From positions 300,001-332,000 of the forward strand of contig AP027131.1 in the NCBI GenBank assembly GCA_027925225.1: 32,000 nucleotides of DNA. The letters are read 5' to 3'. Shown here one piece after another: positions 1-32,000 of this stretch (within the stretch, counting starts at the first letter, position 1; each line of letters opens with the position of its first letter). A program made the position numbers and the translations under genes. The DNA comes from Candidatus Saccharimonadota bacterium (GTDB lineage Bacteria > Bacillota_I > Bacilli_A > Mycoplasmatales > Hepatoplasmataceae). The notes below the pieces were generated by a model. The model was not told the DNA's origin and searched no databases. It saw only the letters and a list, made by a program, of their open reading frames with translations.

Positions 1-158
1 ATTTTTATTTTAAAAATTATAAATTAAATATTTTTTACTAGATTATTTTTACATTTATAAATTAGTAATATTCCTTTAATTTTTTAGATTTTTATTTAAT
101 GGTAGAATTGAAATATTATTAATAAAATAAACACACAATTTTTTATAGGTAAATAAAA

Positions 159-2669
159 ATGGAAGAAAACACAAATTTAAATATTTTAAATGTAAATGAA
201 AATGAACTTAATTTTTTTAATTATAAAAAATTTTCTAATTTTAAAACAGCAAACAATACTGTAAAAAATCTAAATAAATTACTAATTAATTTAAATAAAA
301 TTTATTCATCTATTTTTCATAATGAAAATATTAAATTAAATAAAAAGGTAAATAAGAAATATAAAAATGATTTAAAAAAAGGTTTAGAAAATAATTGACT
401 TGAAACACAAATTAGGGAATTGAAAGAATTAAATGATTTAGAAAAGCACCTTTTATCTAAAAATTTAAGAGAAAATTATTTAAAAAATGAAACAATAAAT
501 TTTAAAAAAATTAATATTAAAAAAATTCTTTATTTAAATAAAGAAGTTTGAAAAAATCTAAATATATTAACAAAATACACTGCTAAGAAAATAGATTTCT
601 CAATAAATGAAAATTTAATTGAGGCTAATAATTTAATAAATTCATTTCACAAAAAAATGAATCAAAATAATTTGTTAGTAAAAAAATGAAATAACAATAA
701 AATGTTTTTTAATAATTCATTTAACTTGACTTCGGATAATGTTAAAAATAATAAAAAAGATTTATCAAAAATTTTAAGACAAAATGAAAGACTATATGAT
801 AAATTTTCTGATTTAAATCTTTTAAGTAAGAGATTATTTCATGTTCTTGATGTTGATAGTGAACTTTTTTTAGAAAAAGACCAAAAGAAATTAGAAAGTG
901 TTTTATTTTATGAATTATCGAGAGCTGGAATAATACCTTATTCTAAAAAGCAAAATAATTACTTAGAAAAAACAGTAAGAAATATTATAAATGAATCTGA
1001 AAATATAGAAAAATCACTTTATGATATAAAAAATCAAGAAAAAAATGCAGTTAATTCTTTTAATTTTTTATTAGAAAAATTTAAACAAAATGAATTATTT
1101 AAAATAAATGCATCTATTTTGAGCTTTGAAAATACAAAAAAAGAAATTATTCAAAAATTGGATTTATTAAAAGAAAGAGGAGAAATTCTTTCAGACAAAA
1201 TTGATTTTTTAACTGAAAAATTAAGAAGACATGTAATAGGAAAAATTATTAAAGAAAATAATTTAGAGAAACAAAGTGACTTAATAATAAGTTTTGCAAA
1301 TTTAAGACATCCTTTATTAAATGAAAAAATTGGACAATTATCAAAAATTTCTCAAGAAGAAAAAATAGCTTCACCTTCAAGCTTTCCTCAAAAATCATTA
1401 AAAAAACAAATAATAATATTTGAAAATATTTATGATAATGTTTTATCACTTTGAAATTTAATAAATGATCTAAGGGAAAATAAAATTATTTACAATGTTT
1501 CAGAATTAAAATTTGGAAATTTAAATAAAATAAGAAATCCAAAAAAAAATAGCAATTTATTATTAATACAAAAAAAAGAAAGACATCAAGGTGTTAAATT
1601 AAAAAATATACTTGAAAATCAAATGAATGATATTAATAAATATTTAAATAGAATTATTGAAGTTCAAATTGATTTTTTAAAAAAATTTAATAAACCAAAT
1701 GAGGAAGGAGAAAATAAAAATATTGTTTTTGATTTTTCTGAAATAGGGAAAAAGTTAAAAGATAAAAATTTATTAACTCAAAATGATATTCTTAATTTTG
1801 ACAAAGAAAAAATTGCTCAAAAAATAGATTTTTTAGTTAAAAATCAGAATAAATTTTTTAGTAATAATAATTTAGAAAATTTTAATTATAAAGTAATTAA
1901 TTTAGGTGAAAAAATATTTCAACATAAATATTTAGATAAATATTCTAATAAAAATATAAATGTTAATCCCAAAAAAATAAAAGTATCCAGTATAAAAAGA
2001 AAAGAATTATTCAAAAAGGAAATAGCTGAAATTAAAGGATTTGATGAAAATAAAAATAAGAGTATTTTTTTATTTGATTTTAATATAGAAGAATTAAATA
2101 AAATTGATTATCATGAAATAATTGAAAATAGAGAGATGAGAAATGATTTTAATAAAATTTTTGAATATTTTACTAGTAATTCCAATAATATAAATGAAGC
2201 TGTTCTTGAATTTAATAATTTAAAAAAAGACATAAATAAAAGAATGGCATATTTGATGGAAAAATATAAAACATTAATAGAAGTAATAAATGAATTTAAT
2301 CATAAAATTTTAGTAGAAACAGAGATTACAAAATCAAGTTTAGAATCTAATAAAATTATATTAAATCAAATAGAAAAATTAGAAGAAGCAGTTATAAAAA
2401 AAGAGAAGGATTTTAATATTTCTAAAATAAAAGGAGTAGGTCCACAAACAAAAAAATATTTATTAAAAAATAATATTAAAACTGTTAGAGAATTAATAAA
2501 TTATTCAAGAAATAATGATATTACAAATTTTATTGCAAATATCCCAGGATTAAAAAATGAAACTTATAATGCAAAGATTGATAAATTTAATGATTTTTTA
2601 ATGCAAGCAAATGAGCATATAAAAAAAAGCAAAGAAGCAAATAATAAAAAAAATATTAATAAAAACTAA
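159..2669 (+). CDS. Large Asn/Lys-rich coiled-coil protein (836 aa) with C-terminal tandem helix-hairpin-helix motifs; function unknown
   Basis: Track ORFs 159-398, 702-1454 and 1623-2669 share one frame. Read codon by codon, the gaps contain only TGA (396, 549, 687, 1452) and no TAA/TAG. AGGT lies about 11 nt upstream of the ATG. The C-terminus (GVGPQTKKYLLKNNIKTVRELI ... IANIPGLKNETYNAKI) looks like (HhH)2. Confidence 0.6.
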
Positions 2670-2671
2670 AA

Positions 2672-2732
2672 TTATCAACAATAATTTTATTTATTAAAAG
2701 CCAAAAATATAGTAAAATAACTTTGTTGATAA
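2672..2732. promoter_or_regulatory. Perfect 10-bp inverted repeat (ttatcaacaa / ttgttgataa) with a 41-nt spacer in the ORF1-efp intergenic region
   Basis: Arms at 2672-2681 and 2723-2732 are exact reverse complements. No T-run follows, so this is not a canonical terminator. It could be an operator or a leader structure. Confidence 0.2.
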
Positions 2733-2753
2733 AAAACAAAATAAGTAATTAAA

Positions 2754-3329
2754 ATGAGTGAATTGATTAATGTAAATGATTTTAAACCTGGAATTACTTT
2801 TTCAAAAGATGGAGAAGTTTATATTGTTATTGAATCATCGCATGCTAAATCTGGAAGAGGGCAAGCGCATGTTAAAGCCAAAGTAAGAAATCTTTATACA
2901 AATGCAATTCTTACAATGACTTTTACAGGTGCTGAGAAAGTAGAAAAGGCATTTATAGAAAAAAGGAGTGTTCATTTTCTTTATTCGGATGAATTACATT
3001 CATTTTTTATGGATATGGAAAATTATGAACAATTTGAGATTGAAAATGAAAAAATAAGAAATAAAATTCATCTTTTAGTAGAGGAATTAGAATTATTTAT
3101 TATTTTTTATAAAGAAGATCTTATAGGAATAGAACTTCCTAAAAATATTTCTTTAAGAGTTGTTGAAACAGCAAATGCAGTAAAAGGTGATACTGTAAAC
3201 AAATCGACAAAACGCGCTAAATTAGAAAATAATATTGAAATCGACGTGCCACAGTTCATAAATACCAATGACAAAGTAATAATTAATACAGAAAATTTAA
3301 AATATGTTTCAAAGGTTAAAGGTAAATAA
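2754..3329 (+). CDS. efp: Elongation factor P
   Basis: The 191-aa ORF aligns along its whole length with the EF-P pattern: N-terminal NDFKPG, loop HAKSGRGQAHVKAKVRNL, YLY-type middle domain, GIELP, VVET..A.KGDT, VP.FI..GD.I.I.T....Y. Confidence 0.95.
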   Translation: MSELINVNDFKPGITFSKDGEVYIVIESSHAKSGRGQAHVKAKVRNLYTNAILTMTFTGAEKVEKAFIEKRSVHFLYSDELHSFFMDMENYEQFEIENEKIRNKIHLLVEELELFIIFYKEDLIGIELPKNISLRVVETANAVKGDTVNKSTKRAKLENNIEIDVPQFINTNDKVIINTENLKYVSKVKGK

Positions 3330-3331
3330 TT

Positions 3332-4075
3332 ATGAGAATAGTAATATCTGGTACAGTCGGAGTGGGAAAATCAACAGTTTCTTCACAATTGGTAAAAGAA
3401 TTTATAAAACAAAAATATGAAGTTAATTTTTTAAATGAAGAAACAGTAGACTCAATTTATTTGGATTTTTATTATAAAAAACCATATGATTGAGCATTTC
3501 TTGCACAACTTGATTTTCTTTTTGGCAGATTTAAGCAATGGTTAATTGATGAAAAAAAAAGAAGTAATTTAACTATAGAAAAAAATAAAAAATACATTAC
3601 AGTTTATGATCGTCATTTTTTAGATGACTATGTTTTTGCTGAATTACATACAATTAAACAAAATATCTCAAATTTTAATTCAATCACATATCAAGCAATT
3701 TATAAAGAGCTTTCAGATAAAATGAATAAATTAAAAGCAAAACCTGATTTCTTCTTTTTATTAAAAGCAAATTTAGATGTAATTGTAGAAAGATTAAAAG
3801 GAAGAGGAAGAAGTGAGGAATTAGATGTTTCTCTTGAATATTGGAAAGACTTATATAAAAACTATTATATAAGACCAACATTTAAAAATCACTTTCAACA
3901 AAACGTAATTAATTTTGTTGAAATTAATACAAATAATAAAACATCAGAAGAAGTAGTAAAAGAAATATTAAATTATATTAGCAATAATTATGATTATTCT
4001 TTTAATGAGGCAATTGAAAAAAAGCAATTAGAAAATAATAATATAAACACATTTAAAAACACAATATTAAATTAG
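3332..4075 (+). CDS. Deoxynucleoside kinase family protein, paralog 1
   Basis: ATG at 3332 is in frame with track ORF 3722-4075 through TGA codons. P-loop GTVGVGKST, DRHFLDDYVFA (ERS-type motif) and lid RLKGRGRSEE are present. Confidence 0.85.
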
Positions 4076-4110
4076 CATTAAATATTAGAAGAAAATATTT
4101 AGTGATAATT

Positions 4111-4770
4111 GTGAAAATAGTAATTACCGGAACAACTGGAGTAGGAAAATCAACAACTGTAAAAGGTCTTGATGATTATTTTTTAAAAAAAAATAAAAAA
4201 GTAAAACCCTCAAAGGAACTTGTTGTTGATTCTCCTTTTTTTGATCTTTATTTTGAAGACTTAAAGGAATGAGGTTTTCTTTCGCAACTTGATTTTTTAC
4301 TTACGAGATTTAGACAATATGTAAATAATGAAATTTCTCAAAAAAAAGATAAATCTAAAAAAGACATAATTTATCTTTTTGATCGTCATTTTCTTGAAGA
4401 TAAAATTTTTGCTGAATTAAAAATAATAAAAGAATCTATTTCTGCAAAAAATTCTGATATGTACCTTTATGTATATAATCAAATTTTAGAAAGATTAGAT
4501 GAAGATTTTACTAAGATAGATTATATTATTTTATTAAAAGCAAATTTTGAGGAAATAATAAATAGGATGAGAAAAAGGGGAAGAGAAATAGAAGAAAAAT
4601 TTTCAAGAGAATATTGATTTGATTTGTATAATGGATATTACAATAATGAAGAAAATTTAAATCTTTTTAGAAAATATTCAAAGCACTTACTTATTATAGA
4701 TACAACAAATTTAAATCCAGATGAAGTATTAAAAACAATTATCGAAAAAATAAAATCAAATAAAGGATAA
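4111..4770 (+). CDS. Deoxynucleoside kinase family protein, paralog 2 (GTG start)
   Basis: 660 nt in frame (GTG 4111 to TAA 4768-4770) with internal TGA. Motifs: MKIVITGTTGVGKST, DRHFLEDKIFA, RMRKRGREIE. The start was chosen by alignment to the paralogs. Confidence 0.8.
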
Positions 4771-4778
4771 TGAAAATT

Positions 4779-5483
4779 ATGAAAATAATCATATCAGGAA
4801 TGGTTGGTGTTGGAAAATCAACAATTTCAGAAAATCTTTATAATTATTTTATAAAAAACAACAATAGAAATTTAAAAATTGGTTTTTTAAAAGAATTACA
4901 ATTTGAAAATCCTTATCTTGATTTTTTTTATAAAGAAAGATGTGAGTGAAGTTTTTTAATTCAAATAGATTTTTTATTAGAAAGATATAAAAAATTAATA
5001 ATTGAAGATAAGAAAAATAATGATATTACAATATTTGATCGTCACTTTTTGGATGATTATATTTTTGCAAACTCTGATTCTATAAAAGAAGATATTACTA
5101 ATATTCATTTAAATATTTATTTAGAATTAAATAAATATTTAAGTTCAACTATTTCTGAAAATGATAGACCTGATTATTTTTTTCTATTAAAAGCTGAATA
5201 TAATGAAATTATTAATAGAATAAATAAAAGGGGGAGAAGTTTTGAAAAAAGTAGCGATTTAAATAAATATTGAAAAAGTATGTATAAAGTTTATTATGAA
5301 AATAAACTAGTTCAAGAATATTTATTAAGAAACACAAAAAACTTCATTATAATAGATGCAAATAAATCAGAAAAAGAAATATTAAATGAAATCTTAGATA
5401 TTTTAAATTCTAAAAATTTATGAATTTCAAGATTAATAAGAGAAAAAAATAAGAATTTAGATTTTAAATTTCTTAAATATTAA
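4779..5483 (+). CDS. Deoxynucleoside kinase family protein, paralog 3
   Basis: MKIIISGMVGVGKST, DRHFLDDYIFA and RINKRGRSFE are present. AAAGGA lies 11 nt upstream of ATG 4779, and ATG 4770 is an in-frame alternative. TGA at 5271 and 5421 are read as Trp, so the true stop is TAA 5481-5483. This gives a 27-nt overlap with the convergent helicase 3' end. Confidence 0.8.
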
Positions 5484-6581
5484 GTTTTTATTTTTATCTT
5501 TTATTCTTTCTAACTTATCATTATCTTCTTCAGAAATTAAATCATATATTGTTCCGCTTATTGTATTTAATCTATTTGTTCTTCCGATTCTATGTTTATA
5601 AAATATAAGATCTGAAGGATAACTAAAATTTATAATGTGTGTTACAATAGGAAAATCTAATCCTCTTGCAATTAAATCTGTTGTAATTAAAAATACAATT
5701 TTGTCTTGATGAATTAATTTTATAATTTTATTTTTTTCTTTTGTATTTAATTGATTATTAAAAAAATATAAGTTTTCCACTTTTTTTTCTTTTAAATATC
5801 TATAAATTAAATTTACTTCATTATTTGTTTTTGCAAATATCAAACAAAAATAGGGATTTAAATTATCAGAAGTTATAAGTTTAAATAATTTTTCTAGTTT
5901 TTCTGATTCATCTACCCTTATTAAATTTATTTTTATTTTTTCCTTATCTAAGTCAACTATTTTAATGTTTTTTGTATTTATTATTTGTAATTTATTTTTA
6001 ATAAAATTTTGTAAAGGAATAGGAAAGGTAGCAGAAAATAAACCTCAAGTTTTATTATCTTTTTTTATAACTTTTTCTTTAAAAATTAAAATTTCTTCTA
6101 AAAAACCAAAATTATAAATCATGTCAATTTCATCAATAATTAAATATTTTAAATTATCAAAATTTATTTTTTCTCTTTCAATTATTTTAAGTAATTTACT
6201 AGGAGTTGTAATTATTATATTTGGATCTTTTTTAAGAAAATAAATATCTTCATTTGTTGAAAGATTATTTATTAAATTAAAAAAAGTAAAATTTGGGAAA
6301 TTTTTCTTTATTTCAGATAAAACACTACTAATTTGAATTGCAAGTTCTCTAGAGGGCACTCAAATTATTGTATTTATTTTATCTTCAGATTTTAGATTAT
6401 TTAAAATCGGAAGAAGAAATGCTAATGTTTTTCCAGATCCAGTAGGAGCTTCTACCGTGACGCTTTTATTTTTTGAAAGTAATGGAATTACATCTTTTTG
6501 AACTTTTGAAAAATTTTTAATATTTTTGTAGATTAAATATTCTTTTAATTCTTTATTTAAATTAGATTGTTCTATAAACAT
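5457..6581 (-). CDS. DEAD-box-type RNA helicase (DEID variant), 374 aa
   Basis: Track fragments 6360-6581, 6045-6359 and 5457-5843 are in one frame, and I translated the 5844-6044 gap and found it open. Motifs: Q-motif F..VQ, AxTGSGKT (APTGSGKT), PSRELA, TPSKL, DEID, SAT, and RGLD / HRIGRT in the C-domain. Confidence 0.85.
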
Positions 6582-7329
6582 GATCTTCCTTATTTTTAAT
6601 TATTATCAATTCTTTAAAATAATCATTGCTTTTAAAGTAATTTTTTATCATAGAAACAAATATATCTTCTGTTTGATGTCCTATTTCGATTACCTTAACA
6701 TTATTATCATTTGCATAAATTCAATGATGATATTTTAATTCGCCTATTACAAAAATAGAGTCTCTATACTTATAATCATATATTAAATCACCCATTGCAC
6801 CTGAAGCAATTATTAATTTTTTTGTAGGAAGAAGATTATTAGGAATATTTGTTCTTATTTTATTTTTTATATCAAAAGTATTTTTTATATATTTAATAAA
6901 ATCAATTAATGTTTTTTCTTTTCTCAAATTTGCTTTTACTGCTTGATTTAAATCTATTTGATTTATATTTTCAAGTTCCAATGCAAGCGCTTGAGAATAT
7001 GAAATAGAAATTGGATTAAAATCTGCATTTGTATGAATAATATAAACATTAATATTAAGTTTTTTTAATAAATCTACTTTTGATTTTAAAATTAAATCTT
7101 TTTTTATTAATTCTTCTTTTTCTCCATAAAAAAGAGGATGATGAGCAATTATTAAATCTACTTTTTTATTGATTGCTTCTTCAATTACTTTTAATGTTAT
7201 ATCTAAAGTAACATATACTGTTGTTATTTCGTCTTTTCCTTTTAACTGCATTCCAATATAATCTTCTAAATATGCTGATTCAATTGGATATTCTTCATTT
7301 AAAAAGTTAATAATTTTTTCTAACTTCAT
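6562..7329 (-). CDS. NIF3 (YqfO/YbgI) family protein, 255 aa
   Basis: Track ORF 6721-7329 ends at a TGA. Read as Trp, the ORF continues 53 codons to TAA 6562-6564 and overlaps the helicase start by 20 nt. Motifs HHPLFY and HTNAD are typical of NIF3. The position next to trmK/rpoD matches the Firmicute gene order. Confidence 0.85.
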
Positions 7330-7387
7330 AATAATTATTTTAATATTTATTAATTTAAATGTTGTTTTATTTTTTATTTTTTTTGCT

Positions 7388-8209
7388 TTAATTATTTCTA
7401 AAATAATTAAATAGTTCTTCTTTTAAGCCATAAAAATCATATATTAAATCATTTAATGGGATATTAATTATATTTTTTGCTCTTGTATTTAAAATTTTAA
7501 TATTACTAATTTTTTGTTGATTAAATTCACTTTCACATAGAATTGTATAAAATAATAACTGATAAATTCAATTGATATCTATTTTTGATTTTAAACTTGT
7601 TTTTATTTCTATTAAACTATCATCTATTATTAAATCAGCTGTTCCTAATATTAAGTTAGTTCCAATTGATTGCTTAAATTTTTTATCAAAAATAACATGT
7701 TTGCTTGATTCTAATAAATTCTCTATTAATTTGTTTTCTTTAACATTATTTTTTATTTTAGAAAAATCATTTAGAAAATTATTATTATATTTTGGATTTT
7801 TGATTCCTTCTAAAAAATTTCCATTAATTCATTTTTCCTTAAAGAAAATATCTATTATTGATCCCATTCTTTGAAACTCTTGGTGATTTGGATTTTCTAC
7901 AACTATTTTAAAGTTTTCAAAATTTATTTTATTTAAATGATTATCAAAAATTTTTGCTATTTCTCTATTTTTTATTATTTTTGTTATTTCTTTTTTATTA
8001 CTTTTAGATTCTTTTTTTTCTGCTTTGCTTTTGTTATTTTTTTTTATAAAATTAGATTTTATTAAAAATAAATAAATTAAAAATAAAATAACTGCTGTTA
8101 CTATGATTATTGAAACAAACAATGGAAGCAAAGATAATATATAGCAAAAAAATAATAATATTAAAATTATTAAAAATCATCGATTTGATTTATTTTTTTT
8201 ATTATTCAT
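7388..8209 (-). CDS. Membrane-anchored PD-(D/E)xK (RecB/Cas4-like) nuclease-fold protein, 273 aa
   Basis: ATG 8209 begins MNNKKNKSNRW, followed by a hydrophobic helix (FLIILILLFFCYILSLLPLFVSIIIVTAVILFLIYLFLI). Track ORF 7829-8131 continues through TGA to TAA 7388-7390, with frame verified. The C-terminal half has GTADLIIDDSLIEIKTS (D...ExK) followed by YQLLFY (QxxxY). Confidence 0.55.
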
Positions 8210-8257
8210 TATTTCTTATTTATAAAATTATAAATAAGAAATAATTATATATACATG

Positions 8258-8638
8258 TTATTTTTTATCTGAAACTAGTTTATTTAAAATAATTTTTATA
8301 TCACCAATGTCTTTTTGCACTAAATCAAATTTGTTATCCATTTTTACTTCAATTTTTAAAACTCTATTTTCTAAAGAAATAAATTTATTATCAATATTCA
8401 TAAGTTTATTATCAATGTTTAAAAATTTGTTATCTATATCTTTAAAGTTTTTTTCAAAAGCAATAAGCTTATTATCTATATTTAAAAATTTATTGTCTAT
8501 ATCCTTAAAGTTTTTTTCAAAAGCAATAAGCTTATTATCTATATTTAAAAATTTATTATCTATGTTTATAAATTTATCATTTATTCATTTATGGTTTTTT
8601 TCTGATTTTCTAAAAATATTAAGATTTACTAAGTTCAT
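8258..8638 (-). CDS. Small heptad-repeat coiled-coil protein (126 aa)
   Basis: Translated codon by codon: MNLVNLNIFRKSEKNHKW then (IDNKFLN IDNKLIA FEKNFKD) repeated, ending ...DIGDIKIILNKLVSDKK*. It contains one TGA. The plus-strand track ORF 8307-8762 is its low-complexity antisense shadow. Confidence 0.5.
8380..8580 (-). repeat. In-frame 63-bp (21-aa, three heptads) tandem repeat, about 3 copies
   Basis: Unit starts at 8431, 8494 and 8557, an exact 63-bp spacing, and the units are near-identical. Confidence 0.8.
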
Positions 8639-8686
8639 AATTATCTATATTAAATTAAACTTTATTTTAATAAATTCTCACTTTAT

Positions 8687-9157
8687 TTATATTTTTTTAA
8701 AAAGAAAAGTAATATATTTTTTGTTTTTTTCAATTATTTTTTTTTCATCTATCATTTTGTAATTTAGTTTTATAATTTCTTCTTTTAATAAATTAATTCC
8801 TACAGTTGGTTGAAGAATTAATTTTTGATTTATCAAAGGATATTGATTTAAAATATCTAAAATTTTTCTAGCGCCAAGTCCTGAAATTATTATTGTATTG
8901 TATTTAGATAAATCAATGTTCTTAAATCCATCAGAGATAAAAAGCTCTATTTTTTCTTTTAAGTTTTCATTTAAATTATTTCTTAATTTTTCTATTGCTT
9001 TTTTACTAATATCGGAACCATCTGCTTTAAGACAAAGATTATTTTCTATTAAAAAAATTGGCACTTTCAAATGATCAGTACCAATATCAATTACTTTATC
9101 TTCTTTTTCAATAAAAGAAACAATTGTTTGTAATCTTAATTTTAATTTTTTAGTCAT
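8687..9157 (-). CDS. trmK: tRNA (adenine22-N1)-methyltransferase TrmK-like
   Basis: [12 protein letters not shown]..., the SAM motif VIDIGTDH and ISGLGARKI are present. The gene lies immediately downstream of rpoD, with an 8-nt overlap, as in Firmicutes. Confidence 0.75.
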   Translation of the reverse strand: MTKKLKLRLQTIVSFIEKEDKVIDIGTDHLKVPIFLIENNLCLKADGSDISKKAIEKLRNNLNENLKEKIELFISDGFKNIDLSKYNTIIISGLGARKILDILNQYPLINQKLILQPTVGINLLKEEIIKLNYKMIDEKKIIEKNKKYITFLFKKI

Positions 9158-10475
9158 TTTTTAAATGTTCTAAATCTTTTCTTACATTCTCTTTGTCTTT
9201 AAGTTTTTTCATCGCTTTAGATTCAATTTGTCTAATTCTTTCTCTAGTTACATTAAATCTTTGTCCAATTTCTTCTAGAGAATATCTTTGTTTAATTTCA
9301 TTTGAACCTTCTTCAAGCCCATTTCTTAATCTTATAATATCTACTTCTCTTTTATTTAAATATTTTGGTAAAATTTCATTTATTTTAGAAATAATTTCTT
9401 TGTTGGTTGCATATTTATCGGGAGATATTGTTTGTTTATCTTCTACAAAATCATAAAGAAATGATTCGTTATCAGAACTTATTGTTTTATCAAGTGAGGA
9501 AGGATCGATATTTATAAGTCTTATTTGATTTATTTTACTTTCAGTAATATCTCCTCCCATTTCTTTTGCAATTTCAGCATCGGTTGGTCTTCTTCCGAGT
9601 TCTTGCATTAATTCTCTTGTTATTTTTGAAAGTTTATTAATAGTTTCAACCATATGAACAGGAATACGAACAGTACGAGCTTGATCTGCTATTGCTCTTG
9701 TTATCGCTTGTCTAATTCATCAAGTTGCATAAGTTGATATTTTATATCCTTTTTTATAATCAAATTTATTAATTGCTCTTATAAGTCCATTATTTCCTTC
9801 AGAAATTAAATCTGAAAAAGGGAGTCCTCTACCTTTATATTTTTTTGCTATATTTATTACAAGTCTTAAATTATGATTAATAAGAATTTCTTTTGCAATT
9901 CTAGCTCTATCTTTTTGTGCTCAAGTTGAATCTAACTGAATTCCTGCTTCGATTTGCTTTGCAAGCTCTATTTCTTTTTCTGCAGTAAGAAGAACACCAT
10001 ATTTTCCAACTCATTGCATATATCACTTAATATGATCATCGGTATCTATTAATTCATTATCAATAACAGTATCATCAATATCTTGATAATACTCAAGGTC
10101 ATTTTTTACTTCGCTCTCAGCATTTGCTGTAATTTCTTCACTTGATTTTTCTAAATTTTCTTCTTCTGTTGAATTTTTGTCTTCTTCAAATGTATAAGAT
10201 GTATTTGTTTCTTCTTCAATTTTAACATCATTAAGATCAACCATTTTTTGTTCTTGTTTTTGGTCTTCTTGAATAATTCTTTCAGCAATAAGAAGATCGA
10301 AGAAATTTTCAGTTTCATCATCATTTGTCATTATAAGATTATGATTATCTAGAAATTTAAAAACTTCTTCCTCAGTAAAATATTCTTTTTTGCTCTTTTT
10401 TAATTCACCTTTTAAAATCTTAATTACAGTCTCATATTCATTTAAATATATTTTTTTCTTATCATTTTTTGCCAT
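9150..10475 (-). CDS. rpoD: Primary RNA polymerase sigma factor (sigma-70/SigA), 441 aa
   Basis: Fragments 10023-10475 and 9150-9653 are in frame (1326 nt). The intervening part encodes [69 protein letters not shown], with WW encoded by TGA TGA. Region 4 is [24 protein letters not shown]. Confidence 0.95.
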
Positions 10476-10480
10476 ATAAA

Positions 10481-12247
10481 TTATTTATTCACCTTACTTG
10501 TTAATCATTTCAAATCATCATAATTAAAATCATCTTCATTACGAATTTGCTCTCTTAATTTTAGATTGTTATATTCTTTGACTAAAAAATTTATTTTATC
10601 TTTCCTATTGTTTAACTCTTCTTTCATATATTCATCATTTTTATTTGCATTTTTATTGATTTTAACATCTATAATTTCCTCATAAAGCAATAATTCTTTT
10701 TCAGTAAAATTTTCTTTTAGTCTATTAAAATCCAAATTTTCATTATTAAATTTTAGGATATCAATAATTTTATTATATAACCTTGTTATTTTTTTTGTAA
10801 AGAAGATATTATTTTCTTTTAGTAGATCTTTTTTTTCTAAGATTAAAGCAAAGACAAAAATCTCTTGCTCCATTATTCTATATGATATTTGCTCGATTTT
10901 GAAATAATTATTGTTTTTTATATTTACATTTTTATTTGATTTAACATTTTTGTGATTTATAATATTTTCTTTATTTTCATCTACAAGTATTTTCACATAA
11001 TCAAATATTGTCTGTTGTTTAATAAAATTAAGATATTTTTCTCTATTAATCCCATCTTTTTCTAATTTAATAATTTTAAATAAATTTAAAATATCTTCCT
11101 TTTTTGTATTTTTTTTCGAAAGTGTTTTATTAATAAGAAATTCAATAAAATCTATTGGATTTTCTATTTCTTTTTTTATATTTTCTTTATTTTCTAAATT
11201 TAAAAATTCATCAAAATCTTTCCCTTTTTTTATTTGAATTATTTTTACAATAAAACCTTCATTTATTAATTGTTTTCCTACTTTTTCTGTTGTGTTTATC
11301 CCGGGTTCATCAACATCAAAACAGAGATTAATTTCTTTTGCTAAACTTTTTAAATATTCAAGATGATATTTAGAAAAATTAGTTCCCATTGTTGCTATTA
11401 CATTTTCATATTCTAATTTATCAAATGCAATAGCATCCATAAATCCTTCTACAATAATAGCTTTTCTTTTTAATTTAATTTTGTTTTCAGCATTATTTAC
11501 ATTGTAAAGTGTTTTTTGTTTATTAAAAACTTTTGTTTCTTCTGAATTTAAATATTTTGAATATGTATTTTCCTTTCCTATTATTCTTCCTGAAAAGGCT
11601 ATTATTTCATTGTTTATGTTAAAAATGGGAAAAATAATTCTGTCTTTAAAAAAATCATATACTTTTGTTTCTGATGTTCTTACTAATTTAGATTTAATAA
11701 TTTCCTCTTCTTTAAAACCTTTTTTAAGTAAAAAATTAAAAAGAGAATTATTTCCTTCTGTAAAACCAATTTTAAATTTTGTAATTATTTTTTCATTAAT
11801 TTTTCTTTTGTTTAAATATTCTTTTATTTCATTCTTATTTTTTTCATTTAACTTGTTTTCTAAATTAAATTTAAAAAAATTGCTTGCTTCTAAATTTATT
11901 TTTTTTAATAATTCTTTTTCGGGATCAATAAAAACTTTTCTTTCATTTATGTATATTTTTCAATCGATTCCTGATAATGTTGATATTTTTTTAATTGAAT
12001 CTATAAAACTTAAATTTTCATAATTTTGTACAAATTTTATAGTTCCTCCACCTGCATTACATGAAAAACATTTAAAAATTTTTTTATTAGGAGAAACAAT
12101 AAGTGATGGATTTGAATCACTATGAAATGGACAAAGTCCAACATAATTGTTTCCTTTTTTTTCTAAATGAATATAGCTTGAAATTATATTTTCAATCTTA
12201 ACTTTGTTATCGATTAAGTCTATTAATTCACTTAAATTATTTTGCAT
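10481..12247 (-). CDS. dnaG: DNA primase, 588 aa
   Basis: Zn-finger CPFHSDSNPSLIVSPNKKIFKCFSC and TOPRIM EGFMDAIA are present. I translated 11441-11959 and found it open, with TGA only. The TGA at 10505 is read through to TAA 10481-10483. Confidence 0.9.
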
Positions 12248-13847
12248 TTTGCTTAATGTATTTTCTTAAATCTCCAAATTTTATTCTTTCCTGCTTTTTA
12301 TTGTCTCAATGTCTAATTGTAAAGGTTTTATCATCTTTATATTGTTTATCTATCGTAATAACAAAAGGTGTACCAATTGCATCTTGTCTAAAATATCTTT
12401 TCCCAATGCTTCCACTTGTTTGAAAAATTATTGCACCAAAATCTCTTTTTGCTATCTTATTAAATATTGCTTTTGCATCTTTTTCTTCATTTTTTGTAAG
12501 TGGACATATTGCAATTTTATATGGAGCAAGAGAAAAAGGAAAATAAATTTTGTTTTTATCTTTATTATAATTCTCTATTAAAATTGCAAAAAGTAAACGT
12601 TCAACCCCCATAGATGTTTCAATAATATTTGGAATTATTCTTTTATTTTCTTCGGTACAATGAAAATTTGTTTTTGAAAAATGTTCATGATTTTTTAAAT
12701 CAAAATCGCCTCGATCTGCAATTCCTAAAATTTCTCCAAAACCAAAAGGGAAATTATAATTTATATCAACCGTTTTTTTTGAATAATGTGCAAGATCAGA
12801 TTTTTTTACATTTTCATATTTAAGATTTTCTTCATTTAATTTAAGTTCTTTTGTTAAAAAAAGCTTTACTTTTTTTAGTGTTTTATTGAATTCTTTTGTA
12901 TTTGTTTTTGGTAAAATAAATGATTCCAGCTCTAATTGCTCAAACTCTCTTGTTTTAAAGATAAAATTCCCAGGAGTTACTTCATTTCTAAAAGATTTAC
13001 CAATTTGGCCAATTGAAAAAGGAAGTTTTAAATGTAAAGTGTCTTTTAAGTTTTTAAAATTTATAAATATTCCTTGTGCTGTCTCTGGTCTTAAATAAAG
13101 TTCTTTATTTCTTTCTGTTTTTGAATTAATTATTTTAAACATTAAGTTAAATATTTTTATTTCACTTCATCTAGTTTCAGATTTATATTTTATTTTTTCC
13201 ATAGCTTCAGACTCAATTTGAAATATTTCTTCTGCGCTTATATTAAATATTTGGCTAATTTCTTCTGAAGAATATTTTTTACCAATTTTATTAGAATTTT
13301 CTTCAATTCCGTTTATAAGTCTTATAATAGATTCTTCTCTTTTATTTAAATATTTTGGTAAAAATTCATTTATTTTAGAAATAATTTTTTTATTTTTATC
13401 ATTTTCTTTATTTGAAGTGTTTTTATTTTTTTCTAAAAAATCATAAATAAATGATTCTGGTAATTTTATTTCTTTTTTTATTAGTTCTTCTATTTCTTTT
13501 AAAGAGAGATCGCTTATATTTTTTTTTAGATATTCTTTTAATAATTTTTCAACATTATATCTAACATTATCATTTAAGCGTTCAATCATATAATCATTAA
13601 ATTTATTTAAATGTCCAGAAGCCTCTCATACTTTATTATTCAATATAATAGATGAATCAAATAAAAATGATTTTTCATTATTGATTACAAAATAATTTTT
13701 TCAAAGAGATTTTAAATTATCTTTAAGCAATGTTCCAATTGGTCCATAGTCGAAAGAATTAGCAAGTCCACCATAAATTTCTGAACTTGGATAAATAAAT
13801 CCATTTTCTTTTAAATGAGAAATTAATAATTGTATTTCTTTTTGCAT
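12237..13847 (-). CDS. glyQS: Glycyl-tRNA synthetase (class II, alpha2 type), 536 aa, with a sigma-derived insert
   Basis: The N-terminus was translated from 13847: MQKEIQLLISHLKENGFIYPSSEIYGGLANSFDYGPIG...VWEASGHLNKFNDYMIE. The core is FNLMFK...YLRPETAQGIFINFKN...GQIGKSFRNEVTPGNFIFKTREFEQLE...GSIGKRYFRQDAIGTPF. Track ORFs 13167-13589 and 12306-13142 are in the same frame. The TGA at 12306 is read through to TAA 12237-12239, overlapping the dnaG start by 11 nt. Confidence 0.9.
13194..13459 (-). repeat. ~265-bp segment homologous to rpoD 9205-9468 (sigma regions 3.2-4.2), embedded in frame inside glyS
   Basis: Direct nucleotide alignment shows long identical runs, for example tcttttatttaaatattttggtaaaa and ttcatttattttagaaataattt. 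The peptide is [22 protein letters not shown]...EEISQIFNISAEEIFQIESEAMEKIK, against Rpo[23 protein letters not shown]...[26 protein letters not shown]. Confidence 0.85.
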
Positions 13848-13897
13848 ATCTACTTTATTTTAATACTTAAGAAGATTAAAATGAATAATAATGTTTT

Positions 13898-16312
13898 TTA
13901 ATTTAATTTATAATTATTTATCCTAAAATTTAAAAATTTTTTTCTTTCATTATTTAAAACATTGTCATAAATTAAATCTATTTTTTTATTTTTTACAAGC
14001 TCATCAAATTCTTCTTGTAATAATGAAATATTTATTATATCTCCATTTTCATTAATAGCTATTTTGCCTTTATCTCATAGAGAGTGAACATTGCAATCTA
14101 ATAATAAGTAATTATTATTAGAAAAAAAATAATTTAAATTTTCATCTAAATATTTTTCATCAGTGTTCATTAAAATTTTTAAAAATTCTTTATTTTCAAT
14201 AATATGAGCTCTTTCAAAATTAGAAAAACTATTAACAAAATCTTTTGTATATTTTTTATTTTTTCTATCATTCTCTATTATTTTTGATCATATATATCTT
14301 AAATCAGTTTTATTAATTTTTTCTTTTTCTGTTTTTATTTTTTTAATAATTTTTTCTTTTTCATTAAAAATGAATTTATCAGGTACTATTAATAAATCTA
14401 AAAATTTGTTATTTTTAAAAATTTCATAATTTTGTGATGCAAATGCATTTTTTATTTCTCTTCATTCTTTCTCTTCTTTTTTATTGATTTTATATTTTTT
14501 TTTAATTTTCATTTTATTTTCTTTTAATAAACATAAAATATTTTCCTCTTTTATGTCATTTATTAAATTTGTATTAAAAATATTATTATTATTTTTATTT
14601 TTTGAATTTGAAATTAATGAAAAAAATTTAAATTCATAATTATTATTTATTCCATCTTGTTCATAAATTTTTTGTAATTCCTTAATTTCAATGCTATTCA
14701 AAATTAATCTTATTGGATCACTGTTTGGATTTGATAATCCGCCAGAAGAATGTGATCCAGTTATAAATGCATCAACATCTTTTATTGTCAATTTAAAATC
14801 AATAATATTTTTATTTAACTCCTCTATATTTCCCTTAAATTTAACTTCTTCTTTTTTCATATTTTTATTATTTGTTTTATCAAAGTTTTTATTTCTATAT
14901 TTTAATAATTTTAAATATTTTGGTTTTTTTAAAAAAAAATGTTCACCATATCTATTAGAAGAAGAACCTATTATTTGTTTTTCATCATTTAAAAGCATAG
15001 TATTAAAAACCAAACTGTGATCACTTTTTTTAAATATCATTATTCCTTTACCTGAATAAAAATATTTTGATTTTTCTTTGCTTTTTAAATTAACAATAAT
15101 TTTAAAATATTCTTCCTTTTTCATTTTATTTTCCCTTTTATTTTTGAAAGCACATCTAAAAATTTCTTCTAACACTGGTACAACAATTGAATTTCCGGCT
15201 TGTTTTCTTAAAAAATTTTCTGAAATTAAATTTTCATTGTTTATTTTATCAAAATCTTGTTTTTTAAATCCCATTATTTTTCATAATTCAGAAGCACTTA
15301 AAATTCTTATTACATTTAATTTTTTATCAAAAATTTTTATTCTATTTAATGCGCCAGTTGCAGTTATTGTTGGAGATATAGATTTGCTGGCATTAAAAAC
15401 CATATTCTCAGATTGAAAATTTGAATAATTTTTTAAAATTATTTTTTGTATTCCGTTAAAATGATTTTTAAAAGAATTTTCATCTATTTTTTCATTTATT
15501 TTAATTTCTTTTTTATAATTATTAGTATCTTTTTTATCAAAAAAATTGCTAATTCTTAATTTTGTTAAATTAATTTCTTTTGGAAAAATAAATTTATTTT
15601 GTTCAAATTCAGAAAACATAAAAGCTCTTTCTCTATTTTGAGGTATATTAAAATATTTGGCATTTAATGTAAACTTATGATTAACATATCCTAATTTTTC
15701 TAAAAATAATTCTCATTTTTTAAAATTTTTTTTATTTTTTTCAGAGAATATTGCTTTTACATTTTCCATCAATAAAAATTTAGGTAATTTATTTAATTTA
15801 TTTAATTCATCTAAAATTCTTTTAACTTCTCATAATAGAGAAGAACTACTCCCATAAACTAATCCTTTTTGCAATCCTTGTAAAGATAAATCTTGACAAG
15901 GAAAAGAATAAGTCATTAAATCATGTTTGGGAATATTTTCTCCTTTTAAATCTTTTATACTTCCAATATTATTTGTTATATTTAATGATTTTTCTAATAG
16001 TCATAAAAATTTTATTGATAATGATCTTAAATTGGTATATTTGTTTTTTCCATCTTTTGATAAATTATAATTTTCAAGTTTTTTTAATATTTCTTTTTTT
16101 AATATTTCCTTTTCTGTATTTGAAGCTGAATTTAAAATTTTGTCAATTTTTTTTCTTTCATTTTTAATTATTATATTTTCATGAACAAACGCATAAGAAA
16201 TAACAGAATAAATATCTCAATCACAACATAAAACAACTTCAAATTTTAATCCTATATTTTTAAATGCTTTAGCTTGTGCTCCAATACCAGAGAATAATTC
16301 AACTATTTTCAT
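13898..16312 (-). CDS. C5-cytosine DNA methyltransferase fused in one ORF to a C-terminal HNH-type nuclease domain (804 aa)
   Basis: I translated the whole ORF 16312 to 13898 and found only TGA inside. MTase motifs: I ELFSGIGA, IV SFPCQDLS, VI ENV, VIII QNRER, X QAGNSIVVPV. There is no stop after motif X. An unassigned region of about 210 aa follows, then ERAHIIENKEF...NNNYLLLDCNVHSLWDKGKIAINENG, which fits the AHI...N..L....H..fD.G.i pattern of HNH_2-type restriction nucleases. Confidence 0.8.
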
Positions 16313-16645
16313 TTATAAAATAATACCATTTAATATGCTACAATAAGGCATTGAAACACAAAACAATATCTAATTTTTTTTGTGCTTAAAAATAATCTTG
16401 TTATCCTACTATGATTAAAAAAATTGATTTTTAATTATCATATATTAAAAGAAAATTTCTTTCTTTAAAAATTATCTCTCTCAATAATTATTTTTTTTCT
16501 TAAATTAAATTAAGTATCTTTTTCTAATATTTTATTATTTTTTATATTTTTATTTATTTTTAATAATTTGTTATTTATTCTTAAACTTTTATTTGTAACA
16601 CTACTATAATTTTTAATCTTGATTTTTAACATTAATAATAAAAAA

Positions 16646-17000
16646 ATGACTATTCAATAATTTTTTTAATAATTTTCTGATATTATATCTAACATTATCA
16701 TTTAAATGCTCAATTATATAATCATTAAATTTATTTAAATATTCCAAAGTATCTCATAATTTATATATTTAATATAATATATAAATCAAATAAAAATTAT
16801 TTTTTCATCATTTATTACAAAATTATTTTTTTTAAATAAATTTTAAATTATTTTTAAGTATTATTATTATTTTACAATAGTAAAAAGAATTAGTTATATC
16901 ACTACAAATTTTTGAATTTTGATAAATAAATTCACTTTTTTTAAATAAGAAATTAATAATTTTATTTCTTTTTACATATCTATTTTATTTTAATGTTTGA
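16646..17000 (-). pseudogene. Decayed copy (relic 2) of the glyS 5' end and its upstream region
   Basis: Aligns by eye to 13540-13870, with shared strings such as atatctaacattatcatttaa..caat.atataatcattaaatttatttaaat and gaaattaataatt.tatttcttttt.catatcta. The ATG is retained at 16975-16977, but codon 2 is CAA>TAA and there are many further lesions. Confidence 0.75.
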
Positions 17001-17151
17001 AAAAATAAATTAATATAAAATATTTTAGGTTCTAAATAAAATTGCTAATTAATATAATTTTTTAATATTTTTTTTATTTTTAAAATTGTTTTGTTAAGTT
17101 ATATACAAAAAATATTCCATACTTACAATATATATTGTATATTTAATTTAT

Positions 17152-17571
17152 ATGAAATATGTTATTTTGATTGCAAATAGTGAAAAATATGATCATTACA
17201 AATGATTAAGAAAAGAAAAAAAGATAATATGATCTTTTTCAAAATATTTTCATATTCAAAATGATGATATAGTATTGTTATATTCTACTAAAAACAAAGA
17301 AATAAAATTTTTGTTAAATTCTGAATTAATTTTAAAAAATTCAAATAAAAATGAAATTTTAGAAAAAATGGGAGAAAAAGAATTATCAAAATATAAAAAT
17401 AAAAATTTTGAAAATAAAACTTCTTTATTTAATATGAAATTAATTAAAGAATTAGATTTACCTATAAAATTGAATGAAATAAGAAATAAAAAAATACCAG
17501 AGGTTCTATTCTATATTGAAGAAGAAAGAGATTCAGATTTATTTAAAAAAATTACAGATTTAATTTTATAA
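17152..17571 (+). CDS. Hypothetical 139-aa protein, possibly PUA/EVE-like
   Basis: ATG 17152 is in frame with track ORF 17275-17571 through two TGA codons. The N-terminus MKYVILIANSEKYDHYKWLRKEKKIIWSFSKYFHIQNDDIVLLYST loosely fits the EVE pattern (Y.l....p.kY..W...W......i..gD.vl.Y.s). The assignment is weak. Confidence 0.4.
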
Positions 17572-17725
17572 AAATTAAAAAGATTTTTAGACAAAAAAAT
17601 ATATTAAAAATATAAATATAATTCCTTTTAGAGATATAAAAAATAGGAAAATAAATAAATAAAAATTTATACATCATATTTAATAGTTGCTCTAACACCA
17701 TTAATTGTTAAAATTAATATATCTA

Positions 17726-19532
17726 ATGAAAAAAGAAAATATCAGAAACTTTTCAATTATTGCTCATATTGATCATGGTAAATCTACGCTTGCAGATCGT
17801 ATATTAGAATATACTGGTTCTATTTCAAAAAGAGAAATGAAGGCACAAATCTTAGATACTATGGATCTTGAGAGAGAACGTGGTATTACTATAAAATTAA
17901 ATGCTGTTCAAATTTCTTATAAATATAATAATGAAGAATATATTTTAAATTTAATTGATACTCCTGGACATGTTGATTTTACATATGAAGTATCCCGCTC
18001 ATTAGCTGCAAGCGATGGAGTATTACTCTTAGTAGATGCAACACAAGGCGTTCAACCACAAACAATAGCAAATATGTATCTTGCGCTTGAAAATAATCTT
18101 GTTATCTTACCTGTAATTAATAAAATTGATTCTGAATTAGCAGATATTAAAAAAGCAGAAAAAGAAATAAAAGAAATTTTAGGTCTTGAAATAAATGACA
18201 TAGTCTATATTTCTGCTAAAACTGGGAAAAATATTGACAAAGTATTAAAGCTTATAATTGAAAAAATTCCTGCTCCTCAAGATGCAGATGACAAAAAACC
18301 TCTTAAAGCACTTGTATTTGATTCTTATTTTGATTCTTTTAGAGGAATTATTGTATTTATAAGATTATTGCAAGGAAGAATAAAAAAAGGAGATAAATTA
18401 AAATTTTTACAAAATAAGCATCAATTTGAAGTTATTTCAGTAGGTGTAAATACACCTTTTGAAACAGAAAAAGATCATCTTGAAGCAGGGGAAACGGGCT
18501 GAATAGTAACTAATGAAAAAGATATTCATTCTTTTCATGTGGGAGATACTTTAACTTATGAAAATGAAAATAGTATAACTCCTATACAAGGATATAAATC
18601 ATCAAAACCTATGGTTTTTTCTGGTTTTTATCCAATAGATACAAATAAATATTTACTATTAGAAGAAGCATTGGGAAAAATTTCTCTTTCAGATTCTTCA
18701 CTTACTTATGAAAAAGAAAGTTCTAAAGCATTAGGATTTGGCTTCAGAATTGGCTTTTTAGGATTATTGCATCTTGAAATTATTCAAGAAAGAATTGAAA
18801 GAGAATTTAAAATAGATATTATTTCTACTGCACCTTCTGTTATTTATAATGTTTATTTAAAAGATAAAAAAGAACCATTAGTAATTAGAAATCCTTCAGA
18901 TTTTCCTGATAAAGTAAATATAAATTATGTAAAAGAACCTTATGTTAAACTATCTCTTTTTTCCCCACAAGTTTATGTGGGGAAATTAATGGAATATATT
19001 CATAGAAAAAGAGGTAATTATATTGATTTAGAGATATTTTCTGAAAAAATGAATGCTTTAATTTATGAAATTCCACTTGCTGAAATTGTATTTGGTTTTT
19101 TTGATTCTATTAAATCTATATCAAAAGGTTATGCTTCTTTTGATTATCAAGAAATAGGATATAAAAAATCAAATTTAGCAAAACTTTGAAGTTTTAATAG
19201 CAGGAGAAAAAATAGATGCTCTTTCTTTAATTGTAGAAAAAGATAATGCTTATTATATTGGAAGAGATCTTACTCAAAAATTAAAAGAAACACTTGTAAG
19301 ACAGAATTTTGAGGTTGCAATTCAAGCAAGCTTAAATGGAAAAATTATTGCAAGAGAAACATTAAAAGCATATAGAAAAGATGTAACTGGTTATCTTTAT
19401 GGTGGAGATGTTTCAAGAAAGAAAAAGCTTTTAGAAAAACAGAAAAAAGGGAAAAATAAAATGAAGCAAATTGGTAAAATATCTATTCCTCAAGAAGCTT
19501 TTATTTCTATTTTAAAAAATAATAATAAATAA
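17726..19532 (+). pseudogene. lepA: lepA (EF4) copy 1, conserved motifs intact but frameshifted by one extra T at 19185-19187
   Basis: G-domain motifs [22 protein letters not shown] and NKID are present. The length is 1807 nt, one more than copy 2. Here the sequence is aaactttgaag, against aaacttgaag in copy 2. The original frame ends at TAA 19244-19246, and the last ~114 codons ([12 protein letters not shown]...[14 protein letters not shown]) lie in the +1 frame. Confidence 0.7.
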
Positions 19533-19566
19533 AAAAAATACACATTTAAAAATGTGTATTTTTTAA
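19533..19566. terminator. Bidirectional rho-independent terminator between convergent lepA-1 and the fibre-gene relic
   Basis: A perfect 11-bp palindromic stem (aatacacattt / aaatgtgtatt, 19537-19560) is flanked by an A-run on the left and a T-run on the right. Confidence 0.75.
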
Positions 19567-19584
19567 AATAGTATTATTTTATAT

Positions 19585-20343
19585 TTATGCTGTTCTTTTG
19601 AAAACTCTCATTCCTGTTCCAACTCCTAAATCATAAGCTTTATTTTTATCTTTGCTACCAGTTAATGAAGTTCATGCTGTTTGACAATTATCAGCACTTT
19701 CACTAGGAACTGTATTTCCTATTATTTTTGAATTTCCTCCTTGATCATATGTATTAAATTTATTTATACTATTACCAAATCCTGTTACTACATCTGCAGC
19801 AAAATTTGTTATTCTTGCTGATCATTGGTGATTATGAGAAATTATATTTCCATTATTTGAACTGCATCCAATTATAGCTTGCCCTTCTGATAATATTCCT
19901 AAACTTTCTCAAAATCCATATCTTGGTGGCATTAGAGAAATAATAATTGATCCAATTGGTAATTTTAAATTTTCCATTTGATTTTTTAATTCTAAAATTT
20001 CATTTTGATTATTAATAATTTGATTTAATGATTGATTTATACCTTCTGTTGGATTCATAGTACTATCATCTGCCAATTCTGAAGATAAAGAAATTCCTTC
20101 TTCAAATTCTGGTCATTGATTAATTGTTTCTCCATTTAAAGTAAGTTGAGGATAGTTATATATACCATTTTCTATTTCAATTAAATCTGCACTATTTTGA
20201 TTAACAATTTTATTTGTTTCATTTAAATTTGCTTGATCTGCTTTTAATGAAATATCTCCTGTATTTTTATCAATTTGTGTTTTTCAAGGATTTATTCCAA
20301 AAGTTGGATTTGAAGTACTATTATTTGCTAATTTTAAAGTCTT
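19585..20343 (-). pseudogene. 5'-truncated fibre-family paralog (A'), 252 codons: one GINPW repeat, coiled coil and C-terminal domain
   Basis: The frame is open from 20343 to TAA 19585-19587 and is preceded by an in-frame TAA at 20344-20346. There is no plausible start or N-terminal part. It abuts glyS relic 3. The sequence is collinear with the 3' third of gene 25768-27813. Confidence 0.7.
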
Positions 20344-20354
20344 TTATTAATAAT

Positions 20355-20760
20355 GTGAAAATGATTATTCAATTATTTTTTAATAATTTTTTAACATTAT
20401 ATCTAATATTTAAATATCCAGAAGCCTCTCATACTTTATTATTTAATATAATAGATGAATCAAATAAAAATGATTTTTCATTATTGATTACAAAATAATT
20501 TTTTCAAAGAGATTTTAAATTATCTTTAAGAAACGGTTCAGTTAGACCATAGTAAAAAAAAAAAATTAGTAAGACCACCATAAATTTCTTAGCTTGAATA
20601 AATAAATTCATTTTTATTTTAAATAAAAAAATAATAATTGTATTTCTTTTTGAATATCTGCTTTATTTTAATAATCAAGAAAATTAAAATGAATAACAAT
20701 TTTTTTTAATTTAAATATAATTTTTTTTCATTATTTAAAGAATTATTATAAATAATGAAA
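20355..20760 (-). pseudogene. Decayed copy (relic 3) of the glyS 5' end, followed by a ~60-bp relic of the 3' end of the C5-MTase/HNH gene
   Basis: Long stretches are identical to 13600-13760, for example ccagaagcctctcatactttattatt.aatataatagatgaatcaaataaaaatgatttttcattattgattacaaaataattttttcaaagagattttaaattatctttaag. The start codon is destroyed (cat>aat at 20653-20655) and there is a ~42-bp deletion. The match continues through attaaaatgaataa.aat...ttttttc..cattatttaaa (13880-13960). Confidence 0.8.
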
Positions 20761-20763
20761 TAT

Positions 20764-23247
20764 TTACTTATTTAATAATTCATAATTTTGTTTAATATTT
20801 TCATAAAATGTTTTCATTTCTTTACTTCAAATTTTTAATTTTTCTTTATTTTTAGGTATTGGAATTAAAAAATCATAAAAATTTATAGAAATAGTAGGTA
20901 TTGTACCTTGAATAAAAATTGCACTTCTAACTTGTTCTTTAAATATCTTTGAAGTTGCAAATATTTTGCTTAATGAATAATTATCTAAATTTAAAACATT
21001 TCTTTTATTTACTTTTATTATATATAAATGAGATTGTATAACTGATTTAATGTCATTTTTATCTAAAATAGCAAATTGACCAACTCTACTTTTTCCATCT
21101 TTTACAAAAATAATATCTCCTTCTTCTAACTTTTGTTTATTTTTAAATTTTGATTCAAAATATTCTTTTGTAATATATCATTGTTTATTTAAATTTATTT
21201 TATAATCTTGAATATCAGAAGTTCTTATAAAAGGAATATAATCTTTTTCATTTAATTCTTCCTCAATATCATCCAAACTAAAATAACCACTACTTTCTGG
21301 CCCATTGCCAACAGGTATTAATTTTTTTTTGTTAGAATATAACACATCAATTTCAATTAATTCTTTAATTGTATAAAAATCATATATATTCTTAAATTCT
21401 TTTTTCATTTTATTTTGATAACTTCTATATTTTATATAAAAGTTTGTGTATAAAGAAAGATTATTTTCATTATATATGTCTAACATTTTAATTTTAAAAA
21501 TTTGTGAATTTTCTTTTTTATTTTTAAAGTCTTGGTATAAATTTTCAAAATCACTTTTTATTATTTTCTCTTTTTTTTCATTTTGTAATATATTTTGCAT
21601 CAAATCTTTTTCATATTTAATTTTCCCATTTTTATCATGACCCACCTCAAATACATTAAAAAGAAAAACATTTTTATTAGAAAACTTAGAAATTATTTCT
21701 TCTTTTGTTAAATTATTTTCAAATTTTCTTAAAATAAGAACTGATGTCTTAATACCTGTATGAGGTTTAAATGTTTCGGTTGGTAAGTTTATTATTTTTT
21801 CTACATAACATTTAGAAAGAATAAATTGTCTAAGTGAAAGTAATGTTGGATTTCCAAATATTCCTTCAGGTAAAATTATTGCTAATTGTCCACCTACTTT
21901 TAAAAAATTAATACATTGTTCAATAAAAAGGTATTCTGGATTAACTGCTTTTTCAATTTTGCCATTTTTCTTTGCTACTTCATAATTTTTCAAAATTTCA
22001 TAATCTTCTACTTGAATTTTTTTTCCAAAAGGAGGATTTGTAATAATTAAATCAAAATCTTTTTTAATAGTTTTTTTACTAACTTTTTCACTTGATAAAG
22101 AATCAACATCAAAAATATTAGTAACACCATCACCCATGATAGACATATATGCTTTTGATATTTTTGCAACTGTTTTATTTAAATCAAAACCATAAATATT
22201 TTTACTAGCTATTTTTTGTTTTAAATTTTCCTTTTCTTCTCTTGAAATTTTTTTTAATTCAATAATCTCTCAAATATTTTTTAAATACTCAACAATAAAA
22301 CCACCAGTACCACAAGCAGGATCTAATATTTTTTTGTTTTCATCAATATTTAAAAAATTAAGAATAAATTTTACTACATTTCTAGGGGTAAAAAATTGAC
22401 CATGATCTCCTTTAAGGGTTTTAGAAATAATAGTTTCAAATGCATCTGTAATAACATCACTGGAAGAAGTCATAAAACTAACTTTTTGAAGATTTTCAAT
22501 TATATAACTAATTATTTCTTCGCTAAATTCAATTGTTTCATCTTCTTCAAAATTATCAGCATAACTTTTTTTGACATTATTAAATATTTTAATTAATTGA
22601 TTCTTATTGGGTTCTGAATCATTTATATTACTTTCTTTTCAAACAAATTCTAAATTATCTTCATCTTCCTTATATCTTTCATCATAAATTTTGCAAAAAA
22701 GCACTCTAATTAAGTTATCTACAATCATTCCATCACTTTCCGCGGTGCTTGCTTTTATATAAGAATGAATTTCTTGAAAAGTTTTTTTTAAATTTTCAAA
22801 AGACTTTAAATCTTTTTTTTTAAAATTATCTATAACATTATTAAAATTAGGAATATTATTTATACTAATATAATTCAAAGAATCAGTTTTTTTATCTACA
22901 ACTTTTTTTAAAAATATTTTTTTCACCCCATTAAATAAAACACCATAATGAGCATCGCAAAGTCCCAAATATTTTTTTAATTGATTTATACCATCTTTTC
23001 TGTTATTTCTTTTACATTCAACAATAATATGTAAATTATTATTTTTATCAAAAACAGCAATATCAATCAGATATTTTTCTAAACTTCCAGGAGATTTTGG
23101 AATTCTATATTGTGGATGAGTAGTAATATTATTCTTGGGATATCCGTAAATTTTAAAAAGTTCTTCTGAAAAGGGTTGAATTGATTCTACTTCTTCGGGA
23201 GTGGCATTAATTTTCTTTGTTGTTATATAATCTGTTATTTGTTTCAT
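20764..23247 (-). CDS. Single-chain type IIG-like restriction-modification enzyme: N-terminal PD-(D/E)xK nuclease, gamma-class N6-adenine MTase and one HsdS-like target-recognition domain (827 aa)
   Basis: Fragments 22639-23247, 22270-22473 and 21178-22146 plus the tail to TAA 20764-20766 are in one frame, and I translated the gaps. Nuclease motif: LIDIAVFD...HIIVECK. MTase motifs: GQFFTPRNVV, DPACGTGGF (I), NPPFG (IV). The C-terminus (LEEGDIIFVKDGKSRVGQFAIL...IPIPKNKEKLKI) resembles an HsdS half-subunit. Confidence 0.8.
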
Positions 23248-23333
23248 TTTATTTTTTCCTTTATTATTTTTAATAATTAGTATTTTAAATAAATTATTTT
23301 TTTTCTATATTTATATTTAAACACAAAAAATTT

Positions 23334-23430
23334 AAATTTTTAATCCTATACTTTTAAATTTTTTAGATTTTTCTTTAATACTAAAAAATAATTTAAATAT
23401 TTTCATTTATAAAATAATATCATTTAAGAT
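23334..23430 (-). pseudogene. Relic of the first ~24 codons and 5' leader of the C5-methyltransferase gene
   Basis: 23334-23360 matches 16241-16265 (aaattttaatcctata.ttttaaat) and 23398-23430 matches 16304-16336 (attttcatttataaaataata.catttaa). The stretch between them has the same length and is collinear, but most G/C positions are replaced by A/T. Confidence 0.65.
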
Positions 23431-23508
23431 ATATATAAATATTAATTTAAAAACTAAAATTAAAATATTATTTTTTTTTAAAAAAGTACTTTTTTATAAC
23501 ATTTATTT

Positions 23509-23805
23509 ATGCAATATAAAAGACAGAAAATTATTATTTTTATATTATTGATATTTTTTTTAATATTTTTATCACTGTTTTTTTTGAGTGTAAATAAAGA
23601 TAAAAACAAAAATAAAAAAGAAAATTTTAAAAATAATACAGTATATTTTCATAATTTTGCATTACAAAATAAAGATAGTTTTTATAAAAGTGATACATTA
23701 TTCCTTCTTGATTATTATTGTGATGATTTAAAGTTTAATGAAATAACATGAAAAACTAATAATAAATATTTTAAAAATGTTTATTTAATGAAAAAGATTT
23801 TATAA
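23509..23805 (+). CDS. Hypothetical small protein (98 aa) with an N-terminal hydrophobic helix
   Basis: Track ORF 23509-23751 extends through TGA to TAA 23803-23805. The N-terminus MQYKRQKIIIFILLIFFLIFLSLFFLSV is TM- or signal-like. It has no recognisable homology and could be spurious. Confidence 0.3.
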
Positions 23806-23910
23806 TCTCAAACATGAATTCACTAATTATTAAAAAAAGCAAATAAAAAATTTAAACATTATGTTTTAATAAATATTTAATAATTAATATTATTAAAATT
23901 AATATATCTA

Positions 23911-25716
23911 ATGAAAAAAGAAAATATAAGAAATTTTTCAATTATTGCTCATATAGACCATGGGAAATCTACACTTTCAGATCGAATATTAGAATATACT
24001 GGTTCTATTTCAAAAAAAGAAATGAAGTCGCAAATCTTAGATAATATGGATCTTGAAAGAGAACTAGGAATTACTATAAAATTAAATGCTGTGCAAATTT
24101 CTTATAAATATAATAATGAAGAATATATTTTAAATTTAATTGATACTTCTGGACATTTTGATTTTACATATGAAGTATTTCGTTCATTGGCTGCAAGTGA
24201 TGGAGTATTGCTTTTAATTGATGCAACACAAGGTGTTCAACCAAAAACAATAGCAAATATGTATCTTGCACTTGAAAATAATCTTGTTATCTTACCTGTA
24301 ATTAATAAAATTGATTCTGAATTAGCAAATATTAAAAAATCAGAAAAAGAAATAAAAGAAATTTTAGGTCTTGAAATAAATGACATAGTCTATATTTCTG
24401 CTAAAACTGGGAAAAATATTGACCAAGTATTAAAGCTTATAATTGAAAAAATTCCTGCTCCTCAAGATGCAGATGACAAAAAACCTCTTAAAGCACTTGT
24501 ATTTGATTCTTATTTTGATTCTTTTAGAGGAATTATTGTATTTATAAGATTATTGCAAGGAAGAATAAAAAAAGGAGATAAATTAAAATTTTTACAAAAT
24601 AAGCATCAATTTGAAGTTATTTCAGTAGGTGTAAATACACCTTTTGAAAAAGAAAAAGATCATCTTGAAGCAGGAGAAACAGGCTGAATAGTAACTAATG
24701 AAAAAGATATTCATTCTTTTCATGTGGGAGATACCTTAACTTATGAAAATGAAAATAATATAACTCCTATACAAGGATATAAATCATCAAAACCTATGGT
24801 TTTTTCTGGTTTTTATCCAATAGATACAAATAAATATTTACTATTAGAAGAAGCATTGGGAAAAATTTCTCTTTCAGATTCTTCACTTACTTATGAAAAA
24901 GAAAGTTCTAAAGCATTAGGATTTGGCTTCAGAATTGGCTTTTTAGGATTATTGCATCTTGAAATTATTCAAGAAAGAATTGAAAGAGAATTTAAAATAG
25001 ATATTATTTCTACTGCTCCTTCTGTTATTTATAATGTTTATTTAAAAGATAAAAAAGAACCATTAATAATTAGAAATCCTTCAGATTTTCCTGATAAAGT
25101 AAATATAAATTATGTAAAAGAACCTTATGTTAAACTATCTCTTTTTTCCCCACAAGTTTATGTAGGGAAATTAATGGAATATATTCATAGAAAAAGAGGC
25201 AATTATATTGATTTAGAGATATTTTCTGAAAAAATGAATGCTTTAATTTATGAAATTCCACTTGCTGAAATTGTATTTGGTTTTTTTGATTCTATTAAAT
25301 CTATATCAAAAGGTTATGCTTCTTTTGATTATCAATAAATAGGATATAAAAAATCAAATTTAGCAAAACTTGAAGTTTTAATAGCAGGAGAAAAAATAGA
25401 TGCTCTTTCTTTAATTGTAGAAAAAGATAATGCTTATTATATTGGAAGAGATCTTACTCAAAAATTAAAAGAAACACTTGTAAGACAGAATTTTGAGGTT
25501 GCAATTCAAGCAAGTTTGAATGGAAAAATTATTGCAAGAGAAACATTAAAAGCATATAGAAAAGATGTAACTGGTTATCTTTATGGTGGAGATGTTTCAA
25601 GAAAGAAAAAACTTTTAGAAAAACAGAAAAAAGGGAAAAAGAAAATGAAGCAAATTGGTAAAATATCTATTCCTCAAGAAGCTTTTATTTCTATTTTAAA
25701 AAATAATAATAAATAA
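23911..25716 (+). pseudogene. lepA: lepA (EF4) copy 2, with an in-frame TAA at 25336-25338 and substitutions at invariant GTPase residues
   Basis: All 1806 nt are in one frame. GAA>TAA relative to copy 1 (FDYQ*IGYKK). Substitutions: RGITI>[13 protein letters not shown]>[12 protein letters not shown]>QPKT. The 3' two-thirds are almost identical to copy 1. Confidence 0.75.
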
Positions 25717-25749
25717 AAAAATACACATTTAAAAATGTGTATTTTTTAA
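25717..25749. terminator. Second copy of the bidirectional terminator (atacacattt aaaa atgtgtat + T-run)
   Basis: The same palindrome as at 19537-19560, located between lepA-2 and the convergent fibre gene. Confidence 0.75.
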
Positions 25750-25767
25750 AATATTATTATTTTATAT

Positions 25768-27813
25768 TTATGCTGTTCTTCTAAAAATTCTCATTCCTGT
25801 TCCAATTCCTAAACCATAAGCTTTATTTTTGCTTTCTGCTCCAGTTAATGAAGTTCACCCTGTTTGAGTTGAATCATTATTATCAAGAAGAACTTTAGAT
25901 CCTATTGATTTTGCATTTCCTGTTTGATCATATGTATTAAATCTATTAATACTATTACCTATACCAATTACTAAACCTGCAGTAAAACTTGTTACTCCTG
26001 CTGATCATTGGTGATTGTGAGAAATTATACTTCCGTTACTTGAACTACCGCCAATTATAGCTTGCCCATCTTCTAGTGTTCCTAGAACCGTTCAAACTCC
26101 ATAACTTGGTGGAAGTACAGAAATAATAATTGTTCCAATTGGTGATTTTAAATCTTCCATTTTATTTTCTAAATCTAATATTTTATTTTGATTATTAATA
26201 ATTTGATTTAATAATGAATTTATACCTAAATTTGGATTTGTATTACTGTCATCTGTTATCATTGAAGATAAAGAAATCCCTGCTTCAGATCACTTCGTAA
26301 TTTCTTCCCCGTTTAGAGTAATCTTTGGATAATTATATGCTCCCTGTTCTATTATTGAAATATCTGTTGTATTTTTATCAATTTCAAATAGCATAGGATT
26401 TATACCTAAACTTGGATTTATATTACTATCATTTGTTAATTCTGAAGATTTTGAAATTCCTTCATCTGGTCATTTTGTAATTTCTTCCCCATTTAAAGTA
26501 AGTTTTGAATAATTATATGTTCCACTTTCTATTTTATCTAAATCAACTTGATTCGCTTTTAATAAAATATTTGAAGCATTTTTATCAATTTGAGTTTTTC
26601 AAGGATTTATTCCAAATGTTGGGTTTGAAGTACTATCATCTTCTGTTGAAGAAGATACAGAATTTGTTAAAATTGTTCCATCTATTATTTTTGATATATC
26701 TTCTGTATTTTCATCAATTTGAGTTTTTCAAGGATTTATTCCTTGTGTTGGATTTGTGACACTATCATCTGTTAATTCTGAAGATTTTGAAATTCCTTCT
26801 TCAAATTCTGGTCATTGATTTATTGTTTTTCCATTTAAAGTAAGTTGAGGATAATTATATGCTCCCTGTTCTATTATTGAAATATCTGTTGTATTTTTAT
26901 CAATTTCAAATAGCATAGGATTTATACCTAAACTTGGATTTATATTACTATCATTTGTTAATTCTGAAGATACTGTAGCACCACTCTCAGGTCACTCTGT
27001 AATTGTTTCATCATTTAAAGTAATTTTTGAAAATTCATATTTCCCACTTCTCATTCCAAAAATATCATTTTTATTTGAATCAATTTGAGTTTTTCAAGGA
27101 TTTATTCCTTGTGTTGGATTTGTGACACTATCATCTGTTAATTCTGAAGATAGTGTAGCACCACCTTCGGGTCACTCTATAATTGTTTCATTATTTAAAG
27201 TAATTCTTGAAAAATTATATTCCCCACTTCCCATTCTAAAAATATTATCTTTATTTGAATCAATTTGAGTTTTTCAAGGATTAATTCCTACAATGGGTTT
27301 TTCAGTACTATCATCTTCTAATTCTGAAGTTTTTGAAATTCCTTCACTTGAAATATCAGATCATTTTGTAATTGTTTCTCCATTTAAATTAATTGCTAAA
27401 AAGTTAGTTTTTCCAGTTTGTAATGAAACAAAATCATTTCTAAGAATATCAATACTTCTTTTTCAAGGATTTATACCAGAATTTATATTAGTTTTACTAT
27501 CATCTGTTAACTCTGAAGTTAAAGAAACCCCTTCAGAAGGTCACTCTGTAATTGTTTCTCCATTTAGAATTAGTTTGGGAAAATTGGCATTTCCTTCTGC
27601 AACTGTTTCTAAACCATTAAAAATTTGATCAATTGCATATTTTCAAGAATTTATTCCCTCAAGTGGTTTTAAATTACTATCATTTTGAATTTCACTTGAT
27701 AGAATTTCCTCTGTAGCTTTTAAAGATTTTAATTCTCTTTTTAAATTATTTTTATTAAAAATATTGTTTGATTTTAATATAGGTTTATTATTTATTTTTT
27801 TATTATTTTCCAT
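25768..27813 (-). CDS. Fibre-family protein B (681 aa): short N-terminus, 8 GINPW repeats, coiled coil and a tail-collar-like C-terminal domain
   Basis: ATG 27813 is preceded by GAGGTGAAATAA. The 2046 nt are in frame to TAA 25768-25770. I verified the 5' 70 codons by coordinate and read the rest by eye. TGA occurs twice per repeat (INPW, E/K-W-P), which explains why no ORF appears in the track. The C-terminus is LKSPIGTIIISVLPPSYGVWTVLGTLEDGQAIIGGSSSNGSIISHNHQWSAG...AYGLGIGTGMRIFRRTA. Confidence 0.8.
26225..27690 (-). repeat. Coding tandem repeats of 129-190 bp (43-63 aa units, each ending ...SELTDDS....NP..GINPW)
   Basis: The tttttcaagga landmark (the INPWK codons on the opposite strand) recurs near 26598, 26727, 27090, 27271, 27460 and 27640. 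INPM variants lie near 26395 and 26917. An exact 121-bp duplicate sits at 26328-26448 and 26850-26970. Confidence 0.85.
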
Positions 27814-27950
27814 TTATTTCACCTCATTTAAATAATACATTTTAAATTTTTAAAAAAAAGAATTACAATTTTTTTAATAATTTTAAATTGTTTTTTATTT
27901 TATTAAAAATTTTTAATTTAATAACTATTTTAAAAAATATTAATTAAAAT

Positions 27951-29354
27951 CTATTTTTCTCTTCTAAAAATTCTCATTCCTGTTCCGATTCCTAAACCGT
28001 AAGCTTTATTTTTGTTTTCTGATCCAGTTAATGAAGTTCATCCTGTTTGAGTTTTATCATTATTATCAATAAGAACATTAGAACCTATAGATTTTGAATT
28101 TCCTGTTTGGTCATATGTATTAAATTTGTTAATACTATTACCAATTCCAATTACTAAACCTGCAGTAAAAGTTGTTACTCCTGCTGATCATTGATGATTG
28201 TGAGAAATTATACTTCCATCACTTGAATTACCACCAATTATAGTTTGCCCGTCTTCTAATGTCCCTAGAACCGATCAAACTCCATAATTTGGCGGAAGTA
28301 CAGAAATAATAATTGATCCAATTGGTGATTTTAAATCTTCCAGTTGATTTTTTAATTCTAAAATTTCATTTTTATTTGAATCAATTTGAGTTTTTCAAGG
28401 ATTTATTCCTTGTGTTGGATTTGTTACACTATTATCTGTTAACTCTGAAGTTAAAGAAACCCCTTCACTTGAAATATCAGATCATTTTGTAATTGTTTCT
28501 CCATTTAAATTAATTGCTAAAAAGTTAGTTTTTGCAGTTTGTAATGAAACAAAATCATTTCTGAGAATATCAATACTTCTTTTTCAAGGATTTATACCAG
28601 AATTTATATTAGTTTTACTATCATCTGTTAACTCTGATGTTAAAGAAACCCCTTCAGAAGGTCACTCTGTAATTGTTTCTCCATTTAAATTTATTCCTGT
28701 AAAAGGAATTTCGCCAAATGCCAACTCATTAACACTAGATATAATTAAATCAATATTACCTTTTCAAGGATTTATTCCATAATCTGGATTTTTACCACTA
28801 TCATCTGTTATTAATGAAGAATAGATATCTTCTTCAGCATTTATTGATGATTCTATTTTTTTATTTAAAACATTTTCTAAAGAAAATTTAATTTCATAAT
28901 TAATACTATTTAAAATTAATCTTCCTTTTTTTTCTTTTATAGAACAATCAAAATAAATAATATCTCCTTTTTTAACTTCTAAATCAGTTAAAAGTAAAAC
29001 ATTATTATTAATTCTTTTTTCTATAGGATATTCTATTGTTTTTTTTAATCTATTATTTAGATAAAGATTAAATTCTAAAGTTTTTTTAGATATGTCACTT
29101 AAAATAGATTTTACATAAAATTTAAATGTAAATTTACCACATTTAAGTGCATTAAATTTATTTGGATTAATTTGTTCTTTAACAAAATTTTCATTTAAAG
29201 AATTTATTTTAATTAAATTTGGTCTTATTTTTTCGCTATTTATAACTTCTAATGATGGAGAGTGATATTTTCCCATCATCAAATCTTTTTTATTACAAAT
29301 GTTGTTTGATTTTAATTTAGATTCATTCTTTGTTTGTTTAACAATTATTTTCAT
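27951..29354 (-). CDS. Fibre-family protein C (467 aa): ~170-aa N-terminal domain, 2 GINPW repeats, coiled coil and C-terminal domain
   Basis: Track ORF 28764-29354 is in frame (813 nt) with TAG 27951-27953 through TGA codons. The ATG is preceded by the same GAGGTGAAATAA as gene B. The C-terminus is SPIGSIIISVLPPNYGVWSVLGTLEDGQTIIGGNSSDGSIISHNHQWSAG...AYGLGIGTGMRIFRREK. Confidence 0.8.
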
Positions 29355-29586
29355 TTATTTCACCTCAAACAAATAGTAATGCTTAAATTAAATATATTTA
29401 CATAATTTTTAAAAAATATATTTATTTTATTTTTAAAAAATAAATATATAAAATATGCATCTTTTATTTGTTTTTTAATTATTTTTTTATATTTTTAAAT
29501 AAGTAAAAATTTAAAACCATTACTTATTTTTTAAGAATTTTATAATTTTCCTGAATTAGTAATAAATTTTTACTTTTAAATTAATT

Positions 29587-30606
29587 TTAATCTACTCTTT
29601 TAAAAACATGAATATCAGATCCAAGTCCAAAACCATAAGCATAATTATTTTCAGAACCAAATAAACTTGTATAAGATATTTGGTTTACTATTGTTCCTTC
29701 GTTTTTTCCTAATCAAAATTGATTTCCTTTTAAATCATAAGTATTAAAACCTGAAAAAGCAATATTATCTTGTTCATTTGAATTTCCGATTATTGCGTAT
29801 TGACTTATTCATTGATGATTGTGTTTAATAATTGATCCTTTTGATGTTTTTCCTCCTATAATAGTTTGCCCATCAGCTAAAACCCCTCAGTCTTCTCAGA
29901 TTCCATAATTGGGTTTTGTTTTTCCTAAAATAACAGAACCAATTGAAAATTCAGTTTCAGTTATTTTTGATTTAAGATTTAATATTTTCTTTTTTAAATC
30001 TAAAATTTGATTTTGATTATTCTCGACTCTACTTAATAAGTATTTTATTTCATTATTTTCTTTTATATTATCATTTCTTTTTTTTGAAGAAGTTTCAAAA
30101 ATATTTTTTTCAAAAAATTTAATTTCATAATTAATAATATTTCTTAAATTTAAACTTCCTTTTCCTTTTCTTAAAAAATATTCAAAGTAAATATTTTCTT
30201 CTTTTTTGATTTCTAAATTAGAAATAATAGTAATATCACCTTTAAAGTTTGCTTCTATTATTTTTTCTGTTGTTTCTGCTAATTTTCCATTAACATAAAT
30301 ATTAAAATCTAAGGTTTTTTTAAATTCATCATTTAAAACATTTTTTAAAGAAATTTTAAAAAATAATTTCCCAAATTCAAGAATTTCAAATTTATTTGGA
30401 TTAAGTTTTGTTTTAATGTATTTTTCATCAAAATTAATTATTTTAACTAATTTTGGTCTTATTTTTGTATTTTCTAGAAGTCCTAAAGGTAAAGAAATAT
30501 ATTTTCCTGTTATTAATTTTTCTTTATTGGATATACATTTTTCATTACATTTTTTTTTAGATTCTAAAATAGGTTTATCATTTATTTGTTTTTTAATAAT
30601 TTTCAT
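29587..30606 (-). CDS. Fibre-family protein D (339 aa): N-terminal domain, coiled coil and a divergent C-terminal domain, no repeats
   Basis: Track ORF 29896-30606 continues through TGA (I-W-EDW-GVLADGQTIIGGKTSKGSIIKHNHQW...) to TAA 29587-29589, in frame (309 nt). GAAAGGA lies upstream of the ATG. Confidence 0.8.
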
Positions 30607-30661
30607 GATTTTCCTTTCATCAATATTTATTTATTAAAGATAAATAACTTTTAATTATTTT

Positions 30662-31678
30662 TTAACTAATTCTTTTATAAACATATATGTTATATCCAAT
30701 TCCCAATCCATAACCGATGTTATATTCAGATCCAACTAAATTTGTATAAGCTAATTTATTTACTAAAGTACCATTGTTAGATCCTATTACAAATGATTTA
30801 CCATTTTGAAATGTATTAAAACTTGCAAGAGCAGTATTATCATTCTCTAGATTTTCAATAGTTGTATATTTATTAGATCATATGTGATTATGATTAATAA
30901 TATTTCCTCTGCTTGTTACTTTTTCTATTTCACAAATAATTCCTTTTCCTTCATATAATGCTCCCAAATCTTCTCAAACACCATAAGGGGGTTTATTTAA
31001 TCCGCTAATAATAATAGTGCCTATTGGCAATTCCAGATTATCTGCTTTTAATTGAAGTTTTGATAATCTTTTTTTTAAGTTTAAAATTTTGTTTTCATTA
31101 TCAATAATTTGATTTAATAAAATATTTTTTTTGTTATTTTTTATATCATAATTATCATTATTTTCATTTTTTAAAAAATCTTCAAAAAATTTGATTCTAT
31201 AATGAATAGAATTACTTAAATTTAAATTACCCTTTTTTTCTTTTAATGAATAATTAAAATAAATAAAATCTCCTTTTTTAACATTTAAATCAGCAGAAAG
31301 AATAATATTTTTATTAAAATTTTCTTTTATTGGATATTCTACTGTTTTTTCTAGTTTATTGTTTACATAAATATTAAATTCTAGGGTTTTTTTAATTTCA
31401 TCATTTAAAACAGATTTTAAATAAATTTTAAATAAAATTTTACCACATTTAATAATATTAAACTTATTTGGAGAGAGTTGCTCTTTAATATAATTTTCAT
31501 TAAAAGAAATTATTTTTAATAAATTTGGTCTTATTTTTATATTATTTGAAATTTTTAAAGATGAAGAAGTGTATTTGCCTATTATTATTTTTTTCTCATT
31601 GGATACAAATTTTTCATCACCCCTTTTTTTTGATTTTAAAATATATTCATTGTTTATTTTTTCTTTAACAATTTTCAT
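30662..31678 (-). CDS. Fibre-family protein E (338 aa): N-terminal domain, coiled coil and a divergent C-terminal domain, no repeats
   Basis: Track ORF 30974-31678 continues through TGA (LPIGTIIISGLNKPPYGVWEDLGALYEGKGII...GNIINHNHIW...) to TAA 30662-30664, in frame (312 nt). A strong GGAGG lies 5 nt upstream of the ATG. Confidence 0.8.
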
Positions 31679-31745
31679 AATTTCCTCCTAAATAAACATT
31701 AAAATCTAATATGTAAAATACAAAACACTTAACAATAAGAATTTT

Positions 31746-32000
31746 TTATGATTCTCTTCTGAAAATTTTTGGAGATGTTCCAATACCAACACCATAAATT
31801 TTGTTGTATATATTATTTTCAATTAATTTTATATTATCAGTCTCAGATGATACAGTTATTTCTGATCCATCTTTTTTACCTAGTCAAAATTGATTTCCAT
31901 TAATATCATAAGTATTAAAACCTGAAAAAGCACTAATTTGCTTATCTAAACTTCCAATGGTTGTATATTCAGTAGTTCATATATGATTATGTTTAATAAT
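31746..32000 (-). CDS. Fibre-family protein F, C-terminal 84 codons only (the gene runs off the window)
   Basis: Translation is IIKHNHIWTTEYTTIGS...FSGFNTYDINGNQFWLGKKDG...IYGVGIGTSPKIFRRES*, with TAA at 31746-31748. It is closest to protein D. Confidence 0.75.

What the first reader, a model, noticed from the sequence alone, without database searches (positions are those of the whole stretch)
13194..13459. Piece of the housekeeping sigma factor inserted in frame into glycyl-tRNA synthetase
glyS is uninterrupted (536 aa), and its N-terminal and catalytic parts are canonical. Between FNDYMIE...KLLKEYLKK and FNLMFK, where GlyRS normally has a short variable insertion, sit ~88 codons that match the 3' end of rpoD 4 kb away (9205-9468) at the nucleotide level. 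That rpoD segment covers sigma regions 3.2-4.2, including the -35-binding helix-turn-helix. The frame is preserved and no stop occurs, so the insert is translated. The basic recognition residues are lost (TRERIRQIE became SAEEIFQIE), which suggests the fold is retained while promoter binding is not. A sigma region-4 module inside an aminoacyl-tRNA synthetase is not something I know to be described. It could be neutral cargo in a tolerant loop, or a new interaction surface, since region 4 contacts the RNAP beta-flap and activators.
Basis: partly seen in the sequence, partly recalled or inferred. Interest (0 to 1): 0.8.

Follow-up and report, generated by a model that had tools for sequence, protein, structure and literature searches.

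The report
Sigma-factor domain copied into glycyl-tRNA synthetase
In a small clade of uncultured, very AT-rich mycoplasma-like bacteria, an 89-codon piece of the housekeeping sigma factor gene was copied in frame into the glycyl-tRNA synthetase gene 4 kb away. It has since lost its DNA-reading residues but is still kept intact by selection, so it is a rare, freshly caught case of a new domain combination in an essential enzyme.

Summary
The window is a code-4 Mollicute (20.6% GC) with a minus-strand glyS-dnaG-rpoD operon. GlyRS residues 131-219/220 (window 13188/13191-13457) copy RpoD residues 337-425/426 (9198/9201-9467). Identity is 77% nt and 59-61% aa (BLASTP E 2e-28), and Pfam Sigma70_r4 scores above its gathering threshold inside the GlyRS architecture.

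It is not an assembly artefact. A second species, from an independent Logan assembly (79% identical GlyRS), has the same insert at the same site. All other listed GlyRS lack it, and a scan of 1.84 billion cluster representatives found none with it.

The insert sits in the second knuckle of the degenerate zinc-ribbon head of the GlyRS insertion domain, near the tRNA acceptor-arm side.

After insertion there was a burst of replacements. It removed near-invariant sigma arginines and lysines, including the -35 contacts, and the helix-turn-helix charge went from +4 to -4. Since the two species split, the region-4 part has evolved as slowly as the host enzyme, while the 24-residue linker drifts.

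The best reading is a folded sigma-4 appendage that no longer reads promoters and that selection keeps intact. Its function is unproven. It is a new variant of a known kind, of moderate interest.

The parts
12237..13847 (-). glyS, alpha2-type glycyl-tRNA synthetase, 536 aa under code 4 (stop codon included). Four TGA codons encode Trp at W49, W74, W227 and W514.
   Evidence: Code-4 ORF. Pfam tRNA-synt_2b and HGTP_anticodon. PDB GlyRS hits to E 4e-90 for the 79%-identical orthologue P0001. Host part dN/dS 0.21 against the orthologue.
13188..13457 (-). rpoD-derived in-frame insert, GlyRS aa 131-220. K220 (13188-13190) could come from either donor or host.
   Evidence: BLASTP E 2e-28. blastn 77%, E 7e-53. 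Junction alignment with insert-less L002 glyS.
13386..13457 (-). Linker part of the insert (aa 131-154), derived from the sigma region 3.2 / 3.2-4 linker. It is evolving freely.
   Evidence: 15/24 residues differ between the two species, against 13/65 in the region-4 part (Fisher p 2.5e-4). NG86 dN 0.50. pLDDT 45-59.
13191..13385 (-). Sigma region 4 (4.1 + helix-turn-helix 4.2) part of the insert, aa 155-219.
   Evidence: Pfam Sigma70_r4 26.6 bits > 24.1. AF2 pLDDT 82-94, and the best PDB matches are all sigmaA region 4. dN/dS 0.20, Fisher p 1.3e-4.
13194..13238 (-). Former -35 recognition helix, now acidic: SAEEIFQIESEAMEK (aa 204-218); in RpoD it reads [15 protein letters not shown].
   Evidence: Sequence. 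R/K replaced at positions at least 90% conserved in 47 sigma sequences. R584/E585/R588 are -35 determinants in E. coli (PMC2613000).
13458..13586 (-). Host GlyRS insertion domain upstream of the insert (aa 88-130). It contains the degenerate first zinc knuckle (IERLNDN) and the helical segment LSLKEIEELIKKEIKLP that ends at the insertion point.
   Evidence: Alignment with Cys-bearing relatives, e.g. P0026 DCKSCK...KCP|NCK. Role of this domain from PMC12208437.
9150..10475 (-). rpoD, primary sigma factor, 441 aa (stop included).
   Evidence: Pfam r1.2, r2, r3, r4.
9198..9467 (-). Donor segment in rpoD, aa 337-426. The last 15 codons of rpoD (9153-9197) were not copied.
10481..12247 (-). dnaG (primase), between glyS and rpoD in the same operon.
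   Evidence: Code-4 ORF. Same order in L001 and L002, with Pfam primase domains.

Best explanation
Origin. In the common ancestor of two related Hepatoplasma-like Mollicutes, an 89-codon segment of rpoD was copied by illegitimate recombination or template switching into glyS. The segment covers the end of region 3.2, the linker, region 4.1 and the region 4.2 helix-turn-helix, but not the C-terminal tail. glyS lies 4 kb upstream in the same operon and in the same orientation. One junction lies in an AAA-NAT-AAA microhomology. The copy landed in frame in the tight turn of the second knuckle of the GlyRS insertion domain. That knuckle had already lost its zinc ligands (CPxC had become LPKY).

Subsequent evolution. 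The enzyme stayed a working GlyRS. A burst of amino-acid replacements then removed the sigma arginines and lysines that contact -35 DNA and made the recognition helix acidic. After that the region-4 part settled under purifying selection as strong as on the rest of GlyRS. The 24-residue linker has drifted.

How it works (inferred). The insert is translated and forms a folded sigma-4 helical bundle that can no longer bind promoters. It hangs on a flexible tether at the tip of the insertion domain, beside the site where the tRNA acceptor arm docks. Selection keeps it folded and non-sticky, because a misfolded or nucleic-acid-binding module at that spot would damage an essential enzyme. Any positive function, such as stabilising the zinc-less knuckle or providing a new protein contact, is possible but not shown.

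Shown versus inferred. Shown: homology, site, ancestry, open frame, selection pattern and residue losses. Inferred: translation, folding, loss of DNA binding and the reason for retention.

Confidence. The stated 0.55 applies to the whole statement, including the 'inert, well-behaved appendage' reading. The origin and ancestry part alone I would put at about 0.95.
For: - Homology and nesting.
- Same insert at the same site in an independent assembly of a second species (GlyRS 79% identical) with the same glyS-dnaG-rpoD-trmK synteny.
- The two inserts share derived changes and are no closer to their own rpoD than to the other species' rpoD (0.757 vs 0.754; 0.721 vs 0.721). This indicates one ancestral event with no ongoing gene conversion.
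- The nearest relative (L002, 55% identical) and all other listed GlyRS lack the insert. An exhaustive phmmer scan of 1.84e9 cluster representatives returned 25 hits. The best match the query's region-4 part near their C-termini as sigma factors do, and the two with atypical length or match position (P0246, P0255) were confirmed as sigma factors by Pfam.
- Timing: the synonymous saturation index is 0.63 for insert vs donor, 0.65 for the species pair, and 0.86-1.05 against L002.
- Selection: for the region-4 part between species, dN 0.112, dS 0.574, ratio 0.20 (p 1.3e-4); the host ratio is 0.21. Amino-acid differences are 15/24 in the linker, 13/65 in r4 and 82/444 in the host.
- Stem branch: about 26 nonsynonymous against about 4 synonymous changes in r4.
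- Directional charge loss: 5 of 8 r4 arginines replaced by non-basic residues in both copies (p 0.026). The HTH charge went from +4 to -4/-3. R to F needed 3 nucleotide changes, and K to E changes run against the AT bias.
- The replaced residues are at least 90% conserved in sigma factors. R584/E585/R588 are -35 determinants (PMC2613000).
- Fold: AF2 pLDDT 82-94 for the r4 part, and the top PDB matches are all sigmaA region 4 (1rio TM 0.85, rmsd 1.7 A).
- Site: the insertion domain, its zinc motif and the tRNA acceptor arm (PMC12208437); alignment.
- Junction microhomology.
Against: - There are only two insert-bearing sequences, so all rate estimates rest on 92 codons.
- Synonymous sites are about 65% saturated, so absolute dS values are unreliable.
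- My maximum-likelihood branch model did not converge to sensible values.
- The stem-branch excess of replacements is not significantly above neutrality.
- Constraint as strong as on the host enzyme (ratio 0.20) is more than simple 'stay folded' selection would obviously require. That leaves room for a real function.
- In the full-length model the insert has low confidence (pLDDT 48-60), so its position relative to the tRNA site is not established.
- The insert-only model was built on a sigma alignment and is biased towards the sigma fold.
- There is no expression or protein evidence.
- A second, insert-free glyS elsewhere in these genomes cannot be excluded from 32 kb and 7.4 kb of sequence.
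Confidence: 0.55

Rival explanations
1. Neofunctionalised interaction module. The retained sigma-4 fold, now acidic, is a new protein-binding surface on GlyRS. It might dock on RNA polymerase or on a sigma-4-binding regulator, or act as a sigma-4 decoy, thereby linking tRNA charging to transcription.
For: The region-4 part is as constrained as the essential host enzyme (ratio 0.20 vs 0.21; 13/65 vs 82/444 differences). The remodelled helix EIFQIESEAMEK and the 4.1 helix [16 protein letters not shown] are identical in both species. The charge change is directional, not random.
Against: The C-terminal 15 residues of RpoD were not copied. Its E. coli counterpart, helix S5, belongs to region 4, which contacts the flap tip (PMC6755090). 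No partner is identifiable. Constraint could simply reflect the cost of misfolding inside an essential enzyme. There are only two sequences.
Confidence: 0.2
2. Structural prosthesis for the insertion domain. The inserted bundle stabilises the zinc-less ribbon head, or tunes how the neighbouring helix meets the tRNA acceptor arm, so it contributes to GlyRS catalysis itself.
For: The insertion point is exactly in the second knuckle of a zinc ribbon whose cysteines were already lost in this clade. This domain lies at the tRNA acceptor-arm site (PMC12208437). The host helix leading into the insert is 100% conserved between the two species.
Against: Insert-less relatives with the same degenerate knuckle, such as L002 and Ca. 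Hepatoplasma, manage without it. The insert is attached through a fast-evolving, low-confidence linker, which argues against rigid packing. An acidic surface is unlikely to bind tRNA.
Confidence: 0.15
3. Neutral cargo in a tolerant loop that is simply decaying.
For: The linker part evolves at about the neutral rate. The stem-branch ratio is not distinguishable from 1. The hosts are reduced genomes in which drift is strong.
Against: The frame is open, with no indels in 89 codons, in two species whose synonymous sites are about 65% saturated. The region-4 part changes about 4.5 times more slowly than the linker (p 2.5e-4), and its dN/dS of 0.20 is significantly below 1.
Confidence: 0.08
4. Assembly chimera or chance low-complexity resemblance.
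For: The genome is 20% GC and repeat-rich, and the donor is only 4 kb away.
Against: An independent assembly from a different run and species carries the insert at the same codon with 20% nucleotide divergence. The copy is 23% diverged from the donor, so it is not a collapsed repeat. E-values are 2e-28 and 7e-53, and the Pfam hit is above threshold.
Confidence: 0.02

Closest known systems
Lineage-specific appended or inserted domains of aminoacyl-tRNA synthetases, such as the insertion domains of alpha2 GlyRS and the WHEP, EMAPII/Trbp111-like and GST-like additions (named from general knowledge)
   Same: An extra folded module sits in a variable surface region of an otherwise canonical class II synthetase, and the catalytic and anticodon-binding domains are untouched.
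   Different: The module is a transcription-factor domain (sigma region 4). Its donor gene is still identifiable at the nucleotide level 4 kb away in the same operon. It is confined to two known sequences. I found no report of a sigma domain in any synthetase, and none among 1.84e9 representative proteins.
Sigma-70 region 4 (Pfam PF04545), as in T. aquaticus sigmaA region 4 bound to -35 DNA (PDB 1KU7, 1RIO)
   Same: Sequence homology is above the Pfam threshold. The predicted fold matches (TM 0.72-0.85 normalised to the target, rmsd 1.7-2.8 A). Core hydrophobic residues and the turn glycine are kept.
   Different: It is not at the C-terminus of a sigma factor and has no region 2. The conserved R/K residues of the DNA-contact surface are replaced, with net HTH charge going from +4 to -4. 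The C-terminal tail is absent.
Mycobacterial and Thermus alpha2 GlyRS (PDB 8SLG, 8U2Q, 1ATI)
   Same: These are the best sequence and structure matches for the host protein. They share the domain order: catalytic core, insertion domain with zinc-ribbon head, beta-hairpin, HGTP anticodon domain (PMC12208437).
   Different: Here the zinc ligands are lost and 89 foreign residues are inserted between the two positions of the second knuckle.
Pol gamma accessory subunit (PolG2), a GlyRS-fold protein recruited to a nucleic-acid polymerase
   Same: It appears as a structural relative of the host fold. It is a precedent for the GlyRS scaffold being combined with polymerase-related functions.
   Different: PolG2 is a whole-protein co-option that has lost synthetase activity. 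Here the synthetase looks intact, and it is a polymerase-factor domain that has moved into it.

Membership tests
Alpha2-type class II glycyl-tRNA synthetase (GlyQS) | Class II catalytic core (tRNA-synt_2b) with its conserved motif residues | tested here: met
   Pfam PF00587, 52.6 bits > 29.3. The invariant columns of a 120-sequence alignment (G283, K284, E289, F295, E301, Q304, E306) are kept, including in the window fragment.
Alpha2-type class II glycyl-tRNA synthetase (GlyQS) | C-terminal HGTP anticodon-binding domain | tested here: met
   Pfam PF03129, 56.7 bits > 21.
Alpha2-type class II glycyl-tRNA synthetase (GlyQS) | Overall fold like solved GlyRS structures | tested here: met
   For orthologue P0001: AF2 pLDDT 86.8, Foldseek 8slg E 3e-41, TM 0.85 to target; phmmer against PDB E 4e-90.
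Alpha2-type class II glycyl-tRNA synthetase (GlyQS) | Glycylation activity on tRNA-Gly | not testable with these tools
   Inferred only, from conserved motifs and dN/dS 0.21 on the host part.
Sigma-70 region 4 domain (PF04545) | Profile match above the curated threshold | tested here: met
   26.6 bits in the full protein and 30.3 bits for the isolated segment, against 24.1. The precomputed hit on P0001 is flagged weak.
Sigma-70 region 4 domain (PF04545) | Helical bundle with a helix-turn-helix fold | tested here: met
   AF2 helices at segment residues 23-41, 44-54, 69-76 and 80-99. All top PDB matches are sigmaA region 4. Caveat: the model was built on a sigma alignment.
Sigma-70 region 4 domain (PF04545) | Conserved -35 DNA-contact residues (E. 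coli R584, E585, R586, R588 and flanking basic residues) | tested here: not met
   R to A/E, R to E, R to F, K to E and K to E in both copies, at columns at least 90% conserved in 47 sigma sequences. Determinant residues are taken from PMC2613000.
Sigma-70 family sigma factor (whole protein) | Region 2 (core binding and -10 recognition) together with region 4 in one polypeptide | tested here: not met
   No Sigma70_r2 or r3 hit in GlyRS. Only residues 337-426 of RpoD were copied.
Sigma-70 region 4 domain (PF04545) | Binding to the RNAP beta-flap tip helix | not testable with these tools
   The C-terminal 15 residues of RpoD are absent from the insert. This argues against binding by analogy with E. 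coli (PMC6755090), but it was not tested.
Intein or other self-removing intervening sequence | Nucleophile (Cys/Ser/Thr) at both splice junctions, terminal His-Asn, Hint or endonuclease domain | tested here: not met
   The junctions read KLP|ESF and EKIK|YKS. Pfam finds only Sigma70_r4 in the insert.

The most novel reading that the evidence does not exclude
The sigma-4 module inside GlyRS is a working new interaction surface. One possibility is that it docks GlyRS on RNA polymerase. Another is that it acts as a sigma-4 mimic that binds or titrates a sigma-4-binding partner. Either would give a genome-reduced symbiont a direct physical link between tRNA charging and transcription initiation. 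The early burst of charge-reversing substitutions would then be adaptive remodelling, not mere detoxification.
Probability: 0.15. Interest if true: 0.85.

Novelty: new variant of a known kind. Interest (0 to 1): 0.55.

Why it matters
New domain combinations in bacterial housekeeping enzymes are usually seen only long after the event, when donor, mechanism and early history are lost. Here the main pieces are still visible:
- the donor gene is in the same operon;
- the breakpoints are known to the codon;
- an insert-less sister lineage is available;
- two descendants allow rates to be measured.

Together they show a three-phase history. First came an in-frame copy into a degenerate, tolerant knuckle. 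Then came rapid removal of the donor's nucleic-acid-binding residues. Then came purifying selection equal to that on the host enzyme.

This is a natural experiment on how an essential enzyme absorbs a foreign, potentially harmful DNA-binding domain. It also gives a concrete construct (GlyRS with and without residues 131-219) for testing whether such inserts are tolerated passengers or acquire function. If the domain does contact the transcription machinery, it would be an unprecedented synthetase-polymerase link.

Tried and rejected
- A word-indexed protein search with the 96-aa insert alone found no scored hits, not even P0001, so it was uninformative. The exhaustive phmmer scan replaced it.
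- A GTDB representative-genome scan by peptide patterns and by a 25-nt DNA word conserved in all five copies found nothing. Neither the window's organism nor a close relative is among the species representatives.
- The JGI metagenome scan found only insert-less GlyRS flanks.
- An exact-sequence look-up of the window's 140-aa code-11 fragment found nothing on record, so the window's own source could not be identified.
- Adding sigma fragments to the full-length GlyRS alignment to support the insert in AF2 failed. MAFFT scattered them over the synthetase in every mode I tried. I therefore ran two separate predictions.
- The maximum-likelihood branch codon model (GY-type, F3x4) ran to the branch-length bounds with near-zero omega, which is a saturation and composition degeneracy. 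I discarded it. I relied instead on NG86, on amino-acid difference counts with the linker as internal neutral control, and on a codon-identity saturation index.
- The promoter/terminator scan around glyS was no better than shuffles.
- Rfam found nothing in the window.
- Literature searches for a sigma domain in a synthetase found nothing relevant.
- The 555-aa GlyRS P0120 was checked as a possible second insertion case. Its extra length is an internal tandem duplication elsewhere in the protein, in an unrelated organism.
- P0246 and P0255 from the exhaustive scan are sigma factors, not synthetases.
- The intein reading was rejected on junction residues and the absence of Hint or endonuclease domains.
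Full report
**What is there.** The window is 20.6% GC and uses genetic code 4. With TGA read as Trp, the minus strand carries an uninterrupted operon:
- glyS: 12237-13847, 536 aa
- dnaG: 10481-12247
- rpoD: 9150-10475, 441 aa
- a short trmK-like gene

The four TGA codons in glyS fall at conserved GlyRS tryptophans. Under code 11 the gene splits into 140-aa and 278-aa ORFs.

BLASTP of GlyRS against RpoD gives one strong, ungapped match. GlyRS 131-226 aligns with RpoD 337-432 at 57/96 identical residues, E 2e-28. At the DNA level, 13182-13457 matches 9192-9467 at 77% (E 7e-53). The spacing is 3990 nt, in the same orientation and in phase.

Pfam places Sigma70_r4 (26.6 bits, gathering score 24.1) at GlyRS 167-220. 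It is nested between the N-terminal part of the catalytic domain and tRNA-synt_2b/HGTP_anticodon. RpoD shows the normal r1.2-r2-r3-r4 series.

**Not an artefact, and lineage-specific.** A search of 5.8 billion protein clusters with the whole GlyRS returned 8000 scored hits, of which the best 120 were listed. Among those 120, only P0001 has the same length and a precomputed Sigma70_r4 hit. It is 79% identical and 536 aa. The other GlyRS are about 445-465 aa, and the named ones come from Ca. Hepatoplasma, Ca. Tyloplasma, Spiroplasma, Mesoplasma and similar genera.

P0001 lies on a 7.4-kb Logan contig from run ERR14127475 with the same glyS-dnaG-rpoD-trmK order. The closest insert-less relative is P0002/L002 (55% identical, run SRR24015491). 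It has the same operon and reads IKLP-KYKDKTKW where the window reads IKLP-[insert]-KYKSETRW.

An exhaustive phmmer scan used the 140-aa junction-spanning segment against 1.84 billion cluster representatives. It found 25 hits; the best match the region-4 part of the query near their own C-termini, as sigma factors do. I checked the two hits whose length or match position was atypical (P0246, P0255), and both are sigma factors. Scans of GTDB representative genomes and JGI metagenomes found no further carriers.

**One ancestral event.** All five copies align codon for codon without gaps: two inserts and three rpoD segments.
- The two inserts share many derived residues, for example VD to ES, RLR to RLI, G to S, QR to QI, RERIR to xEEIF, SK to SE and KK to EK.
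- Each insert is no closer to its own genome's rpoD than to the other's (0.757 vs 0.754; 0.721 vs 0.721 nt identity). The insertion therefore happened once, before the two species split, and there is no ongoing gene conversion.
- Both inserts are closer to the W/L1 rpoD than to L002 rpoD.

NG86 dS values are underestimates in this composition, so I also measured how far conserved-amino-acid codons are towards codon-usage saturation:

| Comparison | Saturation index |
|---|---|
| Two species, over 1274 codons | 0.65 |
| Insert vs donor | 0.63 |
| Against L002 | 0.86-1.05 |

The copy was therefore made after L002 diverged and not long before the two carriers split.

**Junctions and mechanism of origin.** The left junction (CCA|GAA) shows no homology. 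The right junction falls in AAA-NAT-AAA. There the host has K-Y-K-D-K and the donor has L-K-D-K, sharing up to 9 nt. The donor and target are in the same operon, strand and phase. The copy has sharp ends with microhomology on one side. This fits template switching or illegitimate recombination, which is my inference.

The locus is recombination-prone in the window's genome:
- The first ~105 codons of glyS plus its upstream region occur three times: the real copy at 13532-13941 and decayed copies at 16660-17026 and 20407-20747.
- Each decayed copy lies next to a restriction-modification gene.
- A 2.5-kb lepA-containing block is duplicated.

These later events are absent from L001. There the gene upstream of glyS is the homologue of window 17098-17571.

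**Where in GlyRS.** Relatives that keep the cysteines read D-C-K-x-C ... K-C-P-x-C. This is a zinc ribbon forming the head of the insertion domain between motifs 1 and 2. In mycobacterial GlyRS structures, a helical segment between the two knuckles is thought to lie at the tRNA acceptor-arm site. The beta-stem under the zinc head reaches the A76 pocket (PMC12208437).

In the whole Hepatoplasma-like group the zinc ligands are already gone. The insert sits exactly inside the second knuckle (LP|KY). The host helix leading into it, LSLKEIEELIKKEIKLP, is identical in both carriers.

**What was copied and what changed.** The copy spans the end of region 3, the linker, region 4.1 and the region 4.2 helix-turn-helix. 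It stops 15 residues before the RpoD C-terminus. In E. coli the corresponding C-terminal helix (S5) belongs to region 4, which contacts the flap tip helix (PMC6755090); the claim that the flap tip and MotA target the same C-terminal residues rests only on the title of a reference cited in that paper.

I aligned the inserts with 45 sigma-factor sequences, including the window's own RpoD segment. The insert keeps the core residues: L, R-E of 4.1, the turn G, F, I, Q-I-E. It replaces columns that are at least 90% conserved:
- R to I in 4.1
- G to S
- R to A/E, R to E and R to F in the recognition helix
- K to E

R584, E585 and R588 of E. coli sigma70 are the genetic and structural determinants of -35 recognition (PMC2613000).

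The net charge of the HTH segment goes from +4 in RpoD to -4 and -3 in the inserts. Five of eight region-4 arginines are lost to non-basic residues in both copies, against 13 of 60 other residues replaced (Fisher p 0.026). Several changes need two or three nucleotide substitutions (AGA to GAA, AGA to TTT) or run against the AT bias (AAA to GAA).

An AF2 model of the window's segment on this alignment has pLDDT 82-94 over the region-4 part and below 60 over the linker. Its best PDB matches are all sigmaA region 4: 4g6d, 1rio (TM 0.85 normalised to the target, rmsd 1.7 A) and 1ku7.

In a full-length model of P0001 the synthetase is confident (pLDDT 86.8). The insert is helical but of low confidence (48-60), because only two alignment rows cover it. 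Its orientation is therefore unknown.

**Selection.** Comparisons between the two carriers:

| Region | dN | dS | dN/dS | aa differences |
|---|---|---|---|---|
| Region-4 part of insert | 0.112 | 0.574 | 0.20 (p 1.3e-4) | 13/65 |
| Host GlyRS | 0.118 | n/a | 0.21 | 82/444 |
| Linker (24 codons) | 0.50 | n/a | about neutral | 15/24 |
| Same segment in RpoD | n/a | n/a | about 0.01 | 0 |

The region-4 part is indistinguishable from the host (p 0.74). The linker differs from the region-4 part (p 2.5e-4).

On the stem branch, from a parsimony ancestor, the region-4 part took about 26 nonsynonymous and about 4 synonymous changes. That gives a ratio of about 1.8, which is not significantly different from 1. 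The linker-versus-domain contrast does not depend on dS. A maximum-likelihood branch model was degenerate and is not used.

**Interpretation.**
- Shown: a single, fairly recent, in-frame partial duplication of rpoD into glyS; retention of an open, indel-free frame in two diverged species; loss of the sigma DNA-contact residues with charge reversal; and present-day constraint on the region-4 part equal to that on the enzyme.
- Inferred: the insert is translated; it folds as a sigma-4 bundle on a flexible tether at the tip of the insertion domain; it no longer binds promoters and probably not the beta-flap; and the early burst removed properties that would be harmful next to the tRNA acceptor site or in competition with sigma.

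Is the domain now only a well-behaved passenger, does it prop up the zinc-less knuckle, or has it gained a partner? These data cannot decide. The strength of the constraint keeps the functional readings alive, and I put them together at about one third. Strictly neutral cargo and mis-assembly are disfavoured.

**Comparison with the known.** The host is a bona fide alpha2-type GlyRS. The insert is a member of the Sigma70_r4 domain family by sequence and predicted fold. It fails the family's functional hallmark, the DNA-contact residues, and it is not part of a sigma factor.

Synthetases are known to carry idiosyncratic insertions and appended domains. However, I found no report or database instance of a sigma domain in one. 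I therefore class it as a new variant of a known kind. It is of moderate interest, chiefly as a dated, donor-in-hand example of domain accretion in an essential enzyme.

Noticed in passing
window 13532-13941, 16660-17026, 20407-20747 (all minus strand): The first ~105 codons of glyS plus about 90 nt upstream occur three times. One is the real gene start. The other two are decayed copies (81% and 87% identical, with stops, frameshifts and a lost start codon) that share a common breakpoint near GlyRS codon 105. Each decayed copy lies beside a restriction-modification gene. This looks like repeated integration or duplication at the glyS 5' end.
   Followed up: partly
window 13898-16312 (-) and 20764-23304 (-): There are two large restriction-modification-type ORFs. 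One is an 804-aa fusion of a C5 cytosine methylase with an HNH endonuclease domain. The other is an 827/846-aa protein with HSDR_N plus an N6 methylase, resembling MmeI/type IIG enzymes. The first is absent from the orthologous position in L001.
   Followed up: partly
window 17648-20176 vs 23832-26353: A 2.5-kb direct duplication (92.5% identical) contains lepA/EF4. Both copies look damaged. Copy 1 (17705-19246) has a frameshifted C-terminus. Copy 2 (23884-25716) has an in-frame stop at 25336-25338, where copy 1 has Glu.
   Followed up: partly
window 19585-20343, 25768-27813, 27951-29354, 29587-30630, 30662-31687 (all minus): This is a family of paralogous ORFs with a conserved C-terminus (KNKAYGLGIGTGMRIFRRTA). 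In the 681-aa member there are many internal repeats of about 55-60 aa (GINPWKTQID ... LNGETITEWPE). There is no significant Pfam hit. They may be variable surface proteins.
   Followed up: partly
window 9150-9467 (rpoD region 4) and relatives: RpoD of this clade has about 6 extra residues in the turn between regions 4.1 and 4.2 ([12 protein letters not shown]). It also has Asn where most of the aligned primary sigma factors have Phe/Tyr (RLRNG vs RLRFG). The insert inherited both features.
   Followed up: no
window 8687-9160 (-) and L001 5457-5927: The TrmK-like methyltransferase downstream of rpoD is only 156-157 aa in the two insert-bearing species, against 218 aa in L002. This is a shared truncation in the same small clade.
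   Followed up: no
window 13458-13586 (-) and GlyRS of Hepatoplasma-like relatives (P0002, P0003, P0005, P0022): The four cysteines of the GlyRS insertion-domain zinc ribbon (CxxC...CPxC, still present in Ca. Tyloplasma P0026 and in the family consensus) are lost in the whole Hepatoplasma-like group. This loss predates the sigma insertion.
   Followed up: partly
window 3326-5483 (+): There are three tandem paralogous P-loop deoxynucleoside-kinase-like genes, with weak DNA similarity among them. L002 has the same triple arrangement, annotated dNK.
   Followed up: no
P0120 (ENA protein, unrelated organism): This is a 555-aa GlyRS whose extra length is an exact-looking internal tandem duplication of about 100 residues of the catalytic domain (EVRYRDHD...CSAYDEE occurs twice). 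It could be an assembly artefact or a real duplication.
   Followed up: no

Follow-up and report, generated by a model that had tools for sequence, protein, structure and literature searches.

A three-unit array of glyS, lepA and fibre-gene segments carrying restriction–modification-type genes in a Hepatoplasma-like mollicute

Restriction–modification (R-M) genes flanked by direct repeats have been described in connection with long target duplication, allelic substitution and amplification (PMC2853133). In the symbiont 'Ca. Endomicrobium trichonymphae', remnants of R-M genes lie at sites of rearrangement, including the duplication of a region (Zheng et al. 2016, PMC4760077). The amplification of a tandemly duplicated segment by unequal homologous recombination is recognized by head-to-tail units, one join at every boundary, redundant copies in decay and tracts of gene conversion.

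The locus described here resembles each of these systems and departs from each in some respect. It lies in the window, the whole stretch of 32,000 nucleotides that was analysed, which comes from a Hepatoplasma-like mollicute with TGA=Trp; ORF calling throughout required genetic code 4. The marks of tandem segmental duplication are all present, but the array occupies about 2% of a reduced genome of ~660 kb and its units have since taken different cargo. As in R-M long target duplication, direct repeats of ~370 bp, single-copy in a relative, enclose an R-M gene, there is no transposase or integrase, and the copy number exceeds two; here, however, the repeats mark the two ends of a larger duplicated stretch of host DNA, with lepA and a fibre 3' end in it, and did not arise as a target duplication from the insertion. 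The likeness to 'Ca. Endomicrobium trichonymphae' extends to a host-associated organism, a small genome, R-M genes at an insertion with flanking host-gene duplication and the lack of transposon structure, whereas in that genome most R-M genes are pseudogenes and the duplication is a simple one, and in the present case two are intact, the duplication is three-fold and the junction has been re-used. We interpret the locus as what erosion has left of a ~6.3-kb chromosomal segment that was once amplified in tandem, a reading to which we assign a probability of roughly 0.85. It fits known R-M-linked duplication and substitution as a clear but fairly ordinary example, and provides an unusually legible natural record of the interplay of R-M genes with local duplication, the replacement of cassettes and gene conversion, in a genome so small that rapid purging of redundant DNA would be expected.

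Collinear units and their junctions

The array consists of three collinear head-to-tail units. Their order is the 5' end of glyS with its upstream region, then a slot for cargo, then lepA, and last the 3' portion of a 'fibre' gene rich in repeats. An earlier note on this DNA had claimed three copies of the glyS 5' end, a functional one at 13540-13915 and relics at 16646-17000 and 20355-20760, and this is borne out by self-BLAST, in which 13532-13897 matches 16660-17026 (81%, E 2e-91), 13604-13941 matches 20407-20747 (87%, E 9e-115) and the two relics match each other (16732-17043 with 20407-20722, 77%). Similarly, lepA, its terminator and the fibre 3' end occur twice, as had been claimed (17708-20343 and 23893-26632), with 17648-20176 matching 23832-26353 at 92.5% over 2535 nt (E 0). 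The note had named a lack of collinearity or of a shared junction among the glyS-like segments as evidence that would overturn it; collinearity and a shared junction were both found.

On the left, the repeat unit breaks within glyS at ~13531 (codon ~105), and on the right within the fibre gene fibA at ~26640-26655. The intact glyS (12237..13847, minus strand; code-4 ORF) encodes a GlyRS of 536 aa with Pfam tRNA-synt_2b and HGTP_anticodon domains, which can be aligned from end to end with the GlyRS (453 aa) of the nearest relative, L002. Its repeated portion comprises 317 nt of the glyS 5' end and 50 nt of upstream sequence (13531..13897, minus strand; from alignments) and represents the functional copy of unit 1. 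In unit 2, self-BLAST, alignment and translation delimit a relic of the glyS 5' end plus upstream (16659..17026, minus strand) that keeps the ATG and has a stop at codon 2 and four frameshifts; the corresponding relic of unit 3 (20374..20706, minus strand; alignment and translation) has its start changed from ATG to ATT, a 39-nt deletion and three frameshifts. The intact genes stand at the array ends: the gene at the left end is whole in its first copy, and the one at the right end in its last.

At both inter-unit boundaries, fibre-repeat sequence meets glyS codon ~105 at the junction AAATGA[C/T]TATTCAAT, which was found at 16644 and 20359 only when both strands of the window were scanned. The first occurrence, J1 (AAATGACTATTCAAT, 16644-16658), terminates a fibre-repeat relic in unit 1 (16485..16658, minus strand; 64% to 20202-20373, E 1e-15), and the second, J2 (AAATGATTATTCAAT, 20359..20373, by alignment), directly joins the unit 3 glyS relic to A', a truncated copy of the fibre gene. 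Both the fusion and the exact positions of the shared string are as the earlier note had given them. The 15-nt string itself is part of the fibre-repeat side, with glyS homology starting at 13531, ~16659 and ~20374. The J1 and J2 regions are collinear on either side of the join, and a self-BLAST match of 16573-16692 with 20290-20406 (75%) crosses the proposed fusion point. A GlyRS'-fibre protein read in one frame across the join is not supported, as the frames of relic and fibre differ even with the relic indels removed.

In L002, whose LepA is 77% identical, the gene order is rpoD-dnaG-glyS (453 aa) followed, across 85 bp and in divergent orientation, by lepA (601 aa); lepA is single and adjacent to glyS, there is no R-M gene, and tblastn found no fibre homologue in L002. 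Comparison with a relative had been expected to reveal the unduplicated order glyS, R-M, lepA, fibre gene, of which L002 supplies the single-copy glyS and lepA and neither an R-M nor a fibre gene. No genome showing glyS-RM1-lepA-fibre as a single unit turned up, and a GlyRS search of genome contigs returned a remote Paceibacterota match only. The locus nevertheless displays the hallmarks of a tandem duplication or amplification array, namely collinear head-to-tail copies, an identical novel join at every unit boundary and a single-copy arrangement in a relative.

An assembler that expanded or mis-joined a single unit could in principle have generated such a pattern, and the collections searched contain one assembly only; its probable source, Ca. 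Hepatoplasma vulgare Av-JP, was assembled from ONT reads at 15x with a 38x Illumina polish and hand patches elsewhere. However, artefactual copies would be expected to be near-identical, and these are 8-23% divergent outside conversion tracts and differ in their deletions, cargo genes and lesions. Such old divergence, with a dS of 0.33 between copies for lepA codons 1-125 and of 0.22-0.31 for the fibre 3' part, and with relics 77-87% identical, effectively excludes an artefact, and if the source identification is correct, the architecture derives from long reads. We regard an assembly origin as exceedingly improbable.

Cargo slots and replacement of RM1

The cargo of unit 1 is RM1 (13898..16312, minus strand), an intact single ORF of 804 aa that combines a C5-cytosine methyltransferase with a putative endonuclease of the MAG4270-family/HNH type (Pfam DNA_methylase 5e-45, HNH_2 4e-06; NCBIfam dcm, MAG4270_fam) and carries the motifs FxGxG, PCQ, ENV, QNRER and GNS. 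Unit 3 carries RM2 (20764..23247, minus strand), an intact 827-aa N6-adenine methyltransferase with an N-terminal HSDR_N_2 domain (PD-ExK-like) and a long C-terminal extension (Pfam HSDR_N_2 1e-13, N6_Mtase 2e-39; motifs D62..E77xK79, DPACGTG and NPPF). RM2 resembles the NCBIfam MADS2 model at 337 bits, below its cut-off, and in PADLOC it scores best against Type II and Type I methyltransferase models, with REase_MTase_IIG reaching just 1.7e-25. RM2 is a candidate type IIG-like R-M enzyme in a single polypeptide, with putative cleavage activity, in which the extension, whose final 220 aa have no family match, may serve as the target-recognition domain.

In both RM1 and RM2 the catalytic motifs are intact. 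The Pfam architectures of the two genes differ, and RM2 is flanked on either side by pieces of RM1. At its 5' side, 23307..23478 (minus strand) matches the RM1 5' end and upstream region as delimited by BLAST (16212..16381, minus strand) at 74.6% (E 8e-30), reading MKIFKLFFSIKEKSKKFKSIGLKI* against MKIVELFSGIGAQAKAFKNIGLKF; at its 3' side, 20708..20753 (minus strand) is 83% identical to 13927-13972, reading IIYNNSLNNEKKLYLN against LIYDNVLNNERKKFLN. These stubs indicate that RM2 replaced the body of RM1 rather than entering an empty site, with RM1 as the ancestral cargo of the slot. The arrangement is that of allelic R-M substitution (Furuta 2010, PMC2853133), in which non-homologous R-M genes occupy the same position between homologous flanks, RM2 sitting exactly where RM1 sits in unit 1. 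Here, however, the alleles are paralogous units within one genome instead of different strains, and RM1 is still represented by its two end stubs, which puts the break points of the replacement inside the old gene. The locus captures an allelic R-M substitution with both ends of the displaced gene in place.

Slot 2 consists of ~620 nt of unique sequence (17027..17647, plus strand) with the orphan orf139 (17152-17571). The proposal of an R-M slot in each of the three units thus stands for RM1 in unit 1 and RM2 in unit 3 and fails for unit 2, in which only this orphan ORF is present. No remnant of RM1 could be detected there, slot 2 having no significant DNA match to RM1, and a tblastx comparison that also took in the remaining unique spacers yielded low-complexity noise only. 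Among 5.8 billion proteins orf139 matches itself alone, and it has no match in Pfam, NCBIfam, PHROG or PADLOC; the idea of a possible EVE/PUA-like domain in it, unsupported by any family search, was dropped.

These R-M-type genes also raise the question of whether RM1 and RM2 inserted independently, each producing a long target duplication of ~370 bp of the glyS 5' end, with no larger unit involved. In keeping with most of the features listed for such insertions in PMC2853133, RM1 is a fused M-R gene, the insertion is shorter than 20 kb and the direct repeat (~366 bp) exceeds 30 bp and is single-copy in L002. The DNA between the repeats is not, however, solely incoming DNA, as pieces of lepA and of the fibre gene separate RM1 from the repeat that follows, and sequence derived from the fibre gene adjoins the repeat. 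That the two repeats start at one and the same fibre-derived junction contradicts independent events. The duplication also takes in lepA and the fibre 3' end, and the RM1 stubs around RM2 point to replacement of RM1. We therefore consider two separate insertions very unlikely. Under the favoured reading of one amplified segment, the locus represents a natural example of R-M gene amplification between long direct repeats, which has so far been shown mainly in the laboratory. By analogy, the R-M gene may itself have promoted the amplification, which ordinary recombination could also have caused.

A proposed history of the array

As shown by the comparison with L002, glyS and lepA originally lay adjacent and divergent, ~85 bp apart. 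RM1 would then have inserted into the glyS-lepA spacer, with a cluster of fibre-family genes downstream of lepA, giving the presumed single-unit stage glyS-RM1-lepA-fibre. The junction suggests that a single illegitimate recombination subsequently linked glyS codon ~105 with a repeat inside the first of the fibre genes, which would have produced a direct duplication of [glyS 5' - RM1 - lepA - fibre 3']. The head-to-tail duplication with end points inside glyS and the fibre gene that had been suggested from the window is supported by the collinear copies and their common unique junction.

A third unit would have arisen by unequal homologous recombination between the two. In addition to the identical junction, the glyS relics of units 2 and 3 have seven derived substitutions in common, at sites where the functional glyS has the outgroup state, which argues that one founding relic was copied later. 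On these two grounds the suggestion that the junction was itself re-duplicated holds.

The redundant copies then eroded differently, as can be read from the sequence itself. Unit 1 kept glyS and RM1 and lost its lepA and fibre part through two deletions. Fragments of both lie between RM1 and the next glyS relic, which indicates that most of the segment was deleted there and upholds the loss that the earlier note had proposed. Its account of the traces in 16370-16645 is only partly sustained: a fibre repeat and a lepA trace are present, but the trace is internal (16345..16450, plus strand; codons ~107-142, 106 nt, 80% to 18045-18152, E 7e-20, degraded by three frameshifting indels) rather than the lepA start, and the supposed traces of the post-lepA spacer are indistinguishable from AT-rich background. 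Unit 2 would have lost RM1, whose former presence there is assumed, and in unit 3 the RM1 body was exchanged for the unrelated RM2, leaving both end stubs.

Identities among the three glyS copies are not tree-like, units 1 and 3 being closest, and the model consequently requires that gene conversion acted later. Visible conversion tracts explain why identity varies along the copies: 13531-13727 of unit 1 and its counterpart in unit 3 (20374-20527) are 97-100% identical, and 18099-19598 on the lepA2 side is 97-100% identical between units 2 and 3 (dS 0.031), with flanks of 78-94% identity. Conversion has homogenized glyS from unit 1 to unit 3, a direction that we infer, and a 1.5-kb lepA 3' region between units 2 and 3. 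The array as a whole appears to have no dedicated function, and its net effect is two different, apparently intact R-M-type genes and an additional truncated fibre ORF at one locus.

Fate of the fibre and lepA copies

Selection could have kept the array. Each unit might contribute something useful, that is, RM1 in unit 1, lepA2 with a live A' transcribed from the duplicated glyS upstream region in unit 2, and RM2 with fibA in unit 3; alternatively, A' might serve as a silent donor cassette for fibre-gene variation. The intact fibA (25768..27813, minus strand; ORF and repeat analysis) encodes 681 aa and contains 6.4 copies of a 180-nt repeat, and A' (19585..20343, minus strand; code-4 ORF and alignment) is a 5'-truncated copy with a frame open for 252 codons, lacking one repeat unit (~46 codons) relative to fibA. 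A' is unexpectedly free of stops (P 0.0006-0.027) and frameshifts (P 0.0015-0.039), while other relics of similar divergence are full of both; it retains family-invariant residues, and its upstream 80 codons have an omega of 0.5. Furthermore, gene conversion is clearly active at the locus, and, as read from the alignment, units 1 and 3 both retain the hexamers TTCATT-17-TAAAAT upstream of glyS. Against this, omega is ~1.0 in the conserved C-terminal domain of A' relative to fibA, with 30 nonsynonymous and 5 synonymous changes on the A' lineage, and ATG, GTG and TTG are absent near the start of the open frame, the first being a TTG at 20076. The promoter/terminator scan is uninformative in this AT-rich window, its promoter-like matches being no more numerous than chance would give (140 sites, 135 expected), and no conversion tract is visible between A' and an intact fibre gene, all being ~80% identical. 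Retention by selection is thus possible though doubtful.

We view as unlikely the stronger version, in which the duplication made a new gene and was kept for that, with A' a live, fast-evolving paralogue expressed from captured glyS upstream sequence or a silent donor for surface 'fibre' variation, and the units parallel landing pads. If true, landing-pad units would permit R-M cargo to be exchanged without lethal loss of methylation.

The fibre family is small (36 representatives), with a predicted coiled-coil neck and a beta-rich C-terminal domain, and has no Pfam, NCBIfam or PHROG match. Its best match among PDB profiles is T4 gp11, a weak one (E 0.38). AF2 models of the C-terminal domain reached a pLDDT of 40 from a single sequence and 63 from a 10-sequence alignment; the best Foldseek match of the latter is a 'Baseplate protein' (E 0.02, TM 0.25), with no significant match in PDB or BFVD. 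A tail-collar-like nature of this domain is a guess.

Each lepA copy has one disabling lesion and neither is intact as assembled. By alignment, lepA2 (17726..19532, plus strand) encodes a full-length EF4 apart from one extra T in the run at 19185-19187, which shifts the frame after codon 487 and places the ORF stop at 19246; its G-domain motifs are canonical, and its five lineage-specific amino-acid changes all fall outside them. The full-length frame of lepA3 (23911..25716, plus strand; by alignment) has gained a nonsense codon, GAA to TAA at 25336-25338 (codon 476), together with derived changes in G-domain motifs (R52L, P80S, V83F and others). As no intact EF4 gene exists anywhere in the organism as assembled, lepA is worth checking. 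Annotation of the locus should use code 4 and label the glyS, lepA and RM1 fragments as pseudogenes.

The sequence CTT TGA at 19183-19188 of lepA2 is such that a +1 slip would restore the exact wild-type KLEV; an RF2-type programmed +1 frameshift was rejected, there being no SD-like element upstream and UGA being an ordinary Trp codon here. That the complementary lepA lesions, 35 nt apart in the active conversion tract, form a recombinational on/off switch for EF4 has scarcely any likelihood. Rfam and tRNA scans of the whole window gave no matches. Between the convergent lepA and fibre genes, a hairpin terminator (19533..19562) is present in a second copy at ~25717-25746; the RNA folds have energies of -12.6 and -13.7 kcal/mol, and a T run comes next.

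A three-fold array and its junction

Self-BLAST bears out the proposal of the earlier note that the 5′ region of glyS occurs three times, with about 317 nt of the gene and 50 nt of upstream sequence in each copy: 13532-13897 matches 16660-17026 at 81% identity, 13604-13941 matches 20407-20747 at 87%, and 16732-17043 matches 20407-20722 at 77%. The homology starts at about codon 105 of glyS (13531). The segment comprising lepA, its terminator and the fibre-gene 3′ end is present twice, as had also been proposed (17648-20176 and 23832-26353; 92.5% over 2.5 kb). A further self-BLAST alignment, of 16573-16692 with 20290-20406, spans the proposed fusion point, and a multiple alignment shows collinearity at both unit boundaries, on the fibre-repeat flank as well as on the glyS flank. 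The junction string thought to mark the fusion is found as AAATGACTATTCAAT at 16644 and as AAATGATTATTCAAT at 20359, and nowhere else in the window. The three units now measure 3.1, 3.7 and about 6.3 kb. The array is not an assembly artefact, because the copies diverged long ago and each unit has its own deletions, cargo and lesions.

The suggested loss of lepA and of the fibre part from unit 1 by deletion is supported by relics of both between RM1, the cargo gene of that unit, and the next glyS relic. The fibre-repeat relic (16485-16658) continues into the junction. The lepA relic (16345-16450; 106 nt, 80% identity) had been taken for the start of the gene and is really an internal piece, from codons ~107-142. 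With this among its corrections, the duplication interpretation is supported, and in each feature compared the array agrees with tandem duplication and amplification by unequal crossover. It can also be likened to the class of restriction-modification (R-M) insertions with long target duplication (PMC2853133); however, one defining feature of that class fails, as fragments of host genes separate the repeats, which form the ends of a larger duplicated piece of host DNA, unlike those target duplications. An R-M-associated duplication is already described from a symbiont with a small genome, Endomicrobium (PMC4760077). The array is thus a well-preserved new example of an already known rearrangement type, and what the locus adds beyond it is a sigma-factor domain within GlyRS, a doubly disrupted lepA and a stop-free truncated fibre copy.

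Order of events and the changing cargo

When the glyS 5′ alignment is polarised with the locus of the closest relative (L002) as outgroup, the relics of units 2 and 3 have seven derived substitutions in common, at sites where the functional glyS retains the outgroup state. All seven fall in 13743-13817, the pattern that would be expected if one founding relic and its junction were copied later. Units 1 and 3 are nevertheless the closest pair overall owing to a later conversion tract, 13531-13727, over which their identity is 97-100%. The two lepA copies, lepA2 and lepA3 (of units 2 and 3), have 87-94% identity in their first ~400 nt (dS 0.33, omega 0.1) and 97-100% over 18099-19598 (dS 0.031), and identity falls to 78-84% in the fibre part beyond 19598. 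The stretch 18099-19598, some 1.5 kb in length, is a second conversion tract.

RM1 (13898-16312, minus strand) is a single 804-aa ORF joining a dcm-type C5 methyltransferase, with the complete set of motifs, to a putative endonuclease of the MAG4270-family/HNH type. The unrelated RM2 of unit 3 (20764-23247, minus strand) has HSDR_N_2 (PD-ExK-like) and N6-adenine methyltransferase domains and a long C-terminal extension that matches no family. Among curated models it is best matched by those for methyltransferases or MADS2; RM2 could plausibly be a type IIG-like restriction enzyme, but this is not established. Degraded RM1 stubs lie on both sides of RM2: a 3′ stub at 20708-20753 (IIYNNSLNNEKKLYLN versus LIYDNVLNNERKKFLN in RM1), and a 5′ stub with the RM1 upstream region at 23307-23478 (MKIFKLFFSIKEKSKKFKSIGLKI* versus MKIVELFSGIGAQAKAFKNIGLKF; 74.6%, E 8e-30). 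Unit 3 therefore formerly held RM1, which makes RM1 older than the duplication, and RM2 took the place of the RM1 body at a later time. This replacement fits the described allelic substitution by different R-M types (PMC2853133), but is seen here in a comparison of paralogous units, with both stubs kept.

No trace of RM1 is detectable in the slot of unit 2 (17027-17647). A search of 5.8 billion proteins gave no relative of its orphan ORF, orf139, and the ORF matches no family. A 26-nt exact inverted match links orf139 (17339-17364) to the sense strand of the fibre gene fibB (28356-28381, coding SNKNEILE); the chance expectation, roughly estimated with base composition allowed for, is ~1e-3. 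The match hints that slot 2 is in part pieced together from local fragments. A weak direct similarity also joins 16-185 to 23282-23469, the RM1 5′ stub region upstream of RM2 (68% over 193 nt, E 9e-07), and may reflect AT-rich background or one more fragment copy.

Disrupted, open and invaded reading frames

Both lepA copies are disrupted, leaving the genome as assembled devoid of an intact EF4 gene, and no third lepA of the same genome appears among the top LepA matches. lepA3 (23911-25716) has a GAA to TAA nonsense change at codon 476 and 10 derived amino-acid changes, among them R52L in the motif RERGITI and P80S/V83F in DTPGHVDF. lepA2 (17726-19532) is canonical but for a single additional T at 19185-19187 that puts the sequence out of frame beyond codon 487, and has five derived changes, none in G-domain motifs. 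The assembly is based on long reads and the extra T falls where the two copies are 99% identical, so it could be a sequencing error. Against this, the copies are told apart by a variant 35 nt from it, and the frames of the other genes in the window are intact; we lean, with some reserve, towards a real lesion. The frameshift context, CTT TGA A, is the slippery motif known from RF2 +1 frameshifting, and slipping by +1 at this point would give back precisely the wild-type sequence, but the resemblance is probably a coincidence because UGA is a tryptophan codon here. The disabling lesions, one apiece (19183-19188 and 25336-25338), are 35 nt apart in the alignment within the conversion tract, and one conversion between the copies would yield an intact lepA.

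In the glyS relics the frame is broken by stops and, in each relic, by 3-4 frameshifts. The truncated fibre copy A′ (19585-20343) keeps a 252-codon frame despite an omega of ~1.0 against fibA over the conserved C-terminal 165 codons, with 30 nonsynonymous and 5 synonymous changes in its own lineage. In simulations the probability of a stop-free frame is 0.0006-0.027, depending on the share of divergence assigned to A′, and it has no frameshift where 3-6 are predicted from the other relics (11 frameshifting indels per 200 substitutions; P 0.0015-0.039). We cannot account for this open frame by simple decay; A′ may be expressed, or may be held open through conversion from intact paralogues.

The window holds at least four intact tandem fibre genes (25768-31678, minus strand): fibA (681 aa), fibB (467 aa), fibC (339 aa) and fibD (338 aa). 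A 180-nt repeat occurs 6.4 times in fibA, and a coiled-coil neck is common to all members, as is a conserved ~125-aa C-terminal domain with the consensus P.G.II...P.YG.WE.LG.L..GQ.IIGG.S..G.II.HNH.W...KN.AYGLG.G. The family has no match in Pfam, NCBIfam or PHROG, and an exhaustive HMMER search of 1.84 billion proteins returned only 36 representatives of the domain, at the extreme C-terminus in all. The predicted structure has a pLDDT of 63 and its fold-search matches are not significant; 'fibre' is a reasonable label for how the proteins are built and does not stand for demonstrated homology.

An 89-aa in-frame insertion in GlyRS (13185-13451, minus strand) is a copy of RpoD residues ~340-432 (sigma-70 region 4) and is absent from the 453-aa GlyRS of the closest relative. 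It is 77% identical in DNA to the 3′ part of rpoD (9192-9467), at a distance of 3.7 kb within one operon, and scores above the cut-off for Pfam Sigma70_r4. The recognition-helix arginines are gone (TRERIRQ to SAEEIFQ), so DNA binding has probably been lost. An aminoacyl-tRNA synthetase with a pasted-in sigma-factor domain is unusual.

The locus in relatives

The window has a G+C content of ~20%, its frames are intact under genetic code 4 only (TGA = Trp), and LepA similarity places it in the Hepatoplasmataceae. lepA3 is carried on a 662,108-bp contig; the published 'Ca. Hepatoplasma vulgare Av-JP' genome measures 662,079 bp (ONT/Flye, polished with Medaka and POLCA; 15x ONT, 38x Illumina). The nearest other LepA proteins are 77% (a Logan assembly), 74% and ~70% identical, the last from 'Ca. 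Hepatoplasma crinochetorum'.

The L002 locus shares the upstream order efp, three dNK genes, DEAD helicase, NIF3, trmK, rpoD, dnaG and glyS; its glyS (453 aa) is followed by an 85 bp spacer, a divergent single-copy lepA (601 aa) and hrcA-grpE-dnaK. No R-M gene is present at this glyS/lepA locus, and no fibre homologue was found in L002. Because of this arrangement, and of the different contexts of lepA in two more distant relatives, the glyS-lepA spacer is the site of all events in the window. We infer, rather than observe, a single-unit stage carrying an R-M gene and a fibre gene.

In H. crinochetorum a GmrSD-family type IV restriction gene directly follows lepA (L004 11840-13708, strain Av; L005 7455-9323), so the lepA flank hosts restriction genes in a second species, in a different neighbouring gene order. 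Three deoxynucleoside-kinase-like paralogues stand in tandem at 3332-5483 (64-74% DNA identity over parts of their length); as L002 has three too, this triplication near the array is older and stable. Between the NIF3-family gene and trmK lie two ORFs that L002 lacks (7388-8638, minus strand). One, of 273 aa, has a hydrophobic N-terminal segment and a DLIID...IEIK motif, PD-(D/E)XK-like in appearance; the other, of 126 aa, is built of NIDNKF(L/I) repeats and matches a 101-nt direct repeat (8349-8449 and 8475-8575).

What the first reader, a model, noticed from the sequence alone, without database searches (positions are those of the whole stretch)
13898..16312. C5-cytosine methyltransferase and HNH nuclease in one uninterrupted 804-codon ORF
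All C5-MTase motifs (I, IV, VI, VIII, X) lie in the first ~390 aa. Instead of a stop, the frame continues through ~210 aa of unassigned sequence into an HNH_2-like motif (AHII...NNYLLLDCNVHSLWDKGKIAINENG). Fused R-M enzymes are usually built on N6-adenine MTases, so an m5C MTase covalently linked to an HNH nuclease is unusual. An in-frame ATG at about 15131 (MKKEEYFKII) preceded by AAAGGG could also allow separate expression of the nuclease part, nested within the MTase ORF. The middle region may be the nuclease's own DNA-recognition domain.
Basis: partly seen in the sequence, partly recalled or inferred. Interest (0 to 1): 0.65.

Follow-up and report, generated by a model that had tools for sequence, protein, structure and literature searches.

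The report
CpG methylase fused to HNH nuclease
In this very AT-rich mycoplasma-like genome, a DNA methylase of the CpG-specific kind long regarded as a stand-alone enzyme is joined in one reading frame to the putative DNA-cutting enzyme that sits next to it as a separate gene in every relative found, which suggests the two work together as a restriction-modification system.

Summary
The 804-codon ORF (13898-16312, minus strand) is uninterrupted only under genetic code 4, because eight in-frame TGA codons fall at conserved Trp positions. Residues 1-385 are a complete C5-cytosine methyltransferase. It aligns end to end with the CpG-specific M.MpeI (39.5% identity) and keeps most of M.MpeI's CG-recognition loop residues. 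Residues 397-804 match, from first to last residue, stand-alone 411-433 aa proteins of the MAG4270 "putative restriction endonuclease" family. This part gives an HNH_2 hit above Pfam's cut-off and keeps the family's invariant His/Asn/His. The "unassigned" middle is that family's own conserved N-terminal domain, which has no detectable structural relative. In 10 of 10 related loci the methylase and nuclease genes are adjacent but separate. Among 1.84 billion representative proteins, only the window's protein is fused. The internal ATG (15124-15122) is the ancestral nuclease start and keeps an AAGGGA ribosome-binding-like motif. The most likely reading is a single-chain (Type IIC-like) R-M enzyme created by loss of one stop codon or by a 1-nt indel. 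An assembly artefact remains possible (about 15%). No enzymatic activity was tested. I rate it a new variant of a known kind, of moderate interest: it links the "orphan" CpG methylases to a nuclease partner.

The parts
13898..16312 (-). Whole fused ORF: 804 codons plus TAA. It is open only under code 4 (8 in-frame TGA = Trp).
15158..16312 (-). C5-cytosine DNA methyltransferase module (residues 1-385) of the M.MpeI/M.SssI (CpG) type. Motif I is at 16274-16294, IV (FPCQDLS) at 15884-15904, VI at 15752-15772, VIII at 15620-15640, IX at 15266-15289 and X at 15158-15199.
15332..15421 (-). Target-recognition loops 1 and 2 (NFQSENMVF ... TATGALNRIKI). They are equivalent to M.MpeI loops carrying F302/S304/E305 and G322/A323/R326. 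N324 and S325 are replaced by L and N.
15125..15157 (-). 11-codon junction (RCAFKNKRENK). In all relatives the MTase stop codon falls 4 codons after ..E(A/E/G)IF, followed by a gap of 2-9 nt or an overlap of 11-17 nt. Here the codon at that position is AAA and the frame runs on.
15132..15137 (-). AAGGGA, a Shine-Dalgarno-like motif ending 7 nt upstream of the internal ATG, retained from the ancestral nuclease gene. 5-mer SD-like motifs occur in 3.3% of 17-nt windows.
15122..15124 (-). In-frame ATG (M397), which is homologous to the start codon of the stand-alone MAG4270-family nucleases.
14420..15124 (-). N-terminal domain of the nuclease module (residues 397-631). It is conserved across the family (invariant KLTIKDVDAFI(S/T)GS..SGGL...DP.R) and gives a confident alpha/beta model (pLDDT about 85). 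No match was found in PDB or BFVD. A DNA-recognition or partner-binding role is inferred only.
14051..14218 (-). HNH_2 (PF13391) match, residues 699-754. The candidate catalytic residues H703 (ERAHIIEN), N733/N734 and H743 (NNYLLLDCNVHSLWD) are all invariant in the family.
13901..15124 (-). Complete MAG4270-family putative restriction endonuclease module (residues 397-804). It is co-linear with stand-alone 411-433 aa homologues over 87-98% of its length, at 36-40% identity.

Best explanation
This is a genuine in-frame fusion of the two genes of a mollicute Type II restriction-modification pair. The N-terminal half is a C5-cytosine methyltransferase of the CpG-specific M.MpeI/M.SssI family. The C-terminal half is a complete MAG4270-family HNH (His-Me finger) nuclease with its own about 235-aa N-terminal domain.

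The fusion probably arose from the ordinary M-then-R gene pair. One route is loss of the MTase stop codon in an in-frame arrangement like locus L012 (TAA to AAA). The other is a 1-nt indel.

Inferred mechanism:
- The MTase module methylates CpG on the host chromosome.
- The HNH module cleaves incoming DNA that carries unmethylated CpG-containing sites and is blocked by 5mCpG.
- Because both activities are on one polypeptide (Type IIC-like), the nuclease can never be made without the methylase.
- A free nuclease may also be made from the retained internal start (M397).

Shown here: the ORF, the domain families, co-linearity with stand-alone homologues, gene adjacency in all relatives, uniqueness of the fusion, and conservation of catalytic and CG-recognition residues.

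Inferred: CpG specificity, nuclease activity, its sensitivity to methylation, and internal initiation.
For: - The ORF is open under code 4, with TGA at conserved Trp positions.
- DNA_methylase scores 5e-45 and TIGR00675 scores 130.6 bits against a cut-off of 100.65.
- The MTase aligns end to end with M.MpeI (PDB 4dkj/8c56) at E about 2e-56 and 39.5% identity. An experimentally CG-specific M. agalactiae enzyme is about 40% identical to M.SssI and M.MpeI (PMC9465063).
- M.MpeI's CG-contact residues F302, S304, E305, G322, A323 and R326 are conserved.
- CpG observed/expected is 0.32 in the window.
- HNH_2 scores above the gathering threshold in 10 of 10 family members.
- The nuclease part matches MAG4270_fam end to end.
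- All family-invariant residues, including H703, N733/N734 and H743, are present.
- In 10 of 10 distinct related loci an m5C MTase gene lies next to the nuclease gene. The order is M then R in nine and R then M in Spiroplasma culicicola. Several loci sit in defence islands with GmrSD or Z1 genes.
- The fusion is unique among 28 family hits in 1.84e9 representatives.
- All 35 homopolymer runs of 6 nt or more inside the ORF keep the frame, while the runs at the junction are 5 nt or shorter. This argues against a local assembly indel.
- L012 shows the in-frame arrangement with an intervening TAA, so one substitution would be enough.
- Type IIC logic, with M active as a monomer and R requiring assembly, is described in PMC12707154.
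Against: - There is only one copy of this sequence in all collections searched, so the junction has no independent confirmation.
- Elsewhere in the window one lepA copy carries a +1 T frameshift, which could be an assembly error.
- The nuclease half scores 43-49 bits against NF045952, just below its 53-bit cut-off.
- The HNH region is modelled with low confidence (pLDDT 55-70), and Foldseek did not recover an HNH fold.
- Two CG-loop residues differ from M.MpeI (N324L, S325N), so a shifted specificity is possible.
- In four relatives the MTase ORF is split at a (GA)n tract while the nuclease ORF is intact. This is hard to reconcile with an independently active CG-directed nuclease.
- No activity of any MAG4270-family protein is reported in the papers I could search.
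Confidence: 0.55

Rival explanations
1. Assembly or sequencing artefact. The organism really has two ordinary genes (MTase, then nuclease), as in every relative, and a single-base error in the A-rich junction put them in one frame. For example, one extra A in CAAAAAT would give ...AFKK-TAA, followed by AAGGGA and the ATG.
For: - All 10 related loci have separate genes.
- The junction is made of short A runs, and one inserted A restores a canonical stop-SD-ATG layout.
- lepA copy 1 in the same window has a +1 T frameshift relative to its 96%-identical duplicate.
- The contig length (662,108 bp) is close to that of an ONT-based, Illumina-polished metagenome-assembled genome of 662,079 bp with only about 15x ONT and 38x Illumina coverage (PMC10928387). 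Identity with that genome is unproven.
- No second copy of the junction exists in any collection searched.
Against: - 35 longer homopolymers (6-9 nt) within the same ORF are all in frame, and both halves align without frame breaks.
- The junction runs are 5 nt or shorter, where indel errors are rarer.
- A substitution route (TAA to AAA from an L012-like in-frame layout) needs no indel.
- The lepA frameshift lies in a 2-kb duplicated region, where polishing is expected to be less reliable than in unique sequence.
Confidence: 0.15
2. The fusion is real, but the nuclease is not an autonomous restriction enzyme. It depends on the methyltransferase, either as a physical complex that supplies CpG targeting (as Res depends on Mod in Type III systems) or through strict translational coupling. 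The family would then behave as one phase-variable unit, and the fusion would simply make that dependence covalent.
For: - Relatives carry (GA)9-35 tracts in the MTase gene. In four of the five loci that hold the whole MTase gene, the MTase ORF is split (OFF) while the nuclease ORF is intact.
- CpG MTases are reported as phase-variable, and OFF in 9 of 10 M. agalactiae strains (PMC9465063).
- In the M-then-R loci that were read, the nuclease start abuts or overlaps the MTase stop (gap of 2-9 nt, or overlap of 11-17 nt).
- The window's version lacks any (GA)n tract and is fused.
Against: - The nuclease has its own conserved about 235-aa N-terminal domain, which could recognise DNA by itself.
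- The gene order is reversed (R then M) in S. culicicola, where coupling from M to R cannot operate.
- (GA)n lengths in short-read assemblies are unreliable, so the ON/OFF calls are soft.
- There is no interaction evidence.
Confidence: 0.17
3. The HNH module is a repair nuclease functionally analogous to Vsr. It would nick T:G mismatches produced by deamination of 5-methyl-CpG, which would explain why it travels with an m5C MTase and why a fusion is tolerated.
For: - m5C MTase-Vsr fusions are common among the MTase homologues (for example P0014, and several others carrying PF03852).
- The nuclease ORF persists where the MTase appears OFF, which would be harmless for a repair enzyme.
Against: - There is no sequence or fold similarity to Vsr or to any mismatch nuclease.
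- The protein is about 410 aa, against about 150 aa for Vsr.
- Relatives lie in defence islands with GmrSD, Z1 and other HNH proteins.
- CpG remains strongly depleted (O/E 0.13-0.54) in these genomes, so efficient repair is not evident.
- NCBI curators name the family a putative restriction endonuclease.
Confidence: 0.07
4. The HNH module is a modification-dependent (Type IV-like) nuclease, as in SRA-HNH or McrA-type enzymes. It would be aimed at a methylation pattern different from the one written by its partner MTase.
For: HNH-type domains occur in 5mC-dependent enzymes such as the SRA-HNH proteins (title and abstract of PMC4333417). Type IV GmrSD genes are neighbours in three relatives.
Against: - A 5mC-directed nuclease fused or adjacent to an active m5C MTase would be self-destructive unless the two specificities are disjoint.
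- No SRA, EVE, wH or other known modified-base reader domain was detected.
- Strict one-to-one pairing with an MTase in 10 of 10 loci is the signature of classical R-M.
Confidence: 0.03

Closest known systems
M.MpeI (Mycoplasma penetrans) and M.SssI (Spiroplasma sp. MQ1), the CpG-specific C5-methyltransferases
   Same: The MTase half aligns with M.MpeI from residue 2 to 387 at 39.5% identity and E about 2e-56. All catalytic motifs and most CG-recognition loop residues are conserved. Its best PADLOC model is the 395-position 'orphan methyltransferase' profile. The host genome is CpG-depleted.
   Different: M.SssI is described as not being part of an R-M system (PMC11879396), and the CpG MTase of M. 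agalactiae is listed as an orphan (PMC9465063). Here the enzyme is covalently joined to a nuclease. Loop residues N324 and S325 differ. The window's gene lacks the (GA)n or poly(G) phase-variation tract found in relatives.
MAG4270 family putative restriction endonuclease (NCBIfam NF045952), e.g. Spiroplasma culicicola WP_025363276.1
   Same: Residues 404-797 match profile positions 6-365 of 366. The HNH_2 motif is shared, and the gene lies next to an m5C MTase. The nearest stand-alone homologues are 36-40% identical over 87-98% of the query.
   Different: The window's copy scores 43-49 bits, below the 53-bit cut-off. It belongs to a divergent subclade of 411-433 aa proteins, two of which come from isopod-associated mollicutes. 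It is the only copy fused to its MTase. No member has a published activity among the papers I could search.
Type IIC restriction-modification enzymes (R and M in one polypeptide)
   Same: Nuclease and methyltransferase modules sit in one reading frame. The regulatory logic that R cannot exist without M applies (PMC12707154).
   Different: From general knowledge, characterised Type IIC/IIG enzymes such as Eco57I, MmeI and BcgI use an N6-adenine (gamma-class) MTase with an N-terminal PD-(D/E)XK nuclease. Here the order is m5C MTase first and HNH nuclease last, and the nuclease brings its own large extra domain. The window itself encodes a conventional one of the usual type at 20764-23247 (HSDR_N_2 + N6_Mtase).
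Database examples of m5C MTase-nuclease fusions: MTase+LlaMI REase (Streptococcus suis, P0111), MTase+Vsr (P0014 and others), MTase+Cas4-like nuclease (P0087)
   Same: An N-terminal DNA_methylase domain is followed by a C-terminal nuclease domain in a single protein.
   Different: The nuclease folds differ (LlaMI/MvaI-BcnI, Vsr, PD-(D/E)XK rather than HNH_2), and the MTases are not of the CpG family. None of these carries the MAG4270-type domain.

Membership tests
C5-cytosine DNA methyltransferase (Pfam PF00145 / TIGR00675) | Profile score above the curated cut-off | tested here: met
   PF00145 scores 154.7 bits against a cut-off of 22. TIGR00675 scores 130.6 bits against 100.65.
C5-cytosine DNA methyltransferase (Pfam PF00145 / TIGR00675) | Conserved motifs: I (FxGxG), IV (PCQ catalytic Cys), VI (ENV), VIII (QxRxR) and X (GNS) | tested here: met
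   FSGIGAQ at 7-13, FPCQDLS at 137-143, LMENVKA at 181-187, QNRERAF at 225-231 and AGNSIVV at 372-378.
CpG-specific M.MpeI/M.SssI subfamily | Full-length co-linear similarity to a structurally characterised CpG MTase | tested here: met
   Residues 2-387 align with M.MpeI 12-387 at 39.5% identity and E about 2e-56.
CpG-specific M.MpeI/M.SssI subfamily | CG-recognition loop residues (F302, S304, E305; G322, A323, N324, S325, R326 of M.MpeI) | tested here: inconclusive
   Six of the eight are conserved. N324 is L and S325 is N, and the same replacements occur in most relatives.
CpG-specific M.MpeI/M.SssI subfamily | Methylation of CG and only CG | not testable with these tools
   This needs bisulfite or nanopore methylome data, or expression of the protein. 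The only indirect support is CpG O/E of 0.32.
HNH_2 (Pfam PF13391), His-Me finger nucleases | Profile score above the gathering threshold | tested here: met
   27 bits against a cut-off of 21, residues 699-754. All 10 members of alignment A2 hit the profile.
HNH_2 (Pfam PF13391), His-Me finger nucleases | Catalytic His and metal-ligand Asn/His present | tested here: met
   H703, N733/N734 and H743 are invariant across the family alignment.
HNH_2 (Pfam PF13391), His-Me finger nucleases | Beta-beta-alpha-metal fold | tested here: inconclusive
   The AF2 model has pLDDT 55-70 in this region. There is no Foldseek match to HNH structures.
MAG4270 family putative restriction endonuclease (NCBIfam NF045952) | Whole-protein score at or above the curated cut-off (53 bits) | tested here: not met
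   43.0 bits within the fusion and 49.1 bits for residues 397-804 alone. Both are end-to-end matches. Sister proteins P0121 (85 bits), P0133 (66 bits) and P0140 (61 bits) pass.
MAG4270 family putative restriction endonuclease (NCBIfam NF045952) | Co-linear match over the whole profile | tested here: met
   Profile positions 5/6-365 of 366 are covered.
MAG4270 family putative restriction endonuclease (NCBIfam NF045952) | Genomic pairing with an m5C MTase | tested here: met
   This holds in 10 of 10 related loci and in the window itself.
Type IIC restriction-modification enzyme | R and M modules in one polypeptide | tested here: met
   One 804-codon ORF under code 4. The result depends on the junction sequence being correct.
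Type IIC restriction-modification enzyme | Both activities demonstrated, with cleavage blocked by the cognate methylation | not testable with these tools
   This requires biochemistry.

The most novel reading that the evidence does not exclude
The mollicute CpG methyltransferases (M.SssI/M.MpeI family), treated for decades as orphan enzymes, may in fact be the modification half of a widespread phase-variable restriction system. Its HNH nuclease (MAG4270 family) would sense unmethylated CpG through a previously undescribed about 235-aa domain and would depend on the methylase for expression or targeting. The window's natural fusion would then be the 'Rosetta stone' that shows the two proteins act together. 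The nuclease would be the first restriction enzyme governed by plain CpG methylation.
Probability: 0.3. Interest if true: 0.75.

Novelty: new variant of a known kind. Interest (0 to 1): 0.5.

Why it matters
CpG-specific bacterial methylases are workhorse reagents and are described as solitary enzymes. A covalent fusion to a conserved neighbouring nuclease, plus 10 of 10 adjacency in relatives, is gene-fusion evidence that they belong to an R-M system.

If the nuclease proves to cut DNA at unmethylated CpG-containing sites, it would add a new specificity-determining fold. It could also serve as a tool for reading CpG methylation.

It would also change how CpG depletion and phase-variable CpG methylation in mollicutes are interpreted, from host-epigenome manipulation or regulation toward defence.

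The fusion itself is a rare m5C-based, HNH-based counterpart to the N6A-based Type IIC enzymes.

Tried and rejected
- **Independent copies of the junction.** I looked up the 804-aa product exactly. I looked up the 270-aa table-11 ORF that spans the junction. I ran a gapped DNA pattern that allows A-run length variants over JGI metagenome contigs. Nothing was found, so the junction cannot be cross-validated here.
- **More family members.** A JGI metagenome scan found none, and GTDB genomes yielded only two loci.
- **Structure of the nuclease half.** The AF2 model has a mean pLDDT of 73. The best Foldseek E-value was 1.7 against PDB and 0.59 against BFVD. Sequence and profile searches of PDB gave nothing meaningful. 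The N-terminal domain therefore stays unassigned. A weak TFIIS_M hit (E 0.014, one member only) was dismissed.
- **PADLOC.** It has no model that hits the nuclease.
- **Promoter and terminator scans.** They are uninformative in 20% G+C DNA: 23 promoter-like sites against 33 expected, and no terminators. I therefore make no claim about an internal promoter.
- **A decaying pseudogene.** I considered and rejected this, because every family-invariant residue and every MTase motif is intact.
- **A phase-variation tract at the junction.** I considered and rejected this. The junction runs are 5 nt or shorter, and the (GA)n tract of relatives is absent.
- **Papers not held.** The original M.SssI and M.MpeI papers (PMC330428, PMC3538198) are not in the library. 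I could not check what lies next to those two genes.
Full report
**1. The observation**

The minus strand of 13898-16312 translates as 804 sense codons followed by TAA. This holds only if TGA is read as tryptophan. Under the standard bacterial code the region breaks into short ORFs.

All eight TGA codons fall where homologues have Trp: CCDWD, LLWEV, ELWKIMGF and HSLWD, among others. The window is about 20% G+C. Its neighbours are housekeeping genes such as glyS, dnaG, rpoD and lepA. The source is therefore a mollicute using code 4, and the protein database records a 662,108-bp contig for this protein.

With TAA and TAG expected at about 8% of codons at this composition, an 804-codon open frame is not a chance event (my estimate).

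**2. The two halves**

*Methyltransferase half.*
- Pfam gives DNA_methylase at 5e-45. NCBIfam gives TIGR00675 above its cut-off.
- Motifs I, IV (FPCQDLS), VI, VIII, IX and X are all present within residues 7-385.
- The closest solved structure is M.MpeI, the CpG-specific methyltransferase of Mycoplasma penetrans. The alignment runs end to end at 39.5% identity and E about 2e-56.
- The residues that read the CG dinucleotide in the M.MpeI-DNA complex are described in PMC10899764. Of these, F302, S304, E305, G322, A323 and R326 are conserved. N324 and S325 are replaced by L and N.
- An M. agalactiae enzyme that is about 40% identical to M.SssI and M.MpeI is experimentally CG-specific (PMC9465063).
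- CpG is strongly depleted in the window, with O/E of 0.32.
- I therefore regard CpG specificity as likely but not shown.

*Nuclease half.*
- HNH_2 (PF13391) is found at residues 699-754, above the gathering score.
- The whole of residues 404-797 matches NCBIfam NF045952, the "MAG4270 family putative restriction endonuclease". The match covers positions 6-365 of 366 but scores 43-49 bits, just under the 53-bit cut-off.
- Searching with residues 397-804 returns stand-alone proteins of 411-433 aa. They are 36-40% identical over 87-98% of the query.
- Several of these stand-alone proteins pass the NF045952 cut-off.
- So the "~210 aa of unassigned sequence" is the N-terminal domain of this nuclease family, and M397 (MKKEEYFKII) corresponds to the family's own start codon.
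- Family-invariant residues include H703, N733/N734, H743, W746 and D747 in the HNH motif. They also include a striking KLTIKDVDAFI(S/T)GS..SGGL...DP.R block in the N-terminal domain.
- An AlphaFold model is confident for the N-terminal domain (pLDDT about 85) and poor for the HNH part (55-70).
- Neither Foldseek (PDB and BFVD) nor profile searches of PDB sequences find any relative. The domain's role in DNA recognition or partner binding is inference only.

**3. Relatives and the junction**

I recovered ten distinct related loci:
- Candidatus Tyloplasma litorale and Mycoplasma sp. Bg1, both isopod-associated;
- several mollicute contigs inside large assemblies and Logan assemblies;
- Spiroplasma culicicola;
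- one further genome.

In every locus an m5C methyltransferase gene lies directly beside the nuclease gene. The order is M then R in nine loci and R then M in S. culicicola. One locus (L009) has two MAG4270-type paralogues in tandem.

No locus is fused. In the eight M-then-R loci whose junction I read (L001, L003, L005-L007, L009, L011, L012), the MTase ends four or five residues after ..E(A/E/G)IF. The nuclease start then follows within 2-9 nt or overlaps it by 11-17 nt, usually in another frame.

In L012 the two genes are in the same frame, separated by TAA-GGA-CAA-AAT. In the window, the codon at the position of that stop is AAA, and the frame continues through RCAFKNKRENK into M397.

The fusion therefore differs from the normal layout by a single event. 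That event could be a stop-codon substitution in an L012-like ancestor. It could also be a 1-nt indel: one extra A in CAAAAAT would restore ...AFKK-TAA, then AAGGGA, then ATG.

A profile search of 1.84 billion representative proteins finds only 28 family members. The window's protein is the only one with an added N-terminal module.

**4. Is the fusion real?**

I could not find a second copy of the junction anywhere.

*For an artefact.*
- The junction is A-rich.
- One lepA copy in the window has a +1 T frameshift relative to its 96%-identical duplicate.
- The contig length is close to that of a low-coverage, nanopore-based, Illumina-polished metagenome-assembled genome (662,079 bp; PMC10928387). 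I cannot show it is the same record.

*Against an artefact.*
- The ORF contains 35 homopolymers of 6-9 nt, all of which preserve the frame. The junction runs are 5 nt or shorter.
- A substitution route needs no indel.
- The lepA problem lies in duplicated sequence, where polishing is expected to be weakest.

I put the artefact at about 15%.

**5. How it most likely works**

Conserved pairing in either gene order, and location in defence islands with GmrSD, Z1 and other HNH proteins in three relatives, both point to a restriction-modification pair.

My best explanation (confidence 0.55) is a single-chain, Type IIC-like enzyme.
- The CpG methylase module protects the chromosome.
- The HNH module cuts unmethylated CpG-containing DNA.
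- Fusion guarantees that the nuclease is never produced without the methylase. The general Type IIC logic is in PMC12707154.
- The retained AAGGGA-N7-ATG could still give some free nuclease. A 5-mer SD-like motif occurs in only 3.3% of 17-nt windows, and about half the genes in the window have SD-like motifs.

A notable complication concerns the relatives.
- They carry (GA)9-35 tracts in the MTase gene. This matches the published phase variation of mollicute CpG MTases (PMC9465063).
- In four of the five loci that hold the whole MTase gene, the MTase ORF is split while the nuclease ORF is intact.
- Either the assembled tract lengths are unreliable, or the nuclease depends on the methylase through coupling or a complex. 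That dependence is my second-ranked explanation (0.17).
- The window's gene has lost the tract altogether and is fused, which fits a constitutive, obligatorily coupled version.

A Vsr-like repair role (0.07) and a modification-dependent role (0.03) are less likely, for the reasons listed under the rival explanations.

**6. Comparison with what is known**

The MTase is a member of PF00145/TIGR00675 and of the M.MpeI/M.SssI lineage. Its CG specificity is unproven. PADLOC's best model for it is an "orphan methyltransferase" profile, and PADLOC has no model for the nuclease.

Recent literature states that M.SssI is not part of an R-M system (PMC11879396). It also lists the M. agalactiae CpG MTase (MAG4250/4260, the genes numbered just before MAG4270) as an orphan with no REase (PMC9465063). 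NCBI's family name shows that curators already suspected a restriction role. I found no experimental report on any MAG4270-family protein.

Fusions of m5C MTases to nucleases exist: LlaMI-type REase in Streptococcus suis, Vsr, and a Cas4-like nuclease. Characterised Type IIC enzymes use N6-adenine MTases (general knowledge). The window itself encodes such a conventional HSDR_N_2 + N6_Mtase protein at 20764-23247.

**7. Verdict**

- The feature is a new variant of a known kind. It is the only fused member of a small mollicute R-M family, joining a CpG-type m5C methylase to an HNH nuclease.
- Interest is moderate (0.5).
  - Against: the parts are known families, and the junction rests on one sequence.
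  - For: the fusion plus universal adjacency makes a long-standing assumption directly testable, namely that CpG methylases of mollicutes are orphans.

Noticed in passing
window 17648-19684 and 23832-25867: There are two copies of lepA (EF4) in a roughly 2-kb duplication at 96% nucleotide identity. Copy 1 (17726..) has intact G motifs but a +1 T (AAAACTTTGAAG against AAAACTTGAAG) that frameshifts the last ~110 codons. Copy 2 (23911..) has a GAA to TAA nonsense codon at codon 476, plus missense changes in G motifs (DTPGH to DTSGH). Either both copies are pseudogenes, or copy 1 carries an assembly error.
   Followed up: partly
window 12237-13847 (-), residues ~150-225: The glycyl-tRNA synthetase ORF (536 aa) contains an in-frame segment that is a diverged copy of the C-terminal sigma-70 region 4 of the RpoD encoded at 9150-10475. 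Pfam Sigma70_r4 scores 26.6 bits, above its cut-off, inside GlyRS. This could be a real insertion or an assembly chimera.
   Followed up: partly
window 20764-23247 (-): An 827-aa single-chain Type IIG/IIC-like R-M protein (HSDR_N_2 nuclease-like N-terminus, N6_Mtase with NPPF, and a C-terminal specificity-like region) lies 4.5 kb from the m5C-HNH fusion. The region therefore looks like a small defence island.
   Followed up: partly
L005:3025, L006:2928, L007:1701, L009:235, L014:4001; contig starts of L001 and L012: The CpG-type MTase genes of relatives carry (GA)9-35 tracts in the variable region between motifs I and IV. The ORF is split (OFF) in L006, L007, L009 and L014 and intact (ON) in Ca. 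Tyloplasma litorale, and some short-read contigs break at the tract. The window's gene has no such tract.
   Followed up: yes
L009:1203-2495 and 2437-3738: Two MAG4270-family paralogues (430 aa and 433 aa) sit in tandem downstream of one MTase gene. This may indicate a heteromeric nuclease or a recent duplication.
   Followed up: partly
L003:1584-3764; L013:1-4912; L014:1-3751 and 6235-7872: MAG4270-type loci in relatives are flanked by GmrSD-type Type IV enzymes, other HNH_2 proteins of about 430 aa, and (in S. culicicola) Z1/HATPase_c_3 genes. These are defence-island contexts.
   Followed up: partly
window 25768-31678 (-): Four tandem paralogous ORFs (681, 467, 339 and 338 aa) have similar N-termini (MKII(V/K)KQ...ILKS...). 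Their function is unknown and I did not examine them.
   Followed up: no
window 17152-17571 (+): A 139-aa ORF is transcribed divergently from the fusion gene across an extremely AT-rich (12-15% G+C) spacer. It has no Pfam hit.
   Followed up: partly

What the first reader, a model, noticed from the sequence alone, without database searches (positions are those of the whole stretch)
25768..32000. Array of paralogous fibre-like proteins with a shared collar-like C-terminal domain and no secretion signal
Five minus-strand genes in a row (B, C, D, E, F), plus relic A' at 19585-20343, share a coiled coil ending in (L/S)PIG(S/T)IIIS..PP.YG.W..LG....GQ.IIG....G.IISHNHQW ... FNTYD..GN ... AYG.G.G...F.R. 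The PIGxII...W...G(Q) start and the HNH-type histidine pair resemble the phage tail-collar / MdpB-type domain that caps trimeric fibres. I regard this as a resemblance, not a demonstrated homology. Genes C, D and E add a conserved ~170-aa N-terminal domain (MKI.K...IRPxLxKI...PNKF...FKxxLKxxLxDxxKKTLxFNxYxN...KKGxxIYF...YxIKF), which B lacks. None has a signal peptide, lipobox or TM helix, which is odd for surface or adhesin proteins of a wall-less bacterium. It fits virion, tailocin or other self-assembling fibre proteins better. No other phage genes are visible in the window. I cannot place the N-terminal domain or the GINPW repeat in any family I know. The array continues beyond 32000.
Basis: partly seen in the sequence, partly recalled or inferred. 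Interest (0 to 1): 0.8.

Follow-up and report, generated by a model that had tools for sequence, protein, structure and literature searches.

The report
Phage tail-fibre gene array in Hepatoplasma
A tiny gut-symbiont genome (Candidatus Hepatoplasma vulgare) carries a row of five intact genes, plus one relic, that are copies of tail-fibre (host-recognition) proteins of previously unknown mycoplasma-type phages; their tip domain is a distant cousin of the phage T4 baseplate protein gp10.

Summary
B–F and relic A′ are paralogues with a short coiled coil followed by a conserved ~125-aa C-terminal domain (CTD). C, D and E also have a ~130-aa N-terminal module. B and C have 60-aa "GINPW" repeats. 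None has a signal peptide or TM helix.

The family matches nothing in Pfam, PHROGs, NCBIfam, PADLOC, PDB sequences, 50,697 deposited phage genomes, IMG/VR, GTDB genomes or JGI metagenomes. An exhaustive profile search of 1.84 billion proteins found 52 members. All ten outside contigs inspected use code 4 (19–33% GC). Most are phage genomes or fragments, with the member in the late fibre position. One (L003) is instead a similar gene array.

All three modules of the window proteins recur in those phage fibres. The CTD aligns end to end with T4 Gp10_C (hhalign 79–87% probability), and fold searches rank T4 gp10 first, though weakly. It is not a Pfam Collar member.

No other phage gene lies in window 1–25.7 kb, and sequence beyond 32 kb could not be obtained. 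So prophage module, domesticated genes and remnant all remain open.

Verdict: a new variant of a known kind, of moderate interest.

The parts
25768..27813 (-). Gene B (HPAVJP_2990, 681 aa): short leader, about eight 60-aa shaft repeats, coiled coil, Gp10_C-like tip domain
   Evidence: Code-4 ORF; identical to P0002; repeats; GAGGTG Shine-Dalgarno upstream
26179..27636 (-). 60-aa 'NF..ITLNGETITEWP...SSELTDDS.TNP..GINPWKTQID' repeats of B (nine GIN[PS] motifs)
   Evidence: The same unit occurs in phage fibres: L001 824-aa, L004 P0014, up to 60% identity
25771..26142 (-). C-terminal tip domain (CTD) of B (aa 558-681)
   Evidence: Alignments A1 and A5; profile hit
27951..29354 (-). Gene C (HPAVJP_3000, 467 aa): leader, beta-rich N-module, three shaft repeats, coiled coil, CTD
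28875..29255 (-). N-terminal module of C (aa 34-160), homologous to an internal module of phage fibres
   Evidence: HMM built from C/D/E hits P0009 (1e-26), P0014, P0004, P0012, P0017 (1e-10 to 1e-13) and the L001 824-aa fibre (8e-7)
27954..28325 (-). CTD of C (aa 344-467); first sequence of the structure model
29587..30606 (-). Gene D (HPAVJP_3010, 339 aa): leader, N-module (30100-30489), coiled coil, CTD (29590-29946)
   Evidence: Aligns over ~340 aa with phage fibre P0009 (E=2e-54). AAGGA Shine-Dalgarno
30662..31678 (-). Gene E (HPAVJP_3020, 338 aa, = P0010): leader, N-module (31169-31564), coiled coil, CTD (30665-31027)
   Evidence: AGGAGG Shine-Dalgarno
31746..32000 (-). Gene F (HPAVJP_3030; 84 aa visible of 175): leader, coiled coil, CTD only; 5' end outside the window
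19585..20343 (-). Relic A' (HPAVJP_2930, annotated 163 aa): truncated copy of the 3' part of B with an intact CTD and traces of repeats upstream
   Evidence: dN/dS against B and C is about 0.9-1.0
17648..20104 (.). Copy 1 of a 2.46-kb segmental duplication (lepA plus the 3' end of a fibre gene). Its partner is 23832-26287, at 93.4% identity
   Evidence: Self-blastn; indel map
23832..26287 (.). Copy 2 of the segmental duplication (lepA plus the 3' end of B)

Best explanation
The array is a chromosomal cluster of tail-fibre (receptor-binding protein) genes that originated in phages of mollicutes.

Each protein is modular. It has a ~17-aa leader shared by B-F; an optional beta-rich module (C, D, E); optional 60-aa shaft repeats (B, C); a short helix (modelled, read as a coiled coil) that would set a trimer; and a ~125-aa C-terminal tip.

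The tip is a very divergent relative of the T4 gp10 C-terminal domain. It has conserved N- and C-terminal core strands, a nearly invariant HxH pair and a hypervariable middle.

Inferred mechanism: the proteins are made in the cytoplasm without any export signal, as phage fibres are. They trimerise through the coiled coil and the interdigitated tip, with the six His of three HxH pairs holding a metal ion on the three-fold axis as in other phage fibres. The variable loops of the tip then bind a membrane-surface receptor of the wall-less host. Several divergent paralogues would give several binding specificities.

What is shown: the homology, the module sharing, the phage context of the homologues, the intact ORFs and the ribosome-binding sites.

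What is inferred: trimer formation, metal binding, receptor binding, and whom the proteins serve.

My split for their present role:
- about 0.45: still part of, or used by, a resident (possibly defective) prophage whose other genes would lie beyond 32.3 kb. This includes use as a recombination reservoir for host range.
- about 0.2: domesticated by the bacterium.
- about 0.35: slowly decaying remnants.
For: Identity as a phage fibre family:
- An exhaustive profile search found 52 members, with the domain at the C-terminus of nearly all.
- L001: a 19.2-kb contig with a packaging terminase (phrog_2150, E=8.5e-18), methylases, a portal-sized gene, two fibres and small ORFs.
- L004 and L014 repeat the portal-sized gene, small gene and fibre(s) layout. 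L004 shares its portal-sized and adaptor-sized genes with L001 at 57-58% identity.
- L015: Terminase_3, a portal (phrog_533), the fibre, then a phage integrase.
- L005: DNA polymerase (phrog_1252, E=3e-132) and DUF669.
- L016: primase.
- N-terminal parts of members hit PHROG tail-fibre, tail-needle, tail and head-tail-adaptor families.
- All ten outside loci use TGA=Trp and have 19-33% GC.

Module sharing with the window proteins: N-module, 60-aa repeat and CTD.

The Gp10_C link:
- hhalign of the 36-sequence CTD profile against a 7-sequence Gp10_C profile gives 87% probability (E=4e-6) locally and 79% (E=1.8e-6) globally over 119 colinear columns, ending at both C-termini.
- Control scores: real 39.6, column shuffles 11.6+/-2.2, 6-column block shuffles 22+/-3.8 (max 36).
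- Against T4 proteins alone, the match falls at gp10 448-489, the start of PF21939.
- The top three PDB fold hits are all T4 gp10. The top BFVD hits are baseplate and Gp10_C-domain proteins.

Coding status:
- Each of B-E has a Shine-Dalgarno sequence.
- Fewer than 0.2% of neutral replicates stay open at 0.1 substitutions per site, whereas the paralogues differ by dS of 0.2-0.8.
- H50 and H52 are at least 90% conserved, and the middle of the domain is hypervariable.
Against: - No phage structural, lysis or integration gene lies in window 1-25.7 kb. B ends 51 bp from a housekeeping gene, lepA, with none of the small ORFs that follow the fibre gene in the phage contigs.
- The window proteins lack the long N-terminal regions of the phage fibres and begin almost directly at the internal module. 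It is therefore unproven that they can attach to a virion.
- dN/dS is 0.5-1.35. That fits diversifying selection but equally fits relaxed constraint.
- The surrounding region tolerates junk: both lepA copies are disrupted, and there are glyS fragments.
- The Gp10_C relationship is below Pfam's detection, and the fold matches are weak (E=0.05-0.2, TM ~0.27). They come from a monomer model with mean pLDDT 74.
- The divergence among paralogues may have arisen in phage genomes before integration. If so, intact ORFs do not prove selection in the host.
Confidence: 0.8

Rival explanations
1. Anti-phage decoys. The chromosomal copies keep the coiled coil and tip needed for trimerisation but have lost the virion-attachment N-terminus. 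Made in the cytoplasm, they would form mixed trimers with the fibre subunits of an infecting phage, or sequester a partner needed for fibre assembly. The progeny would then carry defective fibres. In a related genome some copies are tethered to the membrane.
For: - N-terminally shortened relative to the phage fibres.
- No export signal.
- Intact ORFs with ribosome-binding sites.
- The array sits between or next to two restriction-modification genes at 13898-16312 and 20764-23247, a defence-island-like setting.
- L003 (18.9% GC, code 4) holds a similar array in which two members have 2 or 4 N-terminal TM helices. By the positive-inside rule (my reading of the sequences) the tip domain would face the cytoplasm.
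- Hepatoplasmataceae keep CRISPR-Cas9 and R-M systems, so phage pressure exists (PMC10928387).
Against: - No match to any of 5,027 PADLOC models.
- No experimental precedent was checked here.
- High dN/dS and a truncated relic fit decay equally well.
- The topology prediction in Lys-rich proteins is weak.
- Adjacency to R-M genes could be coincidental in a 662-kb genome.
Confidence: 0.12
2. Bacterial adhesins. Phage fibres have been domesticated to attach the symbiont to the isopod midgut-gland epithelium, or to bind host molecules, and are released or exposed by an unconventional route.
For: - It is a paralogous, repeat-rich, fast-evolving family in a host-attached mollicute.
- Tandem repeat-rich ORF clusters are a noted feature of Hepatoplasmataceae genomes, but those are different, giant Ig-like proteins (PMC10928387).
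- The TM-anchored members in L003 could be surface-displayed if their topology is the opposite of my prediction.
Against: - No signal peptide, lipobox or TM helix in any of the eight H. vulgare members.
- All relatives with informative context are in phage contigs.
- No match to any known adhesin family.
Confidence: 0.06
3. Non-functional prophage debris. These would be the last surviving genes of one or more decayed prophages, duplicated by the same segmental duplications that scrambled the neighbourhood, and not yet interrupted.
For: - dN/dS of about 0.5-1.35, and about 1 for A'.
- A' is truncated.
- Both lepA copies and several glyS fragments in the same region are pseudogenes or fragments.
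- No other phage genes within 25 kb.
- L003 contains degenerate members: P0043 and P0033 lack the HxH pair and the central region.
Against: - Five consecutive ORFs of 175-681 codons are all open in DNA where neutral change closes an ORF very quickly: 0-3% of replicates remain open at 0.05 substitutions per site.
- All checked genes keep Shine-Dalgarno sequences.
- Core residues of the tip, including the HxH pair, are conserved across all copies.
Confidence: 0.3
4. Fibres of a tailocin or other phage-tail-like particle made by the bacterium.
For: The proteins are fibre-type and lack a signal peptide.
Against: - No sheath, tube, baseplate or spike gene in the window.
- The related phage contigs show small genomes of 18-19 kb with terminase and portal, so they are capsid-forming phages.
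Confidence: 0.03

Closest known systems
T4 gp10 C-terminal domain family (Pfam PF21939, Gp10_C; structure 2fkk)
   Same: - It sits at the extreme C-terminus of a fibre or baseplate-pin protein.
- It opens with Y/L-P-I-G-T-I...(N)P..(Y/F)G.W...G.G..(I/L)(I/V)G and ends with ...(V/I)(Y/W).(W/K)R.(A/S) at the protein's last residues.
- Some members (Streptococcus and Proteus phage fibres) carry HxH in the middle.
- The two families are colinear by hhalign at 79-87% probability.
- It gives the best fold hits.
   Different: - No hit to the Pfam model at E<=1.
- The central half of the domain is unalignable and shorter.
- HxH is nearly universal in this family but absent in T4 gp10 itself.
- All inspected members of this family come from code-4 (mollicute-type) sequences.
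Phage tail collar domain (Pfam PF07484) / MdpB-type proteins and T4 gp12
   Same: The same opening P-(I/V)-G-x-I motif, at the start of the domain (gp12 337-348 against Collar 344-400). HxH metal-binding pairs in trimeric fibre tips are known for gp12 and gp37 (from memory, not tested here).
   Different: No Pfam hit. hhalign probability is 1.4% over 12 columns. My Gp10_C profile is not detectably related to gp12 either.
Tandem receptor-binding-protein gene sets of multi-RBP phages (for example the four tailspikes of CBA120-like phages; from memory)
   Same: Several paralogous RBP genes in a row, with a shared short N-terminus and divergent distal parts.
   Different: Those sets lie inside a complete phage genome. 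Here the row abuts housekeeping genes, and no other phage gene is visible in 25 kb.
Mollicute variable surface protein and cassette families (Vsp/Vlp/Vsa lipoproteins, MgPa repeats; from memory)
   Same: Paralogue arrays with internal repeats, segmental duplication and truncated copies, in minimal genomes.
   Different: Those are lipoproteins or membrane proteins with export signals. These proteins have none, and their relatives are phage fibres.

Membership tests
Pfam Collar (PF07484, phage tail collar domain) | Match to the family HMM at or near the gathering score | tested here: not met
   No hit at E<=1 for B-E or at E<=0.01 for 42 family members. The same library detects Collar in T4 gp12 at 7e-14.
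Pfam Collar (PF07484, phage tail collar domain) | Profile alignment to the collar region of T4 gp12 | tested here: not met
   hhalign aligns only 12 columns (gp12 337-348), at 1.4% probability and E=0.035.
Pfam Gp10_C (PF21939, T4 gp10 C-terminal domain) | Match to the family HMM at or near the gathering score | tested here: not met
   No hit. The same library finds PF21939 in T4 gp10 at 3e-56.
Pfam Gp10_C (PF21939, T4 gp10 C-terminal domain) | Colinear profile-profile similarity over the domain | tested here: met
   hhalign A5 vs A6: 87% probability and E=4e-6 locally (38 columns); 79% and E=1.8e-6 globally (119 columns to both C-termini). The real score of 39.6 compares with 11.6+/-2.2 for column shuffles and 22+/-3.8 (max 36) for block shuffles.
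Pfam Gp10_C (PF21939, T4 gp10 C-terminal domain) | Same three-dimensional fold | tested here: inconclusive
Pfam Gp10_C (PF21939, T4 gp10 C-terminal domain) | Forms an interdigitated homotrimer at the tip of a fibre or pin | not testable with these tools
   No multimer prediction is available. A helix precedes the domain in both models.
Phage tail fibre / receptor-binding proteins (functional class) | Encoded in a phage genome within the late structural module | tested here: inconclusive
   Met for the homologues (L001, L004, L014, L015, L016). Not met for the window copies within the visible 32 kb. Sequence beyond 32 kb was unobtainable.
Phage tail fibre / receptor-binding proteins (functional class) | N-terminal region that anchors the fibre to the virion | tested here: inconclusive
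   The window proteins lack the 150-650-aa N-terminal regions of the phage homologues and keep only a shared ~17-aa leader. Whether that leader anchors anything is unknown.
Mollicute surface lipoproteins / adhesins | Signal peptide with lipobox, or a TM anchor | tested here: not met
   The maximum hydropathy is <=1.53, inside the tip domain, and there is no N-terminal hydrophobic segment. NCBIfam and Pfam give no adhesin hit.
Known anti-phage defence systems (PADLOC-DB) | Match to a defence-protein model | tested here: not met
   No hit for B-F, A', P0008 or P0033. Only the neighbouring 827-aa gene matches (R-M methyltransferases).

The most novel reading that the evidence does not exclude
The fibre genes have been domesticated by the symbiont. 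They would act as intracellular 'decoy' subunits, membrane-tethered in a related genome, that keep the trimerisation core of the phage fibre but lack its virion anchor. They would poison or sense the assembly of fibres of infecting phages. This would be a defence principle based on endogenised receptor-binding proteins, maintained as a diversifying array next to restriction-modification genes in a 662-kb genome.
Probability: 0.12. Interest if true: 0.8.

Novelty: new variant of a known kind. Interest (0 to 1): 0.5.

Why it matters
- Hepatoplasma genomes have been described as free of phage or mobile-element genes (PMC3942034). The H. vulgare genome paper reports only defence systems (PMC10928387). 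This array, together with the related code-4 phage contigs, is the first concrete trace of the phages that those CRISPR and R-M systems face.
- It defines a fibre-tip domain that no curated library recognises, and all inspected members come from code-4 (mollicute-type) sequences. Their phages must recognise a naked membrane rather than a cell wall. The domain is therefore a handle for finding mollicute phages in sequence data and for asking what their receptors are.
- Eight paralogues, roughly 1% of a 662-kb genome, is a large investment for a reduced genome. This raises the testable question of whether the genes have been co-opted.

Tried and rejected
Family libraries and databases that gave no family-level hit:
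- Pfam, PHROGs, NCBIfam and PADLOC on the window proteins.
- Profile search of PDB sequences: best E=0.19, which is chance.
- tblastn of two divergent tip domains against 50,697 deposited phage genomes: nothing, apart from a chance E=0.5 hit.
- IMG/VR scans with two alignments, GTDB species genomes and JGI metagenomes: no relatives.

Attempts to read the genome beyond 32 kb, all unsuccessful:
- Look-ups of D and F found no record.
- An exact 45-mer from the window's end was not in the genome collection.
- The supplements of the genome paper hold no locus tags.

Other dead ends:
- The first structure model, from 8 sequences, was too poor to use (pLDDT 52).
- The sample accessions of the phage contigs are not mentioned in any searchable paper, so the animal hosts are unknown.
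- The promoter scan is uninformative in this AT-rich DNA (59 found against 54 expected).
- The three 'terminators' it found are just the repeated coding sequence read on the opposite strand.
- P0042, a profile hit, is a spurious low-complexity repeat protein and was excluded.
- The idea that the shared N-terminal leader of B-F matches the N-termini of phage fibres was not convincing on inspection.

Full report
**1. What is in the sequence**

The window has about 20% GC.
- B, 25768-27813, 681 aa
- C, 27951-29354, 467 aa
- D, 29587-30606, 339 aa
- E, 30662-31678, 338 aa
- F, 31746 to beyond 32000

There is also a truncated copy, A', at 19585-20343.

A database search identifies the proteins as hypothetical proteins HPAVJP_2930 and 2990-3030 of Candidatus Hepatoplasma vulgare, a wall-less symbiont of the woodlouse midgut gland with a 662-kb genome. 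F is a complete 175-aa protein, so only about 270 nt of it lie outside the window.

C, D and E share a ~130-aa N-terminal module that B and F lack. B has nine, and C three, GIN[PS] motifs spaced about 60 aa apart. None has a hydrophobic segment outside the C-terminal domain, so there is no signal peptide, lipobox or TM helix.

**2. Neighbourhood**

The rest of the window is housekeeping: efp, kinases, a helicase, rpoD, dnaG and glyS. It also holds two restriction-modification-type genes, at 13898-16312 and 20764-23247.

A' belongs to a 2.46-kb segmental duplication (17648-20104 vs 23832-26287, 93% identity). That duplication copied lepA together with the 3' end of B.

A six-frame search of the whole window with 424 ORFs from the related phage contigs finds nothing outside the family, apart from a generic methyltransferase match. 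PHROGs finds no structural phage gene either.

Each of B, C, D and E is preceded by a good Shine-Dalgarno sequence.

**3. Relatives**

Pfam, PHROGs, NCBIfam and PADLOC do not recognise any part of the proteins.

The word-indexed searches found, outside the genome, only three proteins from raw-read assemblies. Within the genome they also found two more paralogues at a distant locus, HPAVJP_5650 and 5660.

An exhaustive HMM search of 1.84 billion representatives, using the C-terminal domain (CTD), found 52 proteins, 39 of them below 1e-10. The domain lies at the C-terminus of nearly all, in proteins of 100-1155 aa. One hit, P0042, is spurious.

All 30 looked up are unnamed, essentially singleton clusters on contigs of at most 37 kb. 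H. vulgare is therefore the only chromosome-scale sequence seen to carry the family.

The family is absent from 50,697 deposited phage genomes by tblastn. It is also absent from IMG/VR, GTDB species genomes and JGI metagenomes at the sensitivity of the pattern scans, and from PDB sequences.

**4. Context of the relatives**

All ten outside loci inspected use TGA as Trp and have 19-33% GC, so they are mollicute-type sequences. Most are phage:
- L001 (19.2-kb contig) has a packaging terminase (phrog_2150, E=8.5e-18), two DNA methylases, scaffold-, capsid- and portal-sized genes, then two fibre genes and small ORFs.
- L004 shares the portal-sized and next gene with L001 at 57-58% identity.
- L014 has the same layout.
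- L015 (18.4-kb contig in an NCBI assembly) has Terminase_3, a portal (phrog_533), the family member, two small ORFs and a phage integrase.
- L005 has a DNA polymerase (phrog_1252, E=3e-132) and DUF669.
- L016 has a primase.
- The N-terminal parts of various members hit PHROG tail-fibre, tail-needle, tail and head-tail-adaptor families.

One locus differs. L003 (18.9% GC) is a 5.4-kb piece with four or five family members in tandem, like the window. Two of them have N-terminal TM helices, and two have degenerate tips.

**5. The modules are phage-fibre modules**

An HMM of the C/D/E N-terminal domain finds an internal domain in the phage fibres:
- P0009, E=1e-26
- P0014, P0004, P0012 and P0017, E=1e-10 to 1e-13
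- the 824-aa fibre of L001, E=8e-7

The 60-aa repeat of B and C occurs in the L001 and L004 fibres at up to 60% identity. D and E align over almost their whole length with the C-terminal 340 aa of P0009 (E=2e-54).

So the window proteins are shortened versions of phage fibres. They start, after a ~17-aa leader shared among B-F, at what is an internal module in the phage proteins.

**6. The tip domain**

A 36-sequence alignment shows three zones:
- a conserved opening (LPIGTIxIS...P.YGTW..LG.L..GQ.IIGG.SS.G....HxH)
- a hypervariable, indel-rich middle
- a conserved end (N.AYGLG.G....WKR..) at the last residues of the protein

Both His of the HxH pair are at least 90% conserved, and some members have two to four consecutive HxH pairs.

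The AF2 model built from this alignment reaches pLDDT 74, with the opening and closing strands above 85.

Foldseek ranks T4 gp10 first, second and third in the PDB (5iv5_AC, 2fkk, 2fl8). In BFVD it ranks baseplate, Gp10_C-domain and tail-collar proteins first. All of these hits are weak (E>=0.013, TM ~0.3), as expected when a monomer model of an intertwined trimer is compared.

hhalign of the profile against T4 proteins gives:
- gp10 448-489, E=0.0015
- gp11 177-198, E=3e-5
- gp12 337-348, not significant

Pfam places the start of Gp10_C (PF21939) and of Collar (PF07484) exactly at the gp10 and gp12 stretches.

Against a profile of seven diverse Gp10_C domains, the match rises to 87% probability (E=4e-6). 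In global mode it is 79% over 119 colinear columns, ending at both C-termini. Column-shuffled and block-shuffled templates score far lower.

Gp10_C also terminates tail fibres of unrelated phages (Streptococcus, Proteus, FelixO1-like), and some of those carry HxH.

I conclude that the tip is a very divergent Gp10_C-like domain. It is not a member by Pfam's criterion, and it is not demonstrably a Collar domain.

**7. Are the genes alive?**

Nei-Gojobori dN/dS between paralogues is 0.5-1.35 and about 1 for A'. That means relaxed or diversifying evolution. The estimate is crude in DNA this AT-rich.

In this composition a neutral ORF is closed quickly. At 0.05 substitutions per site only 0-3% of simulated copies stay open, and at 0.1 fewer than 0.2% do. 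The paralogues differ by dS of 0.2-0.8. Frame maintenance has therefore been selected. Part of that history may have played out in phage genomes before integration.

**8. Interpretation**

Shown:
- This is a family of mollicute-phage tail-fibre (receptor-binding) proteins with a Gp10_C-like tip.
- Eight copies reside in the H. vulgare chromosome. Five are in a row and translatable, and there is no other phage gene in the 25 kb on one side.

Inferred, from established knowledge of phage fibres and not tested here:
- trimerisation through the coiled coil and tip
- a metal held by the HxH pairs on the three-fold axis, as in T4 gp12/gp37 and P2-type spikes
- receptor binding by the variable middle

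Unresolved: whom they serve.
- A prophage body could lie beyond 32.3 kb, since the genes are transcribed towards lepA and upstream phage genes would therefore be beyond F. I could not obtain that sequence.
- Against an ordinary prophage module: the loss of the long N-terminal regions, the lack of the small ORFs that follow fibre genes in the phage contigs, a second two-gene locus elsewhere, and the L003-type arrays with derived members.
- The rivals are anti-phage decoys, adhesins and debris. They are scored in the rival list.

**9. Novelty and score**

Phage-derived fibre genes in a bacterial chromosome are ordinary. The following are less ordinary:
- The tip family is unknown to every curated library.
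- All inspected members come from code-4 sequences.
- It gives the first trace of Hepatoplasma phages. The literature reports none (PMC3942034, PMC10928387).
- A 662-kb genome keeps eight copies.

I rate it a new variant of a known kind, with interest 0.5.

Noticed in passing
window 17726-19540 and 23911-25716: lepA (EF4) is present twice, and both copies are disrupted. Copy 1 has a +1 frameshift (an extra T) at 19185. Copy 2 has an in-frame TAA at about 25339 (FDYQ*IGYKK). Either lepA is a pseudogene in this symbiont or the assembly has errors here.
   Followed up: partly
window 13193-13457 (inside glyS, 12237-13847) vs 9204-9467 (rpoD): The glycyl-tRNA synthetase ORF contains an in-frame ~265-nt segment that is 78% identical to the region-4 part of rpoD (…[19 protein letters not shown]…IESEAMEKIK). 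It looks like an rpoD fragment inserted into glyS.
   Followed up: no
window 20407-20744 and 16660-16994 vs 13532-13938: Two extra copies of the 5' end of glyS (83-87% identity) lie next to the two R-M genes. The whole 13-26 kb stretch is a patchwork of segmental duplications.
   Followed up: partly
window 13898-16312 and 20764-23247: Two large restriction-modification-type genes. One is a C5 DNA methyltransferase with a ~400-aa C-terminal extension (phrog_116, 3e-54). The other is an 827-aa type I/IIG-like N6 methyltransferase (PADLOC MTase_II, 6e-78). They bracket relic A' and lie just upstream of the array.
   Followed up: partly
L003:316-1125 and L003:2318-2995: In a related 18.9% GC, code-4 contig, two members of the family (P0033, P0008) have 4 and 2 N-terminal TM helices ahead of the coiled coil and tip. 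Charge distribution suggests the tip faces the cytoplasm. The neighbouring P0043 and P0033 have lost the HxH pair and the central part of the tip.
   Followed up: partly
proteins P0023, P0024, P0031, P0035, P0039, P0047 (outside the window): Some family members carry two to four consecutive HxH pairs (for example SHNHALTMNSHNHSLTMNSHSHTQAGHRH) where the window proteins have one. This looks like an extended metal-binding needle.
   Followed up: no
window 8258-8638 (-): A 126-aa protein made almost entirely of tandem 'NIDNKF(L/I)' coiled-coil-like repeats. It hits only PHROGs of unknown function (E ~5e-6).
   Followed up: no
window 3332-4075, 4459-4770, 4770-5483: Three adjacent paralogous deoxynucleoside-kinase-like genes. 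The middle one is an N-terminally truncated fragment.
   Followed up: no
ENA contig of 13,642 bp carrying P0035, P0037 and P0039: Three family members sit on one contig, so multi-copy sets also occur outside Hepatoplasma.
   Followed up: no
window 26729-26745, 27095-27111, 28396-28412 (+): Three identical 'terminator-like' hairpins (CAAGGATTTATTCCTTG). They are the antisense of the repeated GINPW coding unit, not terminators.
   Followed up: yes
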